Of a stretch of DNA of 64,000 bases, positions 1 to 64,000 are shown one piece after another. The notes under the pieces are model-generated. The model had not been told where the DNA came from and made no database searches. It worked only from the letters and a program-made list of their open reading frames with translations. Position 1 is the first letter of the stretch. Each line of letters starts with the position of its first letter. The translations under genes were made by a program, and so were the position numbers. Source of the stretch: Bacteroidaceae bacterium. GTDB taxonomy: Bacteria; Bacteroidota; Bacteroidia; Bacteroidales; Bacteroidaceae. The DNA lies in assembly GCA_045616905.1 (NCBI GenBank), contig JAZLHP010000060.1:23166-87165 (forward strand). The letters are read 5' to 3'.

Positions 1-522
1 GCTTATAATCATAAAATCATACGCCACATCTGCAACAGCGCAGGCATTGAGCATTTCCAGGAATACCAACTTGACATGGTGCGATTGGGACTTGGATTAT
101 ATGGCATAAACCCACGCAACAACAAGACACTCAACAATGTGGCAACATTGAAAACCACCATACTGCAAATAAGAGAGGTGCCATCAGGCGACTCCATCGG
201 ATACTCACGCAAGACCATACTGAAAAGGGACAGCCGCATTGCAGCTATCCCTATAGGTTATGCAGACGGACTTGACCGCCATTTGGGTAATCGTGGATGT
301 TATTGCCTCGTGAATGGCAAAAAGGCAGATTATGTTGGCAACATTTGCATGGATGTATGCATGATAGATGTCACAGACATTGACTGCAAAGAAGGTGACC
401 AAGTGGAGATCTTTGGCGACAACCTGCCTGTTACGGTGCTTAGTGACGCATTGGGAACCATACCTTACGAGGTCCTGACCGGTATCAGCGGACGCGTACA
501 ACGAGTGTATGTGCAGCAATAA
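1..522 (+). CDS. alr: Alanine racemase, C-terminal portion (5' end outside window)
   Basis: Frame 1 is open from nt 1. Translation ...HICNSAGIEHFQEYQLDMVRLGLGLYG...AIPIGYADGLDRHLG...GNICMDVCMIDVT...PYEVLTGIS matches conserved alanine racemase C-terminal motifs. Confidence 0.85.
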   Translation, partial: AYNHKIIRHICNSAGIEHFQEYQLDMVRLGLGLYGINPRNNKTLNNVATLKTTILQIREVPSGDSIGYSRKTILKRDSRIAAIPIGYADGLDRHLGNRGCYCLVNGKKADYVGNICMDVCMIDVTDIDCKEGDQVEIFGDNLPVTVLSDALGTIPYEVLTGISGRVQRVYVQQ

Positions 523-545
523 GAGCACCGGCATCACAAGCAATG

Positions 546-836
546 TCAATCCTCATTACCCAAACCCTCGCCACGACACTGAAGAAGAGCTATACCTGCC
601 CATGTCAGACAAATAAGGCGAACTACAACAGACATGTTTACTGGAAATATAGTCATGAACAAGGCAAGCATTGCATTAAGGATGAAAAAGGCTTGACGAG
701 CAGTCACCTTCTCACCCATAATTGCAGAAAACAGCTCTGCAATACCTACGACAGATGAGCTGCTGCAGATACGGTCGATGATTGACTTGTTTGCCACTCT
801 GGTTTGCTTGCTTGAGATTGTGATGTTCTTTTCCAT
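546..836 (-). CDS. Hypothetical small membrane protein (about 96 aa, from internal Met of the 130-aa ORF)
   Basis: The ORF 546..938(-) has a TAACTTTG -7 box inside its 5' part, so Met35 (MEKNITISS...) is the likely start. The C-terminal half is hydrophobic (FFILNAMLALFMTIFPVNMSVVVRLICLTWAGIALL). I recognise no family. Confidence 0.3.
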   Translation of the reverse strand: MEKNITISSKQTRVANKSIIDRICSSSSVVGIAELFSAIMGEKVTARQAFFILNAMLALFMTIFPVNMSVVVRLICLTWAGIALLQCRGEGLGNED

Positions 837-883
837 AAGATGTATTTTTGAGTGAATATTCCGATATTTTTGTAATTCTGGTG

Positions 884-891
884 CAAAGTTA
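884..891 (-). promoter_or_regulatory. Bacteroidota -7 promoter box TAACTTTG
   Basis: Exact match to the TAnnTTTG consensus on the minus strand, about 48 nt upstream of ATG at 836. Confidence 0.35.
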
Positions 892-972
892 TGCCGACAC
901 TGTTTCAAAACGCGACACAGTATTAAAGAATTTTTCATTATTCTTAAAAAAAATATAAATCAGCCGTAAAAA

Positions 973-2043
973 ATGAAAGGACGCAATCATACATTTGACT
1001 TTTTATGTGGTATTTGCATAATACGTATGCTGACGCTCCACACCATCACCTTCTGCGGACACAAAGACGATGAATGGTGGAGCGACATCATGGCATGGTC
1101 ATTCTTCTTCATGTGTTTTTTCTTTTTCAAAGCAGGCTACTTCAACAAAACAGTCGCAGGAAATTCCAAAGCATACATTGCCGACAAGGCAAAAAGACTA
1201 CTCATACCTTATGTGATATGGGGAACGATTGGATTTGCTGTTTATGCCTTTTTCCTTCCGTTTGAAATAGGCAAGTACGGACACCCTATTGAACCTATGG
1301 ATTGGAGCCATCTTTGGAGCACCAGTTCCTTTTGGGGAAATGAACCCGTATGGTTCCTGTTCTCGTTCTTTGCCGCTTACGTGCTTGTACATTTTATAAA
1401 AAAGATTCATATTATCAAACCGATAAGCGTGTTCCAATCTGTCCTCATCATCTCATGTCCTTTTATCAGCTATTGGCTTTGGACAGAAGAGAATCCGCTT
1501 CCTATGAGCCTGAGCAATGTGTTCATGGGAGTGTTCTTCTTTAACTTAGGACGCACCTGGCATTGGGCGACAGACAAGCTGGGCAGAGCCAACACTATCG
1601 TCATAAGTGCAGCATTAATCGTTGCATTCATAATACTGAACAATGTGTGGCATGGTGAATATGCCATGAGTTCCAACAAGTTCACCGGCGACCCTCTTGC
1701 TGCTTTCGTCAATACCATGATAATATTATTAGGACTTTCAGGCTTCCTAATAAAACTGCCATTGGGTCGAGTGCCAGTCATCAACTATATAGGACAACAC
1801 TCAATGGTGTTCTTCGTTGCTCACTACCCTATACTACAATTCTACAGGTTTACACACATAAGTTTCGGACGCAGTATTTACGGCAGATGGGATGATTTCA
1901 TAGTGTTGATGGTCATAGTATTTGGAGTATGCACATTGCTCGTACCTCTCGTTGAGAAATCACCATGGCTGAGCGGAAGATTCAAGACTAAAAAAATAGA
2001 AAAGCCACTCTCTGCCCCCACGAAGAGGGAAACTCCATGCTGA
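973..2043 (+). CDS. Acyltransferase family 3 (integral membrane O-acyltransferase)
   Basis: 356-aa polytopic hydrophobic protein. The N-terminal R-x-x-x-F-D-F-L-x-G pattern (NHTFDFLCGICIIRML) is typical of acyltransferase_3 proteins. It sits at the head of the glycan locus. Confidence 0.8.
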   Translation: MKGRNHTFDFLCGICIIRMLTLHTITFCGHKDDEWWSDIMAWSFFFMCFFFFKAGYFNKTVAGNSKAYIADKAKRLLIPYVIWGTIGFAVYAFFLPFEIGKYGHPIEPMDWSHLWSTSSFWGNEPVWFLFSFFAAYVLVHFIKKIHIIKPISVFQSVLIISCPFISYWLWTEENPLPMSLSNVFMGVFFFNLGRTWHWATDKLGRANTIVISAALIVAFIILNNVWHGEYAMSSNKFTGDPLAAFVNTMIILLGLSGFLIKLPLGRVPVINYIGQHSMVFFVAHYPILQFYRFTHISFGRSIYGRWDDFIVLMVIVFGVCTLLVPLVEKSPWLSGRFKTKKIEKPLSAPTKRETPC

Positions 2044-2186
2044 CTCCAGCTAACGACGGAAGGTACTCACGCTCGGAAATACTAAAATAAATTTGGCTGT
2101 CGCCGAATTTAGGCGGCACCTCAGCATAAAAACAAGTTTTTCTGCATTCGGTTTGCACTAAATTTTGTATTTCTCTCACTTAATCG

Positions 2187-2194
2187 TACCTTTG
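2187..2194 (+). promoter_or_regulatory. -7 promoter box TACCTTTG
   Basis: TAnnTTTG match 17 nt upstream of ATG at 2211. Confidence 0.4.
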
Positions 2195-2210
2195 CAAAAA
2201 ATAACGCATT

Positions 2211-3143
2211 ATGAAAATAGCATACCTTATATCTGCACATACAGATGCACCTCAACTGAAACGACTGATTGATGCCTTGCATGCTGATGCTCATTTCTTC
2301 GTTCACATTGACAGGAAGTCTGACATAATGCAGTTCAATGCTATTATCAATAATGACAATGTGCATTTCATAGAAAACAGAACTGACGTACGATGGGGAA
2401 CAATTCTTGAGGTTGAGTACCAGATTAACCTCATGAAAGCGGCAATAGAACACCCTACGCATTTCGACCGCATCTTCTTCCTGTCTGGCATGGATTATCC
2501 GCTATGGAGCAACCAACAGATTACAGAATGGCTCAATAATCAGGGGGACAAAGAAATACTATGCGGCATGGATATGACCACCAATGACATCGGCAGCCAG
2601 CAGCACGACCTGTACACCACGTCACGCCCCTTTTTCAACATCGGCATGCTTGGCAACAAAGGCAATCAACGCCTCAGCATCATCTGCAGAAAAATAAAGA
2701 AGATGCTTGGAATCAGAAAAAAACTCACGTTTGCTGTTGACGGTAAGACATGGAGACTGTATAAAGGTTCTGCATGGTGGTGCATCAGTCAAGAGCTTGC
2801 CTCACATATCTGTGCTGTCTATGACGAGAAATCGGAAATACGTAAATATTTCACGGATTCATTCGGACAAGCAGAAACACTCATACAAACCATCGCCTTC
2901 AACTCAGCGGAATGGGCAGACAAGTGCATTTTGCACACGGGCAGATACCCAGGGCTTGCAGCACTCACACCGCTACATTTCATCATATATGAACCAGTTA
3001 TTAAGGTAATGGACGAAAATGACTTTGAAATGCTGATACAAAGCGGCAGGATGTTCACCAGAAAACTGCAAAGTGGCAAAAGCGACCGTCTGGTAGAACT
3101 ACTCACTGACAGAGTCAATGAACACATAAATAATAAGAACTGA
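2211..3143 (+). CDS. Glycosyltransferase family 14-like (core-2/I-branching type beta-1,6-GlcNAc transferase family)
   Basis: The N-terminus MKIAYLISAHTDAPQLKRLIDAL...FFVHIDRKSD and the later GSAWWCIS motif are characteristic of bacterial GT14 members. Confidence 0.7.
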   Translation: MKIAYLISAHTDAPQLKRLIDALHADAHFFVHIDRKSDIMQFNAIINNDNVHFIENRTDVRWGTILEVEYQINLMKAAIEHPTHFDRIFFLSGMDYPLWSNQQITEWLNNQGDKEILCGMDMTTNDIGSQQHDLYTTSRPFFNIGMLGNKGNQRLSIICRKIKKMLGIRKKLTFAVDGKTWRLYKGSAWWCISQELASHICAVYDEKSEIRKYFTDSFGQAETLIQTIAFNSAEWADKCILHTGRYPGLAALTPLHFIIYEPVIKVMDENDFEMLIQSGRMFTRKLQSGKSDRLVELLTDRVNEHINNKN

Positions 3144-3215
3144 AGTCAGAAGTAAATAATCATAATTAATTCTGACCAATTACTTAGAAAGATATTAAAC
3201 ACTCCCAATATAATA

Positions 3216-5030
3216 ATGCAAGCAATAATTCTTGCCGCAGGCATGGGCAAACGCCTGGGCGAATATACAAAGAACAACACAAAATGCATGGTGCAGGTCA
3301 ATGGCACAAGGCTCATCGACAGAATGCTGACACAACTATCAAAACTGTCGTTGAAGCGTGTGGTCATCGTCGTTGGATACGAAGGACAAGCTCTTGTTGA
3401 CTATCTCGGAAATGAATACAACGGACTTCGTATAGAATATGTGGTCAATCCCATCTACGACAGGACGAACAACATCTATTCACTTGCATTGGCAAAAGAG
3501 CAGATGCAGGAGGATGACACCATATTGCTTGAAAGTGACCTGATCTTTGAAGATGGCATGCTTGACGTGCTTATCGGAAACCCATTTCCAAACATTGCAC
3601 TTGTTGCTAAATACGAAACCTGGATGGACGGCACCATGGTGCGTATCGATGATGCCAACGACATAGTCAACTTCGTTCCTAAAGCAGCTTTTAAGTATGA
3701 CGAGACAGAACAGTACTATAAGACGGTAAACATCTACAAGTTCTCACGCGACTTTGCGAAAAGCAAATACGTGCCGTTTCTTGAGGCATACACAAAAGCA
3801 GTGGGTAACAACGAGTATTACGAAAACGTGCTGCGCATAATATCTTTTCTTAATAGTCATGACCTCAAAGCACTACCTGTAAACAACATGAAGTGGTATG
3901 AGATTGATGACAAGCAAGATCTGGATATTGCCGAAGCACTTTTTGCAGAAGAGAAAGACATATTGCGCAAATACTACGGACGCTATGGCGGATTCTGGCG
4001 ATTCCCACAAATGCTTGACTACTGTTATCTCGTCAATCCATACTTCTGCCAAACACGAATAATCGACGAGATGGAAGCAAACTTCCGCACCCTCATCTCT
4101 GAATACCCATCAGGAATGAAGGTGAACACGCTCCTTGCAAGCAAGTGCTGGGGAATAAAGGAGGAATACATCATACCAGGAAATGGTGCTGCTGAGCTTA
4201 TTAAGGCACTCATGGAACTGTTGCCGGGAACACTCGGCATCACTCGCCCTACATTCGAAGAATACCCTAACAGACGCGATAAGGAAGGATTGGTGACATT
4301 CGTTCCACAAGACAACGAATACAGGTACTCTGCAGATGACCTCATCAACCACTTCGGCAAAAACCATGCAGACAATCTCCTTCTTATAAACCCCGACAAC
4401 CCTTCGGGCAACTTCATACCAAAGGCAGACATACTTCGTCTGGCAGAATGGTGTGAAGACAACAAAACACGGCTTATCGTTGACGAGAGTTTCGTTGACT
4501 TCAGCGAAGATTGGGAGAGCAACACCCTTCTTGACAACAGCATATTGGAGAAATACCCACATCTTGTCGTCATGAAATCCATATCAAAAAGCTATGGAGT
4601 GCCAGGCATTCGCTTAGGCATACTATGCTCTGCTGATACAGAGATAATAGCAAGAATGAAGAAAATGGTAAGCATCTGGAACATCAACTCATTTGCAGAA
4701 TTCTTCATGCAGATATTCTCAAAGTATGAGAAAGACTACCAGAGAGCTTGTTACCGTTTCATTGAAGAGAGAAATGACTTTGAAGCAAAACTGCGTAAAG
4801 TGCCATTCCTAAGAGTGATGCCAAGCCAAGCAAATTATTTCCTCGTGGAAGTGCTTCCACCTTATACAGCAAACCGATTAGTGCTCACTATGCTGAAGCA
4901 ACACAACATCCTTCTGCGCGACTGTTCCGACAAAGCAGGATTTGACGGCAAGCAGTATATGAGAATAGCAGTACGCAGTCATGAGGACAACACAAGACTC
5001 ATAGAGGCATTTCAGCAAATAGGAAAATGA
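3216..5030 (+). CDS. Fusion protein: N-terminal nucleotidyltransferase (LicC/Gtp2-like) + C-terminal class I/II aminotransferase-fold domain (Gtp3/CobD/HisC-like)
   Basis: MQAIILAAGMGKRLG (G-x-G-x-R-L NTP-transferase signature) at the N-terminus. C-terminal half has ...LLINPDNPSGNF...IVDESFVDF...SISKSYGVPGIRLG (PLP-lysine type motif). Confidence 0.8.
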   Translation: MQAIILAAGMGKRLGEYTKNNTKCMVQVNGTRLIDRMLTQLSKLSLKRVVIVVGYEGQALVDYLGNEYNGLRIEYVVNPIYDRTNNIYSLALAKEQMQEDDTILLESDLIFEDGMLDVLIGNPFPNIALVAKYETWMDGTMVRIDDANDIVNFVPKAAFKYDETEQYYKTVNIYKFSRDFAKSKYVPFLEAYTKAVGNNEYYENVLRIISFLNSHDLKALPVNNMKWYEIDDKQDLDIAEALFAEEKDILRKYYGRYGGFWRFPQMLDYCYLVNPYFCQTRIIDEMEANFRTLISEYPSGMKVNTLLASKCWGIKEEYIIPGNGAAELIKALMELLPGTLGITRPTFEEYPNRRDKEGLVTFVPQDNEYRYSADDLINHFGKNHADNLLLINPDNPSGNFIPKADILRLAEWCEDNKTRLIVDESFVDFSEDWESNTLLDNSILEKYPHLVVMKSISKSYGVPGIRLGILCSADTEIIARMKKMVSIWNINSFAEFFMQIFSKYEKDYQRACYRFIEERNDFEAKLRKVPFLRVMPSQANYFLVEVLPPYTANRLVLTMLKQHNILLRDCSDKAGFDGKQYMRIAVRSHEDNTRLIEAFQQIGK

Positions 5031-6889
5031 ACTCGAATAAAAGCCTCAACTCCCTCAACCTTCACCCTTCAACCCTCAACCCTCAACTCACAACAACACC
5101 AATGACAATAACCATCTGCGGAGGAGGATCGCTCGGACATGTGTGCATAGGCGTGCTTTCAAGCCATAAAGACGTCAAGGTCAATCTGCTGACCAATCAT
5201 CCAGACAAATGGAATGACACCATCACCGTTACAGACATAAACGGAAAGATATTCAATGGCAAGATAGCGAAGCATTCCGAATCAGCACAAGATGTCATTC
5301 CTGAATCCGACATAGTGCTTCTATGCCTGCCTGGATACCTCATCAAGCAGACGCTTGAAAGGATAAAGCCATACCTGAATGCAAAAGCCATCGTAGGCAC
5401 AATTGTCAGCAGCACCGGCTTTTTCTTCTTTGCTCACGAAGTGCTTGGTGCCAATGCCCGTCTGTTCGGATTCCAACGCGTACCATACATAGCGAGAGTA
5501 GGCGAATATGGGAAAAGCGGAAACCTGTTAGGATACAAAAACAGCATATCCATTGCCGTTGAAAACATTGACGACAAAGAAACATTCCGCCAATCAATAG
5601 AGCATTTATTCTCAACTCCAACCTCCTTGCTTGGCAGTTTCTACGAAGCAGCACTCACAAACAGCAACCCAATCCTTCACACCGGACGTCTATACTCCCT
5701 ATGGCATAATTGGGACGGCACTCCATACAAACAATGTATATTGTTCTACAAAGAATGGACGGTTGATGCAGCACAAATGCTCATTGACATGGATAAAGAA
5801 TTCATGAGCATCCTTGACACCCTGCCGATGCAGAAGGGTGCCATACCTACATTGCTTGACTACTACGAGAGCCATGACGCACAAAGCCTATGCAGCAAAC
5901 TGCAAAGCATCACCGCATTCCAGAACATAACGGCACCGATGAAAGAAACGGAGCAAGGATGGGTTCCCGACTTTGAAAGCAGATATTTCACAGAAGACTT
6001 CCCTTTCGGATTACAATTCATCGTGAACTTAGCACGTGAAAAAGGCATCAGCACTCCAGTCATAGACAAGGTGTATAAATGGGGTATGAACGAGCAGCTT
6101 CGCCAACGCTTCAATCCCGAGGGATCCACATTGCGACAGCAGCAAATGCTGATGCTCGACATGCTGCTATGGTTTGACAAACTCTGCAAGAAGCATGACA
6201 TTAAATACTGGCTCAGCAGCGGCACACTGCTTGGTGCCGTCAGACACGGTGGGTACATACCATGGGATGACGATGTAGATATTGATATGATGAGAGAAGA
6301 CTATCTCAAATTGAAATCCGTGATGGCAAGCAACAATGATGATGACTACGAACTGCAAGATGGCGACACAGACAGCGGCTACTTCTTCAGCTACGGCAAG
6401 TTGCGTCATAAACACAGTTACCTTGCAGAGACAAACCGCTACGACAGGATATTTGAAATGCGAGGAATCTACATTGACCTCCTGACATTTGAGAAGATGC
6501 CTCGTTGCTTCAACAAATTAGCATGTCTAAGCGTAGGACACTCATACAAAATACTTAACACACCTGGTATTTCCGATGAGAAAGCCGCAAAGAAGGTGAA
6601 GCGCATAAAAGGATTCAACCATAATTTCCTTTTCCCTACATTGCGATTCATTTCCAAGATGATACCAACGAAATGGGTGCATCGTTCACCAGGCATTCCA
6701 TACAAGTCACGCACAACGTACAATGAGATATTCCCTACTAAGGAGATAAGCTTCGAAGGGCACCTGCTTCCAGCACCCAACGACACACACTCATACCTGT
6801 CACGTATGTTCGGCGACTACATGAAGCTACCCGACCTCGAAAACATTCATCCTCACTCGTTGGATATACAACTGAAAGAATACAATTAG
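5027..6889 (+). CDS. Fusion protein: octopine/nopaline-dehydrogenase-like NAD(P) domain + C-terminal LicD-family phosphotransferase
   Basis: Rossmann motif ITICGGGSLGH. The C-terminal part YWLSSGTLLGAVRHGGYIPWDDDVDIDM is the LicD signature with a DxD. ATGA overlap with the upstream gene at 5027-5030. The first 25 codons are a CTCAAC-type low-complexity tract, so ATG 5102 (MTITICGGG) is an alternative and perhaps better start. Confidence 0.75.
   Translation: MNSNKSLNSLNLHPSTLNPQLTTTPMTITICGGGSLGHVCIGVLSSHKDVKVNLLTNHPDKWNDTITVTDINGKIFNGKIAKHSESAQDVIPESDIVLLCLPGYLIKQTLERIKPYLNAKAIVGTIVSSTGFFFFAHEVLGANARLFGFQRVPYIARVGEYGKSGNLLGYKNSISIAVENIDDKETFRQSIEHLFSTPTSLLGSFYEAALTNSNPILHTGRLYSLWHNWDGTPYKQCILFYKEWTVDAAQMLIDMDKEFMSILDTLPMQKGAIPTLLDYYESHDAQSLCSKLQSITAFQNITAPMKETEQGWVPDFESRYFTEDFPFGLQFIVNLAREKGISTPVIDKVYKWGMNEQLRQRFNPEGSTLRQQQMLMLDMLLWFDKLCKKHDIKYWLSSGTLLGAVRHGGYIPWDDDVDIDMMREDYLKLKSVMASNNDDDYELQDGDTDSGYFFSYGKLRHKHSYLAETNRYDRIFEMRGIYIDLLTFEKMPRCFNKLACLSVGHSYKILNTPGISDEKAAKKVKRIKGFNHNFLFPTLRFISKMIPTKWVHRSPGIPYKSRTTYNEIFPTKEISFEGHLLPAPNDTHSYLSRMFGDYMKLPDLENIHPHSLDIQLKEYN
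5043..5100 (+). repeat. Degenerate tandem tract of about 7-8-nt period, (C)CTCAAC units
   Basis: GCCTCAACTCCCTCAACCTTCACCCTTCAACCCTCAACCCTCAACTCACAACAACACC read directly. Confidence 0.8.
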
Positions 6890-6944
6890 TGACGAACTTC
6901 TTCTTTTTGTGACGGATTAATTCTCTGTGACAACACCCAGAACA

Positions 6945-8402
6945 ATGACAGAGCAGACATTAAAACAAAAAGCAGCAAAAGGATTCCTATGGGGAGCCTT
7001 GAACAATGGGGCAATGCAATTGCTGAACGCTGTGTTCGGCATTGTGCTGGCGCGTAAGCTTTCCGAAGACGACTATGGTCTCATCGGCATGCTCACCATC
7101 TTCACCCTCATTGCCAACTCACTGCAGGATAGTGGATTTGTCACAGCACTTACCAACAAGAAAGATGCCACTCACCGCGATTACAATTCCGTCTTCTGGT
7201 TCAATATCTGTGTGAGTGCCTGCTTGTACATCGTATTTTTCCTCTTTGCACCATTCATATCAGATTTCTATAACGAACCTCTGCTCACTCCCCTATCGCG
7301 TTTCTATTTCTTTGGCTTCTTCATAGCAAGCTTCAGCATAGTTCCACGAGCCATCCTCTTTCGCCAGCTTAAACAAAAAGAACTTGCCATCATGGCATTA
7401 GTATCCCTGTTGCTATCAGGCTCAGTAGGAATCATCATGGCATACAACGGTATGGCGTATTGGGGATTGGCAACACAGACACTCACATTCAACCTCTCAG
7501 TATCCGTTACAAGTTGGATTCTCAGCGGCTGGCGACCGACGTTCAGCATCAGCATGCAACCTGTCAAAGAGATGTTTGGATTCTCAAGCAAGATGCTCAT
7601 CACAAGCATTTTCAATCAAGTCAACAACAACATATTCTCACTCGTGCTCGGACGATTCTACACAAAGAGCGAGGTCGGCTTGTATAATCAGGCAAACAAA
7701 TGGAACACCATGGGAGCCTCAACCATAACTGGAATGGTGCAGGGAGTGGCACAACCTACCTTCGTCCAGGTAGGCGATGACAAAGAGCGTCTCTGCCGTG
7801 CTTTCAGCAAGATGCTTCGCTTCACATGCTTCATAAGCTTCCCTGTTATGTTCGGATTGGCACTGATAGCACCAGAGTTTATTGTCGTATTGATAACCGA
7901 CAAATGGCTGCCGTCTGCCAACCTCATGCGAATGCTGTGCATAGGTGGCGCATTCCTGCCTATTGCCACACTATACTTCAACATGGTGATTAGCCGAGGC
8001 AAGTCGGGTACGTACATGTGGAACATTATCAGCCAAGGATGCATAATCCTTGCCACCATCCTGTCCATACACTACCTCGGTGGAAGCATAAACGAGATGG
8101 TCATCTCATACGTTGCAATAGTAATTATATGGGTAGCCATCTGGCACATCTTCGTGAAGAAGGAGATAGGGTTCAGCCCTTTACAGGCATTGCGCGACAT
8201 ACTTCCATTTGCATTCTTTGCCGCAATCACAATGCTTGCCACATACTTAATCACCATTTCCATCACCAACATATACATACTGCTTGTCTCACGCATTCTC
8301 ATTGCAGCCACAATATACATTGCGCTCAACTATTTCTTCGGAGCGAAAATCATGCGTGAATGCTTGCAATACATTACTAAAAGCAAAGGAGGAGAGAAAT
8401 GA
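6945..8402 (+). CDS. wzx: Wzx-type polysaccharide flippase (MOP/PST family)
   Basis: About 485 aa with roughly 12-14 predicted TM segments. N-terminal KQKAAKGFLWGALNNG...LARKLSEDDYGL is typical of PST flippases. ATG 6945 is preferred over GTG 6927. Confidence 0.8.
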   Translation: MTEQTLKQKAAKGFLWGALNNGAMQLLNAVFGIVLARKLSEDDYGLIGMLTIFTLIANSLQDSGFVTALTNKKDATHRDYNSVFWFNICVSACLYIVFFLFAPFISDFYNEPLLTPLSRFYFFGFFIASFSIVPRAILFRQLKQKELAIMALVSLLLSGSVGIIMAYNGMAYWGLATQTLTFNLSVSVTSWILSGWRPTFSISMQPVKEMFGFSSKMLITSIFNQVNNNIFSLVLGRFYTKSEVGLYNQANKWNTMGASTITGMVQGVAQPTFVQVGDDKERLCRAFSKMLRFTCFISFPVMFGLALIAPEFIVVLITDKWLPSANLMRMLCIGGAFLPIATLYFNMVISRGKSGTYMWNIISQGCIILATILSIHYLGGSINEMVISYVAIVIIWVAIWHIFVKKEIGFSPLQALRDILPFAFFAAITMLATYLITISITNIYILLVSRILIAATIYIALNYFFGAKIMRECLQYITKSKGGEK

Positions 8403-9340
8403 CAGCACCAGTAGCCATGTTTGTCTATAATCGTGTGGACAACACCCGCAAGACGATAGAACACCTTCTTGACAACACTCTTGCCAAGGACACCGAACTG
8501 TACGTTTTCTCCGATGGAGGAAAGAATGAGCAATCATGGAAAATGGTGAACGAGGTGAGAGCCTATCTGCACGATGTAAAGGCAAAGGTTGAATCAGAGC
8601 ATTCGCTTAAAAGCATCACTATCGTCGAACGACCTGAAAACATCTATCTTGAGCGCAACATCACCGAAGGGATAGCACAGGTGTTTGAAACCCACGACCG
8701 CATCATAGTGCTTGAGGACGACATCGTCACATCACCCTACTACCTCCAATACATGAATGATGCTTTTGAGATTTACCACGATGTGAAGAAAGTGATGCAT
8801 GTGGCAGGATTCACTAACCTTAGCCTCGACGATGCCACTAAACCCTTCTACTTCACTCCCCACATGTCAGGATGGGGCTGGGGAACATGGCGCGACAGAT
8901 GGCAGCAGCATTTCACACATTATAAATCAAGAGAAGAAGCACTTGAAGGAATGACTGACGACGATTGCAATGCCATGCAATACGGTGGAGTGTTCCCTTG
9001 TCTCAAGAGTCTTGACAAGAATCCTATTCCATGGGATATTTGTTGGGAAATTGCCATCTACAAAGCAGGCGGACTTTGCCTCACTCCTGCACACACGATG
9101 GTAAGAAACATAGGATTGAAGAACGGCACCCACTTCCGATCATTCGACATTCTGCAACGCTATGAATTTGACCGCGAACCTTCACAGCAGCCACTTCAAC
9201 TGACAAAGATTGACAACCCCGACAAAGACCCCCATACAGAAGCACTCTTCGCAGAAGCCATCCGCGATTGGGGTATCCGCTACACCATGCTCGGAAAAGT
9301 CATCAGAGCAGTCGTAAAGAAAATTAAGAAATTAAGGTGA
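8399..9340 (+). CDS. GT-A fold glycosyltransferase, GnT-I (GT13)-like
   Basis: VAMFVYNRVDNTRKTIEHL..., IIVLEDDIVTSPYYLQY (EDD metal motif) and HMSGWGWGTWRDRW resemble the GnT-I family. ATGA overlap with wzx. Confidence 0.6.
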   Translation: MTAPVAMFVYNRVDNTRKTIEHLLDNTLAKDTELYVFSDGGKNEQSWKMVNEVRAYLHDVKAKVESEHSLKSITIVERPENIYLERNITEGIAQVFETHDRIIVLEDDIVTSPYYLQYMNDAFEIYHDVKKVMHVAGFTNLSLDDATKPFYFTPHMSGWGWGTWRDRWQQHFTHYKSREEALEGMTDDDCNAMQYGGVFPCLKSLDKNPIPWDICWEIAIYKAGGLCLTPAHTMVRNIGLKNGTHFRSFDILQRYEFDREPSQQPLQLTKIDNPDKDPHTEALFAEAIRDWGIRYTMLGKVIRAVVKKIKKLR

Positions 9341-19300: not shown

Positions 19301-19876
19301 TTCGTGATCGTATTCCAACTCAGGGTCAATGAAAGTAGTGTTGACATTGTTTTCAACACCAAAGAACTTTTCAGGGATACCGAACTTACCTATAAGACCT
19401 TCATAACCCAACTCGAATGTGTTGCCACCGAGGTCAGTTACTGTCCAGAAAGAATAAGGACGAGTATCAGCTCCGTCAACCCAAATTTCACTCTGACCGT
19501 CAGCAGTCAGGTAATTTGAAGTTGACTTGTTAGCGAAAGAATAGCAAGGATTGCTGTCTTCATCCAATTCACCTGACTCAGCAATGAGCCATTTGTAGCC
19601 GTTTACTGTAGCTCCATTAGTGCCTTTCTTCAATTCAATGAGTGTGGCATTGTCATTTGGACCAGTTGAATTACTCTTTACAACACAGGCACGAGTGCCC
19701 CAGTAGTTACCACCTGTCAAGAAGGCAGCACTTTCAACATTGTAAAGGTAAACAATTTCTTCAGCAGCGACTGCATCAGTAAAGCTTGTGTAAGTTACAA
19801 CAGGCTTCTTTGGCTGTGCAAATACGCTAACCGATGCAAGCATTGCGCCTGCAAGAAGAAGTAATGTTTTCTTCAT
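16304..19876 (-). CDS. Large acidic secreted protein with three internally repeated beta-sandwich (CBM/galactose-binding-like) modules and a T9SS CTD
   Basis: Signal peptide MKKTLLLLAGAMLASVSVFAQ. Three modules each begin with a W-T/S-Q/K motif (GPWTQKF, GTGWTQAF, GAWSWTK) and end in NW/WW...F-x-L-x-Y-x-G (NWMAFKKTSLMYYG, WWALWSNFKLTYEG, ARWFYCDNFSLQYLG). C-terminal EIFSVTGAKLNATQKGINIVKMSNGQVKKVYIK is T9SS CTD-like. Confidence 0.75.
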   Translation of the reverse strand: MKKTLLLLAGAMLASVSVFAQPKKPVVTYTSFTDAVAAEEIVYLYNVESAAFLTGGNYWGTRACVVKSNSTGPNDNATLIELKKGTNGATVNGYKWLIAESGELDEDSNPCYSFANKSTSNYLTADGQSEIWVDGADTRPYSFWTVTDLGGNTFELGYEGLIGKFGIPEKFFGVENNVNTTFIDPELEYDHEIDGETVKDLVSEGKFATTWALVSEEEYERVLPLLQAYYRYDGLALILADAKKEYPTLDFSAEQAVYDNATESTTIEELNAAITSIEKKIEDYKASLATFDDPMDFTSIIGDGSDVGPWTQKFTGSGTTGTWHTNSWSTEANDGADGTDMTIPFCEDWVGQGNKLSDQKIYQVLKNAAPGLYKFTADVRLYNEAGGIDKFEGIKMYFGDESINLGEECEMYKSGNKCVLWNKNYFTFITILEETGDIEFGFDLKDVNFNWMAFKKTSLMYYGNEDCEENALKLFYQTYEYEKSEDARANQSIIDDYNSAIDAFYSATDIPSAKAGLPAIEAAYKALNENIEAYDNLENAITDLDSKVSESESVGILVDMMIDLLDPNAGEDALEAFAEEDVPAEYIPAVTPWSLLEELNYDTKEVNDYISQLSSLWSYCLSNSLGEGQDCTELIKDADFKDKNGTGWTQAFKAGNLAWTGGFEVFPVAESWRSTFDIYQEVKAPDGIYSISLNGFARRESGSEQTVPAEIYLNDFATPLMNILDDQLPVEEAQDGYNCYLTKDAAGAYHDNPLFAENDKHSSPNNATDKTGDKGYYPDGMEGASIAFSADRYKATVYGIVEGGVMKIGVRNTSANWWALWSNFKLTYEGTNPEAVDAIGNALSQRALDVLDSDQAEYLPKTMKDALEEANAAVEDADEDVKYEKVMELNNVLKEVNPMIEAVSQFIEAQDAMGRAAEDNIETASAEAKAEYDELSILDYSTMTKKEIEDATAAMIKCAKKLRVPDTTGASPSNPVDMTQVIDDPELEGCAVNGDKLGAWSWTKNAGNGPVYPYDSETSSAVEFWCDPATNNKFSLTQKLAGLPAGTYQLTVEAGNSYNGVESLGNEGYAAVFAAVPDMDEAVEPIATITGEATETDSYTVEFYIPEGTDEVTIGVKTIGDLDARWFYCDNFSLQYLGADVPTAIEEASSAAAAKATEIFSVTGAKLNATQKGINIVKMSNGQVKKVYIK

Positions 19877-20268
19877 AATGATTGTTGTGGTTAGTTAATT
19901 AATAAAGTTATGTAAAAAAATTTTGTCTCTCTCTTTGCTAATAGCTACTTTCTCATACTCTCTTATATTATTTAAAATGTGTAAGATTCCGTAGCCAATT
20001 TTTATTACCGATTAAGTACAATAGGTCAATATGTAATTTTAATTGTGCAAATTACTTAAAAACAAATGAAATATCAAAATAAATAAAGAAAAATATTACT
20101 TTTAGATATAATTTTAACATTTACAACAGGTAAAGTACACCAATATTGTAACATTTGTTTTTATTTGAGTAACAAATTGTGGGATTCAACTGAAAGAAAA
20201 AGAAATTTCTTCTAATAATTCCAATTTCTTTTAGTTGTAAGTGAAGCATCGGGACATAAAATTATTTC

Positions 20269-20306
20269 TGTCGCGATGTAGCAATATTTTTGTCGTGACG
20301 TAGCAA
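20269..20306 (+). repeat. Direct repeat TGTCGyGAyGTAGCAA x2 with 22-bp period (iteron-like)
   Basis: TGTCGCGATGTAGCAA (20269-20284) and TGTCGTGACGTAGCAA (20291-20306). A GC-rich island within the AT-rich gap, 19 bp left of the first DnaA box. Confidence 0.7.
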
Positions 20307-20324
20307 ACTGGTCACTAACCACAG

Positions 20325-20679
20325 TTATCAACACCCCATGTTGATAACCTTGTTGATTTCTTGTTGAAAAGTATTAATAACTTTTTTTGGAAGTTATGGG
20401 ATAATTTTTAAACACAAATTGATTTGAAACGACCAAGAAAAGTTATTATTTTTTATCATTTTTCTTTCTACTGGTTTTATACATGTTATCCACATGCTTT
20501 TCCACAAGTTAAGGGTTTGAAAACTTTTATCAACAATGTGTTAATAATACATCCTTTCTATTGTTTTACAACGGATTAGCATGTTAATAATCTATGACTC
20601 TGTGATGATAATGGTTGCACCTCGAAATAATAAGTTAATAACCAAATTTTTCAGTGAAAAGTTATCCCCACTATCCACA
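20325..20679. other. DnaA-box cluster, candidate oriC core
   Basis: Perfect box TTATCCACA at 20486-20494. One-mismatch boxes: TTATCAACA 20325-20333 and 20527-20535, TGTTGATAA (inverted) 20339-20347, TTTTCCACA 20498-20506, TTATCCCCA 20662-20670, CTATCCACA 20671-20679. An A/T-only tract follows at 20680-20870. Confidence 0.5.
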
Positions 20680-20872
20680 ACCTATAATCATTATCATTTT
20701 TTTAAAAATTTAAAAAACTAATATAATAATTATATGAGAAAGTCTTAACTCCATTTGAAAGAAAGAATAATTATATGAAGCGCGAGCGCTTAGAAGTTTT
20801 TACAGAAATTAAAAGAAATTATATTCAGAAATATCCAAAAATTTAAAATTAAAATAAATAATTTTTGTTTCA

Positions 20873-20900
20873 TAAAAAAAGCCTGAGGTTGACCCCAGGC
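20873..20900 (-). terminator. Intrinsic terminator of the inositol-phosphate synthase gene
   Basis: The minus strand reads GCCUGGGGUCAACCUCAGGC followed by U7. The stem has one mismatch. Confidence 0.6.
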
Positions 20901-20928
20901 TTTATAATGTATTTGATAGAAGAAAGTT

Positions 20929-22233
20929 TTAGTCGATTTCTTCGTCTGCTTCGTATCCACCCATTTCGCGGATTGCGTTCTTGAGCATTGTGTATTGCTG
21001 GAAGAGGTGGTTGATTGGTTCCTCGTTCTGTGTGTAGTCGTGCATAGGAGCTTTGAGGTAGAAGCTTAGGAAGCGCTGGATTCCGCTTCTGCCGGCACGT
21101 GCAGCGAGGTCGCTGAGGAGGCAGAGGTCGAGAAGGAGTGGTGCTGCGAGGATTGAGTCACGGCAGAGGAAGTTTATTTTGATCTGCATTGGGTATCCCA
21201 TCCATCCGAAGATGTCGATGTTGTCCCATCCTTCTTTGTTGTCGTTGCGTGGTGGGTAGTAGTTGATGCGCACCTTGTGGTAGTAGTCGGTGTAGAGATC
21301 TGGCTGATTGTCGGCAACGAGGATGCTTTCGAGTGTTGAGAGCTTGCTGACCTCCTTAGTGCGGAAGTTAGCTGGCTCGTCGAGTACAAGTCCGTCGCGG
21401 TTGCCGAGTATGTTTGTTGAGAACCATCCGTTCAATCCGAGGCATCGTGTGCCGATGATTGGTGCGAATCCTGACTTCACGAGTGTCTGTCCTGTCTTGA
21501 AGTCCTTGCCAGCGATTGGCATTCCTGTCTTCTCTGCCATTTCCCACATTGCAGGGATGTCAACAGTTGTGTTTGGTGCTCCCATGATGAATGGTGCGCC
21601 TTCTGCGAGTGCTGCGTATGCGTAGCACATTGATGGTGCTATGTTGACGGTGTCGTTAGCCTTCATTGCTGCCTCGAGGTGCTCGAGTGTGTCGTGTACC
21701 TCCATGTTAGGTGCAACGTAGATTTCTGTTGATGCTGCCCATGCAACGACCACGCGTGAGCAGTTGTTGTCTGCCTTGAACTTGCGGATGTCGGCACGAA
21801 GCTCTTCTACCATGTCCCAACGTGTTGCACACTGCTTCACGTTGTCGCCATCGAGACGCTTAGCGAAGTTCTTGTCGAATGCTGCCTTGAAAGGTACAAT
21901 CTTCTCGAGTTCGTCCTTAACAGGCATGATGTCCTTTTCCTTGAGAACCTCAGCGTACATTGCACTCTGGAATGCGTTGGCTGGATAGACGTCCCATGCT
22001 CCGAACACGATGTCGTCGAGCTGTGCGAGTGGTACTATTTCAGAGTATGAGAGGTATTTCTTATCTGCACCTTTTCCTACGCGGATCTTGTCGTATTGTG
22101 TCATTGAACCAACAGGCTTTGAGAGGCCCTTGCGTGCCATGAGTACACCTGTCATGAAAGTAGAGGTTACGGCTCCTAAGCCGACAACCATTATGCCTAA
22201 TTTACCTTCGGCTGGCTTTACGTTTGATTTCAT
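20929..22233 (-). CDS. ino1: myo-Inositol-1-phosphate synthase (inositol-3-phosphate synthase)
   Basis: GIMVVGLGAVTSTFMTGV Rossmann start, ...SRVVVAWAASTE..., ...KDFKTGQTLVKS..., ...NILGNRDG... are typical of bacterial/archaeal MIPS. Start moved to MKSNVK (22233) because a TAAATTTG -7 box occupies 22261-22268. Confidence 0.9.
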   Translation of the reverse strand: MKSNVKPAEGKLGIMVVGLGAVTSTFMTGVLMARKGLSKPVGSMTQYDKIRVGKGADKKYLSYSEIVPLAQLDDIVFGAWDVYPANAFQSAMYAEVLKEKDIMPVKDELEKIVPFKAAFDKNFAKRLDGDNVKQCATRWDMVEELRADIRKFKADNNCSRVVVAWAASTEIYVAPNMEVHDTLEHLEAAMKANDTVNIAPSMCYAYAALAEGAPFIMGAPNTTVDIPAMWEMAEKTGMPIAGKDFKTGQTLVKSGFAPIIGTRCLGLNGWFSTNILGNRDGLVLDEPANFRTKEVSKLSTLESILVADNQPDLYTDYYHKVRINYYPPRNDNKEGWDNIDIFGWMGYPMQIKINFLCRDSILAAPLLLDLCLLSDLAARAGRSGIQRFLSFYLKAPMHDYTQNEEPINHLFQQYTMLKNAIREMGGYEADEEID

Positions 22234-22260
22234 TTCTATTTTTTTAGTTAAAATTATGTG

Positions 22261-22268
22261 CAAATTTA
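22261..22268 (-). promoter_or_regulatory. -7 promoter box TAAATTTG for ino1
   Basis: TAnnTTTG match 27 nt upstream of ATG 22233. Confidence 0.45.
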
Positions 22269-22356
22269 ATACAAAAATTCTTTATTAGGTTGTTCTTTTG
22301 TATATTAATATTGTCCAATATGGAACAATAATATTTTTTTTAGTATTTTTTAAAAG

Positions 22357-22545
22357 TTAAAGGCGGCTTATGAAGTCTTTCTTTATTTCAGATAGTTTGT
22401 CTTCTGACAGGTTTGGGAAGTGTTTTCTTATTACTTCGTCGAATGCCTGTTGTGCAATGACTCGCATCTGTGCCTTACCTGCACGAAGTCCTGAGGATAG
22501 TTCAGTCTTGGGCAGCAGTTGCCTGTTGAAATTTCCGTCGCTCAT
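22357..22545 (-). CDS. Hypothetical small hydrophilic protein (62 aa)
   Basis: The ATG lies 2 nt after the stop of the upstream barrel gene (TAAGTATG), which suggests co-transcription. I recognise no family. Confidence 0.4.
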   Translation of the reverse strand: MSDGNFNRQLLPKTELSSGLRAGKAQMRVIAQQAFDEVIRKHFPNLSEDKLSEIKKDFISRL

Positions 22546-22547
22546 AC

Positions 22548-23945
22548 TTATTTTCCGAATGGGAAGTTAATGCCTACGCTGAAACTGCTGTTCTTTGCTA
22601 AAGGAACGCCTTGCTTTGCTATGTTGAAGAATGTGTGATCCATTCCTGCGAAGATGTTGAATCCTCTTGGGTGGAAGTTGAGGAGCCATCCGAAGCTTGC
22701 TCCGAATGTGCCTGCTGACACGCTTGCTGATGCTGAGAAGATGTTGGTAGGTGAGACGTTGGCGCTCAGACGGAAGTCTGTCCAGCTGTACTTACCTGCC
22801 ATGCGTGTGCTGTTGAGGAATCCGAAGGAGAGCTTGTCGTAGAAGTCGGGTGTGTATTCGACTCCGAGGTTCATGGTTGCTGCGAGTGCCTTGCTTCGGC
22901 TGCCCTGGTTGCCTTTGTTGTGGATTTCGTAGAGGTCGGCAAGTCCTTCGCCCATGCGGTCGAACTCACGCTCGAATGAGTTTTCTGCATCGTCGTCGGG
23001 ATTGAAGATGTAGTCGTTGGTGTTTATCTTCTGCTCTCCGTTGGTGGATGCGAGTATGTTGTTGTTCCAGCCGATGAAGCCAAGGTCAAGGAGTGATGCT
23101 GACACGCTCCAGTTGTCGTCAATCTTGTATTCGGCACCGAGATCAACGGCAAGTCCGAATCCGTTGAGCCCGAACTTGTCAACTTTAACGTCGCTGACGT
23201 AGGTGTGCTCGACTTCCTGTCCTTCGGCACCTCGCATCTTCTTCTTCTCTTCTAACGTGAGGTTCTTGATGCTTGCTTGCACTTCAGCATCGACGGTGCC
23301 GCTGAAACCACCGTTCTCATTGAGTTCAAGAATTGCCTTGTTGGCTTTTACATCCACGTTTCCAAGTCCTAAGAGTATCTTGAGCTTGGCACCAATGCGG
23401 AGGTTGTCGTTTAGCTGGTGGCTGTGGCCTAATGCGAGTTCGGTGTAGGCGTCGGCATGGATGGCAAGGTCTTTGATGTCGTAAGTCTTGTTGGCAGGAC
23501 CTTCCTTGGCAAGTCTGAGGAGTTCTCCCGGCACGTTAAGGCTTGCGTTCTCACGCACGTTGATTTCAAACGTGTTGTAGCCGTTCATTCCCTTGAATCC
23601 GAATCCGAGTACCTGCAGCTTGAGGTCTTCGGCAATCCTGTTCTTGTCTTTCACTCCCTTGAGGAACTCTTCGGTACTGACTTCTGGGTGCAGGAAGGTG
23701 GCTGTGCGTCCGTTGATATTGAAGAGTATCTGCTTGACACCGATGTTTCCTATCTTGCTTGCGTTGACATTGCCAATGCCTGGGAATGCCACGTAGCCTT
23801 GGTCATTGCCGAATGCAGGGTTGATTTCGTGGCGGTAGAGGTAGCCGTCGTTGAAGTAACCTGTGTTGAGGTTCTGAGAGTTTGCTGCGGTTGACATGAT
23901 GCTGAGTACAGCAGCAGTCATAGTATGTTTTATGTTGAAATTCAT
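22548..23945 (-). CDS. Putative outer-membrane beta-barrel protein (possibly DUF5723-like; from memory)
   Basis: Signal peptide. Alternating hydrophobic beta-strand pattern, Gly/Asn-rich. Ends in ...FSVGINFPFGK with an aromatic residue near the C-terminus. Confidence 0.55.
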   Translation of the reverse strand: MNFNIKHTMTAAVLSIMSTAANSQNLNTGYFNDGYLYRHEINPAFGNDQGYVAFPGIGNVNASKIGNIGVKQILFNINGRTATFLHPEVSTEEFLKGVKDKNRIAEDLKLQVLGFGFKGMNGYNTFEINVRENASLNVPGELLRLAKEGPANKTYDIKDLAIHADAYTELALGHSHQLNDNLRIGAKLKILLGLGNVDVKANKAILELNENGGFSGTVDAEVQASIKNLTLEEKKKMRGAEGQEVEHTYVSDVKVDKFGLNGFGLAVDLGAEYKIDDNWSVSASLLDLGFIGWNNNILASTNGEQKINTNDYIFNPDDDAENSFEREFDRMGEGLADLYEIHNKGNQGSRSKALAATMNLGVEYTPDFYDKLSFGFLNSTRMAGKYSWTDFRLSANVSPTNIFSASASVSAGTFGASFGWLLNFHPRGFNIFAGMDHTFFNIAKQGVPLAKNSSFSVGINFPFGK

Positions 23946-24008
23946 AATTTTGTACTATTTGGGTGTTTATTCATGTTTATAAATATATTAAAGGGAAGTT
24001 GATTGGAG

Positions 24009-25742
24009 TTAGAGTTCCTTGTCGTAGTATCCGCTAATCTTTACCTTGAATTTATTCATTTTAAGGTCCATTTCAGGGCTGAGAGTGTCTGTTGTCTTCT
24101 GCTTCATGTAAGCCTTGATAAGAATGCCGTCGAAGTGCTTGATTTCGCCTTTTACTGAAAGTTCTATTGGCTGTTCCTTTGCTTTTGCGTTCACCTTTGC
24201 TGTACTTGAGGTGACGTTAGGGATTACTTTTCCGTCAATTCCTATTGGCATGACCGTGAGATCCATGTCGAATGGAACATCAGTGCTGCCGTCGAATGTG
24301 ACGAGGATGTCTGAGATTGTGATGTTGTCAACCTCTTTGTCGTTCCATCCGTCGAGGGTGTCAGTATAGACGATTGACGATTCTTCGGTGAGGGTGAGTG
24401 GTGCGTAGAATGTGTAACTGCCCTTGATTGGTTCGTAAATCTTGCCGAGTTCGAGGTCGGTGACTGATTGAGCTGGAATCTTTTCGTCGATGAGCTGCAC
24501 CTTGACGGTGTTTGGTATTCCTTCTACATCGGCAAGAACGTGTCCTAATGTTGAGAACTGAACGTGCTTGATGTTGCTCACGTTCTTGTATGTGGTGTAG
24601 TAAGTATCTGGGTTCTTTGGCGAGAGCACGAAGTAGTTGTCGTTGACGCCTTTGTCGGTTGCAAGTATGTTTTCAGGCGAGTATTCGTGTGCCTGCTTGT
24701 CGCGCATAGTGGTGAGCTTGAACCCTGACTGAACGTAGAGGTCGTACTCTGACAATGGGTTGTTAACATTGAGGTAGAGCTGTGGGTTGTCGAGCACAAT
24801 CTTTGTGCCTGACTGATTGATGAGGTCAGGGATGTTGCTGAAGTTAACATCTTCTATCTTGGTGTCTTCAACTTCGTATTCAAGTTCTCCAGTAACTGTC
24901 TTGACGGTTATCTCGCTCATGTCTGGAATGTTGTGAATCTTGATGGTAGAAGGGAACTGGTTGTCAATGTTGACGATTATCTTGCCGTCGAGGACTTCGA
25001 ACTTGTCTTTGAGGGTAAGGTTGTGTTTATTGAGGTCGAGGTTGATGTTTGAATTTTCTACATCAATGCCTGTGATTTCGTACTTTATTTCAAATTCGCC
25101 GTTGTTGTCTGGCTTAATTTCAGGAATGGTGAGGATACCTGTTGACTTGTCGTAAGTGCCAATGCTTGGCGTTCCTTCAAATCCCTTTGGGTACTTGATG
25201 ACGAGGTTCTCAATGGTGACGTTGGCAAGCTGGTTCTTGTTGAGACCTTCAATCTTCACTTTGTTGGAGTAGCTTGCCTCGACTCCTAATCTCTTTATGT
25301 CAATGATTGAATTGTCAACATTGTCTGATGTGAAGTTGATTTCAGATGGTTCAATGTTGATGTCGTAGTATGCTGTGAAGCCTTGTGTTGCGGGGTTATC
25401 GGCATAGGTGATGTTGAGCTCGCTCGTTTTCTTTTCGGTTGATGGCTTGCTGGATGTGAAAATGTGTACATTAACAGGGTTGGATTTAAAGGTTCCTTCT
25501 TTCAAAATGGCGTATTGCTTCTTGCCATTGATAAGCTCTGTAATTATTTCGCTGTTGTCATTGATGTCGAGCACTTGGTCGAGGGTGACTTTCTCAATGT
25601 TCATAGGAACTACTAAGTCTTTCGTTACGAAACGTGCTGTGGTGTCAATGTCGCTTAAGTCGTAATTGTTGTCAACGCACGAAGAAAGAATGAGTGCTGT
25701 TGATGTTAATATACCTGTTGATAAGTACTTAATTAGTTTCAT
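24009..25742 (-). CDS. Hypothetical surface lipoprotein (577 aa)
   Basis: Lipobox ...ALILSSC followed by VDNNYDLSDID. Asn/Thr/Ile-rich beta-type sequence. 64 nt upstream of the barrel gene on the same strand. Confidence 0.65.
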   Translation of the reverse strand: MKLIKYLSTGILTSTALILSSCVDNNYDLSDIDTTARFVTKDLVVPMNIEKVTLDQVLDINDNSEIITELINGKKQYAILKEGTFKSNPVNVHIFTSSKPSTEKKTSELNITYADNPATQGFTAYYDINIEPSEINFTSDNVDNSIIDIKRLGVEASYSNKVKIEGLNKNQLANVTIENLVIKYPKGFEGTPSIGTYDKSTGILTIPEIKPDNNGEFEIKYEITGIDVENSNINLDLNKHNLTLKDKFEVLDGKIIVNIDNQFPSTIKIHNIPDMSEITVKTVTGELEYEVEDTKIEDVNFSNIPDLINQSGTKIVLDNPQLYLNVNNPLSEYDLYVQSGFKLTTMRDKQAHEYSPENILATDKGVNDNYFVLSPKNPDTYYTTYKNVSNIKHVQFSTLGHVLADVEGIPNTVKVQLIDEKIPAQSVTDLELGKIYEPIKGSYTFYAPLTLTEESSIVYTDTLDGWNDKEVDNITISDILVTFDGSTDVPFDMDLTVMPIGIDGKVIPNVTSSTAKVNAKAKEQPIELSVKGEIKHFDGILIKAYMKQKTTDTLSPEMDLKMNKFKVKISGYYDKEL

Positions 25743-25913
25743 GGTTATAGTTTTTTATGTTTTTCCATTTGCAAATATAATAATTTGTATTCTTAATTTT
25801 TAAGTTTTGTTATTATTTTATTAACAAATCATTACATATTTTTATTTCTGTGTTCGTAATAGTTAATTTTTCATTACTTTTGTATGGATTTTTAATGTTA
25901 ATAAGTTATCAAC

Positions 25914-26885
25914 ATGGTGTTAACAACTGATGAAATTTACATGAGGCGATGCATTCAATTGGCTCGCAACGGACAGCAGAACAGTCAACCTAATCCGATG
26001 GTGGGTGCGGTGATTGTGTATTTTGGTGATGATGATGAGGGCAGAATAATTGGCGAGGGTTATCATGTGCGTTGTGGTGAGGGTCATGCTGAGGTTAATG
26101 CTTGTGCTTCGGTAAAGCCGGAAGATGAGCATCTGCTGAGTGAATGCACCATTTACGTGAGTCTTGAGCCTTGCAGTCATCATGGCAAGACACCTCCTTG
26201 TGCTGACCTGCTCGTGAGAAAGCATTTCAAGAGATGCGTGATTGGTTGTCAGGATCCGTTTGCAAAGGTGCAGGGGCGCGGAATTAAGAAGCTGATGGAT
26301 GCCGGAATAGAGGTGAAGGTGGGTGTGCTGGAGGATGAGTGCAAGGAACTGAACAGTCGTTTCATGACGTTTCACGGCAAGCACCGTCCGTTTGTGACGC
26401 TGAAATGGGCTCAGTCGGCTGACGGGTTCATTGATGGTGGCATTTCAAATATTTTCACACAGATGCTTTGTCATAAAAGGAGGGCTGAGCATCAAGCAAT
26501 AATAGTGGGGCATGGTACTTACGACATTGACCACCCTACCCTGACGACTCGTGAATGGTACGGTCCTTCGCCTCGCAGATACGTGGTGGCTGAGAGTGAA
26601 GTGGTTGGATTGGCTGAGGGTTTCAGTCAGATAAGAAGTCATGAGGTGGCTGAAATATTGAATGTTCTGTATGAGGATGGCATTCAGACGGTTCTCGTTG
26701 AAGGTGGCGCTAAACTCCTTCAAGCGTTTATCGACAGCGGACTTTGGGATGAGTGCTTCGTGGAGAAAGGTATTGATAAAATAAATGGCAGTGTAGAAAA
26801 TCCTACACTACCATTGAATGATTGCTCTGTTTCTGAAGAAATATTTATGGGCAGAACTATTCTGAAAGCAAAAATGCGAGAATGA
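25914..26885 (+). CDS. ribD: Bifunctional riboflavin biosynthesis deaminase/reductase
   Basis: CMP/dCMP deaminase zinc motifs HAEVNA and PCSHHGKTPPC, followed by an RibD_C-type reductase domain (RPFVTLKWAQSADG...). Confidence 0.9.
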   Translation: MVLTTDEIYMRRCIQLARNGQQNSQPNPMVGAVIVYFGDDDEGRIIGEGYHVRCGEGHAEVNACASVKPEDEHLLSECTIYVSLEPCSHHGKTPPCADLLVRKHFKRCVIGCQDPFAKVQGRGIKKLMDAGIEVKVGVLEDECKELNSRFMTFHGKHRPFVTLKWAQSADGFIDGGISNIFTQMLCHKRRAEHQAIIVGHGTYDIDHPTLTTREWYGPSPRRYVVAESEVVGLAEGFSQIRSHEVAEILNVLYEDGIQTVLVEGGAKLLQAFIDSGLWDECFVEKGIDKINGSVENPTLPLNDCSVSEEIFMGRTILKAKMRE

Positions 26886-26933
26886 CCCACTAAGGGAGCA
26901 CCCCCGGGGATGACCCAGGATATGACCCCTCTA

Positions 26934-26991
26934 AGGGAGAGGGGGACAAGGGGAACAAGAGGAACAGGGACAAGAGGAGAAGGGGAGAAGG
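26934..26991 (+). repeat. Purine-only degenerate tandem tract of about 8-nt period, GG(G/A)ACAAG units
   Basis: GGGAGAGGGGGACAAGGGGAACAAGAGGAACAGGGACAAGAGGAGAAGGGGAGAAGG. No T and only four C. Lies between convergent ribD and ybeY. Confidence 0.8.
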
Positions 26992-26993
26992 AT

Positions 26994-27431
26994 TTAAAAA
27001 GGTGCTGTGCTGAGTGCTTTGTTCTCGGCTGCTTCCATTATTTCTCTTTCACCAGGTCCTTTATCGTTTATGCCTACGAGGTGGAGGACTCCGTGTATGA
27101 TGACGCGATGCAGTTCTTCTTCGTATGTGGCTCCTTGCTGTTCGGCATTAGTACGAACTGTGTCAAGGCTTATGAAGAGGTCGCCTGAAATGGTGTTCGG
27201 ATTGCCCATCATCTCTTCATCTTCGCAATAGTCGAAGGTGATGATGTCTGTGTAATAGTCGTGTTGGAGGTATTGGCGGTTTACCTCCAATATCTTTTCG
27301 TCGTCGCAAAAAATGTAGGCGATGCTTCCTACTTTTTTGCCGTATGACTCGGCTACTTGCTTTATCCATGCAGAGGTGTCTCTGCGGCGAATCTTTGGCA
27401 TCTTAACGCCGTCTGTCTGGTATGAGATCAT
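26994..27431 (-). CDS. ybeY: rRNA maturation endoribonuclease YbeY
   Basis: HRVIIHGVLHLVGINDKG (H-x-x-x-H-x-x-x-x-x-H zinc motif). 145 aa. Confidence 0.85.
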   Translation of the reverse strand: MISYQTDGVKMPKIRRRDTSAWIKQVAESYGKKVGSIAYIFCDDEKILEVNRQYLQHDYYTDIITFDYCEDEEMMGNPNTISGDLFISLDTVRTNAEQQGATYEEELHRVIIHGVLHLVGINDKGPGEREIMEAAENKALSTAPF

Positions 27432-29062
27432 TCTTCTTCCTTTATTGCTTTTAATCCTGCCTTGTAAATTTCGCTAATTTCATTCATTATCTGATAATAC
27501 TCGCTCATGTCCCAAAGGTCGCGTGCGAGGAGTGCCTTGAGCTGGAGTTTTATCATTGGTAATGACTGCTGAAGTATTGAATCGTTGTATTCAATCTTAG
27601 CGTCTTTTGCCTTTTCAAGAAGAATGTCAATCATCTCTTGAGGAATCTCGTACGTGTCCTTGTAGCGATAGAATCCTTCGTAGAGCAACTTAGGATCGTA
27701 TGGTTTATTGGCTGTCTGCTTTGCCTTCAACTTACGGAAAGTGTCGATGTCGTATTGCTTGACGAGCGACTTGCGGTTCTTGTCGAGATACTTAAGTGTG
27801 GTTTGTATTATGCAGCTCTTTGCTGACAACTCACGATGGAATCGTGTGTAAGTGGTGGTGTCGAGTGGCACGTAAATGTCTGGCATGATGCCTCCGCCAC
27901 CATAGACGATGCGACCGCCTTTTGTTGTGTATTTGAGTGAGTCAGGGAAGTGTATGCTGTCGGCACTCATGAGCTCTCCGCTGTTGAGACGGTCTAGCAT
28001 GTCGTGGTCGTAGCTTTTCTTGTCGCCTTTGACGTAAGGTTTCTGGAAACAGCGTCCCACAGGGCTGTAGTAGTGTGCTACGGTGAGTCGTATCATTGAG
28101 CCGTCAGGAAGGTCGATAGGACGCTGAACAAGACCTTTGGCAAATGTGCGTCTGCCTACTATTGTTCCGCGGTCGTTATCCTGTATTGCTCCTGAAAGGA
28201 TTTCGGCTGCTGATGCTGTGTAACCATCAACAAGAACCACTACTTTGTTTATGTTAAGCTTTCCTGGCTTGGCACGGTATTCCTTACGCCCTACCCTGCG
28301 TCCTTCTGTGTAAACAATCATCTCGTTGTCAGAAAGGAATTCGTTGGACATGTCAACAGCTGCCTGCAAGTAGCCGCCACCATTGCCCTGAAGGTCAATG
28401 ATAATGTCTTTCATGCCTTGTCCAAAGAGGAACTCAGTTGCCTTGATGAATTCGTCGTGAGTGGTGGCACCGAAACTGCTGATGCGTACGTAACCTGTTG
28501 TCTTGTCAATCATGTAGTAAGCATCAATAGTGTAAACAGGAATCTTGTCGCGTGTGACGGTGAATGTCTGAATGCCCTTTATTCCCTGACGAATGACTCC
28601 AAGCTTGACCTTTGTGTCCTTTGGTCCTCGGAGGCGTTTCATTATTTCTTCACGCGTCATCTTCACTCCTGCAATGGCTGTGTCATTGACAGTCACAATC
28701 TTATCGCCTGCAATGATTCCCACCTTTTCAGAAGGTCCTCCACTAACAGGTTGAATGACAACGAGTGTGTCTTCGTTCATGTTATACTGCACTCCGATAC
28801 CCTCAAATGAACCCGTGAGAGGTTCGTTGAGTGCTTGCACATCTTTGGCTGGGGTGTAGCTTGAGTGTGGGTCAAGTTCTTTAAGCATTCCCTTGATGGC
28901 GTCTTCTGTAAGTTTTGAAATGTCAACACTATCAACATAAAGCTGGTTGATGGCACTTTCTGCAAACAGGAGTTTACGGTAGTATGAATCTAATGTTGCG
29001 TTTTGTCCGAATGAAACGGCAGATGCACAGAGCATCAGTATGGTAAAAAGATATTTTTTCAT
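27428..29062 (-). CDS. ctp: S41-family C-terminal processing peptidase (PDZ domain)
   Basis: Signal peptide, PDZ region (GPSEKVGIIAGDKIVTVND), catalytic region VLVDGYTASAAEILSGAIQD...TFAKGLVQ. Confidence 0.85.
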   Translation of the reverse strand: MKKYLFTILMLCASAVSFGQNATLDSYYRKLLFAESAINQLYVDSVDISKLTEDAIKGMLKELDPHSSYTPAKDVQALNEPLTGSFEGIGVQYNMNEDTLVVIQPVSGGPSEKVGIIAGDKIVTVNDTAIAGVKMTREEIMKRLRGPKDTKVKLGVIRQGIKGIQTFTVTRDKIPVYTIDAYYMIDKTTGYVRISSFGATTHDEFIKATEFLFGQGMKDIIIDLQGNGGGYLQAAVDMSNEFLSDNEMIVYTEGRRVGRKEYRAKPGKLNINKVVVLVDGYTASAAEILSGAIQDNDRGTIVGRRTFAKGLVQRPIDLPDGSMIRLTVAHYYSPVGRCFQKPYVKGDKKSYDHDMLDRLNSGELMSADSIHFPDSLKYTTKGGRIVYGGGGIMPDIYVPLDTTTYTRFHRELSAKSCIIQTTLKYLDKNRKSLVKQYDIDTFRKLKAKQTANKPYDPKLLYEGFYRYKDTYEIPQEMIDILLEKAKDAKIEYNDSILQQSLPMIKLQLKALLARDLWDMSEYYQIMNEISEIYKAGLKAIKEEE

Positions 29063-29159
29063 CGAGTAATCCTTCTTTACTTATTGTTGTTTTTTACGTT
29101 CTTAATTGAAGTCAGGTTGTTGACTTCCACCTGACTCGTTTATGTGATGAATCCTTTGT

Positions 29160-29600
29160 TTAAGGAATGAATTCTTTAACGTCTTTTCCGTATGAAAGGA
29201 GTTCGCGGACAACACTTGAGCTTATGCACGACAGTTCTGGCGATGTGAGCATAAGCACGGTTTCTATGCCGGTAAGCTTTTTGTTGACTTCGGCAATGTC
29301 ACGCTCAAACTCATAGTCTTTGACGCTTCGCACGCCTCTGAGAAGAAAGTCTGCATTTATCTTCCTTGCATAGTCTGTGGTGAGTCCTTCGTATGATTCA
29401 ACTCTTACGCGCGGTACATTAATATAAATATCTTTAATGGCAGCTATGCGTTCGTCCAACGAGAACATGTATTTCTTGTTGTAGTTGACTCCAATGGCAA
29501 TTACGACCTCATCGGCAATGCTGTTGAGAGCACGGTCAACGATGTCTTTGTGTCCTTTGGTGAAAGGGTCAAAGCTGCCTGCGAATAAAGCTGTTTTCAT
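29160..29600 (-). CDS. coaD: Phosphopantetheine adenylyltransferase
   Basis: [21 protein letters not shown] (T/H-x-G-H motif) and ...ISSSVVREL. 146 aa. Confidence 0.9.
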
Positions 29601-31582
29601 AACTCTTCGTCTGGTCGGTCTTCCTCAATAACGAGATTGTTGATAATAAAGTTCTGACGCTGCATGGTGTTCTTACCCATGTAGTATTCAAGCAGTTCCT
29701 TCACTTGATCGGTTTTGCGCAATTTAACTTCTTCAAGTCGCATGTCTGCACCGATGAAGTTGCGGAACTCATCAGGACTTATCTCGCCAAGACCTTTGAA
29801 TCGTGTTATTTCAGGGTCAGGACCAAGCTTCTCTATTGCGTCAACACGCTCTTCATCGCTGTAGCAATAGATGGTGATGAATTCTCCCTTGCTGTCAGGA
29901 TGTTCACTCATGTACTGCTCGAGGACGCTTTTCTTAATGCGCTTTTTCTTGTTTCGTACACGGAAGAGCGGTGTCTGCAGTATGTGAACGTGTCCTTGTC
30001 TGATAAGTTCAGGGAAGAACTGCAGGAAGAATGTTATCATAAGCAGGCGGATGTGCATACCGTCAACATCGGCATCGGTTGCAACGATTACTTTATTGTA
30101 TCTCAAACCGTCTATTCCGTCTTCTATGTTGAGTGCTGCTTGAAGAAGGTTGAATTCTTCGTTCTCATACACGACCTTTTTTGTCAAGCCGAATGAGTTG
30201 AGTGGTTTTCCTCGCAACGAGAACACAGCCTGAGTCATTACGTCACGACTCTTGGTGATGCTTCCGCTGGCAGAGTCGCCCTCGGTGATGAATATGCTCG
30301 TGTCGAATCGTGGGTCAACAACCTCCTCTTCCCTATTCTTTGATGCCTTTGGAGGTGCATCGTTGAGGTGAATCTTGCAGTCACGCAGTTTGCGGTTGTG
30401 AAGATTGGCTTTCTTTGCACGTTCGCGAGCCAATTTAGTTACACCTGCAATAGCTTTACGGTCGCGCTCGTTGTCTTTGATTTTCTGCTCAATAACTTCA
30501 GCAACATCAAGATTCTTATGAAGATAGTTGTCAACTTCCTGCTTTATGAAATCACCAACGAACTTGTTGACGCTGATGCCTCCGTTTGGCTCCATGGTGA
30601 GAGAGCCAAGCTTTATCTTTGTCTGACTTTCAAATTGAGGCTCTTGCACGTTGATGGCAATGGCTGCTACTATTCCTGAGCGGATGTCGCCATACTCATA
30701 GTTCTTGCCGAAGAATTCCTTTATGGTGCGAGCTATGTGTTCCTTGAAGGCACTCTGGTGCGTGCCTCCCTGAATGGTGTGCTGACCGTTGACGAATGAA
30801 TGGTATTCTTCGCCATATTGCTGGTTGGTGTGTGTGAATGCTATTTCTATGTCTTCTCCTTTCAGATGCACGATTTCATACATGGCTGTTGTGTCCATCG
30901 TGTCTTTAAGGAGGTCTTTCAAACCGTTGCGACTTACGATTTTAGATCCGTTGTGGTAGATTTCAAGTCCTGTGTTGAGGTAAGTGTAGTTGCGAAGCAT
31001 GTTGCTTACGAACTCGTCTTGGAACTTGTAGTTGAGAAACAATGTGTTGTCTGGTTCGAAATAAATGAACGTGCCGTTTTCCTCGGTGGTTTTTTCCGTC
31101 TTGTCGCTTGTGAGAACACCCTTCTCGAAGGTAGCGATACGCACCACTCCTTCGCGGTATGAGCGAACTTCGAAATGAGAGCTCAGAGCGTTTACAGCTT
31201 TTGTACCCACACCGTTGAGACCTACTGACTTTTTGAATGCCTTTGAGTCGTATTTACCTCCGGTGTTGAGCATACTGACAGCTTCTATCATTTTTCCTTG
31301 AGGAATGCCACGGCCATAGTCACGGATGCTGGCAGACATGTTATCGTGGATTTCCACCTCGATGCGTTTGCCGGCATTCATCTTGAACTCGTCAATAGAG
31401 TTGTCAATGATTTCCTTAAGCAATACATAAATGCCATCTTCTGCATGGCTGCCATCACCTAATCGTCCGATGTACATGCCAGGACGGGTGCGGACATGAT
31501 CCATGTCAGACAAATGGCGTATGTTGTCGTCATTGTACTCTACCGTTGGCTGATTGTTATTTGCTGTTTCTATTTCCATCAT
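29597..31582 (-). CDS. parE: Type IIA topoisomerase B subunit, topoisomerase IV ParE-like
   Basis: [15 protein letters not shown] ATPase motifs ([16 protein letters not shown]), Toprim EGDSA and DADVDGMHI. The [13 protein letters not shown]-terminal pattern resembles Bacteroidota ParE rather than GyrB. Confidence 0.75.
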
Positions 31583-31636
31583 AAATTGTTATTCTCAACG
31601 ATTACCCACTCTAACCTCTCCACTCTATCCTCACCA

Positions 31637-32767
31637 CTACAACGACTTCTTGAAGCAGCGTCTTCTCTTGTGCTGTCTTCTTTCAAAGTATATCCATTGC
31701 GATTGCACCTTGTCGTTTACTTCCAATTCAGGGTTTGTCTCTACGTATTCGTATCCTTCTTGAATGTAGATAGGCAGAAGGTCGTAGAAAAGGATTGAAT
31801 TGATTCCTTTGCCTTGGTATTCAGGAAGGATGCCAACGAGCAGAAGGTCAAGTGTCTTTGGTTTCTTCCACTTGAGTGTTTTAATAAGATGATACCATCC
31901 GAATGGGAATAGTTTTCCTTTTGCTTTCTGCAATGCTCTCGACATTGAAGGCATTGATATGCCCACTCCTACGAGTCGTCCATCAGCTTCCGTAATGAGG
32001 CTTACAAGCTTGAGGTCAACGAATGACAAATATGTGTCAACGTATTTGTCTATCTGTTTCTGACTCAATTCGCTATAACCGAATAATGGCTTGAACGCTT
32101 CGTTGATAACGTGGAAAATATCTTGTCCGTATTCTTTTGCAATCTTCTTTGCTGACGTGTATTTCTTAATGTGCAAGTCGTATTTCTTCATTACGATTTC
32201 TGCAATGCGTGAAAGACGCTCAGGCACACCAGTTTCCCTTGGCACGGTCATCAGCATTTCAATCCAGTCGGCATCCTTAGCAAAACCGAGTTTTTCCATG
32301 TGAACAGGATAGTAAGGATGGTTGTAGATGGTTGCCATGGTGGACATTTCATCGAATCCTTCTATAAGCATGCCTTCAGGATCCATGTCCGTGAAACCGA
32401 GAGGTCCTTGTATCTCAGTCATTCCACGCTGTCTGCCCCACTCTTCTACTGCCTCAATGAGTGCTTTGCTTACTTCTTCGTCATCAATGAAATCAATCCA
32501 TCCGAAGCGAACGCACTTGAGGTTCCATGTTTTGTTTGCCTTTTTGTTGATGATGGCTGCAACTCGACCTACTATCTTTCCTCTCTTGTATGCAAGGAAG
32601 TAATCTGCCTCGCAGAATTCCATTGCAGGGTTCTTGTCTGTAAGTGTTTCCAGCATGTCTTCGTATAGATCTGGAACAGAGTATGGATTGTCTTTATATA
32701 ATTCGTAATTGAATCTTATGAATTGTTTGAGTTCTTTTTTTGTTTCAACTTTTTTAATAGTAACCAT
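31637..32767 (-). CDS. GNAT-fold N-acyltransferase family protein
   Basis: MVTIKKVETKKELKQFIRFNYELYKDNPYSVPDLYED... plus C-terminal ...LLVGILPEYQGKGINS (acetyl-CoA binding Q/R-x-x-G-x-G/A type). Start taken at the second Met (32767). Confidence 0.6.
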   Translation of the reverse strand: MVTIKKVETKKELKQFIRFNYELYKDNPYSVPDLYEDMLETLTDKNPAMEFCEADYFLAYKRGKIVGRVAAIINKKANKTWNLKCVRFGWIDFIDDEEVSKALIEAVEEWGRQRGMTEIQGPLGFTDMDPEGMLIEGFDEMSTMATIYNHPYYPVHMEKLGFAKDADWIEMLMTVPRETGVPERLSRIAEIVMKKYDLHIKKYTSAKKIAKEYGQDIFHVINEAFKPLFGYSELSQKQIDKYVDTYLSFVDLKLVSLITEADGRLVGVGISMPSMSRALQKAKGKLFPFGWYHLIKTLKWKKPKTLDLLLVGILPEYQGKGINSILFYDLLPIYIQEGYEYVETNPELEVNDKVQSQWIYFERRQHKRRRCFKKSL

Positions 32768-32770
32768 AAT

Positions 32771-32850
32771 TAAGTAGGAAATCAAAATTAATTTATTATG
32801 TATAAGCAGGTCGTTTTTTTTTTGTAAAACTAATTGTGATTACCTACTTA
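32771..32850. repeat. Three-part inverted-repeat element, copy A (arms TAAGTAGGAAATCA / TGATTACCTACTTA, internal direct half-copy TAAGCAGGT, T10 run)
   Basis: Arms are complementary at 13 of 14 positions. About 85 percent identical by eye to the element at 46486-46590. The gene-proximal arm carries TAATTTTG (-7 box, minus strand, 32783-32790). Confidence 0.7.
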
Positions 32851-33012
32851 TAAATAAGCAACAATAATGTTTGTTTTAAGTGTATAATCCAGTATTTTTC
32901 GGCAAATATACGACTTTTACATAACTTTTTCCACATTTATTTTGTTCAATTACTTAATATTAACTAATTTTACACCCAAATATCATAAAAAATCTAAAAA
33001 TTTTTAATAATT

Positions 33013-34200
33013 ATGCGTATTATCAAGTCATTTTTAGCAGCTGCAATGGTTGCTATTTGCGGATTAAATGCATCTGCGCAGACAGAGTCATGCTGTTCCA
33101 GCGGAATAAGCTGTGAAGAGGCACAGGAGCTTGGTTACAAGCCTTATCCTTATGGATTCATTCAGATTCAAGGTGGTGTAGGAACAACTCTTACAGACGT
33201 GAGCTGTTGGAAACTGTTAGAACCAACTTACAGCATCGCTGGAGGTTATCAGTTCTCTCCAATCGTGGGTGCTCGTCTTCACGTTAACGGTTATAAGTCA
33301 AAGGGTGGTTTTGACTCTTTCAATAGCCAGGTAATAGATAACACTCCTTTGAACAACACAGTACTCAAATACAAGTACAACTACATCAACACAAATGTTG
33401 ATTTGATGTTCAATGTGTTAAACATCTTTTCAAAGAAGGTTCACCGTCCATTCGACTTGTATGTAATCGGTGGTGTAGGTCTTAACTACGCATGGGACAA
33501 TGATGAATTTGAGGCATTGGTAGGTCAGTGCAAGCCAACAAGCGACATCAGCAACGCATGGGGCGACAAGCAGACACCACGTCACAATCTTCTTGGTCAC
33601 AACCTCCGTCTCGGTCTTCTTGCTGACATCAACATCTCAAAGCACTGGAGTGTAGGTGCAGAGGTTGATTTCAACTCACTTGACGACCGTTTCAACTCAA
33701 AGTACAAGGATGCTGACGACTGGATGATCACAGGTCAGTTGTCTCTCACTTATAAGTTTGGTTTCAAGAAGGTTAGCAAGCCAGCACCAACACCAGCACC
33801 AGTAATCATTGAGAAGACTCCAGAACCAGAGCCTGTTAAGGAAATCGTTCCTGTAAAGGAAGAGCCTAAGCCAGTGGTTGTAGAGGAACCAATCAAGGAG
33901 GTTATCTACTATGCTATCCGCGAGTCAGATCCTGAAACTCAGAGCGTTCTTAACCGTGTCGTTGCATGGTGCAAGAAGTATCCTAACAAGACTATCAGCG
34001 TTGATGGTTATGCTGACAAGGGCACTGGTACTCCTAAGCTCAATGTCGGTTATGCACAAGCTCGTGCAAACAAGGTTGCTGATGCACTCAAGAAGATGGG
34101 TGTTCCTGAAAGCCAGATGACAGTTAAGTCTTATGGTGACACAGTTCAGCCATTCCCAGAGAATGACAAGAACCGTTGCGTCATCATCGAGGGCAAATAA
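33013..34200 (+). CDS. OmpA-family outer membrane protein (beta-barrel + Pro-rich linker + OmpA_C peptidoglycan-binding domain)
   Basis: Signal peptide. Linker KPAPTPAPVIIEKTPEPEPVKEIVPVKEEPKP. C-terminal ...ISVDGYADKGTGTPKLNVGYAQARANKVADALKKMGV...NRCVII. Confidence 0.85.
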   Translation: MRIIKSFLAAAMVAICGLNASAQTESCCSSGISCEEAQELGYKPYPYGFIQIQGGVGTTLTDVSCWKLLEPTYSIAGGYQFSPIVGARLHVNGYKSKGGFDSFNSQVIDNTPLNNTVLKYKYNYINTNVDLMFNVLNIFSKKVHRPFDLYVIGGVGLNYAWDNDEFEALVGQCKPTSDISNAWGDKQTPRHNLLGHNLRLGLLADINISKHWSVGAEVDFNSLDDRFNSKYKDADDWMITGQLSLTYKFGFKKVSKPAPTPAPVIIEKTPEPEPVKEIVPVKEEPKPVVVEEPIKEVIYYAIRESDPETQSVLNRVVAWCKKYPNKTISVDGYADKGTGTPKLNVGYAQARANKVADALKKMGVPESQMTVKSYGDTVQPFPENDKNRCVIIEGK

Positions 34201-34227
34201 AAACCGGTATAACTGATTAATACTTTC

Positions 34228-34261
34228 AACACCCGTTGCTAACAGGCGACGGGTGTTTTTT
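34228..34261 (+). terminator. Intrinsic terminator of the ompA-family gene
   Basis: 8-bp stem ACACCCGT/ACGGGTGT, 12-nt loop, then T6. Confidence 0.7.
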
Positions 34262-34293
34262 ATGTTTCTAATCATAACTTATGATTGACCTTG

Positions 34294-34362
34294 GTCATAA
34301 GTTAAGACCGGTGTATGTCATAAGTTAAGACCGATGTATGTCGCAAGTGAAGCTGATACCCT
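34294..34362 (+). repeat. 23-nt tandem repeat, two near-identical copies plus a degenerate third
   Basis: GTCATAAGTTAAGACCGGTGTAT (34294-34316), GTCATAAGTTAAGACCGATGTAT (34317-34339), GTCGCAAGTGAAGCTGATACCCT (34340-34362). Confidence 0.8.
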
Positions 34363-34435
34363 TATGGTTTGTGTTTTTTTCTCTCCGAAAGATGGTCATC
34401 GTCATCGTAACGGAGAGTATCGTCGTTCAAAAATG

Positions 34436-34575
34436 AAATCACAGAATCACAAATCACAGATAAACAGTAATTGAAAAAATATTCAAACAAAATTTTATAT
34501 AATTTTATATAATCTTATTAGTAGTGATTTTCGTTTTCAAATAACTGTGATCTGTGATTACTGTGATTGTGACCG
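34436..34575. repeat. Inverted low-complexity arms of ATCACAG units flanking an AT-rich 85-nt spacer
   Basis: Left arm AAATCACAGAATCACAAATCACAGAT, right arm ATCTGTGATTACTGTGATTGTGA. Perfect 10-bp core AATCACAGAT (34452-34461) / ATCTGTGATT (34550-34559). The spacer contains AATTTTATAT x2. Confidence 0.7.
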
Positions 34576-34825
34576 CTTTGTCTTTTGCAATAGGTAAAAG
34601 TCGGAATGAATTGAAAAACACCCTGAGTTTATTGTCCGGAGATTTTGTACTGCCGTTAAATCGTAGTACCTTTGCATGCGGTTAGGAAATGGATTACTCA
34701 CCTACCTTAAGTCGTATGGGACAACCTTCAGCGCAGTGAAAGACAATTTCGAGAGAATTACCTTTTTTTGTGCTTATTTTATTTAAGTTCGCGTGTAAAA
34801 TCTATGCTATGTAGAAATAAATACG

Positions 34826-34833
34826 TAACTTTG
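34826..34833 (+). promoter_or_regulatory. -7 promoter box TAACTTTG for purL
   Basis: TAnnTTTG match 44 nt upstream of ATG 34877. A second box, TACCTTTG, lies at 34667-34674. Confidence 0.45.
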
Positions 34834-34876
34834 TACCCAAATTGTAATATTACACACTTATCATACCACACAAGTT

Positions 34877-37800
34877 ATGATTTATTTTTTTAAGACACCA
34901 GCACAGAGCATCATTGCTACAAGCGTGAATCATGAGCTCTCTGCAGAAGAAAAAAGTGAACTTTGCTGGCTTTATGGTGAAGCAAAGGAGGTAAGCGAGA
35001 CGGAGCTTGGGGGATTCTTCGTAGGTCCGCGTCGCGAAATGATTACTCCTTGGAGTACAAACGCTGTAGAGATAACACAAAACATGGCGATAAAAGGAGT
35101 TCAGCGTATTGAGGAGTATTTCCCGGTTGCTGACGAGGATGCAGAGCATGACCCAATGCTTCAACGTATGTACAAGGGGCTTAATCAGGACATTTTCACC
35201 GTTAACATAGAACCTGCTCCGATTCTCAGCATTGAGAACCTTGAGGAATATAATGAGCAGGAAGGTCTTGCGCTCTCACCTGAGGAGATAGAGTATCTTC
35301 ATAAGGTGGAGGGACAGCTCGGACGCAAGCTCACAGATTCTGAGGTGTTTGGTTTCGCCCAGATTAACTCAGAGCATTGCCGTCATAAGATTTTCGGCGG
35401 CACATTCATCATCGATGGAGAGGAGAAGGAAAGCTCACTCTTCCAAATGATTAAGAAGACAACTCAGGAGAATCCAAATAAGATTCTCTCTGCATATAAG
35501 GACAACGTGGCATTCAGCCAAGGTCCTGTTGTTGAGCAGTTCGCTCCAAAGGATCACAGCACTTCTGACTATTTCGTTGTCAAGGACATTGAGTCGGTAA
35601 TATCCCTCAAGGCAGAAACTCATAACTTCCCAACAACAGTGGAGCCTTTCAATGGTGCTGCTACTGGTACAGGTGGAGAAATCCGTGACCGTATGGGTGG
35701 TGGTGTTGGTTCATGGCCGATAGCTGGTACTGCTGTTTACATGACTTCATACCCTCGCAACGGTGTCGCTCCTTCTCAGCCACACAGCTACGCAAAGTGG
35801 ACAAAGAGCGATAAGGAAGGTGACATTCGTCCATGGGAAGAGATTCTTCCAATCCGCAAGTGGTTGTATCAGACACCAGAGCAGATTCTCATCAAGGCTT
35901 CAAATGGTGCATCTGATTTCGGTAATAAATTCGGACAGCCACTCATCTGCGGTTCCGTGCTTACGTTTGAGCATGAGGAGAAGCAGGGAGAAACAACTGA
36001 GCAGTATGGATATGATAAGGTTATCATGCTTGCCGGTGGTGTTGGCTATGGCACAAAGCGTGACTGTTTGAAGGGTGAGCCTCAGAAGGGCAACAAGGTT
36101 GTCGTTGTAGGTGGTGACAACTACCGCATCGGTCTTGGTGGCGGTTCGGTGTCTTCTGTAGATACAGGTCGCTATTCTTCAGGTATCGAGCTTAATGCCG
36201 TGCAGCGTGCAAATCCAGAGATGCAGAAACGTGCAAATAACCTTGTACGTGCTCTTTGCGAGGAGGATGTAAATCCTGTAGTTTCTATTCACGACCACGG
36301 TTCTGCCGGTCATGTGAACTGTCTCTCGGAACTTGTTGAGGAGTGTGGCGGTCTTATTGACATGACTAAGCTCCCAATTGGCGACCAGACACTTTCATCA
36401 AAGGAAATCATAGCAAACGAGAGCCAGGAACGCATGGGTCTTCTCATTGACGAGAAGCACATTGACCATGTGCGTCAGATTGCAGAGCGCGAGCGTGCAC
36501 CGCTGTATGTAGTGGGTGAGACAACAGGTGATGCTCACTTCGCATTCCAGCAGGGTGATGGTGTCCGTCCATTCGACCTTGATGTGGCTCAGATGTTCGG
36601 TCACTCGCCAAAGACTTACATGAACGACGAGACGGTTGTTCGCACTTATGAGGATGCGTCGTACTCGTTCAGCGAGATACCTCAATACCTTGAGAATGTA
36701 CTTCAGCTTGAGGCCGTGGCTTGTAAGGACTGGTTGACAAACAAGGTTGACCGTTCTGTCACAGGTAAGATAGCACGTCAGCAGTGCCAGGGTGAGATTC
36801 AGCTCCCTCTTAGCGACTGTGGTGTGGTAGCGCTTGACTATCGTGGAAAGGCAGGTATTGCCACAGCAATCGGTCATGCACCACAAGCAGGTCTTGCTGA
36901 TCCTGCTGCCGGTTCTGTTCTGTCTGTAGCAGAGTCGCTTACAAACCTTGTTTGGGCTCCTATGGCAGAAGGACTTGATTCTGTCAGCCTCTCAGCAAAC
37001 TGGATGTGGCCTTGTCGGTCACAGAAGGGTGAGGATGCACGTCTGTATGCAGGCGTTAAGGCTTTGAGTGATTTCTGCTGTGAGTTGCATGTAAATGTGC
37101 CAACAGGCAAGGATTCACTTTCAATGACTCAGAAATATCCAGATGGAAGCAAGATCATCAGTCCTGGTACTGTGATTGTTTCTTCTGGTGGTGAGGTGGA
37201 TGACATCAGAAAGGTGGTTTCGCCTGTTCTTGTCAATGATCCTGACACAACTCTTCTTCATATCGATTTCTCATTTGACACACTCAAGCTTGGTGGTTCT
37301 GCTTTCGCTCAGACCCTCGGCAAGATTGGAAGCGATGTTCCTACTGTAAAGAATGCAGAGTACTTCCGTGATGCTTTCCTTGCTGTCAACAAGCTTGTTA
37401 AGGATGAGCTTATTCTTGCTGGTCACGATATTAGTGCTGGTGGTCTTATCACAACACTTCTTGAGATGACATTCGCAAACCAGAATGGCGGTATTGAGGC
37501 AAATCTCAAGGGAATCAATGAGTCAAACATAGTGAAGGTGCTCTTTGCTGAGAATCCTGGTGTTGTCATTCAGGTTAAGAACAGCGATAAGCTTGAGGTG
37601 ATGAAATCACTTGAGAAGTCAGGAGTAGGTTGCGTAGAGATTGGTAAGCCTATTGCAGAGCGTCAGTTGGTGGTTAAGAAAGACAGCCGTACACGACGTT
37701 TCGATATCGATGCTTTACGTGATGTATGGTACAGCACTTCATATCGTCTTGATACAAAGCAGTCATTCAACGGAATGGCTAAGGAGCGTTACACAAACTA

Positions 37801-38674
37801 CAAGAACCAGCCAATAGAGCATAAGTTCCCTAAGGACTTTACAGGTTCTCTTGCCCAGTATGGTATTGACTTGGAATCAAGAAAATCTGGTGATTCTATA
37901 AATTCTCGTCCAAAGGCGGCAATCATCCGCGAGAAGGGTACTAACGGTGAGCGTGAGATGGCATATTCACTTTACCTTGCAGGATTTGATGTTAAGGACG
38001 TGATGATGACAGACCTTGTAACAGGTCGTGAGACACTTGAGGACATCAATATGATTGTCTTCTGCGGTGGTTTCTCAAACTCAGACGTTCTTGGTTCTGC
38101 AAAGGGATGGGCAGGTGCATTCCTGTTTAACCCTAAGGCTAAGGCTGCTCTTGATGCATTCTATGCCCGTGAGGACACACTCTCTCTCGGTATTTGTAAC
38201 GGTTGCCAGCTTATGATTGAGCTTGGACTCATAAACAACAACCATGCCGTTACTGATACTAAAGACTATGCTCAGATGCTTCATAACGTATCTCACAAGT
38301 TCGAGAGTGAGTTTGTGACATTGCAGATTCCTGAGAACAAGAGCGTGATGTTTGGTTCGCTCTCTGGAAGTAAACTTGGTCTTTGGGTTGCTCATGGAGA
38401 GGGTAACTTCCGTTTGCCAAAGCAGGAGAGTGAATATAACATCATTGCTAAATATAACTATTCTGGCTACCCAGCCAATCCAAATGGTTCAGATTATGAT
38501 GTTGCAGGTCTTTGTTCGGCTGATGGTCGTCATCTTGCTATGATGCCACACCTTGAACGTGCTATCTTCCCTTGGCAGCAGGCAAATTATCCAGCTGACC
38601 GTAAGAAGGATGACATCACACCTTGGGTTGAGGCATTCGTGAATGCGAGAAAGTGGGTGGAAAGCAAGCTTTAA
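34877..38674 (+). CDS. purL: Phosphoribosylformylglycinamidine synthase, large single-chain form
   Basis: 1265 aa with N-terminal, two AIR-synthase-like and C-terminal glutaminase domains (...LGICNGCQLM... catalytic Cys, ...HGEG...). Confidence 0.95.
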   Translation: MIYFFKTPAQSIIATSVNHELSAEEKSELCWLYGEAKEVSETELGGFFVGPRREMITPWSTNAVEITQNMAIKGVQRIEEYFPVADEDAEHDPMLQRMYKGLNQDIFTVNIEPAPILSIENLEEYNEQEGLALSPEEIEYLHKVEGQLGRKLTDSEVFGFAQINSEHCRHKIFGGTFIIDGEEKESSLFQMIKKTTQENPNKILSAYKDNVAFSQGPVVEQFAPKDHSTSDYFVVKDIESVISLKAETHNFPTTVEPFNGAATGTGGEIRDRMGGGVGSWPIAGTAVYMTSYPRNGVAPSQPHSYAKWTKSDKEGDIRPWEEILPIRKWLYQTPEQILIKASNGASDFGNKFGQPLICGSVLTFEHEEKQGETTEQYGYDKVIMLAGGVGYGTKRDCLKGEPQKGNKVVVVGGDNYRIGLGGGSVSSVDTGRYSSGIELNAVQRANPEMQKRANNLVRALCEEDVNPVVSIHDHGSAGHVNCLSELVEECGGLIDMTKLPIGDQTLSSKEIIANESQERMGLLIDEKHIDHVRQIAERERAPLYVVGETTGDAHFAFQQGDGVRPFDLDVAQMFGHSPKTYMNDETVVRTYEDASYSFSEIPQYLENVLQLEAVACKDWLTNKVDRSVTGKIARQQCQGEIQLPLSDCGVVALDYRGKAGIATAIGHAPQAGLADPAAGSVLSVAESLTNLVWAPMAEGLDSVSLSANWMWPCRSQKGEDARLYAGVKALSDFCCELHVNVPTGKDSLSMTQKYPDGSKIISPGTVIVSSGGEVDDIRKVVSPVLVNDPDTTLLHIDFSFDTLKLGGSAFAQTLGKIGSDVPTVKNAEYFRDAFLAVNKLVKDELILAGHDISAGGLITTLLEMTFANQNGGIEANLKGINESNIVKVLFAENPGVVIQVKNSDKLEVMKSLEKSGVGCVEIGKPIAERQLVVKKDSRTRRFDIDALRDVWYSTSYRLDTKQSFNGMAKERYTNYKNQPIEHKFPKDFTGSLAQYGIDLESRKSGDSINSRPKAAIIREKGTNGEREMAYSLYLAGFDVKDVMMTDLVTGRETLEDINMIVFCGGFSNSDVLGSAKGWAGAFLFNPKAKAALDAFYAREDTLSLGICNGCQLMIELGLINNNHAVTDTKDYAQMLHNVSHKFESEFVTLQIPENKSVMFGSLSGSKLGLWVAHGEGNFRLPKQESEYNIIAKYNYSGYPANPNGSDYDVAGLCSADGRHLAMMPHLERAIFPWQQANYPADRKKDDITPWVEAFVNARKWVESKL

Positions 38675-38696
38675 TGACTATTTAGTAATGAATAAT

Positions 38697-38750
38697 GAAT
38701 GATGCAGGTTTATTGCCAGTGTGAATTTACTTGCATCATTCTTTATTGGT
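38697..38750 (+). terminator. Intrinsic terminator of purL
   Basis: 13-bp stem GAATGATGCAGGT/ACTTGCATCATTC (one G-U pair), 19-nt loop, followed by a T-rich stretch (TTTATTGGTTTTAT). Confidence 0.55.
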
Positions 38751-38816
38751 TTTATCAGATTAAGACATTAACATCTAACCACTCGACTTATACAAAAATT
38801 GGGACTTTACACAGAC

Positions 38817-39344
38817 ATGATATTGACCTTTGCCAAGATTGGTGCTTTCACCCTCGGTGGCGGTTATGCGATGATACCCGTGATGGAGAGGGAAATCGTG
38901 GATAAAAAGCATTGGTTGGAAAAAGGTGAATTTATGGATATCCTGGTTGTGGCTCAGAGTACTCCAGGACTCTTTGCTATTGACATGGCTTCACACATTG
39001 GCTATAAGCTCAAAGGAGTGAGGGGTGGGGTGACTGCTGCATTGGCTGTAGCATTGCCGTCTATCATTACAATCCTCTTGATAGCCATGTTCTTCCGTAC
39101 ATTCAAGGATAATGTGTATGTTGAAAAGTTCTTTATGGGAGTGCGCCCTTGTGTGGTGGCGTTGATACTGACCCCATGCTTTACAATGGCAAGGAAGGCC
39201 CATCTGAATAGCTATAATTGGTGGATACCAATAGTGTGTGCATTGCTTATTGCTGCTTTTGGAGTGTCGCCTATATGGTGCATACTTGCTGCAGGGATAG
39301 GAGGATTCATTTACGGAAAGATAATGCCTGATTCTTCAAAATGA
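38817..39344 (+). CDS. Chromate transporter family protein (half-size CHR)
   Basis: MILTFAKIGAFTLGGGYAMIPVMEREIV... is the CHR signature. ATG 38817 preferred over TTG 38799. Confidence 0.8.
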   Translation: MILTFAKIGAFTLGGGYAMIPVMEREIVDKKHWLEKGEFMDILVVAQSTPGLFAIDMASHIGYKLKGVRGGVTAALAVALPSIITILLIAMFFRTFKDNVYVEKFFMGVRPCVVALILTPCFTMARKAHLNSYNWWIPIVCALLIAAFGVSPIWCILAAGIGGFIYGKIMPDSSK

Positions 39345-39937
39345 TATTTCTAAAACTTTTTTTAGTTTTTTCCAAGATTGGCATCTTCAATTTTGGAGGT
39401 GGTTATGCCATGTTGTCGCTTATTCAGGACGAGGTGGTTAACAAGAACCATTGGCTGACCGTGAATGAGTTTACTGACATTGTGGCTGTCAGCCAGTCAA
39501 CGCCAGGACCTATCGGCATCAATGCTGCTACCTATACGGGATACACAGCTGTGGTTAATGAGTTTGCAGGCAGTGGGTTGCCTGATTCCACTATACAGGT
39601 TTTGGCTGTATTTGGGGCGTTGTTGGCTTCCTTGAGTGTCATCTGGCTTCCTTTCATACTGATGGTATGTATCAGTCACTACTTGTTGAAGAATAAAGAC
39701 TCCAAGCATGTTAAGAACGTGTTTACGGCTTTGAGGCCTACGATTGTGGGCTTGCTCATTGCCGCGGCAATCATGCTTATGTCAAAGGAAAACTTCGGCA
39801 GCCCTACAGAATCAACATTTGTGTTCATTGTAAGTTTGTTCATTTTCTTCTTTTCCATAGTGGGTACTCGTTTATATAAGATAAATCCTATCATAATGAT
39901 TGTTCTGTGCGGATTGGCAGGTCTTCTTATTTACTAA
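39341..39937 (+). CDS. Chromate transporter family protein (second half-size CHR)
   Basis: FSKIGIFNFGGGYAMLSLIQDEVV... ATGA overlap with the preceding half-size gene. Confidence 0.8.
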   Translation: MIFLKLFLVFSKIGIFNFGGGYAMLSLIQDEVVNKNHWLTVNEFTDIVAVSQSTPGPIGINAATYTGYTAVVNEFAGSGLPDSTIQVLAVFGALLASLSVIWLPFILMVCISHYLLKNKDSKHVKNVFTALRPTIVGLLIAAAIMLMSKENFGSPTESTFVFIVSLFIFFFSIVGTRLYKINPIIMIVLCGLAGLLIY

Positions 39938-39996
39938 AATCTATCACAATAGTGGATGATTGTCAGGGTGAATTATAATAAATCTTTGAATACTTA

Positions 39997-40629
39997 ATGC
40001 AAGAGAAAGTCAACACTTATCAATTTGAAAATGGATTGCGTCTGATCCACATGACATCGCCTACTGATGTAGCGTATTGCGGCATCAGCATTGATGCAGG
40101 TACGCGTGATGAAGAGAGTGGGGAAGAGGGTATGGCGCATTTCTGCGAGCACATGGTGTTCAAGGGTACAAAGAAGCGTCGTGCATGGCACATAATTAAT
40201 CGTATGGAAGCTGTGGGAGGCGACCTTAACGCTTATACAAATAAAGAGGAGACGGTGGTGTATTCTGCTTTTATGAAGGAGCATTTTGACCGTGCTGCCG
40301 AACTCATCTTTGATATTGTATTCAACAGCACTTATCCGCAGCATGAGATGGATAAAGAGAGTGAGGTGATTGTTGATGAGATAGAGAGTTATAATGACTC
40401 GCCTGCTGAGCTTATATTTGACCACTTTGAAAACATCATCTATGAAGGAAAGGATCTTGGTCATGACATCCTTGGTGATGCTGAGAATGTGCGCAAGTTT
40501 AGGTCAGAGGATGCTATCCGTTTTACAAAGCGCTTGTACCGTCCCGAAAAGATGGTTTTCTTTGTGTTGGGGGATATTGATTTTAATAAAATAGTAAAGA
40601 GGGTAGGGAAGTATGCGAATAATAACTGA
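39997..40629 (+). CDS. M16 (pitrilysin/insulinase) peptidase, N-terminal catalytic domain only
   Basis: GMAHFCEHMVFKGT (inverted zinc motif HxxEH) and ...NAYTNKEETVVYS. The ORF stops after ...VGKYANNN. Confidence 0.7.
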   Translation: MQEKVNTYQFENGLRLIHMTSPTDVAYCGISIDAGTRDEESGEEGMAHFCEHMVFKGTKKRRAWHIINRMEAVGGDLNAYTNKEETVVYSAFMKEHFDRAAELIFDIVFNSTYPQHEMDKESEVIVDEIESYNDSPAELIFDHFENIIYEGKDLGHDILGDAENVRKFRSEDAIRFTKRLYRPEKMVFFVLGDIDFNKIVKRVGKYANNN

Positions 40630-41161
40630 AAATCGTGGAACACATCAGGCGCATGTCATGATAGGGCGTGCAGCTTACGGTTCAAAGGACGACCGTCGCA
40701 TAGCCCTGTATTTCTTGAATAACATACTTGGTGGACCTGGTATGAACTCGCGCCTTAACATCTCGTTGCGTGAGCGTAGAGGTCTCGTTTATACGGTAGA
40801 AAGCACTCTGACTAACTATACCGACACCTCCACATGGGCAATATATTTCGGTTGTGATGCTGATGATGTTGACAAGTGCATTCGTGTTGTCCGTAGCGAG
40901 TTAGACAAGCTAATGGAGGCGCCTCTGTCACAGAAGCAGTTTGATGCAGCTCTTAAACAGATAAAGGGGCAGATAGGTGTGGCATGCGATAATTATGAGA
41001 ATTATGCATTAGACATGGCAAAATCATTTCTCCATTACAATAAGTTTGAAGGCAAAGATGATACTTTTTCGCATCTTGACAAGTTGACTCCGCAGTTTCT
41101 GCAAGATGTGGCAAAAGATATGTTTGATGACACAAAGCTTACAGCGCTTGTCTTCAAATGA
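40613..41161 (+). CDS. M16 peptidase C-terminal (non-catalytic) domain as a separate ORF
   Basis: THQAHVMIGRAAYG...LNNILGGPGMNSRLNISLRERRGLVYTVES is the conserved M16_C region. It lies in the +1 frame and overlaps the previous ORF by 17 nt. Confidence 0.6.
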   Translation: MRIITENRGTHQAHVMIGRAAYGSKDDRRIALYFLNNILGGPGMNSRLNISLRERRGLVYTVESTLTNYTDTSTWAIYFGCDADDVDKCIRVVRSELDKLMEAPLSQKQFDAALKQIKGQIGVACDNYENYALDMAKSFLHYNKFEGKDDTFSHLDKLTPQFLQDVAKDMFDDTKLTALVFK

Positions 41162-41289
41162 AAAGGAGGGAGTGTTGTAATTGGCAAGACTTGAGAATGG
41201 AGTTTTTGTAACGGAACATTTGTATTTCGTTTTCAGCTGACTTGCTCTTTCGTTGTATAATTAATTTGTTCACTTACTTAGAATAAGAT

Positions 41290-42213
41290 ATGCGTAAGAT
41301 AATAGGAATCGGAGAAACCATTATGGATATCATCTTCAAGAACGGGCAACCTACGGCTGCTGTTCCTGGAGGTAGCACATTCAATGGCATTATATCACTT
41401 GGCAGACTTGATATTCCTGTCACAATGATAACTGAGACAGGCAATGACAAGGTTGGTGGCATAATCCTTGACTTCATGGCAGACAATGGAATCGACAGCA
41501 GTTCTGTGTGTGTGTATGAGGATGGAAGAACGGCAATATCATTAGCATTTCTCAACGAGCGTAATGATGCCGAATATACGTTCTACAAAGACTATCCAAA
41601 GGCACGACTGGATGTAGAATGGCCGGAAGTTAATGCTGATGACATCATTATGATGGGGTCATACTTTGTGTTAAATGCTGCCCTTCGTCCAAAGGTAAAA
41701 GAGTTCCTTGATTATGCACGTGAACGAAAAGCTTTGATTTATTACGACATTAACTTCCGCTCAACACATGTTCACGAGGCAGAAGCGCTTCGCAATACCA
41801 TTATTGAGAATTTTGAATATGCCGATATTGTGCGTGGATCAACAGAAGACTTCATGTATATGTTTGGAGTGTCTGACCCTGAGGTGGCTTATAAGGAGCA
41901 TGTGTTACCTCATTGCAAGCAGATGCTGTGTACTGATGCAGATGGGGACATTAGGTTGTTTACCGCACATGGTAACAAGCAATACAAGGTAAATAAGATA
42001 CAGACAGTCAGCACTATTGGTGCCGGCGATAATTTCAATGCTGGTTGTCTATGGGGAGTGATGAAAAGCAATGTCGGGCGCGACTCGCTTGAGCAGTTGC
42101 CTTTCAGCACATGGGACACAATCGTGACTTGCGGACAGACGCTTGCTGCAGAGGTGTGCCAAAGCTATGACAATAGTATTAGTAAAGAATTTGCAAAGAA
42201 AATAAAATTATGA
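41290..42213 (+). CDS. PfkB-family carbohydrate kinase (fructokinase-like)
   Basis: IGIGETIMDIIF...VPGGSTFN... and C-terminal TIGAGDNFNAG (PfkB signature 2). Confidence 0.8.
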   Translation: MRKIIGIGETIMDIIFKNGQPTAAVPGGSTFNGIISLGRLDIPVTMITETGNDKVGGIILDFMADNGIDSSSVCVYEDGRTAISLAFLNERNDAEYTFYKDYPKARLDVEWPEVNADDIIMMGSYFVLNAALRPKVKEFLDYARERKALIYYDINFRSTHVHEAEALRNTIIENFEYADIVRGSTEDFMYMFGVSDPEVAYKEHVLPHCKQMLCTDADGDIRLFTAHGNKQYKVNKIQTVSTIGAGDNFNAGCLWGVMKSNVGRDSLEQLPFSTWDTIVTCGQTLAAEVCQSYDNSISKEFAKKIKL

Positions 42214-44195
42214 CATTTGAAGAACTTGGAGTGTCCGGTGAGATACTCCGTGCAATTAGTGAAATGGGTTATGAAAACCCTATGCCAGTTCAGGAGGAAG
42301 TGATTCCGTACCTGCTTGGTAACAACAACGATGTGGTGGCACTCGCACAGACGGGTACAGGCAAAACTGCTGCGTATGGATTGCCTGTGCTGCAGAAGGT
42401 GGATACATCACGTCTTGAACCTCAGGCAATAATCATTGCGCCAACGCGTGAACTTTGTCTGCAGATTTGTGATGATTTGAAAGACTATTCAAAATACATT
42501 CAGGGACTTCATGTGCTTGCTGTGTATGGAGGAGCAGGCATAGAGCCGCAGATACGTGCTCTGAAAAGGGGAGTGCAGGTGATAGTAGCGACGCCTGGTC
42601 GCCTTGTTGACCTTATGGAACGTGGTGTGGCAAAACTCAGTACTGTGCAGAATGTGGTGCTTGACGAAGCCGATGAGATGCTCAATATGGGATTTACCGA
42701 GAGCATAAATGCCATATTGGCAGGAGTGCCGGCTGACCGTAACACTCTTCTCTTCTCTGCAACCATGAGTAAGGAGATTGAGCGAATAGCCAAGAACTAC
42801 CTTCACGATGCTAAGGAGATTGTTGTTGGTAGCCGTAATGAAGGAGCAGAGCATGTGAACCACATTTACTATATGGTGTCAGCACGTGATAAGTACAACG
42901 CTCTTAAAAGGGTTGCGGATTACTACCCTGAGATTTACGCAATAATCTTCTGCCGTACGCGTATGGAAACACAGGAGATTGCAGACAAGCTTATACAGGA
43001 CGGATACAACGCTGAATCGCTTCATGGTGAGCTTTCGCAGGCACAGCGTGACCTTACGATGCAGAAGTTCCGTCAGCACCGTGTTCAGCTGCTTGTTGCT
43101 ACAGACGTTGCTGCGCGAGGTCTTGACGTGGACGAACTCACACATGTCATCAACTATGGTCTTCCTGATGATATTGAGAGCTACACACACAGATCTGGTC
43201 GTACAGGACGTGCCGGACGTTCTGGTACAAGCATCAGCATCATTCATGTGAAAGAGAAGAGTAAGGTTAGAGCCATTGAAAATCAGATACAGAAGAAGTT
43301 CGTACCTGGCATCTTGCCGACAGGTCAGGAGATATGCGCAAAGCAGCTTTATAAGGTTATTGATGACATTGAAAAGGTGGAAGTTGACGAAGAAGAGATT
43401 GCACCATTCCTCCCAGAAGTGTTCCGCAAGTTTGACCTTATGGAGAAGGAGGACATAATAAAGCGTATGGTCAGCATGGAGTTCAACATCTTCCTTAACT
43501 ATTATAAGAATGCTCCAGAGATAATTCAGCCATCGGAAAAAGGTGACCGCAAGGCTGCATCTGCAGATAAGAAGGGATACAAAGACCGCAAGCGTGATGG
43601 TGGCGATGGTCATTCACGTGTTGCAGAGCCTGGTTATACGCGTCTTTTCATAAACCTTGGTAAGAAAGACGGCATAAATCCTAAAGTCTTTATGGGATTC
43701 ATTAATCGTGTAGCGGCAGGCACCCATATTGATTTGGGCAGGATTGACCTAATGCAGAATTTCTCATTCTTTGAGGTTCCTGAAGACCAAACCTCGCTCG
43801 TGTTAAACACGCTTGCAGGCACAGACTTTGACGGACGTAAGGTTAACGTGGAAGTTACAGATCAGGCAGAAGGACAGCGTGGCAGACGCAAAGGAGGAAA
43901 TGACAGAGGGCAGCGTAATGAAGGGCGCAGGGAGCGTCGTGCAGGAGGTTACGACCGTAAGCCTTCAAACCGTACTTCACGCGAGGAGCGTGGAGGTGGT
44001 CGTCAGGATGACCGCCGCCAGAAGAAAGGTAGTGGAGCTGTGCGTGGAGATGCTGCGTCAAAACCATCACGCGAAGAACGTGGATACACAGCTGCGCGTG
44101 GTCCTAAGGGAATGGCAGAGTGGGCAAAATACTTCGAAGGACAAGTGGAAGGTCAGCCATTCTATAAGGAATTCAAGAAAAAGAAGAAGAAATAA
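42210..44195 (+). CDS. DEAD-box ATP-dependent RNA helicase (DeaD/CsdA-like) with DbpA-type RNA-binding domain and Arg/Gly-rich tail
   Basis: Q-motif, AQTGTGKT, DEAD (VLDEADEM), SAT, HRSGRTGRAG. C-terminal tail is rich in R/G/K and ends in KKKKKK. ATGA overlap with the kinase gene. Confidence 0.9.
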   Translation: MTFEELGVSGEILRAISEMGYENPMPVQEEVIPYLLGNNNDVVALAQTGTGKTAAYGLPVLQKVDTSRLEPQAIIIAPTRELCLQICDDLKDYSKYIQGLHVLAVYGGAGIEPQIRALKRGVQVIVATPGRLVDLMERGVAKLSTVQNVVLDEADEMLNMGFTESINAILAGVPADRNTLLFSATMSKEIERIAKNYLHDAKEIVVGSRNEGAEHVNHIYYMVSARDKYNALKRVADYYPEIYAIIFCRTRMETQEIADKLIQDGYNAESLHGELSQAQRDLTMQKFRQHRVQLLVATDVAARGLDVDELTHVINYGLPDDIESYTHRSGRTGRAGRSGTSISIIHVKEKSKVRAIENQIQKKFVPGILPTGQEICAKQLYKVIDDIEKVEVDEEEIAPFLPEVFRKFDLMEKEDIIKRMVSMEFNIFLNYYKNAPEIIQPSEKGDRKAASADKKGYKDRKRDGGDGHSRVAEPGYTRLFINLGKKDGINPKVFMGFINRVAAGTHIDLGRIDLMQNFSFFEVPEDQTSLVLNTLAGTDFDGRKVNVEVTDQAEGQRGRRKGGNDRGQRNEGRRERRAGGYDRKPSNRTSREERGGGRQDDRRQKKGSGAVRGDAASKPSREERGYTAARGPKGMAEWAKYFEGQVEGQPFYKEFKKKKKK

Positions 44196-44206
44196 AGAAA
44201 GCAGTG

Positions 44207-44259
44207 AAAAATTGCTCCCTCGCGATGTAACAATTGTTATGTCACGAGGGAGCAATTTT
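44207..44259. terminator. Bidirectional hairpin terminator between convergent genes
   Basis: 14-bp stem AAATTGCTCCCTCG / CGAGGGAGCAATTT flanked by an A-run on the left and a T-run on the right. Confidence 0.6.
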
Positions 44260-44273
44260 ATGTCGCTAAGTCT

Positions 44274-46439
44274 TTACCATTTGTCACTCCATGGAATGAC
44301 TGGTGTGCCGTCTTCCTTGAACTGAATTGGAAGCCACAAATGGAGTGACTGGCTTAGGTGGCGAGGGTTCCACACGTCTGCCATGAATATGATTTTGCCG
44401 TCAATATTCATAATGTAAGTGCCTTGTGCACCAAATGTTTTATTTGCAGGCATGTTGTGGTAGCCGGTTGCCTCTCCAACAAATGGCGAAGGCTGCTGTT
44501 TCCATGGTCCCCAGATGCTTTCGCTTGTGAACATACGTGCCTCGTTAGGATTCCATCCTGTACATCCGCTGCAGATGAGCCAGTAGCGTCCGTCACGTTT
44601 GAATATGCATGGTGCCTCATTTTGTCCTCCTGGGGCGATCATATTGTATTTGCCAGTAAATGACAGCCAGTCGTCTGAAAGCTCGCTTACAAGCAATGTG
44701 AGATTCTCTTGTGATGATGTAATATGGTATGCTTTTCCATCATCGTCAATATAAACCGTCATGTCTCGGCTCATCTGTCCGCCATCCATATCACGCCACA
44801 GATACATTCCCTTTTCGGTTTCAACGCGCCACTCTGGTGTCCACCAGTCTTTCCATGCGGCTGCATTTGTTTTCTGTGCCTCTTTAATCTGTTTCTTGTT
44901 CATGTCAAAAGGCCAGATTCCGGCGTTTATTCTTTGGCTGCGTATGTAGCGGAATGGTCCTGTTGGCGAGTCGCTTTCTGCGAATGCCACACGTGCTGCT
45001 GCGTATCCCTTGCCTTTGAGTTCAAGGTGGAAGAGCATTACGAATTTGTTGGTCTTTTCGTTATAGAGCACCTTTGGGCGTTCCATGATGCAGCCGCGTT
45101 CAATGTCGTGACCATTTTCTTCACTTACGCTTAATGCCACGCCTTCGTCTTTCCAGTTCTGAAGGTCTGTGCTTGAATAAACTCCCACACCCACCTCTGT
45201 GGTGAATCCCTGATAAGGGCGGTTTTCGCCGTACCAATAGTATTTGTCTTTGTACTTTATGATGTTTCCACCATGTGCGTTTATGTGCTTGCCGTTATTG
45301 TCGAACCATAGCTGTCCGTTGACCTTCTCTTCTATGAAACCGTCCATGATGGCAGTTGGTCGTCCGTCGCTGGTGAATGCTCCTAATTTATATTGTCGTG
45401 GCGAACATTGTGGTTCCCAATAGAACACACCTTTGCAATGGCCGTTAGTGCGTGTCTTGCATTCATAAATAAGTCGTCGTAGCTGGTCGCGTCCTTCCTC
45501 CATCACCTTTGGATTCTTCTCGTCAACCTCATATCCGGTTTCTGTTATCATCACGTCAACACCATATTTCTTGCTGACAAGATTGATGTTACGGATGCAG
45601 TCGGTGATGGTCTTTTCTGCCGATGGTTCACGTTTTGCCTTCATGCTCCAATATGGGTAAAGAGACATTCCGATCATGTCAAATTTGGCGCCGTTATTGA
45701 CGAGTACATCAAGATTCTTGTTGTATAGATTATTGTCAAACCCGTTGTCAAGATGTACTATTACCATGGCGTTGGGGTACACTTGTTTTACAGCATCGTA
45801 TCCAGCCTTGAAGAAGCCTGCATACTGCTCGGGATTGCGGTCGAGGTGTCCCATGGATTCCACAATTTGCGTGTGTCCATTTTCGTCTTTCCATTCCCAT
45901 CCGGTTTTTGGATCTGTCTTTACACTCCACAGCATGCCATGACTCGTTTCGTTGCCAACCTGTACCCATTTCACATTTATGTCTTTGTTTTTAAGATAAG
46001 TGAGAACCTCGGTTGTGTGATTGGCAAGGTCTAGTTTCATCTTCTCGTAATTGTGTCCACGCCAACTTGCTGGTATGTTCTGTTTAGCAGGATCTGCCCA
46101 CCAGTCGCTGTAATGGAAATCTATCATAATGGCTTGCCCTAAAGCTTTTGCGCGCAAGCACTTTGCCAATACGTCCTCCTTATTGCACCAGTTGCCATGT
46201 GCTGATGGATTCACCCATACGCGCATGCGTTCTGCATTGATTCCATAATCTGCCATCAATGACATGCATTCGCGTTCGTTGCCTTGCTTGTCGTAGAACT
46301 TTACTCCCTTTGATTCCATTTCAGTCAGCCATCCCATGTCAGCTCCAAGCCAAAAGGTGTCTTGTGCTGCTGACGACTGCCATGTGAAGGCGATGGCTAC
46401 AGCCGCTATCATGCGTTTCAGGTTTTTCAGATAGTTCAT
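44274..46439 (-). CDS. Secreted two-domain glycoside hydrolase: N-terminal GH53 (endo-beta-1,4-galactanase) + C-terminal GH43 five-bladed propeller
   Basis: Signal peptide. GH53 catalytic motifs WVQVGNETS and VMITETGY. The C-terminal half (FDNNGKHINAHGGNIIKYKDKYYWYGE..., ...RDMTVYIDDDGKAYH...) is GH43-like. Confidence 0.75.
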   Translation of the reverse strand: MNYLKNLKRMIAAVAIAFTWQSSAAQDTFWLGADMGWLTEMESKGVKFYDKQGNERECMSLMADYGINAERMRVWVNPSAHGNWCNKEDVLAKCLRAKALGQAIMIDFHYSDWWADPAKQNIPASWRGHNYEKMKLDLANHTTEVLTYLKNKDINVKWVQVGNETSHGMLWSVKTDPKTGWEWKDENGHTQIVESMGHLDRNPEQYAGFFKAGYDAVKQVYPNAMVIVHLDNGFDNNLYNKNLDVLVNNGAKFDMIGMSLYPYWSMKAKREPSAEKTITDCIRNINLVSKKYGVDVMITETGYEVDEKNPKVMEEGRDQLRRLIYECKTRTNGHCKGVFYWEPQCSPRQYKLGAFTSDGRPTAIMDGFIEEKVNGQLWFDNNGKHINAHGGNIIKYKDKYYWYGENRPYQGFTTEVGVGVYSSTDLQNWKDEGVALSVSEENGHDIERGCIMERPKVLYNEKTNKFVMLFHLELKGKGYAAARVAFAESDSPTGPFRYIRSQRINAGIWPFDMNKKQIKEAQKTNAAAWKDWWTPEWRVETEKGMYLWRDMDGGQMSRDMTVYIDDDGKAYHITSSQENLTLLVSELSDDWLSFTGKYNMIAPGGQNEAPCIFKRDGRYWLICSGCTGWNPNEARMFTSESIWGPWKQQPSPFVGEATGYHNMPANKTFGAQGTYIMNIDGKIIFMADVWNPRHLSQSLHLWLPIQFKEDGTPVIPWSDKW

Positions 46440-46485
46440 GATTGTGAGTTAGTTTATTGTCTGTATTTTGTTTGATAAGTTTATG

Positions 46486-46590
46486 TAAGTAGGTAATCAA
46501 AATTAGTATAATTATAAGTAGGTCGTTTTTGTAATATCTGCTTCCAAATAGAGCACATCTATTATAAAACTAATTATGGTCACCTACTTA
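46486..46590. repeat. Three-part inverted-repeat element, copy B (arms TAAGTAGGTAATCA / TGGTCACCTACTTA, internal TAAGTAGGT)
   Basis: Arms are complementary at 12 of 14 positions. Same order of parts as copy A, with about 25 extra nt in the spacer. Carries TAATTTTG (-7 box, minus strand, 46498-46505). Confidence 0.7.
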
Positions 46591-46676
46591 TTTGCAAATA
46601 TACGTTTATTATCTTTATGACAAATCAAAAAAGTGGTAAAATTATTGAAAGATTGCGATAATCCGAAAGAAATCAG

Positions 46677-46684
46677 TATATTTG
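46677..46684 (+). promoter_or_regulatory. -7 promoter box TATATTTG upstream of the structured leader and RNase H gene
   Basis: TAnnTTTG match 260 nt upstream of ATG 46945. Confidence 0.35.
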
Positions 46685-46751
46685 CACATAATAATAAGGG
46701 AAAAACTCATTCCGTTGGCGCCATGCTGCATAAGGCTTTCCGGCACATCGT

Positions 46752-46859
46752 CGTTTGAGCTGGCTCAGATGACCAAACGAGCTGGCTCAAGTTGAGAGTT
46801 GAGCCAGCTCATTTTGAGACCTGAGCCGGCTCGCAAAGAGATTCGACCCAGCTCGTTTG
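46752..46859 (+). repeat. Cluster of five GAGCTGGCTC-type repeats (two direct, three inverted) able to form alternative hairpins
   Basis: GAGCTGGCTCA at 46757-46767 and 46779-46789. Inverted copies TGAGCCAGCTC at 46800-46810, TGAGCCGGCTC at 46822-46832, CCAGCTC at 46848-46854. Perfect 12-bp hairpin 46779-46790/46799-46810. Alternative perfect 12-bp pairing 46774-46785/46848-46859. Confidence 0.7.
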
Positions 46860-46944
46860 ACGGCAGCGCCACCGAGATATTGGGAAACGTGTCGCCGATT
46901 ATCATTGGTGGCAATGCCAATGGATTGTTATAATAACTGACTAA

Positions 46945-47640
46945 ATGGCAAAACAGAAATATTATGTTGTGTGGGACGGCGCCGAAGATGGTGTGTTCAC
47001 AAGTTGGGATGCTTGTAAGGAGGCTGTAAATGGATACCCGAATGCAAAATATAAGTCGTTCAAGACAGAAGCAGAAGCTGAAACGGCTTACGAGATGGGT
47101 TATGAGGCATACGTGGACAGCAAGCCTGATGCAACACCAATAGATGTGGCAGATTCGGAGAATATGGTTGTTTCTGGAAATGGCGTTTCAGATTCTGTTG
47201 TGAATGCACCTGAGGAAAAAAGGGTAGTGGTGGACTGCATACAGGAAGCAATAGCCGTAGATGCAGCTTGTAGCGGCAATCCTGGCGCGATGGAGTATAG
47301 AGGCGTGTATGTGGCAACAGGAAAGGAAATCTTCCACTATGGCCCTGTTTATGGCACGAATAATATAGGTGAGTTCCTTGCCATAGTGCATGGACTTGCT
47401 TTGTTGCAGCAGCGTGGGCTTCTTACGATGCCTGTCTATAGTGATAGCGTGAACGCACAATTATGGGTGAAGAGGAAGAAATGCAAGACAACTTTGGAAA
47501 GAAACGATAAGACGGAGTCGTTGTTTCAGATGATAGAGAGGGCGGAGACATGGTTGCGGACTCATACGTATGCTAATCCTATAATAAAATGGTCTACAGA
47601 TCAATGGGGAGAGATTCCAGCTGATTTTGGTAGGAAATGA
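46945..47640 (+). CDS. rnhA: Ribonuclease H1 with N-terminal hybrid-binding (viroplasmin-like) domain
   Basis: KYYVVWDGAEDGVFTSWDACKEAVNGYPNAKYKSFKTEAEAETAY is the RNase H1 N-terminal HBD. The C-terminal part (AVDAACSGNPGAMEYRG...NNIGEFLAIVHGL...YSDS) is RNase H-like. Confidence 0.8.
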   Translation: MAKQKYYVVWDGAEDGVFTSWDACKEAVNGYPNAKYKSFKTEAEAETAYEMGYEAYVDSKPDATPIDVADSENMVVSGNGVSDSVVNAPEEKRVVVDCIQEAIAVDAACSGNPGAMEYRGVYVATGKEIFHYGPVYGTNNIGEFLAIVHGLALLQQRGLLTMPVYSDSVNAQLWVKRKKCKTTLERNDKTESLFQMIERAETWLRTHTYANPIIKWSTDQWGEIPADFGRK

Positions 47641-48620
47641 AAACGACTAACGATGGGTAGATGGTCGCTTACTCCTCCCTTGTAAATAGGACCAGAATAA
47701 GTCCTGTGTGGAACAATGCCCCCATGTGACTCGTCTTTTGTCACTATGAAAGGGAACGTGAGTGCTTTGGAATTATCGTGTACGATGCTGTTTGTTTGAG
47801 AGAGAATATGGTCAATAGCTGACCATCGTCCCTGATATTTGTATGTGCCGGGTTTGACGTCCCTTGTGAGGTCCGTTAGTAAATAGTCTTTAGTCAAGAA
47901 TAGTATTTGTGGCGATTTCGACTCTGCGTTGAAGTCGCCCATTATTATTATGTTTGCACATTGCCGTGTGTTTGCTATTGAATCAACGTCGTTTTTCAGA
48001 ATGTGTGCGATGTGCATACTGCGTTTACTTGCTCCTTTTCCACCCAATTTTGAAGGGAAATGCACCACATACACATCAAGACTGTCACCATTATTGATGG
48101 TGCCGCATACATGCATGATGTCGCGGGTGGGGTTATTTGGTATATTGGGACGTATGCTCCTGTGAGATAGTGGGTGGAACGTGAATGGTGAGTACATTAG
48201 TGCAACGTCTATGCCTCTACTGTCTTCGGAGTCGGTCATTAAGTATTTATAACCAATATTTGCTAATGGCGTGCGTTCGGTGAGCCAAGTCATCACGCTA
48301 TCGTTTTCCACCTCACATAAAGCAATCAGGTCAATAGGCCGTTCTTCATCAGCTGCGGCAATCACTTTACCTATGTTGCGCAGTTTTTGATACATACGCC
48401 ATTTGCTCCAGTTCCTGTCTCCTTGTTGGCAGAATTCAAAGTCGTTCTTACCTGTGTCATGTTCGGTATCAAAGGCATTTTCCACATTATATTCCATTAC
48501 CGTGAACAAATCTTGTGCATGTGTGCTGAAGGCATTCTGCGACAAGGATGTAGTGTGTGCTATTGTAATGAGTAGGGCAGTGGTGATGCTCCTAAATACC
48601 AAGATGAAGCGTCTTGTCAT
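47601..48620 (-). CDS. Endonuclease/exonuclease/phosphatase (EEP) family protein, secreted
   Basis: Signal peptide. ...FTVMEYNVENAFD..., ...LCEVEN..., ...IIMGDFNA..., ...SDHLPI are the EEP catalytic motifs. Confidence 0.75.
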   Translation of the reverse strand: MTRRFILVFRSITTALLITIAHTTSLSQNAFSTHAQDLFTVMEYNVENAFDTEHDTGKNDFEFCQQGDRNWSKWRMYQKLRNIGKVIAAADEERPIDLIALCEVENDSVMTWLTERTPLANIGYKYLMTDSEDSRGIDVALMYSPFTFHPLSHRSIRPNIPNNPTRDIMHVCGTINNGDSLDVYVVHFPSKLGGKGASKRSMHIAHILKNDVDSIANTRQCANIIIMGDFNAESKSPQILFLTKDYLLTDLTRDVKPGTYKYQGRWSAIDHILSQTNSIVHDNSKALTFPFIVTKDESHGGIVPHRTYSGPIYKGGVSDHLPIVSRFHFLPKSAGISPH

Positions 48621-48667
48621 ATAAAATAATAGGAATTACAGGTTAGAGTTTGGTATGCATCTGTTGT

Positions 48668-51544
48668 TTAGTGTGCCTCAAGCCAGTTTGTGCCCCATCC
48701 ACAATCTGCAACGAGTGGAACGGATAGTTGTGCTGCATTCTGCATCTCGCTTATCACAAGCGATTGTAATCTTTCTTTTTCCTCAGTTACGACGGAGAAA
48801 TTGAGTTCGTCGTGTACTTGGAGAGTCATCTTGCTGCGTAAGCCTTCTTCTCGCATCTTTCTGTCGATGTTAATCATCGCCAACTTTATGATGTCTGCAG
48901 CTGTTCCCTGGATTGGTGCATTGATGGCATTGCGTTCGGCGTATCCTCTAACCACGGCATTTCGTGAGTTGATGTCTGGAAGTTGACATCGGCGACCGAA
49001 AAGCGTTTCTGTATATCCGTTTTCACGTGCCTTGAGAATACTTTCGTCCATGTATTTTTTCACGCCAGGATACGTTATGAAATATTCGTCTATGAGTTGC
49101 TTTGCTTCGCTTCTGCTCACTCCCATGCGTTCTGCCAATCCAAAGGCACTGATTCCGTATATGATGCCGAAATTGGCAGTTTTTGCCTTGCGTCGCATGT
49201 CGCTTGTCACCTCGTTAATATCCACTTTGAATATCTTTGCTGCTGTGGCTTGGTGTATGTCGTGACCACTGTTAAAATCTGCAACCATATTTGTATCTTG
49301 ACTTAGGTGAGCCATGAGACGCAGTTCTATCTGGCTGTAATCGGCAGAGAAGAACAGTTCTCCATCATCAGGAATCAATGCTTTACGCACCTCTTTGCCA
49401 TTTTCGTCGCGTATAGGTATGTTTTGTAAGTTTGGGTTACTTGATGACAAACGACCAGTAGTGGTCACAGCTTGATTGTATGAGGTGTGAATATGTTTTG
49501 TTCGCACATTCTCAAGTTGTGGTAATGCGTCAATGTATGTGCTTAGTAGTTTCTTGTAACCTCTGTAGTCAAGTATTTTACCGACAATGTCGTGCTTGTT
49601 TTTTAATGCGAGTAGTGTGTTTTCATCTGTTACATATTGCCCGGTTTTCGTCTTTTTTGCCTTGGCGTCAAGTTTCAGTTTGTCAAACAGGAGTTCGCCA
49701 ATTTGTTTTGGTGAGGATATATTGATGTCTTGCCCAGCTACTACACGGATGTCATTTTCAATGTTAATCATCCGTTCTGTGAATATACGCGAAGTATCTG
49801 AAAGCGACTTTTTATCAATTCTTGCTCCATTACGTTCCATGCGTGCAAGAACGCTTACAAGTGGCATTTCAATCTCGTCAAACAGTTTGTACAATCCTTT
49901 TTCTTGTAATTCAACTTCGAGTTTGTTCTTCAATTTTAATGTTATGTCTGCATCCTCTGCGGCATATTCATATACTTGCATTGGTGTGAGGTCGCGCATC
50001 GATTTTTGTTTTTTACCGCTACCGATCAGTTCATCAATATGAATGGTCTTGTAGTTCAAGTATATTTCTGCCAGATAATCCATGTTGTGGCGTAGTTCTG
50101 GTGCAATGATGTAATGTGCAATCATTGTATCAAACATTTTGCCGTTTACGTTAATGCCGTAATTGGCAAGTACGTTTATGTCATACTTTATATTTTGTCC
50201 TACCTTCAATATTGCTTCCGATTCGTACACCTCTTTGAAATGACTGACAACCTGTAGTGCTGTTTCGTAGTCTTTTCCCTCAAAATTGTCATGGGCTGGT
50301 ATCGGCACATAAAATGCCTCTCCTTCTTTTATTGAAAAGCTCAAACCGACCAATTTTGCAGAAATTGGATCAACAGAAGTTGTTTCTGTATCTATACTGA
50401 TGATTTTTTCTGACAAGAATTTTGAGGTGATTCTTTTTATATCATATTCTGTCTCAATCAGTTGGTATTTGTGAGGTGTGTCTTTTAGTGTGCTGAGATT
50501 TGAATAAAATAAATCACCTTGCTGTGTGGTCGCATTTTCTGCCTCTTTTTTTGTGTCAAAAAGTGATGTTTGGGCGTTTTGGGATGTGTTGCCAAATAGA
50601 TCTCCACTAAATAGAGTTTGCTGCTGTTTGGATTTCGTACGTGCTACATTTGATGATGTAGAGGAGGTGTTGTCTGCATTTCCAAATACTCTCTTCAGTA
50701 GAGCACGGAATTCTAATCTTTCAAATATTTCTTTTAGTGCTTGTTCGTCGATACTCTCACGCTTAAGATTATCAAGATTTAGTTCTACGGGTACGTCGGT
50801 TTTGATGGTAGCAAGGAATTTCGACATTTTAATGTCTTCCACATGTTCCTCCACTTTCTTTTTCAAAGCACCTTTTAACTTGTCGGTGTTGGCAAGAAGA
50901 TTGTCGATGCTTCCAAATTCATTGATGAGTTTTACGGCTGTCTTTTCACCTACTCCTGGGCATCCAGGGAAGTTGTCAGCAGAGTCGCCCATAAGTCCAA
51001 GTAAATCGATGACTTGGGCAGTTTTTTCTATTCCGTACTTTTCAAGAATCTCTTTTTCGCCCAAAATGTCGAAACCACCGTCATGGCGTGGCTTGTATAT
51101 CTTCACATTATGTGCAACAAGCTGTCCATAGTCTTTATCAGGAGTCATCATATAAGTTTCAATTCCATTGATGGATTCGCTTTGTTTTGCGAGTGTGCCT
51201 ATGACATCATCAGCCTCGAATCCTGCTATTTCAATGACAGGAATCCGGTATGCTTTCAGCACTTCTTTGATTATTGGTACCGCAAAACGAATGCTTTCTG
51301 GGGTTTCTTCGCGTTGTGCCTTGTACTCTGGGAATGCTTCATGACGGAATGTTGCGCCATGAGGGTCAAATGCAACTCCAATGTATTCGGGATTTTCTTT
51401 ATTAAGAATCTCTTCTAATGTGTTAACAAATCCAAGCACGGCAGAGGTGTTTTCCCCCTTGCTGTTGATACGTGGGTTCTTTATGAATCCATAGTATGCA
51501 CGGTATATTAACGCATAAGCGTCGAGCAGAAATAGTTTTGCCAT
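48668..51544 (-). CDS. polA: DNA polymerase I
   Basis: 5'-nuclease N-terminus (LFLLDAYALIYRAYY), 3'-5' exo region, and polymerase motifs DYSQIELR, RRKAKTANFGIIYG, QVHDEL. Confidence 0.95.
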   Translation of the reverse strand: MAKLFLLDAYALIYRAYYGFIKNPRINSKGENTSAVLGFVNTLEEILNKENPEYIGVAFDPHGATFRHEAFPEYKAQREETPESIRFAVPIIKEVLKAYRIPVIEIAGFEADDVIGTLAKQSESINGIETYMMTPDKDYGQLVAHNVKIYKPRHDGGFDILGEKEILEKYGIEKTAQVIDLLGLMGDSADNFPGCPGVGEKTAVKLINEFGSIDNLLANTDKLKGALKKKVEEHVEDIKMSKFLATIKTDVPVELNLDNLKRESIDEQALKEIFERLEFRALLKRVFGNADNTSSTSSNVARTKSKQQQTLFSGDLFGNTSQNAQTSLFDTKKEAENATTQQGDLFYSNLSTLKDTPHKYQLIETEYDIKRITSKFLSEKIISIDTETTSVDPISAKLVGLSFSIKEGEAFYVPIPAHDNFEGKDYETALQVVSHFKEVYESEAILKVGQNIKYDINVLANYGINVNGKMFDTMIAHYIIAPELRHNMDYLAEIYLNYKTIHIDELIGSGKKQKSMRDLTPMQVYEYAAEDADITLKLKNKLEVELQEKGLYKLFDEIEMPLVSVLARMERNGARIDKKSLSDTSRIFTERMINIENDIRVVAGQDINISSPKQIGELLFDKLKLDAKAKKTKTGQYVTDENTLLALKNKHDIVGKILDYRGYKKLLSTYIDALPQLENVRTKHIHTSYNQAVTTTGRLSSSNPNLQNIPIRDENGKEVRKALIPDDGELFFSADYSQIELRLMAHLSQDTNMVADFNSGHDIHQATAAKIFKVDINEVTSDMRRKAKTANFGIIYGISAFGLAERMGVSRSEAKQLIDEYFITYPGVKKYMDESILKARENGYTETLFGRRCQLPDINSRNAVVRGYAERNAINAPIQGTAADIIKLAMINIDRKMREEGLRSKMTLQVHDELNFSVVTEEKERLQSLVISEMQNAAQLSVPLVADCGWGTNWLEAH

Positions 51545-51697
51545 TGTTATTCTTTTTTATGTGTATTCTTTTTTTATGTCAGTCGAATATTAACGTTGTC
51601 TTTCATCATTGTTTGTAATACACTTTCTAAGTGTTGTGTTTTTTGCCTAAACAATTAAATTTGTGTGTAAACTTACGGAAAATAATTGAAAAAACAT

Positions 51698-51705
51698 TAA
51701 CTTTG
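51698..51705 (+). promoter_or_regulatory. -7 promoter box TAACTTTG
   Basis: TAnnTTTG match 19 nt upstream of ATG 51724. Supports the shorter start for the polyprenyl synthase. Confidence 0.45.
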
Positions 51706-51723
51706 CACTTGAAATTTGGAATT

Positions 51724-52701
51724 ATGGATGCATTGCAGATAATAAAAGCCCCAATTATTGCGGATATGGATTGGTACAAAGAAGTTTTCAATTCACATCT
51801 GGTACATTCTAATCCGTTGCTTCAGCAAGTTCTTAACATGGTGAAGAAACGCACGGGTAAGATGATGCGTCCTATTCTAACTCTTCTTTCTGCTAAGCTT
51901 TTTGGAAATGTAAATATCAGCACAATCTACACGGCTGCTACGTTTGAGTTTTTTCATACTGCGAGTCTTGTGCACGATGACGTGATTGACGAGAGCGATG
52001 AACGAAGAGGGCAGGCTTCGGTACATAGTGTTTTTGGTAACAAGGTAGCTGTGTTGGCGGGAGATTATATACTTTCTACAGCAGTTTTATGTTCATCTAA
52101 GGCACGAGATCCTCAATTGGTCGAAATTGTATCAGAGGCATCGCAGACATTGGCGAGTGGAGAGATTTTACAGCTTTACAATGTTCAGAATGATTTGTTA
52201 AGTGAAGAAATCTATTTTGATATTATCAGAGAGAAAACAGCAGCATTGTTTGCCGCTTGTGCTAAAGCGGGAGTTATGTCGGTTTCATCGGATGAATTAG
52301 CAGCTGAGAACCTACGAAAATTTGGTGAGATTATCGGAGTATGTTTCCAGATACGAGATGACATTTTCGATTATTATAATGACGAAGAACGTATTGGAAA
52401 ACCAACAGGAAACGACATGAAAGAAGGCAAGTTGACTCTTCCCGCTATTTATGCTGTTAATTCAACAGGAAATCCTTTAATGCGTGAGTTGGCACTCAAG
52501 GTAAAATCTGGTGATGTAAGTGCAGATGAAATAGCCGAGCTTGTTGCATTCGCAAAGAGTAATGGCGGTATTGATTATGCTCGTAGGGTAATGAATGAAT
52601 ATGCTGATAAAGCAAAGAACTTGCTTGATGAGTATCCAGATTCAGCAGTCAAGCAAGCTCTTTGTCAATATGTTGATTTTGTTGTTGATAGAAACCTATA
52701 A
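51724..52701 (+). CDS. Polyprenyl diphosphate synthase (octaprenyl/IspB-like)
   Basis: FHTASLVHDDVIDESDERRG (first DDxxD) and FQIRDDIFDY (second DDxxD). Confidence 0.85.
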   Translation: MDALQIIKAPIIADMDWYKEVFNSHLVHSNPLLQQVLNMVKKRTGKMMRPILTLLSAKLFGNVNISTIYTAATFEFFHTASLVHDDVIDESDERRGQASVHSVFGNKVAVLAGDYILSTAVLCSSKARDPQLVEIVSEASQTLASGEILQLYNVQNDLLSEEIYFDIIREKTAALFAACAKAGVMSVSSDELAAENLRKFGEIIGVCFQIRDDIFDYYNDEERIGKPTGNDMKEGKLTLPAIYAVNSTGNPLMRELALKVKSGDVSADEIAELVAFAKSNGGIDYARRVMNEYADKAKNLLDEYPDSAVKQALCQYVDFVVDRNL

Positions 52702-52810
52702 TCTATCAGCATAATATTCAGGTTTTACTTTGTAAGTAAACAAGGGTTTGATTCCTCCTTTTAGCATGTATTTAATAATTGGGCATCAACAACTTTACAG
52801 ATTGTCTTGA

Positions 52811-53698
52811 TTAAAAGAACGAAATTTCTTTGTCCTCAATTTCACTTAGTAATTTGTTTGCGAGTGAACTTGTTCCTAAACGCAACCATTTATTTGTTAA
52901 CCACTTTTCACCTAATACCTCTTTTACTATCGTATAGTATTTCAGAGCATCCTCTACGGTTTTCATCCCGCCTGCAGGTTTAATACCAATTTGAATACCA
53001 GTTTTTAAATAATATTCCTTTATCGCCTGGCACATTATGAATGCAGCTTCTGGAGTAGCTGCTGGTTCTAATTTCCCTGTGGAAGTCTTTATGTAGTCAG
53101 CACCTGCATACATAGCCATTATGCTTGCTTTCTTAATGTTTGAACCTGTTTTAAGACATCCCGTTTCAAGTATGACTTTCATTTTTTTATCTCCGCAAAC
53201 GGCCTTCAATTCTGATATTTCTTCATCAACACCTTCGTAATCGCCAGCAAGGAATTTGCCAACAGGCATAACGATGTCAATCTCCGTAGCTCCGTCTTTA
53301 ATTGCCATTGCAGTTTCTGCTATCTTCACCTCAAGGAATGTTTGGCTGGAAGGGAAACTTCCTGATACGCAAGCAATTTCAACGTCTTCATTTTCAAGTG
53401 TGTCGTAGCATACCTTTGCAAAATTAGGGTAAACACAAACTGTTGCAACATGACCGAGTTCTGGGTATTCATCATCAAACTTATTGACTTTTTCAATAAA
53501 TTTGATGACGCTTTCTTCGCTGTCTGTAGTTTTTAATGTGGTAAGTTCTACGCTGTTAAGCAGAAATTTCTTTACTTCTTTTGTATTGTTCTCTTGTAGG
53601 TGCTCTTTTAGGAGAATGTCCACTTGGCGTTTTACTTTTTCGTCATCAATGTTGAGATTGTACTCGCTCAACACCTTTTCATACTTATTGTCTTCCAT
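52811..53698 (-). CDS. deoC: Deoxyribose-phosphate aldolase (long form)
   Basis: ...EIDIVMPVG..., KVILETGCL and GADYIKTSTGK (Schiff-base lysine region). Confidence 0.8.
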   Translation of the reverse strand: MEDNKYEKVLSEYNLNIDDEKVKRQVDILLKEHLQENNTKEVKKFLLNSVELTTLKTTDSEESVIKFIEKVNKFDDEYPELGHVATVCVYPNFAKVCYDTLENEDVEIACVSGSFPSSQTFLEVKIAETAMAIKDGATEIDIVMPVGKFLAGDYEGVDEEISELKAVCGDKKMKVILETGCLKTGSNIKKASIMAMYAGADYIKTSTGKLEPAATPEAAFIMCQAIKEYYLKTGIQIGIKPAGGMKTVEDALKYYTIVKEVLGEKWLTNKWLRLGTSSLANKLLSEIEDKEISFF

Positions 53699-53757
53699 GT
53701 TTTCTTATTATTGTTTTATTTGTTCGTTACTATAATATACGTTGTTATATGCGAGTC

Positions 53758-53802
53758 TTTGTATGGATGTCTGGATAAATTTGTATGGATGTTTTGGATA
53801 AA
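53758..53802 (+). repeat. Tandem direct repeat of about 22 nt x2 upstream of deoC
   Basis: TTTGTATGGATGTCTGGATAAA (53758-53779) and TTTGTATGGATGTTTTGGATAAA (53780-53802). Confidence 0.8.
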
Positions 53803-53811
53803 GATGTGTTT

Positions 53812-54264
53812 CTATTCCTTGTTTTTCGTATCCATGCATATTGTTACTGGTCCGTCGTTCAGAAGCTCTACTTTCATGTCTGCTCCGAACTCTCCTGTGC
53901 ATACATTCTTGCCTAAGTTATCCGATAGAACCGTGCAAAAACGTTCGTATAGTGGAATTGTAATCTCATGGTTTCCGGCTCGCAAGTAAGAAGGTCTGTT
54001 GCCTTTCTTATAAGAGGCCCATAGAGTAAACTGGCTTACAACGAGAATTTCTCCGTTAATTTCCATTATGGACCTGTTCATCACGCCGTTTTCGTCGTCA
54101 AACACACGCAATCCACAAATCTTTTTAGCTAGCCATTGAATGTCTTCTTCTGTATCTGCGTTCTCGCACCCTACCAGCACCAGATACCCATTACCTATTG
54201 ACGATTTAATACTTTCGTTTATGGTTACTGATGCATGTCTTACTCGTTGAATAACTGCTCTCAT
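53812..54264 (-). CDS. dtd: D-aminoacyl-tRNA deacylase
   Basis: MRAVIQRV..., ...LVVSQFTL..., ...GNRPS..., ...GEFGADMKVELLNDGPVTI. Confidence 0.9.
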   Translation of the reverse strand: MRAVIQRVRHASVTINESIKSSIGNGYLVLVGCENADTEEDIQWLAKKICGLRVFDDENGVMNRSIMEINGEILVVSQFTLWASYKKGNRPSYLRAGNHEITIPLYERFCTVLSDNLGKNVCTGEFGADMKVELLNDGPVTICMDTKNKE

Positions 54265-54365
54265 ATAATTATTTGTACTCTTTAATGTTATTAATTGTAT
54301 TTTAAATGAGTAAGTTGATTTTTAAAAGTAATGTTATTATATAGTTTGTTGAATGTCAGAAGGAT

Positions 54366-56201
54366 TTACTTAATGTTATTGTCGGTATTGCTGAAAGCAT
54401 TGATTATTAATTCTGCTTTTGCCTTACCAATAACCTTCTCAAGGTCTTCCTTTTTTGCTTCTTTGATTCTCTTTAAGCTTTTGAAAGATTTAAGTAATTG
54501 ATTTTTAGTTGTTTCGCCTATGCCTTTTATGACATCGAGTTCAGATTGCTTTAAGTGCTTGATTCTCTTCTCCCTATGGAAGGTGATTGCAAACCTGTGA
54601 ACTTCATCTTGAATCCTTGTCAAAAACTTGAAAAGTGGACTATCGGTCTCTACGCCAATAGTTTGTTGAGGAAAACCAAATAGCAACTCGTTGGTTCTGT
54701 GACGATTGTCTTTAGCAAGACCAGCAATAGGTATGCTAATGTTAAGTTGCTCTTCAATTACTTTTCGAACTACTTCCATTTGTCCCTTGCCGCCGTCTGT
54801 TATAATAAGGTCTGGTAGGGGAGTTCCTTCATCTATGGCACGACTGTATTTTCGATATACAACTTCAGCCATTGAGGCGTAATCGTCAGGTCCAACTACT
54901 GTTTTTATGTTATATTTCCTATAATCGTTCTTTGATGGCTTTGCACCAATGAAAACCACGCAGCCTGCTACAGCATCCTCGCCATTAATGTTCGAATTGT
55001 CAAAGCATTCAATTCGCATTGGAATCTTGTCAAGTTTTAGTTTGTGCTGAAGTTCTTTAAGAATATTAATATTCCTCTGATCAGGATTAAGTTTTTCTGC
55101 TTGTTTTAATGCGTCAATTCTGTATTGTCTTACGTTTGTTTCTGATAGAAGAAGCAATTTCCTCTTGTCCCCAGCTTTAGGAATTACAAACTCTACTCCT
55201 GTGAGTTCTGTACTAATCTCGAAAGGTACAACTATTTCTTTTGACTTGCTCGCATACCTCTCTCTCATTTCAACAATTGCGAGCGATAGTATATCCTCTT
55301 TCGACTCCTCTAATTGTTTTTTGTATTCAAATGTAAATGCTTGGTTAATACATCCGTTTACAACGTGCATATAATTGACAAATGCTGTCTTTTCATCGTC
55401 TTCAATGCTGAATACATCAATATTCTGATTCGTGGAAGTGATGACTTTGCTTCGTTCGTCAAATTCTTGCGCAAGTAAGTATTTTTTCTTAATCTCTTCT
55501 GCTTCTTGATATTGTTCTTTCTCTGCGAGATTCTGCATCTCACTCCAAAGTTTTTTGCAGAGATTTACTGTGTTGCCCGATAGTATTTGCTTTATCTCTT
55601 CGATTTCCTTTATGTATTCATCGTGCGATTGTGCATTAATGCATGGTGCTTTACATTTCTTGATATGGTGATATAAGCAATCGTTGTATTTATTTTCATT
55701 GATACCTTCTTGTGTGATAATGATGTTGCAAAGTCTTACATGATAAATTTTGTTGATCAGTTCCATCATAGCATTTAGTGTGCCAAGATGACTGAATGGA
55801 CCGTAGTAGCTACCATTTTTTTTCACAATATTACGTGTCTTAAATACTCGTGGGAAATATTCGTTCGTTACACATACAGATGGGTAAGTCTTTCCGTCCT
55901 TTAGCAAAATATTGTAAAAAGGCTTGTATTTTTTTATAAGGTTGTTTTCAAGAAGGAGGGCATCTTCATCGCTGTCAACGATAATGTATTTTATGTCTTG
56001 TATTTTACTGACAAGTATTTGGGTTTTCTTGTTTTTGGGGCTGTTGTTAAAGTACGAACTAACTCTATTTTTCAGGTTTTTCGCTTTACCCACATAGATG
56101 ATTCTACCATTACTATCTAAGTATTGGTAGCAACCTGGACCTTCATAAAGACTGTTTACAATGGTCTTTAGTCGTTTTATTCTTTCATCTTCTTTTGTCA
56201 C
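54366..56201 (-). CDS. uvrC: Excinuclease ABC subunit C
   Basis: GIY-YIG N-terminus (GCYQYLDSNGRIIYVGKAKNLKNRVSSYF), UVR domain, and a C-terminal endonuclease plus (HhH)2 region. Confidence 0.9.
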   Translation of the reverse strand: MTKEDERIKRLKTIVNSLYEGPGCYQYLDSNGRIIYVGKAKNLKNRVSSYFNNSPKNKKTQILVSKIQDIKYIIVDSDEDALLLENNLIKKYKPFYNILLKDGKTYPSVCVTNEYFPRVFKTRNIVKKNGSYYGPFSHLGTLNAMMELINKIYHVRLCNIIITQEGINENKYNDCLYHHIKKCKAPCINAQSHDEYIKEIEEIKQILSGNTVNLCKKLWSEMQNLAEKEQYQEAEEIKKKYLLAQEFDERSKVITSTNQNIDVFSIEDDEKTAFVNYMHVVNGCINQAFTFEYKKQLEESKEDILSLAIVEMRERYASKSKEIVVPFEISTELTGVEFVIPKAGDKRKLLLLSETNVRQYRIDALKQAEKLNPDQRNINILKELQHKLKLDKIPMRIECFDNSNINGEDAVAGCVVFIGAKPSKNDYRKYNIKTVVGPDDYASMAEVVYRKYSRAIDEGTPLPDLIITDGGKGQMEVVRKVIEEQLNISIPIAGLAKDNRHRTNELLFGFPQQTIGVETDSPLFKFLTRIQDEVHRFAITFHREKRIKHLKQSELDVIKGIGETTKNQLLKSFKSLKRIKEAKKEDLEKVIGKAKAELIINAFSNTDNNIK

Positions 56202-56300
56202 CCTTAGTCTATTACTTTAACAACGATTGTGTTTCACATGAAACAAACAATGCCTAACTGACGATAAATCAGTGCCTAATGCTTTTATGTTTGATACAAA

Positions 56301-56840
56301 CTATAATGTAAGAAGTGAGCTTACTTCTATTTCTTCCCCCAAGAATTCTCTGCCTGTAAGTCCTTCGTCTCGAATTTCTATTATGAAGTTCATGTAGCAT
56401 TTCTTTGGGTTGAATTTCTTAACAAGATTCCATGCAGCTTTGGATGAGCCGCCAGTAGCGAGCAAGTCGTCGTGTATGAGCACAACATCCTTCTCGTCTA
56501 TTGCATCTGCATGAATTTCTATTGTGTCTGTACCGTATTCCTTTTCGTATGATTCAGAAATTGTACTTGCTGGTAGCTTTCCTGGTTTCCTGCACATTAC
56601 AAAGCCAGCACCTAATCTTCTTGCAAGGCACGCACCGAGCACGAATCCGCGTGACTCAATGCCAACAACCTTTGTTATTCCCTTGTTTTTGTATAGTTCG
56701 AATATTTCCTCTTCCATGATGGCGAGTGCCTCTGCGTCTTTGAATAGGGTAGTGACGTCCCTGAAGTTAATGCCCTTGATTGGGAAATCTGGAATGCTGC
56801 GTAAATTATGCAGTAGATATTCTTTCTTTTCCTTTTCCAT
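56301..56840 (-). CDS. apt: Adenine phosphoribosyltransferase
   Basis: ...FPIKGINFRDVT..., ...VVGIESRGF... and VVLIHDDLLATGGS (PRPP-binding motif). Confidence 0.9.
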   Translation of the reverse strand: MEKEKKEYLLHNLRSIPDFPIKGINFRDVTTLFKDAEALAIMEEEIFELYKNKGITKVVGIESRGFVLGACLARRLGAGFVMCRKPGKLPASTISESYEKEYGTDTIEIHADAIDEKDVVLIHDDLLATGGSSKAAWNLVKKFNPKKCYMNFIIEIRDEGLTGREFLGEEIEVSSLLTL

Positions 56841-56932
56841 TGTATGTATAGTTTATGTTTCAGAATGTAAGTTCTTGATATTTCATTAGAAACACTTTTG
56901 ATGTTTCACGTGGAACGATAGTTTCGCTTTTA

Positions 56933-58870
56933 CTATCTGCCCATGAGGACAAGCATAGCATTAATATCAGAAGGCGAAACTCCTGGTATTCTACTTGCTT
57001 GGGCTAATGTCATTGGATTTATTGCTTGTAGTTTCTGCCTTGCCTCAATTGAGATGCACGATAGGTTTGGATAGTCAAATTTTCCTTGAATCTTGATGTT
57101 TTCAAGGCGAAGCATCTTTTCTGCCATCTGCTTCTCTCGTAATATGTATCCCTTGTATTTTATCTGAATTTCTGCAGCCTCAAGTATCTCGTCATTCCTT
57201 TCATCGTTTAAGAGTATCTTGTCTAATTCCTTTTGCAGAGGAGTTATAAACGGCAATATGCTTTTAAGTGTGATTTGTGGTCTTCCAAGCAAATCGGCGA
57301 GTTTACATCCATGTTGAAGAGGTGATGTGCCTAACTTTTCTAATGCTTCGTTTATCAATGCTGGTTTGATGGAAAATCCCGTACAAAAATCAATTATCTT
57401 TTCTATCTTATTCTGCTTTGCGAGCATGTATTCGTATCTGTCTTTCTTTGCAAGTCCTATCTTATAGCTTTTTTCTGTAAGGCGTGCATCTGCATCGTCT
57501 TGACGAAGCAAAATGCGATACTCTGCACGTGATGTGAACATTCTATATGGTTCATCCACCCCTTTTGTAACCAAGTCATCAATCAGAACTCCTATGTATG
57601 CTTCATTGCGATTTAATGTAAATGGGTTTCCGTCATTGATGAGATTTGCTTCTGTTGAATTGTAAGTCGAAGCATTTATTGCTGCGTTTATGCCAGATAT
57701 GAGACCTTGCCCTGCAGCTTCTTCATATCCGGTTGTGCCATTTACTTGTCCTGCAAAAAATAGATTCTTTATGATTTTTGATTCCAGCGAATGAGTCAGT
57801 TGCGTAGGGTCAAAAAAGTCGTATTCTATGGCATAGCCTGGTCGGTAGATTTCTAAGTTGCGGAAGCAAGGTATTTTGCGAAGAGCTGTTATCTGTACTT
57901 CCATTGGCAGAGAAGATGAGAAACCGTTCAGGTACATTTCGTTTGTTGTTTCTCCCTCAGGTTCCAAAAACAGCATGTGCTCATCTTTGTCAGGGAAGGT
58001 ATGTAACTTTGTTTCTATGCTTGGGCAATATCTTGGTCCTATGCTTTGGATTTGTCCATTGTAAAGTGGCGAATCAGCAAAACCAGAACGTAGTGTGTCG
58101 TGCACCTCTTTGTTTGTATAGCATATCCAGCATGGCTCGTTATTGCGTTTCACCACTGATTGCTTTTCGGTTGGCATGAATGAGAATTTGTGATTGTCAT
58201 GATCTCCATCTTGTTTCTCCATTAGTGAAAAATCAACACTTCTCTTGTCTATTCGTACTGGAGTTCCAGTCTTCATTCTGCCAGATTTAATTCCATGTCG
58301 TGTTATAGATTCAGTCAGTTCTAATGATGCGGGTTCCGCACAACGACCACCTTGTAATTTTGTGCGCCCAATATGCATTAATCCATTTAGGAAAGTACCA
58401 GCTGTAATGATGACACATCTTGCATGGAATTCAGCGTCCATATATGTCTTTATACCCTTTATTACTATTTGATTATCAATTTCTTCAGTGATAATCTCCC
58501 TTACTTGGTCCTGCCATATATTAAGGTTAGGAGTGTTTTCCAGAATCTCTCTCCATGTCCATATGAATTTAGCACGGTCGCATTGAGATCGAGGACTCCA
58601 TACAGCAGGTCCTTTGGATAGGTTTAACATTCTGAATTGCAGGCTACAACGGTCTGTTACTATGCCCATCTGTCCTCCCAAAGCATCAATTTCACGTACA
58701 ATCTGCCCTTTTGCTATTCCGCCAACGGCAGGATTGCACGACATTTGTGCAATCTTATTCATGTCCATTGTGATGAGGCACGTTTTCGCTCCCAAATTAG
58801 CAGATGCTGCCGCAGCTTCGCAACCAGCATGACCTGCACCAACCACAATCACGTCGTAATTAAAAATCAT
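56933..58870 (-). CDS. mnmG: tRNA uridine-5-carboxymethylaminomethyl modification enzyme MnmG (GidA)
   Basis: YDVIVVGAGHAGCEAA FAD motif, ...MSCNPAVGGIAKG..., ...GPRYCPSIE... Start set at MIFNYD (58870) because a -7 box lies at 58896-58903. Confidence 0.95.
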   Translation of the reverse strand: MIFNYDVIVVGAGHAGCEAAAASANLGAKTCLITMDMNKIAQMSCNPAVGGIAKGQIVREIDALGGQMGIVTDRCSLQFRMLNLSKGPAVWSPRSQCDRAKFIWTWREILENTPNLNIWQDQVREIITEEIDNQIVIKGIKTYMDAEFHARCVIITAGTFLNGLMHIGRTKLQGGRCAEPASLELTESITRHGIKSGRMKTGTPVRIDKRSVDFSLMEKQDGDHDNHKFSFMPTEKQSVVKRNNEPCWICYTNKEVHDTLRSGFADSPLYNGQIQSIGPRYCPSIETKLHTFPDKDEHMLFLEPEGETTNEMYLNGFSSSLPMEVQITALRKIPCFRNLEIYRPGYAIEYDFFDPTQLTHSLESKIIKNLFFAGQVNGTTGYEEAAGQGLISGINAAINASTYNSTEANLINDGNPFTLNRNEAYIGVLIDDLVTKGVDEPYRMFTSRAEYRILLRQDDADARLTEKSYKIGLAKKDRYEYMLAKQNKIEKIIDFCTGFSIKPALINEALEKLGTSPLQHGCKLADLLGRPQITLKSILPFITPLQKELDKILLNDERNDEILEAAEIQIKYKGYILREKQMAEKMLRLENIKIQGKFDYPNLSCISIEARQKLQAINPMTLAQASRIPGVSPSDINAMLVLMGR

Positions 58871-58895
58871 ATCTTCCGAAAATATAAACTGACTG

Positions 58896-58903
58896 CAAAA
58901 ATA
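58896..58903 (-). promoter_or_regulatory. -7 promoter box TATTTTTG for mnmG
   Basis: TAnnTTTG match 25 nt upstream of ATG 58870. Confidence 0.4.
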
Positions 58904-59100
58904 CGCATATTGCCAAAATCTTGCAAGTTTTTGATACAAACATTTTTATTATAGGTGTTAATAAGTATAAACCTCCTTGAGAGTGAGGGTTACAATTGGA
59001 TATCGGTTGTGGTTTCTAAAAGAATAGACGTGATTCTTGCACTATACTTTTCTAACAGTAATTATTGTCATAATTGTTTTGTTGTTTCATACATTTGTGT

Positions 59101-59108
59101 TAACTTTG
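59101..59108 (+). promoter_or_regulatory. -7 promoter box TAACTTTG
   Basis: TAnnTTTG match 26 nt upstream of in-frame GTG 59135. Confidence 0.4.
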
Positions 59109-59134
59109 CCCAAAAACAGGTAAATCATAGTTCC

Positions 59135-60331
59135 GTGAAATATTTTTCGCACATAATAGTATTAGCAACATTTGTTTTTTTCGTAGCTTGCGGCTCTACT
59201 GATGGGAGATGTGACATAGATGTTCTTGCACACATTGACAGCTTGACAATGGTTAATGCCGATAGTGCAAGGAAAATGCTTAATGCTTTGAAAAAAGAAG
59301 TTGCTGATGCTCTTCCAGAAGTGAAGGCGTACTATGATTTCCTTTGTGTGAAAGCCGCAGACAAGGCAATGGTGACGCATACGTCCGATACGCTTATAAA
59401 CAGCGTTCTTGAATACTATCAAAATAGTGAAGATAAGAGCCGTCTTCCTGAAACTTATTATTATTGTGGTAGGGTTAATGCTGATATGCAGAATGGTGAA
59501 CGCGCATTGTATTATTTTCAAAAGGCATTGATAGAGGATAGTGCGAAGGTGTCCGATTACCTCAAAAGTCGCATTTATGCACAGATGGGGTACGTGTATC
59601 TGCGTAATGGGTTATTTGACGAAGCACGAAGTATGCAGGAACTTGCATATTTCTACAGCAAGCAAGATGGAGACACGTTGGGAATGCGATATAGCATGGA
59701 AGACATAAAGACGATAAGCAACTTGTCGGAAAAGTTAGGCGACAGCATTGGTTCTAATAGTGAGATGTTGATAAGAGTCCAAAAGCTAAATGAGCAGATA
59801 AAGAGTCAAGAGCTGTATCGTCAGAATAAGTATCTGCAAGAACACAACAGTCAAGGAAACGGCGTGTTGTGGATTGTGATATTGTCTGCTACAATTTTCG
59901 TTGCGATTTGTCTTGCTGTTGTGGTTTATATAAAGAAACGTGCAAGAGTAGGGAATGAGACAGCTGCTATAGAGCAAGTGCAACAGCCGTTGGTCAAACG
60001 CAAATTCTATGACAAAGAAATAAATGCTTTAATCGCCGAACGTCTAAATGCAGGCAAAGTGCTTCGTCAGACAGATTGGAATAAGATTGAGACGGCTCTT
60101 TTAGAATCATTTCCTAATTTCAAGGATAATTTGTTTTCTCTATATGAAATGTCAGAAACGGAGTATCACATTTGTTTGTTGATTAAATTACAAATGTCAC
60201 CTTCAAACATGGCAAAATTGCTTGCCACCAGTAACAGCACTATTTCCAATTGTCGTTTGCGAATGCAGCAGAAAGTGTTTGAAGGAGTAGGGACATCAAA
60301 GGATTGGGATAACTATGTCCTGTCTTTGTAA
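59135..60331 (+). CDS. Membrane-anchored one-component regulator: lipoprotein-type signal, periplasmic TPR-like domain, one TM helix, cytoplasmic LuxR-like HTH
   Basis: A GTG start gives VKYFSHIIVLATFVFFVACGS (lipobox). Helical repeat region. TM segment VLWIVILSATIFVAICLAVVVYI. C-terminal ...SETEYHICLLIKLQMSPSNMAKLLATSNSTISNCRLRMQQKV. The start codon is uncertain. Confidence 0.5.
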   Translation: MKYFSHIIVLATFVFFVACGSTDGRCDIDVLAHIDSLTMVNADSARKMLNALKKEVADALPEVKAYYDFLCVKAADKAMVTHTSDTLINSVLEYYQNSEDKSRLPETYYYCGRVNADMQNGERALYYFQKALIEDSAKVSDYLKSRIYAQMGYVYLRNGLFDEARSMQELAYFYSKQDGDTLGMRYSMEDIKTISNLSEKLGDSIGSNSEMLIRVQKLNEQIKSQELYRQNKYLQEHNSQGNGVLWIVILSATIFVAICLAVVVYIKKRARVGNETAAIEQVQQPLVKRKFYDKEINALIAERLNAGKVLRQTDWNKIETALLESFPNFKDNLFSLYEMSETEYHICLLIKLQMSPSNMAKLLATSNSTISNCRLRMQQKVFEGVGTSKDWDNYVLSL

Positions 60332-60452
60332 TTGTTGTTTAATCAAACTATTACAGCTGTCGTGTAAATTTTTTGTAAAATCATTATACCATAATTGTTA
60401 TGATGTGAAATATTTGTAAAATGTTATTCTTGGCATTTTGTGAATGTAGTTG

Positions 60453-60460
60453 TACCTTTG
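60453..60460 (+). promoter_or_regulatory. -7 promoter box TACCTTTG
   Basis: TAnnTTTG match 26 nt upstream of ATG 60487. Confidence 0.4.
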
Positions 60461-60486
60461 TTGCTGAAATAAAAAACCAGACAATT

Positions 60487-63345
60487 ATGAAGACAAGAAC
60501 ATTAGTTATCATTTGTTGTATTTTCTCTTTTGTGTGTTTCAATTCGCAAAGTGTTTATTCAACCAATATGCGAATGCATGACGGTTTTATCAATGAAACA
60601 AATGCAGAATTCATAGACGGAATATTCAAGTATCGTATTATGGATGATGATTATGTATTTTTGACATGCATAAACAAATCACAATTGTCAAAAGTCGTAT
60701 CGGATGATATGGTGTTGAGAATTCCAGGTAGTGTCACATACAAAGGAATAGAGTATCAGGTGCTTTCAATAGACTCCAAGTTATTACAGAATTGTGATTT
60801 GTTTGAGCACTTGGTGATAGGCGAGGGTATAGAGCAAATCTGTACATTAGCGTTTGAAGGTTGTACTAACCTTCGTTCTGTTTCCATTCCTTCATCCGCC
60901 GATTGGATATCAAAAGACGCATTTAATGACTGTCCGAATTTGGAATGCATCACAGTGGACGAGAACAATAAACTTTATTGCTCGCCTGGTAACAGCAACG
61001 CCATCATTGAAAAATGTATGGATGGCGATATTCTTGTGTTAGGATGTAAGACAACCAGCATTCCAAAAACAGTAACAGTCATAAACGACTTTGCGTTTAA
61101 TAATTGTGTAGGACTGACAAACATTGTTATTCCAGAAGGAGTGACAGAATTGAGAGATGGGGCATTTGCAGGATGCACAAACTTGCAATCTGTTTACATC
61201 CCAAAGAGTTTAGAGGAAGTGGGGATGGGGTTATTCAAAGGATGCTCGCAGTTGAAGAGTATTGTGGTGGATAAAGGTAATGAACTGTATGATTCTCGCA
61301 ACAACTGCAATGCCATTGTCAGAACAGATTGCAATGCCATCGTTTCTGGATGTGCCTTCAGTACTATTGTTGACGGCATAGAATATATAAAATCAGGTGC
61401 ATTTAGTGGAACTTCCATTACAGAAATTAGGATTCCAAAGAGTGTTGTGAAAATTGAAAATGGTGCGTTTGCAAGATGCACTCAATGTACGTCTATTACC
61501 GTTGACAAGAAAAACCCTGTGTATGAATCTCCAGTTGGCAGCAATGTTATTATCGAAAAGAAAACAAAAACACTTTTGGCTGGTATCAGTTCATCTGTAA
61601 TCCCTGATTATGTGGAGGTGATAGCTGACGGTGCATTTTCGGAATCATCCATGCCTGATACGTTTGTCATTCCTGATGGAGTAAAGATAATAGGCAGGTA
61701 TGCATTTTCTGGTTGTCAAGGCATTAAGAATCTTGTCATTCCTGACTCCATACAAATCCTTTCGAATGGAGCGTTTTCTTATTGCCGTAATTTGAAGAAT
61801 GTACAATGGAATGGTGTTCCTCATGAGCCATGTATTCAACAATATGTGTTTGCGGGTTGCGCACAGTTGGAATATATGAATATACCCGATGGAATCACAG
61901 AAATTTGTTCAGATGCATTTACAGGTTGCGCCAACCTTAAAACCGTCATTATGCCTCCAAGTGTCAAGACGATAGGGCAAGGTGCTTTTGCGGGGTGTCC
62001 ATGTGTGATAAAGGTTGCTCAGCCTATTGCTTACGGTAATGAACCCGTAAAGATTTCCGCAGATGGAGTCACTTTCATCGTTGATAAGAATCTTCCTGCC
62101 ACAGACGCATGTATGGCATATCATGACAACAAAGCGTTGTCTAATCGTTGGATGGAGAGTCTCCGCGTACAGAAGAATAACGGATTTGTGGCAACGAGTT
62201 TCTCTGGTGACTCATTGGTGTGGGTTGGTGCCGATGTTATGTTTAAGTGCATTATGCAGTCATACGCACAACATCGTCCACTAGTACTGTCGCCAGATAT
62301 GGTGTGGCTTGCCATCAGTCAAGCGTTTGGACATTACGTTGGACATAATGCTGAAAAAATGCGCGAAAAATTCGTTAGTCATACAGACAAGATGCATCTG
62401 GTGGTAGAGTCTGATAAAGATTTGCTTTCGGGCAATGCCGATTGGTTGGTATTGTTGGATGATTTGCAGAAACAGATAGCTGCCAATACCAAAGGTGACA
62501 TAGCCAATGTCATGACAGCCGATTTCTCCACGACTACAGCCACAGAGCGTATAGCATCAGAAATCACCTTGATGGATGCCATGAAAGCATATTTTGAATA
62601 TGTAGTCTTTTATGCCTCGTGTGGTATTCCTACAATCACTCTCAAAGGTACTCCAGGCGATTGGCAGAAAGTGCTCGACAAGACTTCTGCATTACGTAAA
62701 TATGGCATGGAATCATGGATTTCAGAACTTGAACCAATTCTTGAAGAGTTTGTTGAGGCTTCCAAAGGACATCCAAACACCAAGTTTTGGAAAAATATGG
62801 TCATGCAAGACAGGCCAGAGCGTATGCGTGGTGGTGGTTGTTTGCCAGAAGGTTCTACACAACTCGATGGGTGGTTCCTAAAACTATTCCCTTACGACAA
62901 ATATGGTGTTTGGGTATCGAAAGTGATGTTCACATCCGAGATGATGCCAGAGATGGTTCGTGTTGACTTCCATTACATGAACTCCGATGGAGTTAACTCT
63001 ACAGAAACACCTATGGAGCTGTGGGCTGGATTTGTTGGCGTGAAAGAGGATCCTGTCACTAAAGCACTATCCCCAGAAATAGGTTGGATGGTACGTGTTG
63101 CCGATTCTGACGAAAGTGATTCGGCACTTTTGAAAAAAGATAATTTATCCCTTCGTGTAAATGAAGTGCCTCCTGTACTATCCAAGATGAGTGAAATAAA
63201 GTCGTTAGATCTTTACTTCGTTGACAAGGTGGTTCTGCCAGATTGGATGGACAATATCAAGATTGACCATTTCACAATTCATGGAAAAATGACAGAAGAG
63301 GAGAAAGCCGAGATAAGAAAGCGTTTTCCGAATATTAAAATGTAA
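60487..63345 (+). CDS. Secreted BspA-type leucine-rich-repeat protein fused to a DUF4419-like C-terminal domain
   Basis: Signal peptide MKTRTLVIICCIFSFVCFNSQS. About 20 repeats of the I-P-x-x-V-x-x-I-x-x-x-A-F-x-x-C-x-x-L type. C-terminal ...LVLSPDMVWLAISQAFGHYVGHNAEKMREKFV... resembles DUF4419 (from memory). Confidence 0.65.
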   Translation: MKTRTLVIICCIFSFVCFNSQSVYSTNMRMHDGFINETNAEFIDGIFKYRIMDDDYVFLTCINKSQLSKVVSDDMVLRIPGSVTYKGIEYQVLSIDSKLLQNCDLFEHLVIGEGIEQICTLAFEGCTNLRSVSIPSSADWISKDAFNDCPNLECITVDENNKLYCSPGNSNAIIEKCMDGDILVLGCKTTSIPKTVTVINDFAFNNCVGLTNIVIPEGVTELRDGAFAGCTNLQSVYIPKSLEEVGMGLFKGCSQLKSIVVDKGNELYDSRNNCNAIVRTDCNAIVSGCAFSTIVDGIEYIKSGAFSGTSITEIRIPKSVVKIENGAFARCTQCTSITVDKKNPVYESPVGSNVIIEKKTKTLLAGISSSVIPDYVEVIADGAFSESSMPDTFVIPDGVKIIGRYAFSGCQGIKNLVIPDSIQILSNGAFSYCRNLKNVQWNGVPHEPCIQQYVFAGCAQLEYMNIPDGITEICSDAFTGCANLKTVIMPPSVKTIGQGAFAGCPCVIKVAQPIAYGNEPVKISADGVTFIVDKNLPATDACMAYHDNKALSNRWMESLRVQKNNGFVATSFSGDSLVWVGADVMFKCIMQSYAQHRPLVLSPDMVWLAISQAFGHYVGHNAEKMREKFVSHTDKMHLVVESDKDLLSGNADWLVLLDDLQKQIAANTKGDIANVMTADFSTTTATERIASEITLMDAMKAYFEYVVFYASCGIPTITLKGTPGDWQKVLDKTSALRKYGMESWISELEPILEEFVEASKGHPNTKFWKNMVMQDRPERMRGGGCLPEGSTQLDGWFLKLFPYDKYGVWVSKVMFTSEMMPEMVRVDFHYMNSDGVNSTETPMELWAGFVGVKEDPVTKALSPEIGWMVRVADSDESDSALLKKDNLSLRVNEVPPVLSKMSEIKSLDLYFVDKVVLPDWMDNIKIDHFTIHGKMTEEEKAEIRKRFPNIKM

Positions 63346-63376
63346 GGCGTTTATTTAAATGAAATAAATAACGGCA

Positions 63377-64000
63377 ATGACAAAAATTCTTTTTATTGTG
63401 ACATTCTTTATGTCACTATTCTGTACAAATGCTGTTGCACAGGATATGATTGTGGACAAACGCAATATAGAGTTAGACATCCGTGAGTTTATTCATCCAT
63501 ACTCGCAAGTCAGAGTGAGTAAATACGTAAAGTATAAAGGATTGTACTTCATTGCTCTGAAAGAGAGAATCATGGGTGAGGTAGCTTTAGAGTATGACCA
63601 TATAGTTGTCTATTCACCATCTGACGGAAAGTTTGAACTGGTGTACAAACCCAATGATCTTCGTCTTGATGGCGATAAATCAAAGCGTAAATTTTACGTG
63701 CGTAACGACTCGCTCATTGTAGGTAAAGCATACGACGAGAATCGTTATCTATGTATAGAGCAAGACAAGATACACCCATGGGATAACGACTCAGTATGGA
63801 TGGTGAAGGATGCTGTAACGCCATCTAATGTAATCTTTGAAGATAAGGATTTCACCATAAAGCGCACAGACATAGGAGAATGGGGACGATACCTCAGTTT
63901 TGTGGAGAAAGGGAAGAAACACACAGAGCACCTTTATCGCACAGATGCAATTCACATCTTCAGGATGGCTGATGGTTATTATCTGCCAATGAGATATTCA
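63377..64000 (+). CDS. Hypothetical secreted protein, 3' end outside window
   Basis: Not in the ORF track because it has no stop within the window. I translated it by hand from ATG 63377 and found 208 codons with no stop. Signal peptide MTKILFIVTFFMSLFCTNAVAQ. Confidence 0.55.
   Translation, partial: MTKILFIVTFFMSLFCTNAVAQDMIVDKRNIELDIREFIHPYSQVRVSKYVKYKGLYFIALKERIMGEVALEYDHIVVYSPSDGKFELVYKPNDLRLDGDKSKRKFYVRNDSLIVGKAYDENRYLCIEQDKIHPWDNDSVWMVKDAVTPSNVIFEDKDFTIKRTDIGEWGRYLSFVEKGKKHTEHLYRTDAIHIFRMADGYYLPMRYS

Follow-up and report, generated by a model that had tools for sequence, protein, structure and literature searches.

Does the long A+T-rich gap between the gene for a 1190-aa surface-type protein and ino1 hold the chromosomal origin of replication of this bacterium, at a distance from dnaA? 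The gap (19877-20928, 1052 bp) is the longest intergenic region of the 64-kb stretch of DNA that we analysed (hereafter the window), the runner-up measuring 676 bp, and its G+C content was 26% vs 36-49% elsewhere in the window (2-kb windows). We conclude that it is most probably the DnaA-dependent chromosomal oriC of an uncultured Prevotellaceae-like Bacteroidales gut bacterium. A chromosomal origin had been put forward here in an earlier note on the same DNA, and this reading was supported by the cluster of DnaA boxes, by a switch of strand composition that is independent of coding, by tandem boxes next to an unstable A+T stretch and by housekeeping genes in the flanks.

The gap and its DnaA boxes

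The gap had been described as the longest ORF-free stretch of the window. It is indeed the longest gap but it is not free of ORFs, 14 of at least 20 aa overlapping it; the longest of these has 56 aa, and the ORFs are of low complexity and none of them convincing. An RNA gene was rejected as content of the gap, since the Rfam scan of the gap returned zero families at the gathering score (with only chance-level matches in a permissive scan, E < 1) and the search of the gap for tRNA and tmRNA found none. A plasmid-type origin was rejected as well, because the search of the PLSDB plasmid collection with the gap gave no match. The Bacteroidetes promoter motif TAnnTTTG, sought for the 1190-aa gene, does not occur on the minus strand of the gap. 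The main features outside the boxes are the following.

19877..20928, no strand: the whole gap, candidate oriC; its left end comprises the DNA upstream of the 1190-aa gene, and its right end includes the ino1 terminator
20269..20306, plus strand: two 16-mers, TGTCGCGATGTAGCAA and TGTCGTGACGTAGCAA, with starts 22 bp apart
20878..20903, minus strand: ino1 intrinsic terminator (11-bp stem, then a T-run), outside the origin

The pair of 16-mers forms a G+C-richer island immediately to the left of the boxes and may be bound by an accessory protein. The only other site of this kind in the window (at most two mismatches), at 44240, deviates at two fixed positions.

Seven DnaA boxes with zero or one mismatch were recovered within 355 bp, in agreement with the earlier note coordinate for coordinate and strand for strand:

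20325, plus strand: TTATCAACA, one mismatch
20339, box on the minus strand: TGTTGATAA, one mismatch
20486, plus strand: TTATCCACA, perfect, the sole perfect box
20498, plus strand: TTTTCCACA, one mismatch
20527, plus strand: TTATCAACA, second copy, one mismatch
20662, plus strand: TTATCCCCA, one mismatch
20671, plus strand: CTATCCACA, one mismatch

The two weaker inverted boxes noticed before, TGTTGATTT (20351) and TGTTGAAAA (20362), were also confirmed, as were the three copies of GTTAATAA at 20540, 20583 and 20634.

The clustering of the boxes, like their orientation, is a direct observation: six of the seven are TTATCCACA-like on the plus strand and point to the right. To obtain a null for box enrichment, we used dinucleotide-preserving shuffles of the gap itself (26% G+C), and 2000 shuffles of the 1052 bp contained 0.38 boxes on average (sd 0.62, maximum 3) vs the seven observed. 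The cluster is unique in the window, where the best 355-bp stretch elsewhere holds two boxes, and nothing in 1.56 Mb of DNA from other Bacteroidales equals it, the densest 500 bp there holding four. The criterion of Mackiewicz for oriC, in the form in which PMC7561715 quotes it, calls for at least three DnaA boxes with a mean spacing below 100 bp; the gap has seven in 355 bp, with a mean spacing of about 58 bp.

The boxes form three groups, the last of which abuts the A+T-rich part of the gap:

20315..20371, no strand: left array, CTAACCACA (two mismatches), then GTTATCAACA-N5-TGTTGATAAC-N2-TGTTGATTTC-N1-TGTTGAAAAG
20486..20547, plus strand: central boxes, TTATCCACA (20486), TTTTCCACA (20498), TTATCAACA (20527) and an inverted two-mismatch box, TGTTAATAA (20539)
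20662..20679, plus strand: abutting tandem co-oriented boxes, TTATCCCCA and CTATCCACA, directed toward the A+T-rich stretch

In the left array, one plus-strand box stands opposite three minus-strand boxes, with starts 12 and 11 bp apart; this array is a candidate for DnaA oligomerisation. The tandem boxes are candidates for the anchor pair of a basal unwinding system (BUS).

The A+T-rich stretch and known origins

Next to the tandem boxes lies a stretch of about 190 bp with the following features.

20680..20870, no strand: candidate DNA unwinding element, 82-84% A+T, of low stability
20684..20704, minus strand: seven consecutive central-A triplets (3'-TAT TAG TAA TAG TAA AAA AAT-5'), candidate DnaA-trios
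20725 and 20766: two copies of the exact 13-mer AATAATTATATGA, 41 bp apart, inside the A+T-rich stretch
20778-20791: G+C palindrome AAGCGCGAGCGCTT, inside the A+T-rich stretch

With 82-84% A+T and a G+C palindrome inside it, the stretch is less extreme than the "almost pure A/T" by which it had been described, which was an overstatement. Its instability is nonetheless directly apparent: it holds the second least stable 100-bp stretch in the window, with -103 kcal/mol vs a window mean of -134 (sd 7.9). A candidate for the A+T-rich unwinding element that is a criterion for oriC is thus present at 20680-20870, though not uniquely in the window, three more intergenic spots (25745, 22262 and 32915) being its equals in A+T and instability.

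The BUS of B. subtilis consists of DnaA-boxes 6/7 and the DnaA-trios (PMC6669920, PMC8287927, PMC10721633), and the pattern used to search for such systems is a DnaA box with at most two mismatches, a spacer of 0-16 bp (modal value 13) and at least three consecutive NAN triplets (PMC8287927). The gap contains this permissive pattern, with tandem one-mismatch boxes, a spacer of 4 or 13 nt (the triplet run starts 4 nt past the proximal box and 13 nt past the distal one) and seven NAN triplets. It thus shares with the B. subtilis system a co-oriented box pair, a short spacer, at least three central-A triplets and A+T-rich DNA beyond them. It differs from that system in that its triplets are TAT/TAG/TAA instead of GAT/AAT, and in that it is next to neither dnaA nor dnaN. 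The triplets are mostly TAN, vs the GAT/AAT consensus, and only the last two of the seven fit the DnaA-trio consensus 3'-[G/A]A[T/A]-5'; a G+C cluster ahead of the trios was not found either, the spacer ACCT being weakly G+C-rich. Among comparably A+T-rich positions, 57% are followed by a run of at least three NAN triplets and 4.4% by a run of at least seven, so that in A+T-rich DNA the permissive rule does not discriminate. Because the rule holds at 57% of positions and the triplets are off consensus, we consider the triplets and their layout to be compatible with an unwinding module and not evidence for one. The assignment of strands from box to trio that we use at the gap follows in part the E. 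coli and B. subtilis sequences.

The oriC of E. coli is located between gidA/mnmG and mioC, apart from dnaA; its A+T-rich unwinding element, which contains repeated 13-mers, is faced by an adjacent TTATCCACA-oriented box, and weaker sites are arranged in arrays with 2-3-bp gaps. The present gap is similar in its separation from dnaA, in having a TTATCCACA-type box that faces A+T-rich 13-mer repeats and in its arrays of weak sites. Unlike the E. coli origin, it is not adjacent to mnmG, which is 36 kb off, the sequence of its 13-mers is unrelated and it is devoid of GATC. With zero GATC sites in the gap, control of the Dam/SeqA type is therefore excluded here.

The absence of dnaA from the window, claimed before, was upheld by the lack of a Bac_DnaA match in Pfam among 30 of the larger ORFs and of a Walker A motif of DnaA type in any of the six reading frames. 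The window scan being without dnaA, the gap is not an origin of the type adjacent to dnaA and dnaN (rpmH-dnaA-dnaN). The earlier note had implied that an origin without an adjacent dnaA is unusual; in fact oriC is commonly far from dnaA in Bacteroidetes, according to DoriC (cited in PMC4755523), and for this reason the locus is unexceptional. In the same order, the oriC of chromosome 1 of Prevotella intermedia OMA14 was predicted from a DnaA-box cluster together with a skew transition, and dnaA is not nearby (Naito et al., 2016, PMC4755523). That origin and the gap both have a cluster of E. coli-type boxes at a GC-skew transition, a remote dnaA and computational evidence, in Bacteroidales; they are likened here by description, and the present organism belongs to a distinct uncultured lineage.

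Strand composition and flanking genes

The change of skew sign that the earlier note had obtained by hand counting was confirmed when the skews were computed in full. Over the 64-kb window, the cumulative G-C curve is lowest at 20752 and the keto-excess curve (A+C minus G+T) highest at 20861, both inside the gap. The switch could be seen directly gene by gene: all 15 genes to the left of the gap had a positive AT skew at third codon positions (AT3, plus strand) and all 29 to its right a negative one, so that the sign splits 44/44 genes at the gap whatever their coding strand. The corresponding GC skew (GC3) was below zero in 14 of the 15 left-hand genes and above zero in 26 of the 29 right-hand genes, a split of 40/44, again whatever the coding strand. 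When side and coding strand were fitted together as two terms, replication came out at 0.095 and coding at 0.066, and the residual sum of squares fell from 853 to 361. This is origin polarity, the strands that lead away from the gap being the ones enriched in G and T; leading-strand G+T enrichment is the majority pattern in Bacteroidetes (PMC5291525). A switch of origin polarity is therefore present locally, within the 64-kb window, and the reversed composition extends over at least 20 kb to the left and at least 43 kb to the right of the gap.

The immediate left neighbour of the gap, the 1190-aa gene (16304-19876), departs from this pattern in part, with a GC3 skew of right-side type (+0.16) and an AT3 skew of left-side type. 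Because of its right-side GC3, a breakpoint at 16.2 kb fitted the GC and GC3 data about as well as, and slightly better than, one at 20.4 kb. This gene lies on the minus strand with its start codon at the left flank of the gap, and its product has a C-terminal DUF5013 as sole Pfam match; the right flank is the stop codon of ino1 (myo-inositol-1-phosphate synthase), also on the minus strand. The head-on block pointed out earlier is real, eight of the nine genes in 20929-32785 being on the minus strand. Overall, the putative forks would run in the direction of the genes over 48% of coding bases, and we dropped gene-orientation bias as support for an origin on that account. The third-position skew of the head-on genes of the right block is fully adapted to their orientation, so that the arrangement must be old and not a recent inversion. 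Likewise, the reversed composition is long and equilibrated at third positions, so that an inversion, if there was one, must have been large as well as old.

These data also bear on the possibility, unlikely in our view, that the boxes form a non-origin cluster beside a rearrangement boundary, either a DnaA titration or reactivation site, similar to datA or DARS in E. coli or to the DnaA-box clusters of B. subtilis, or the promoter of a DnaA-regulated 1190-aa gene. The boxes precede the divergently placed start of that gene by 450-800 bp, its GC3 is out of step with its side, as is compatible with a local rearrangement or acquisition, and gene orientation lacks an origin-like bias. However, it would have to be a coincidence that the sole significant cluster in 64 kb falls within about 100 bp of the skew extremes, and a composition reversal of such length, fully equilibrated at third positions, argues against a local event. 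The tandem boxes with their unstable flank also have the layout of an unwinding module and not that of a simple titration cluster.

It is very unlikely that the replicon served by this putative origin is a secondary one (chromid or megaplasmid), or an integrated element, and not the main chromosome. Housekeeping genes of single-copy type are found on both sides of the gap (prmC, ribD, ybeY, parE, purL, polA, uvrC and mnmG), Rep, Par, integrase and relaxase proteins were all absent from the ORFs scanned against Pfam, and PLSDB, as mentioned above, gave no match. Some Prevotella species do have two chromosomes (PMC4755523), our view of the replicon spans 64 kb, and a polysaccharide-synthesis cluster and the large surface-protein gene are located near the gap; but the second chromosome of P. 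intermedia is without a clear skew transition and carries a Rep_3 gene instead of a DnaA-box origin (PMC4755523).

Since the source is a contig of a metagenome-assembled genome (MAG), an assembly or binning artefact, in which unrelated or misoriented segments were joined at the low-complexity A+T stretch and mimic a skew switch, has to be considered too, but is highly improbable. The two sides of the gap resemble each other in symmetrised tetranucleotide usage (r = 0.93) more closely than one half of the right arm resembles the other (0.84), and this coherence of the flanks disfavours a chimeric join. Besides, the box cluster lies wholly within the gap and is significant alone, and a misjoin would not produce boxes laid out directionally. 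Finally, an ordinary long regulatory intergenic region with box-like 9-mers arising from A+T-rich composition is effectively refuted by the shuffles, which never exceeded three boxes, and by the other gaps, which can be equally A+T-rich but have at most two boxes, even if one-mismatch boxes of the TTATCAACA type do occur elsewhere in the window.

If the gap is the chromosomal oriC, we infer the following course for DnaA binding, unwinding and origin firing. DnaA would occupy the perfect and near-perfect 9-mers in 20325-20679, and ATP-DnaA would then oligomerise from the tandem boxes at 20662-20679 onto the bottom-strand NAN triplets. The A+T-rich DNA at 20680-20870 would melt and the helicase would be loaded there. 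Forks would depart in both directions, leading over evolution to G/T enrichment of the plus strand on the right and of the minus strand on the left. The dnaA gene would lie elsewhere on the chromosome, as is usual for the phylum.

The locus leaves origin biology unchanged, since it is already reported for Bacteroidetes that DnaA-box origins normally lie far from dnaA. It yields a coordinate for the origin, with good support, in an uncultured lineage of Bacteroidales; this could be used for the orientation of MAGs, for growth-rate estimates from metagenomes (peak-to-trough ratio) and as an entry in origin databases. Experimental origin data for the phylum appear to be scarce, and a Bacteroidales example should be useful to these databases.

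Relatives and a phage array of the same geometry

Judged by its PorZ (type IX secretion) and by the closest matches of its proteins, the organism belongs in Bacteroidales, near Prevotellaceae. Apart from a single 100% match of the DUF5723 neighbour, on an NCBI MAG contig of 96 kb, the best identities of neighbouring proteins in relatives were 90% for ino1, 70% for DUF5723 and 59% for PorZ and, judging from these sequences, the organism is an isolated and distinct uncultured lineage.

We retrieved loci of relatives by using flanking genes with 55-70% protein identity as anchors. Among 80 ino1-anchored loci, zero had a box cluster and zero shared the gene order of the window; in some ino1 loci of Muribaculaceae, a skew minimum occurred just past ino1, without an adjacent box cluster or A+T-rich stretch. 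The DUF5723-anchored loci had kept only the pair formed by the 577-aa gene and DUF5723, plus ribD in one case, and those checked were without a box cluster beside the shared genes. The prmC-PorZ-(CotH)-GT2 block was kept in the PorZ-anchored loci, and no box cluster was found upstream of it in the five of them. No intergenic region homologous to the gap was thus recovered among the retrieved ino1, DUF5723 and PorZ loci. The lack of box clusters beside the shared genes is explained by gene order not being kept: at such a distance, the loci of the relatives reveal unconserved gene order and not the absence of an origin. A 16-base pattern of the tandem boxes was also tried as a probe for homologous origins and dropped as too common, having more than 120 matches in viral contigs alone.

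The left sub-array at 20324-20371 reads AGTTATCAACA-N5-TGTTGATAAC-N2-TGTTGATnnC-N1-TGTTGAnAA. An uncharacterised phage family (33% G+C) that we found in IMG/VR and JGI metagenomes carries an intergenic array that reads AGTTATCAACA-N5-TGTTGATAAC-N2-TGTTGATAAC-N1-TGTTGATAAC, followed by two more copies. The sites and spacing of the four-site sub-array equal those of the phage array position for position, and the pattern, which has 27 specified bases, was found in JGI metagenomes in this one phage family only. The sequences of the spacers vary, both between phage and window and between phage variants. Such a combination of differing spacers with conserved sites and spacing points to a shared constraint of binding geometry, and not to recent transfer, as the origin of the common register. 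As to the phages themselves, the neighbouring genes had no match above threshold in PHROGs and Pfam (RepL appeared below threshold, at E = 0.009), and the search of INPHARED for the family gave no match.

We tentatively raise the possibility that these phages carry a mimic of the DnaA-oligomerisation array of a Bacteroidales host oriC, which might serve to recruit or to titrate host DnaA; this is doubtful on present data. If it were true, a functional unit of Bacteroidales origins would consist of TGTTGATAAC arrays phased at 12/11 bp and, should the phage array bind host DnaA, it would offer a testable example of a host origin copied in part by a phage. The phage array of equal geometry is the sole lead at the gap that goes beyond the ordinary.

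Phage array resembling the left array of the candidate origin

In a phage family of 33% G+C, represented in IMG/VR and by JGI metagenome contigs of 34-61 kb, an array of TGTTGATAAC sites lies between genes, at these positions:

L207, 4700-4800
L208, 9506-9605
L211, 51-150
L212, 1384-1483

Sites 1-4 of the phage array have the sequences and orientations of the sites in the left origin array of the window (20324-20371) and are spaced alike (N5, N2, N1); the spacers themselves are not the same in sequence. The phage TGTTGATAAC array may be a mimic of a host DnaA-box array.

Other features of the gap

A G+C-richer 16-mer direct repeat, TGTCGCGATGTAGCAA and TGTCGTGACGTAGCAA, with 22-bp spacing, was found at 20269-20306, immediately left of the box cluster. 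Elsewhere in the window, the 16-mer recurred (at most two mismatches) at a single site, 44240, at which two fixed positions differ. An accessory or regulatory protein may bind at this repeat. GATC was absent from the 1052-bp gap (19877-20928), versus about 60 sites across the whole window, and origin sequestration of the Dam/SeqA type is thus not indicated.

Genes flanking the candidate origin

The two immediate neighbours of the gap are:

16304-19876, minus strand, 1190-aa secreted or surface protein with a signal-peptide-like N-terminus and a C-terminal DUF5013
20929-22263, minus strand, ino1 as listed, with a TTG start

The GC3 skew of the 1190-aa gene is opposite in sign to that of all other genes left of the gap; its AT3 skew has the sign expected for the left side. 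This gene may be a recent acquisition or have atypical codon usage beside the origin. Alignments with ino1 homologues mostly begin at residues 9-14 of the listed ORF, so translation more probably starts from the ATG at 22233 (MKSNVKPAEG...) than from the listed TTG.

Further out, we noted the following genes:

973-9340, plus strand, polysaccharide or teichoic-acid-like biosynthesis cluster
9341-16188, minus strand, GT2-CotH-PorZ-prmC block
48668-51544, polA
54366-56201, uvrC
56933-58939, minus strand, mnmG (gidA)

Whereas mnmG is the classical left neighbour of oriC in E. coli, it sits here 36 kb right of the candidate origin, with polA and uvrC intervening. On the left, the GT2-CotH-PorZ-prmC order is kept in distant Bacteroidales relatives (loci L214-L217; PorZ identity 55-59%); the whole neighbourhood of the block is rearranged. 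The biosynthesis cluster, which encodes an acyltransferase_3, a nucleotidyltransferase-aminotransferase fusion, a LicD-octopine dehydrogenase fusion, a Polysacc_synt flippase and a GT2, is head-on relative to the putative leftward fork.

Follow-up and report, generated by a model that had tools for sequence, protein, structure and literature searches.

RUP and its partner IS630-Spn1 provide a close parallel to the repeat family described here, as both families number about 100 intergenic, non-coding copies with terminal repeats that match an IS630 element, both occupy a TA target and both fold into a long hairpin (PMC2229807, PMC3049150). RUP differs in sequence and host, however, and the family described here shows nested size classes, many solo arms and an interior that is a module common to MITEs with other ends. 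ISY100/ISTcSa, of the IS630/Tc1-mariner type, resembles the partner element identified in the present analysis in its HTH and DDE domains, its length of approximately 1.1 kb and its TA duplication (PMC2170065), although our partner is split into two ORFs. The Correia/NEMIS elements of Neisseria, judged by their published description, share the TA ends, the length classes produced by internal deletion and the location within transcripts (PMC2229807); promoters and RNA-structure effects have been proposed for them (PMC2229807), of which promoter activity is unsupported for copy A, the element analysed here. Within the Bacteroidales, BrickBuilt and other MITEs of Porphyromonas gingivalis likewise combine ends that match an insertion sequence with captured interior DNA, whereas IS5-type 12-bp ends and a minisatellite interior set the BrickBuilt type apart (PMC4596501). 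REP/REPIN sequences also occur as inverted doublets and singlets, and a short hairpin preceded by GGAG in the core of our full-length element recalls them, yet no internal hairpin is present in the arms described here, which are those of a DDE element. The family differs from the known kinds of MITE by a core that is common to unrelated ends, and a literature search, thin on subscription papers, returned no description of either the MITE family or the structured core.

Copy A and its relatives in the window

The window analysed is a stretch of 64,000 nucleotides from a Bacteroidaceae genome, in which copy A lies between a GNAT-family acetyltransferase gene and a divergent ompA gene. Copy A is very probably a decayed, non-autonomous MITE of the IS630/Tc1-mariner type, and its features are given below together with the neighbouring genes and the other members of the family in the window.

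3149-3186, no strand assigned: degenerate 38-bp arms-only derivative (two arms, no interior)
11732-11751, minus strand: solo arm
31637-32767, minus strand: GNAT-family acetyltransferase gene, 376 aa
32771-32850, minus strand: copy A, read as an 80-bp internally deleted IS630-type MITE, the length including both terminal TA
32771-32790, minus strand: right terminal inverted repeat of copy A, 3 nt from the GNAT ATG, with a TAnnTTTG match in poor context
32803-32811, plus strand: internal half-copy of the arm, a linker beside the right end in the subfamily of copy A and the source of an alternative hairpin
32814-32826, plus strand: T10 run with the approximate junction of a deletion that removed about 105 nt of the full-length element (the structured core)
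32831-32850, plus strand: left terminal inverted repeat of copy A
32903-32910, minus strand: likely native -7 box of the GNAT gene, outside the element and conserved upstream of orthologues, with a predicted start site
32965-32972, plus strand: promoter-like box facing ompA, outside the element and conserved where orthologues have this gene pair
33013-34200, plus strand: OmpA-family outer membrane protein gene
41261-41280, plus strand: degenerate solo arm before a pfkB kinase gene
46486-46590, minus strand: copy B, a 105-bp deletion derivative of the same MITE as copy A

In copy A the left-to-right orientation of the family corresponds to the minus strand. The original prediction had noted that 32771-32784 and 32837-32850 match at 13 of 14 positions, which is correct, and the pairing extends to 18 of 20 (32771-32790 with 32831-32850), giving a 20-bp inverted repeat; the minus-strand boxes at 32783-32790 and 32903-32910 and the ATG at 32767 were also located as described. 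The half-copy of the arm and the T10 run are both present, although the half-copy, previously placed at 32813-32821, was found at 32803-32811, and the T10 run occupies 32814-32823. Recurrence of the 20-mer was confirmed at 46486-46505 (no change) and 11732-11751 (one change); the site at 41261-41280 has 5 mismatches rather than 1-4, though it passes the family profile. The window contains five matches to the 20-mer with up to 3 mismatches, as compared to 0.00 expected. The 38-bp member at 3149-3186, which lies between divergent genes, had been missed in the earlier list.

The repeat family and its IS630 partner

Dispersal beyond the window was borne out by 66 sites with up to 3 mismatches to the 20-mer in the 2.3-Mb genome, and an arm profile returned 82 sites at a score of at least 20 versus none in three local shuffles. 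In total 108 arms were recognized, 56 of which form 28 outward-ending inverted pairs while 52 are solo, and 105 of the 108 fall outside ORFs (3 inside) in a genome that is 87% coding. The arms are conserved across the 28 pairs; the paired elements span 33-451 bp, are non-coding with homologous interiors, and fall into length classes of 33-47, 80-109, 179-204, 261-263 and 451 bp. When aligned with the ~187-bp element, copy A covers ~26 bases at the start and ~55 at the end, and it thus represents the two ends of that element with the middle deleted, copy B retaining slightly more. Junctions in the 33-47 and 80-109 bp classes lie at short direct repeats, as is expected from slippage across the hairpin, and shrinking via microhomology has been described for mariner MITEs (PMC3814204). 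Solo arms at four further positions of this genome (G000 C11:54467, C13:41291, C36:33401 and C7:41007) lie squeezed in between the start codon and an intact TAnnTTTG promoter box, and some of them supply the A of the ATG; such arms may have been domesticated as leaders.

The partner was sought as a DDE_3 domain in genomes where the arm closes paired elements. This yielded a 1.1-kb element (L306) in which two arms enclose one HTH and one DDE ORF; its right arm is nearly identical to the arm of the present genome, and about 70 of 80 related loci from gut metagenomes, 1093-1123 bp in length, end in the arm. None of 55 distinct junction pairs has a duplication outside the terminal TA, and the long ORFs interrupted in L383, L388 and L416 keep their frame only when one TA is counted, indicating that TA is the duplication of the partner element. 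Its transposase carries Pfam HTH_32 and DDE_3 domains and passes the NCBIfam IS630 model NF033545 (133.6 against a cut-off of 100), close homologues are annotated 'IS630 family transposase' at NCBI, and 39 of 55 copies have an intact D-D-E frame. A T run is present where the two ORFs overlap, and a frameshift at this run would join them. The variant L355, along with eight loci of the same insertion, begins with the exact 20-mer, and both ends of copy A match the ends of this variant at 23 of 27 positions. Sequence comparison of this kind identifies the arms of copy A as the terminal inverted repeats of an IS630-family element of approximately 1.1 kb. An A at +3 beyond the TA, a weak preference, was found at 61% of IS ends, 49% of other MITE arms and 40% of the arms of this genome. 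Homology between the partner and the interior of the MITE ends after ~27-45 nt, so that the MITE did not arise by simple deletion from that IS.

The transposase was not found in the present assembly, which is 72% complete, and the only carrier genomes in which it was detected are Prevotella sp. CAG:891 and G062, the latter with a fragment; the CAG:891 copy has a 2-bp insertion (L306:1470-1480) that breaks the second ORF. The IS630 copies L350, L351, L355 and L357 have a single right flank in common but left flanks of three kinds, of which one bears a MITE-type left arm; this is a sign of rearrangement or of end exchange between IS and MITE. A viral contig carries a 1904-bp transposase-less element with the same arms (L333:7870-9773), located beside an integrase and containing a PIN-like gene and an HTH-ImmA/IrrE peptidase gene; this is a passenger-gene form of the MITE.

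The full-length ~187-bp element has matches in 14 of 59 genomes of the genus, the family is abundant in 4 of 25, and 16 genomes from other families showed none of it. Paired elements that end in the same arm also occur in Prevotella falsenii, Prevotella sp. CAG:891, Alloprevotella, cyanobacteria and a Methylococcales bin, while a plasmid collection contained only short arm matches, in cyanobacterial plasmids, and no transposase lay beside the arm in the three of these that were inspected. Cyanobacterial elements of 105-132 bp with the same arms (L191, L213, L218, L226, L234 and L252) enclose REP-like GC-rich hairpins, and a complete cyanobacterial IS630 (L320) has the same class of ends.

Two carrier genomes, G019 and G024, allowed orthologous sites to be compared. 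Their MITE copies are 88-93% identical and their genes 73-88%, which suggests that the MITE spread after or across the species split, and several orthologous spacers are filled in one genome and empty in the other, presence or absence at orthologous sites being seen between species only. No paired element was found upstream of any of 29 GNAT orthologues, among them those of G019 and G024, both of which have the same GNAT/ompA pair. Copy B, which sits between a TAnnTTTG box and the GH53-GH43 start, was similarly not found upstream of three GH53-GH43 orthologues. The G019 and G024 spacers are too diverged to have yielded a base-exact empty site for any MITE copy. The MITE ends read TA..TA, with stop-codon restoration in 10 of 16 as compared to a background of 43%, and the terminal TA dinucleotides of copy A would represent the target duplication. 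A full-length copy at G019 C11:24249 lies at a synteny break (inversion) relative to G024 C15.

The structured core absent from copy A

The predicted fold of full-length copies is a long rod (z -10.7), and in 26 of 26 of them the left-to-right strand folds better. The core is a covarying rod of ~130 nt with tandem GA motifs, in which the GA/GA internal loops flanking the apical stem are conserved. Across 28 non-redundant copies 40 of 50 interior pairs have changed on both sides, and rod pairing was observed in 82.6% of cells as compared to 66.6% in shuffles and 43-51% in slid controls, a score that is favoured by the derivation of the structure from these same 28 copies. An unbiased check of the stem pairing is provided by a pattern search with the stem entered as N, which yielded stems that were nearly all complementary, from 33 of 251 family genomes and 13 of 35 genera, with zero for the control. 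Searches of Rfam gave no match for full-length copies. Template-switch correction of quasi-palindromes can yield paired changes without selection; the retained GA/GA mismatches, however, argue against it as the whole story.

The core is not confined to IS630-type ends, as its motif was found 64-72 nt inside elements of ~180-206 bp whose ends are of at least five unrelated kinds. A second MITE family of ~184 bp, with IS1380-type ends (CCC..GGG) and the same structured core, is represented in this genome by 26 pairs, including one at C61:9449-9632 (L446), and half have an exact 5-bp duplication; L511 is a further locus of the family, and in G711 the family's arm closes off a transposase gene of the IS1380 family. 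One IS1380-type copy is nested inside an IS630-type MITE. In L449-L478 the distance of the core into the element is constant, and the ends belong to at least three other kinds, namely GGTGGGTTCTA-like, GTGATGG/GTAATGG-like and GAAGCTG-like with a TTA duplication, and no autonomous partner for the other end classes was found in viral contigs. A GC-rich insert of ~75 bp occurs at the same spot beside the apical hairpin in both MITE families (C51:3395-3657, C68:12644-12904 and C62:21448-21698 of this genome), which suggests exchange of interiors. The structured module comprises a rod of ~130 nt that combines tandem GA pairs with a fixed apical motif and is enclosed by IS630, IS1380 and at least three more kinds of ends. 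We tentatively propose, as a possibility short of an even chance, that the parent MITE carries a strand-specific core which is selected in its own right and passed among unrelated IS ends in Prevotella-like bacteria, where it may aid mobilisation or tolerance within transcripts.

Promoters, leader folding and the origin of copy A

The sigma-70 consensus of Bacteroidota consists of a -7 box, TAnnTTTG, and a -33 TTTG (PMC9330008). When scored against a promoter profile derived from the boxes upstream of genes in this genome, the box at 32903-32910, which is conserved ~25-60 nt before the start in GNAT orthologues, ranked at the 62nd percentile of promoter context and that at 32965-32972 at the 91st. 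The TAnnTTTG box in the proximal arm of copy A reached the 4th percentile and is without a -33 TTTG, and the distal arm does not match the box. As both conserved boxes lie outside the element, copy A probably lengthens the GNAT 5′ UTR and would be unneeded as the GNAT promoter. Of the three options in the original prediction, the MITE-like dispersed element is retained, now tied to an IS630 transposase, but delivery of a promoter is unsupported at this locus, given the better and conserved box upstream. The MITE may still have been kept here and at similar sites for its right arm acting as an outward promoter, or for an orientation that favours downstream expression, and MITE-borne promoters are known from BrickBuilt (PMC4596501) and Correia (PMC2229807). 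A start codon within 60 nt is faced by 22 of 34 arms with an intact TAnnTTTG as compared to 21 of 74 others (p=6e-4), and among oriented pairs the right end points toward the start in a ratio of 8:1 in this genome (p=0.04) and 20:10 in others (p=0.10). We consider such retention unlikely, because the arm boxes fall in the lowest 2-4% of the promoter-context profile without a -33 TTTG, the native upstream box is conserved and scores at 62%, and the orientation bias could stem from strand-specific folding among copies that are non-independent; the more frequent facing of nearby start codons by right than by left arms nonetheless leaves room for a regulatory side effect. That the spacer holds a conserved back-to-back host promoter module would fit the position of copy A between divergent genes and its single TAnnTTTG match, but the promoter-like pair is located outside the element and is kept in all orthologous spacers, from which the element is absent, the distal arm has no box, and most copies are not between divergent genes; the chance that this second option is right is negligible unless other promoters serve the orthologues.

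The mutually exclusive hairpins described in the original prediction are feasible in silico at ~80% and ~20%, and the third option, a leader RNA switch, builds on them: the distal arm would pair either with the middle half-copy, freeing the start codon, or with the proximal arm, holding the start region. The two folds of the predicted leader are close in energy (-20.8 and -19.7 kcal/mol, arm-arm forming ~80 and arm-middle ~20 per cent). Against this, the whole leader folds weakly (z -1.78) and has no Rfam match, the element is absent from the 29 GNAT orthologues, no ligand or leader peptide candidate was apparent, and the half-copy is a family-wide feature that occurs in members beside unrelated genes and varies in other subfamilies. 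A switch is therefore very improbable, and the alternative hairpin of copy A, though feasible in the folding model, is incidental. Site-specific inversion of a phase-variable promoter segment by a recombinase acting on the arms might be suspected from the size (100-260 bp), the inverted arms and the occurrence of both orientations relative to genes, and a related tyrosine integrase has the element upstream in G024 and G019. It is extremely unlikely, however, as the arms match IS630 ends, no resolvase was found, the 38-bp arms-only forms leave nothing to invert, and close homologues of the integrase are missing from most carriers, including this genome, and present in non-carriers. This integrase was also rejected as the mobiliser, for want of co-occurrence with carrier genomes; in G024 C2 (L017:300-2260) an arm-type tyrosine integrase gene is embedded among clustered MITE pieces, and a direct repeat flanks it on either side. 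Other candidates were likewise discarded: RAYT/REPIN, as no Y1 transposase was found in this genome, G019 or G024 (assemblies 72-95% complete), a serine invertase, none being found, and an integron-like cassette array, since the genes between arms are housekeeping genes in all orientations.

A decayed IS630-type MITE is by far the most probable reading of copy A, for which the following history may be envisaged. An IS630 transposase acting in trans would have excised a full-length copy and inserted it at a TA that lies a few bases upstream of the GNAT start codon, with duplication of the TA; the ISY100 transposase alone binds its ends, excises the element and inserts it at TA with duplication (PMC2170065). 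Slippage between short repeats across the long hairpin would then have deleted the core. By analogy, the single-end insertions common for ISY100 in vitro (PMC2170065) are a possible source of solo arms. In the GNAT 5′ UTR, copy A would fold weakly near the start codon and may dampen or stabilise the mRNA as a side effect.

As a decayed MITE in a leader, copy A is in itself unremarkable. The cognate IS630 transposase, with exactly matching ends, has now been identified, and trans-mobilisation is consequently directly testable in gut Bacteroidales. If the core is functional, some bacterial MITEs would consist of interchangeable ends and a selected folded module rather than being mere relics of IS deletion, which would bear on how MITEs arise and persist.
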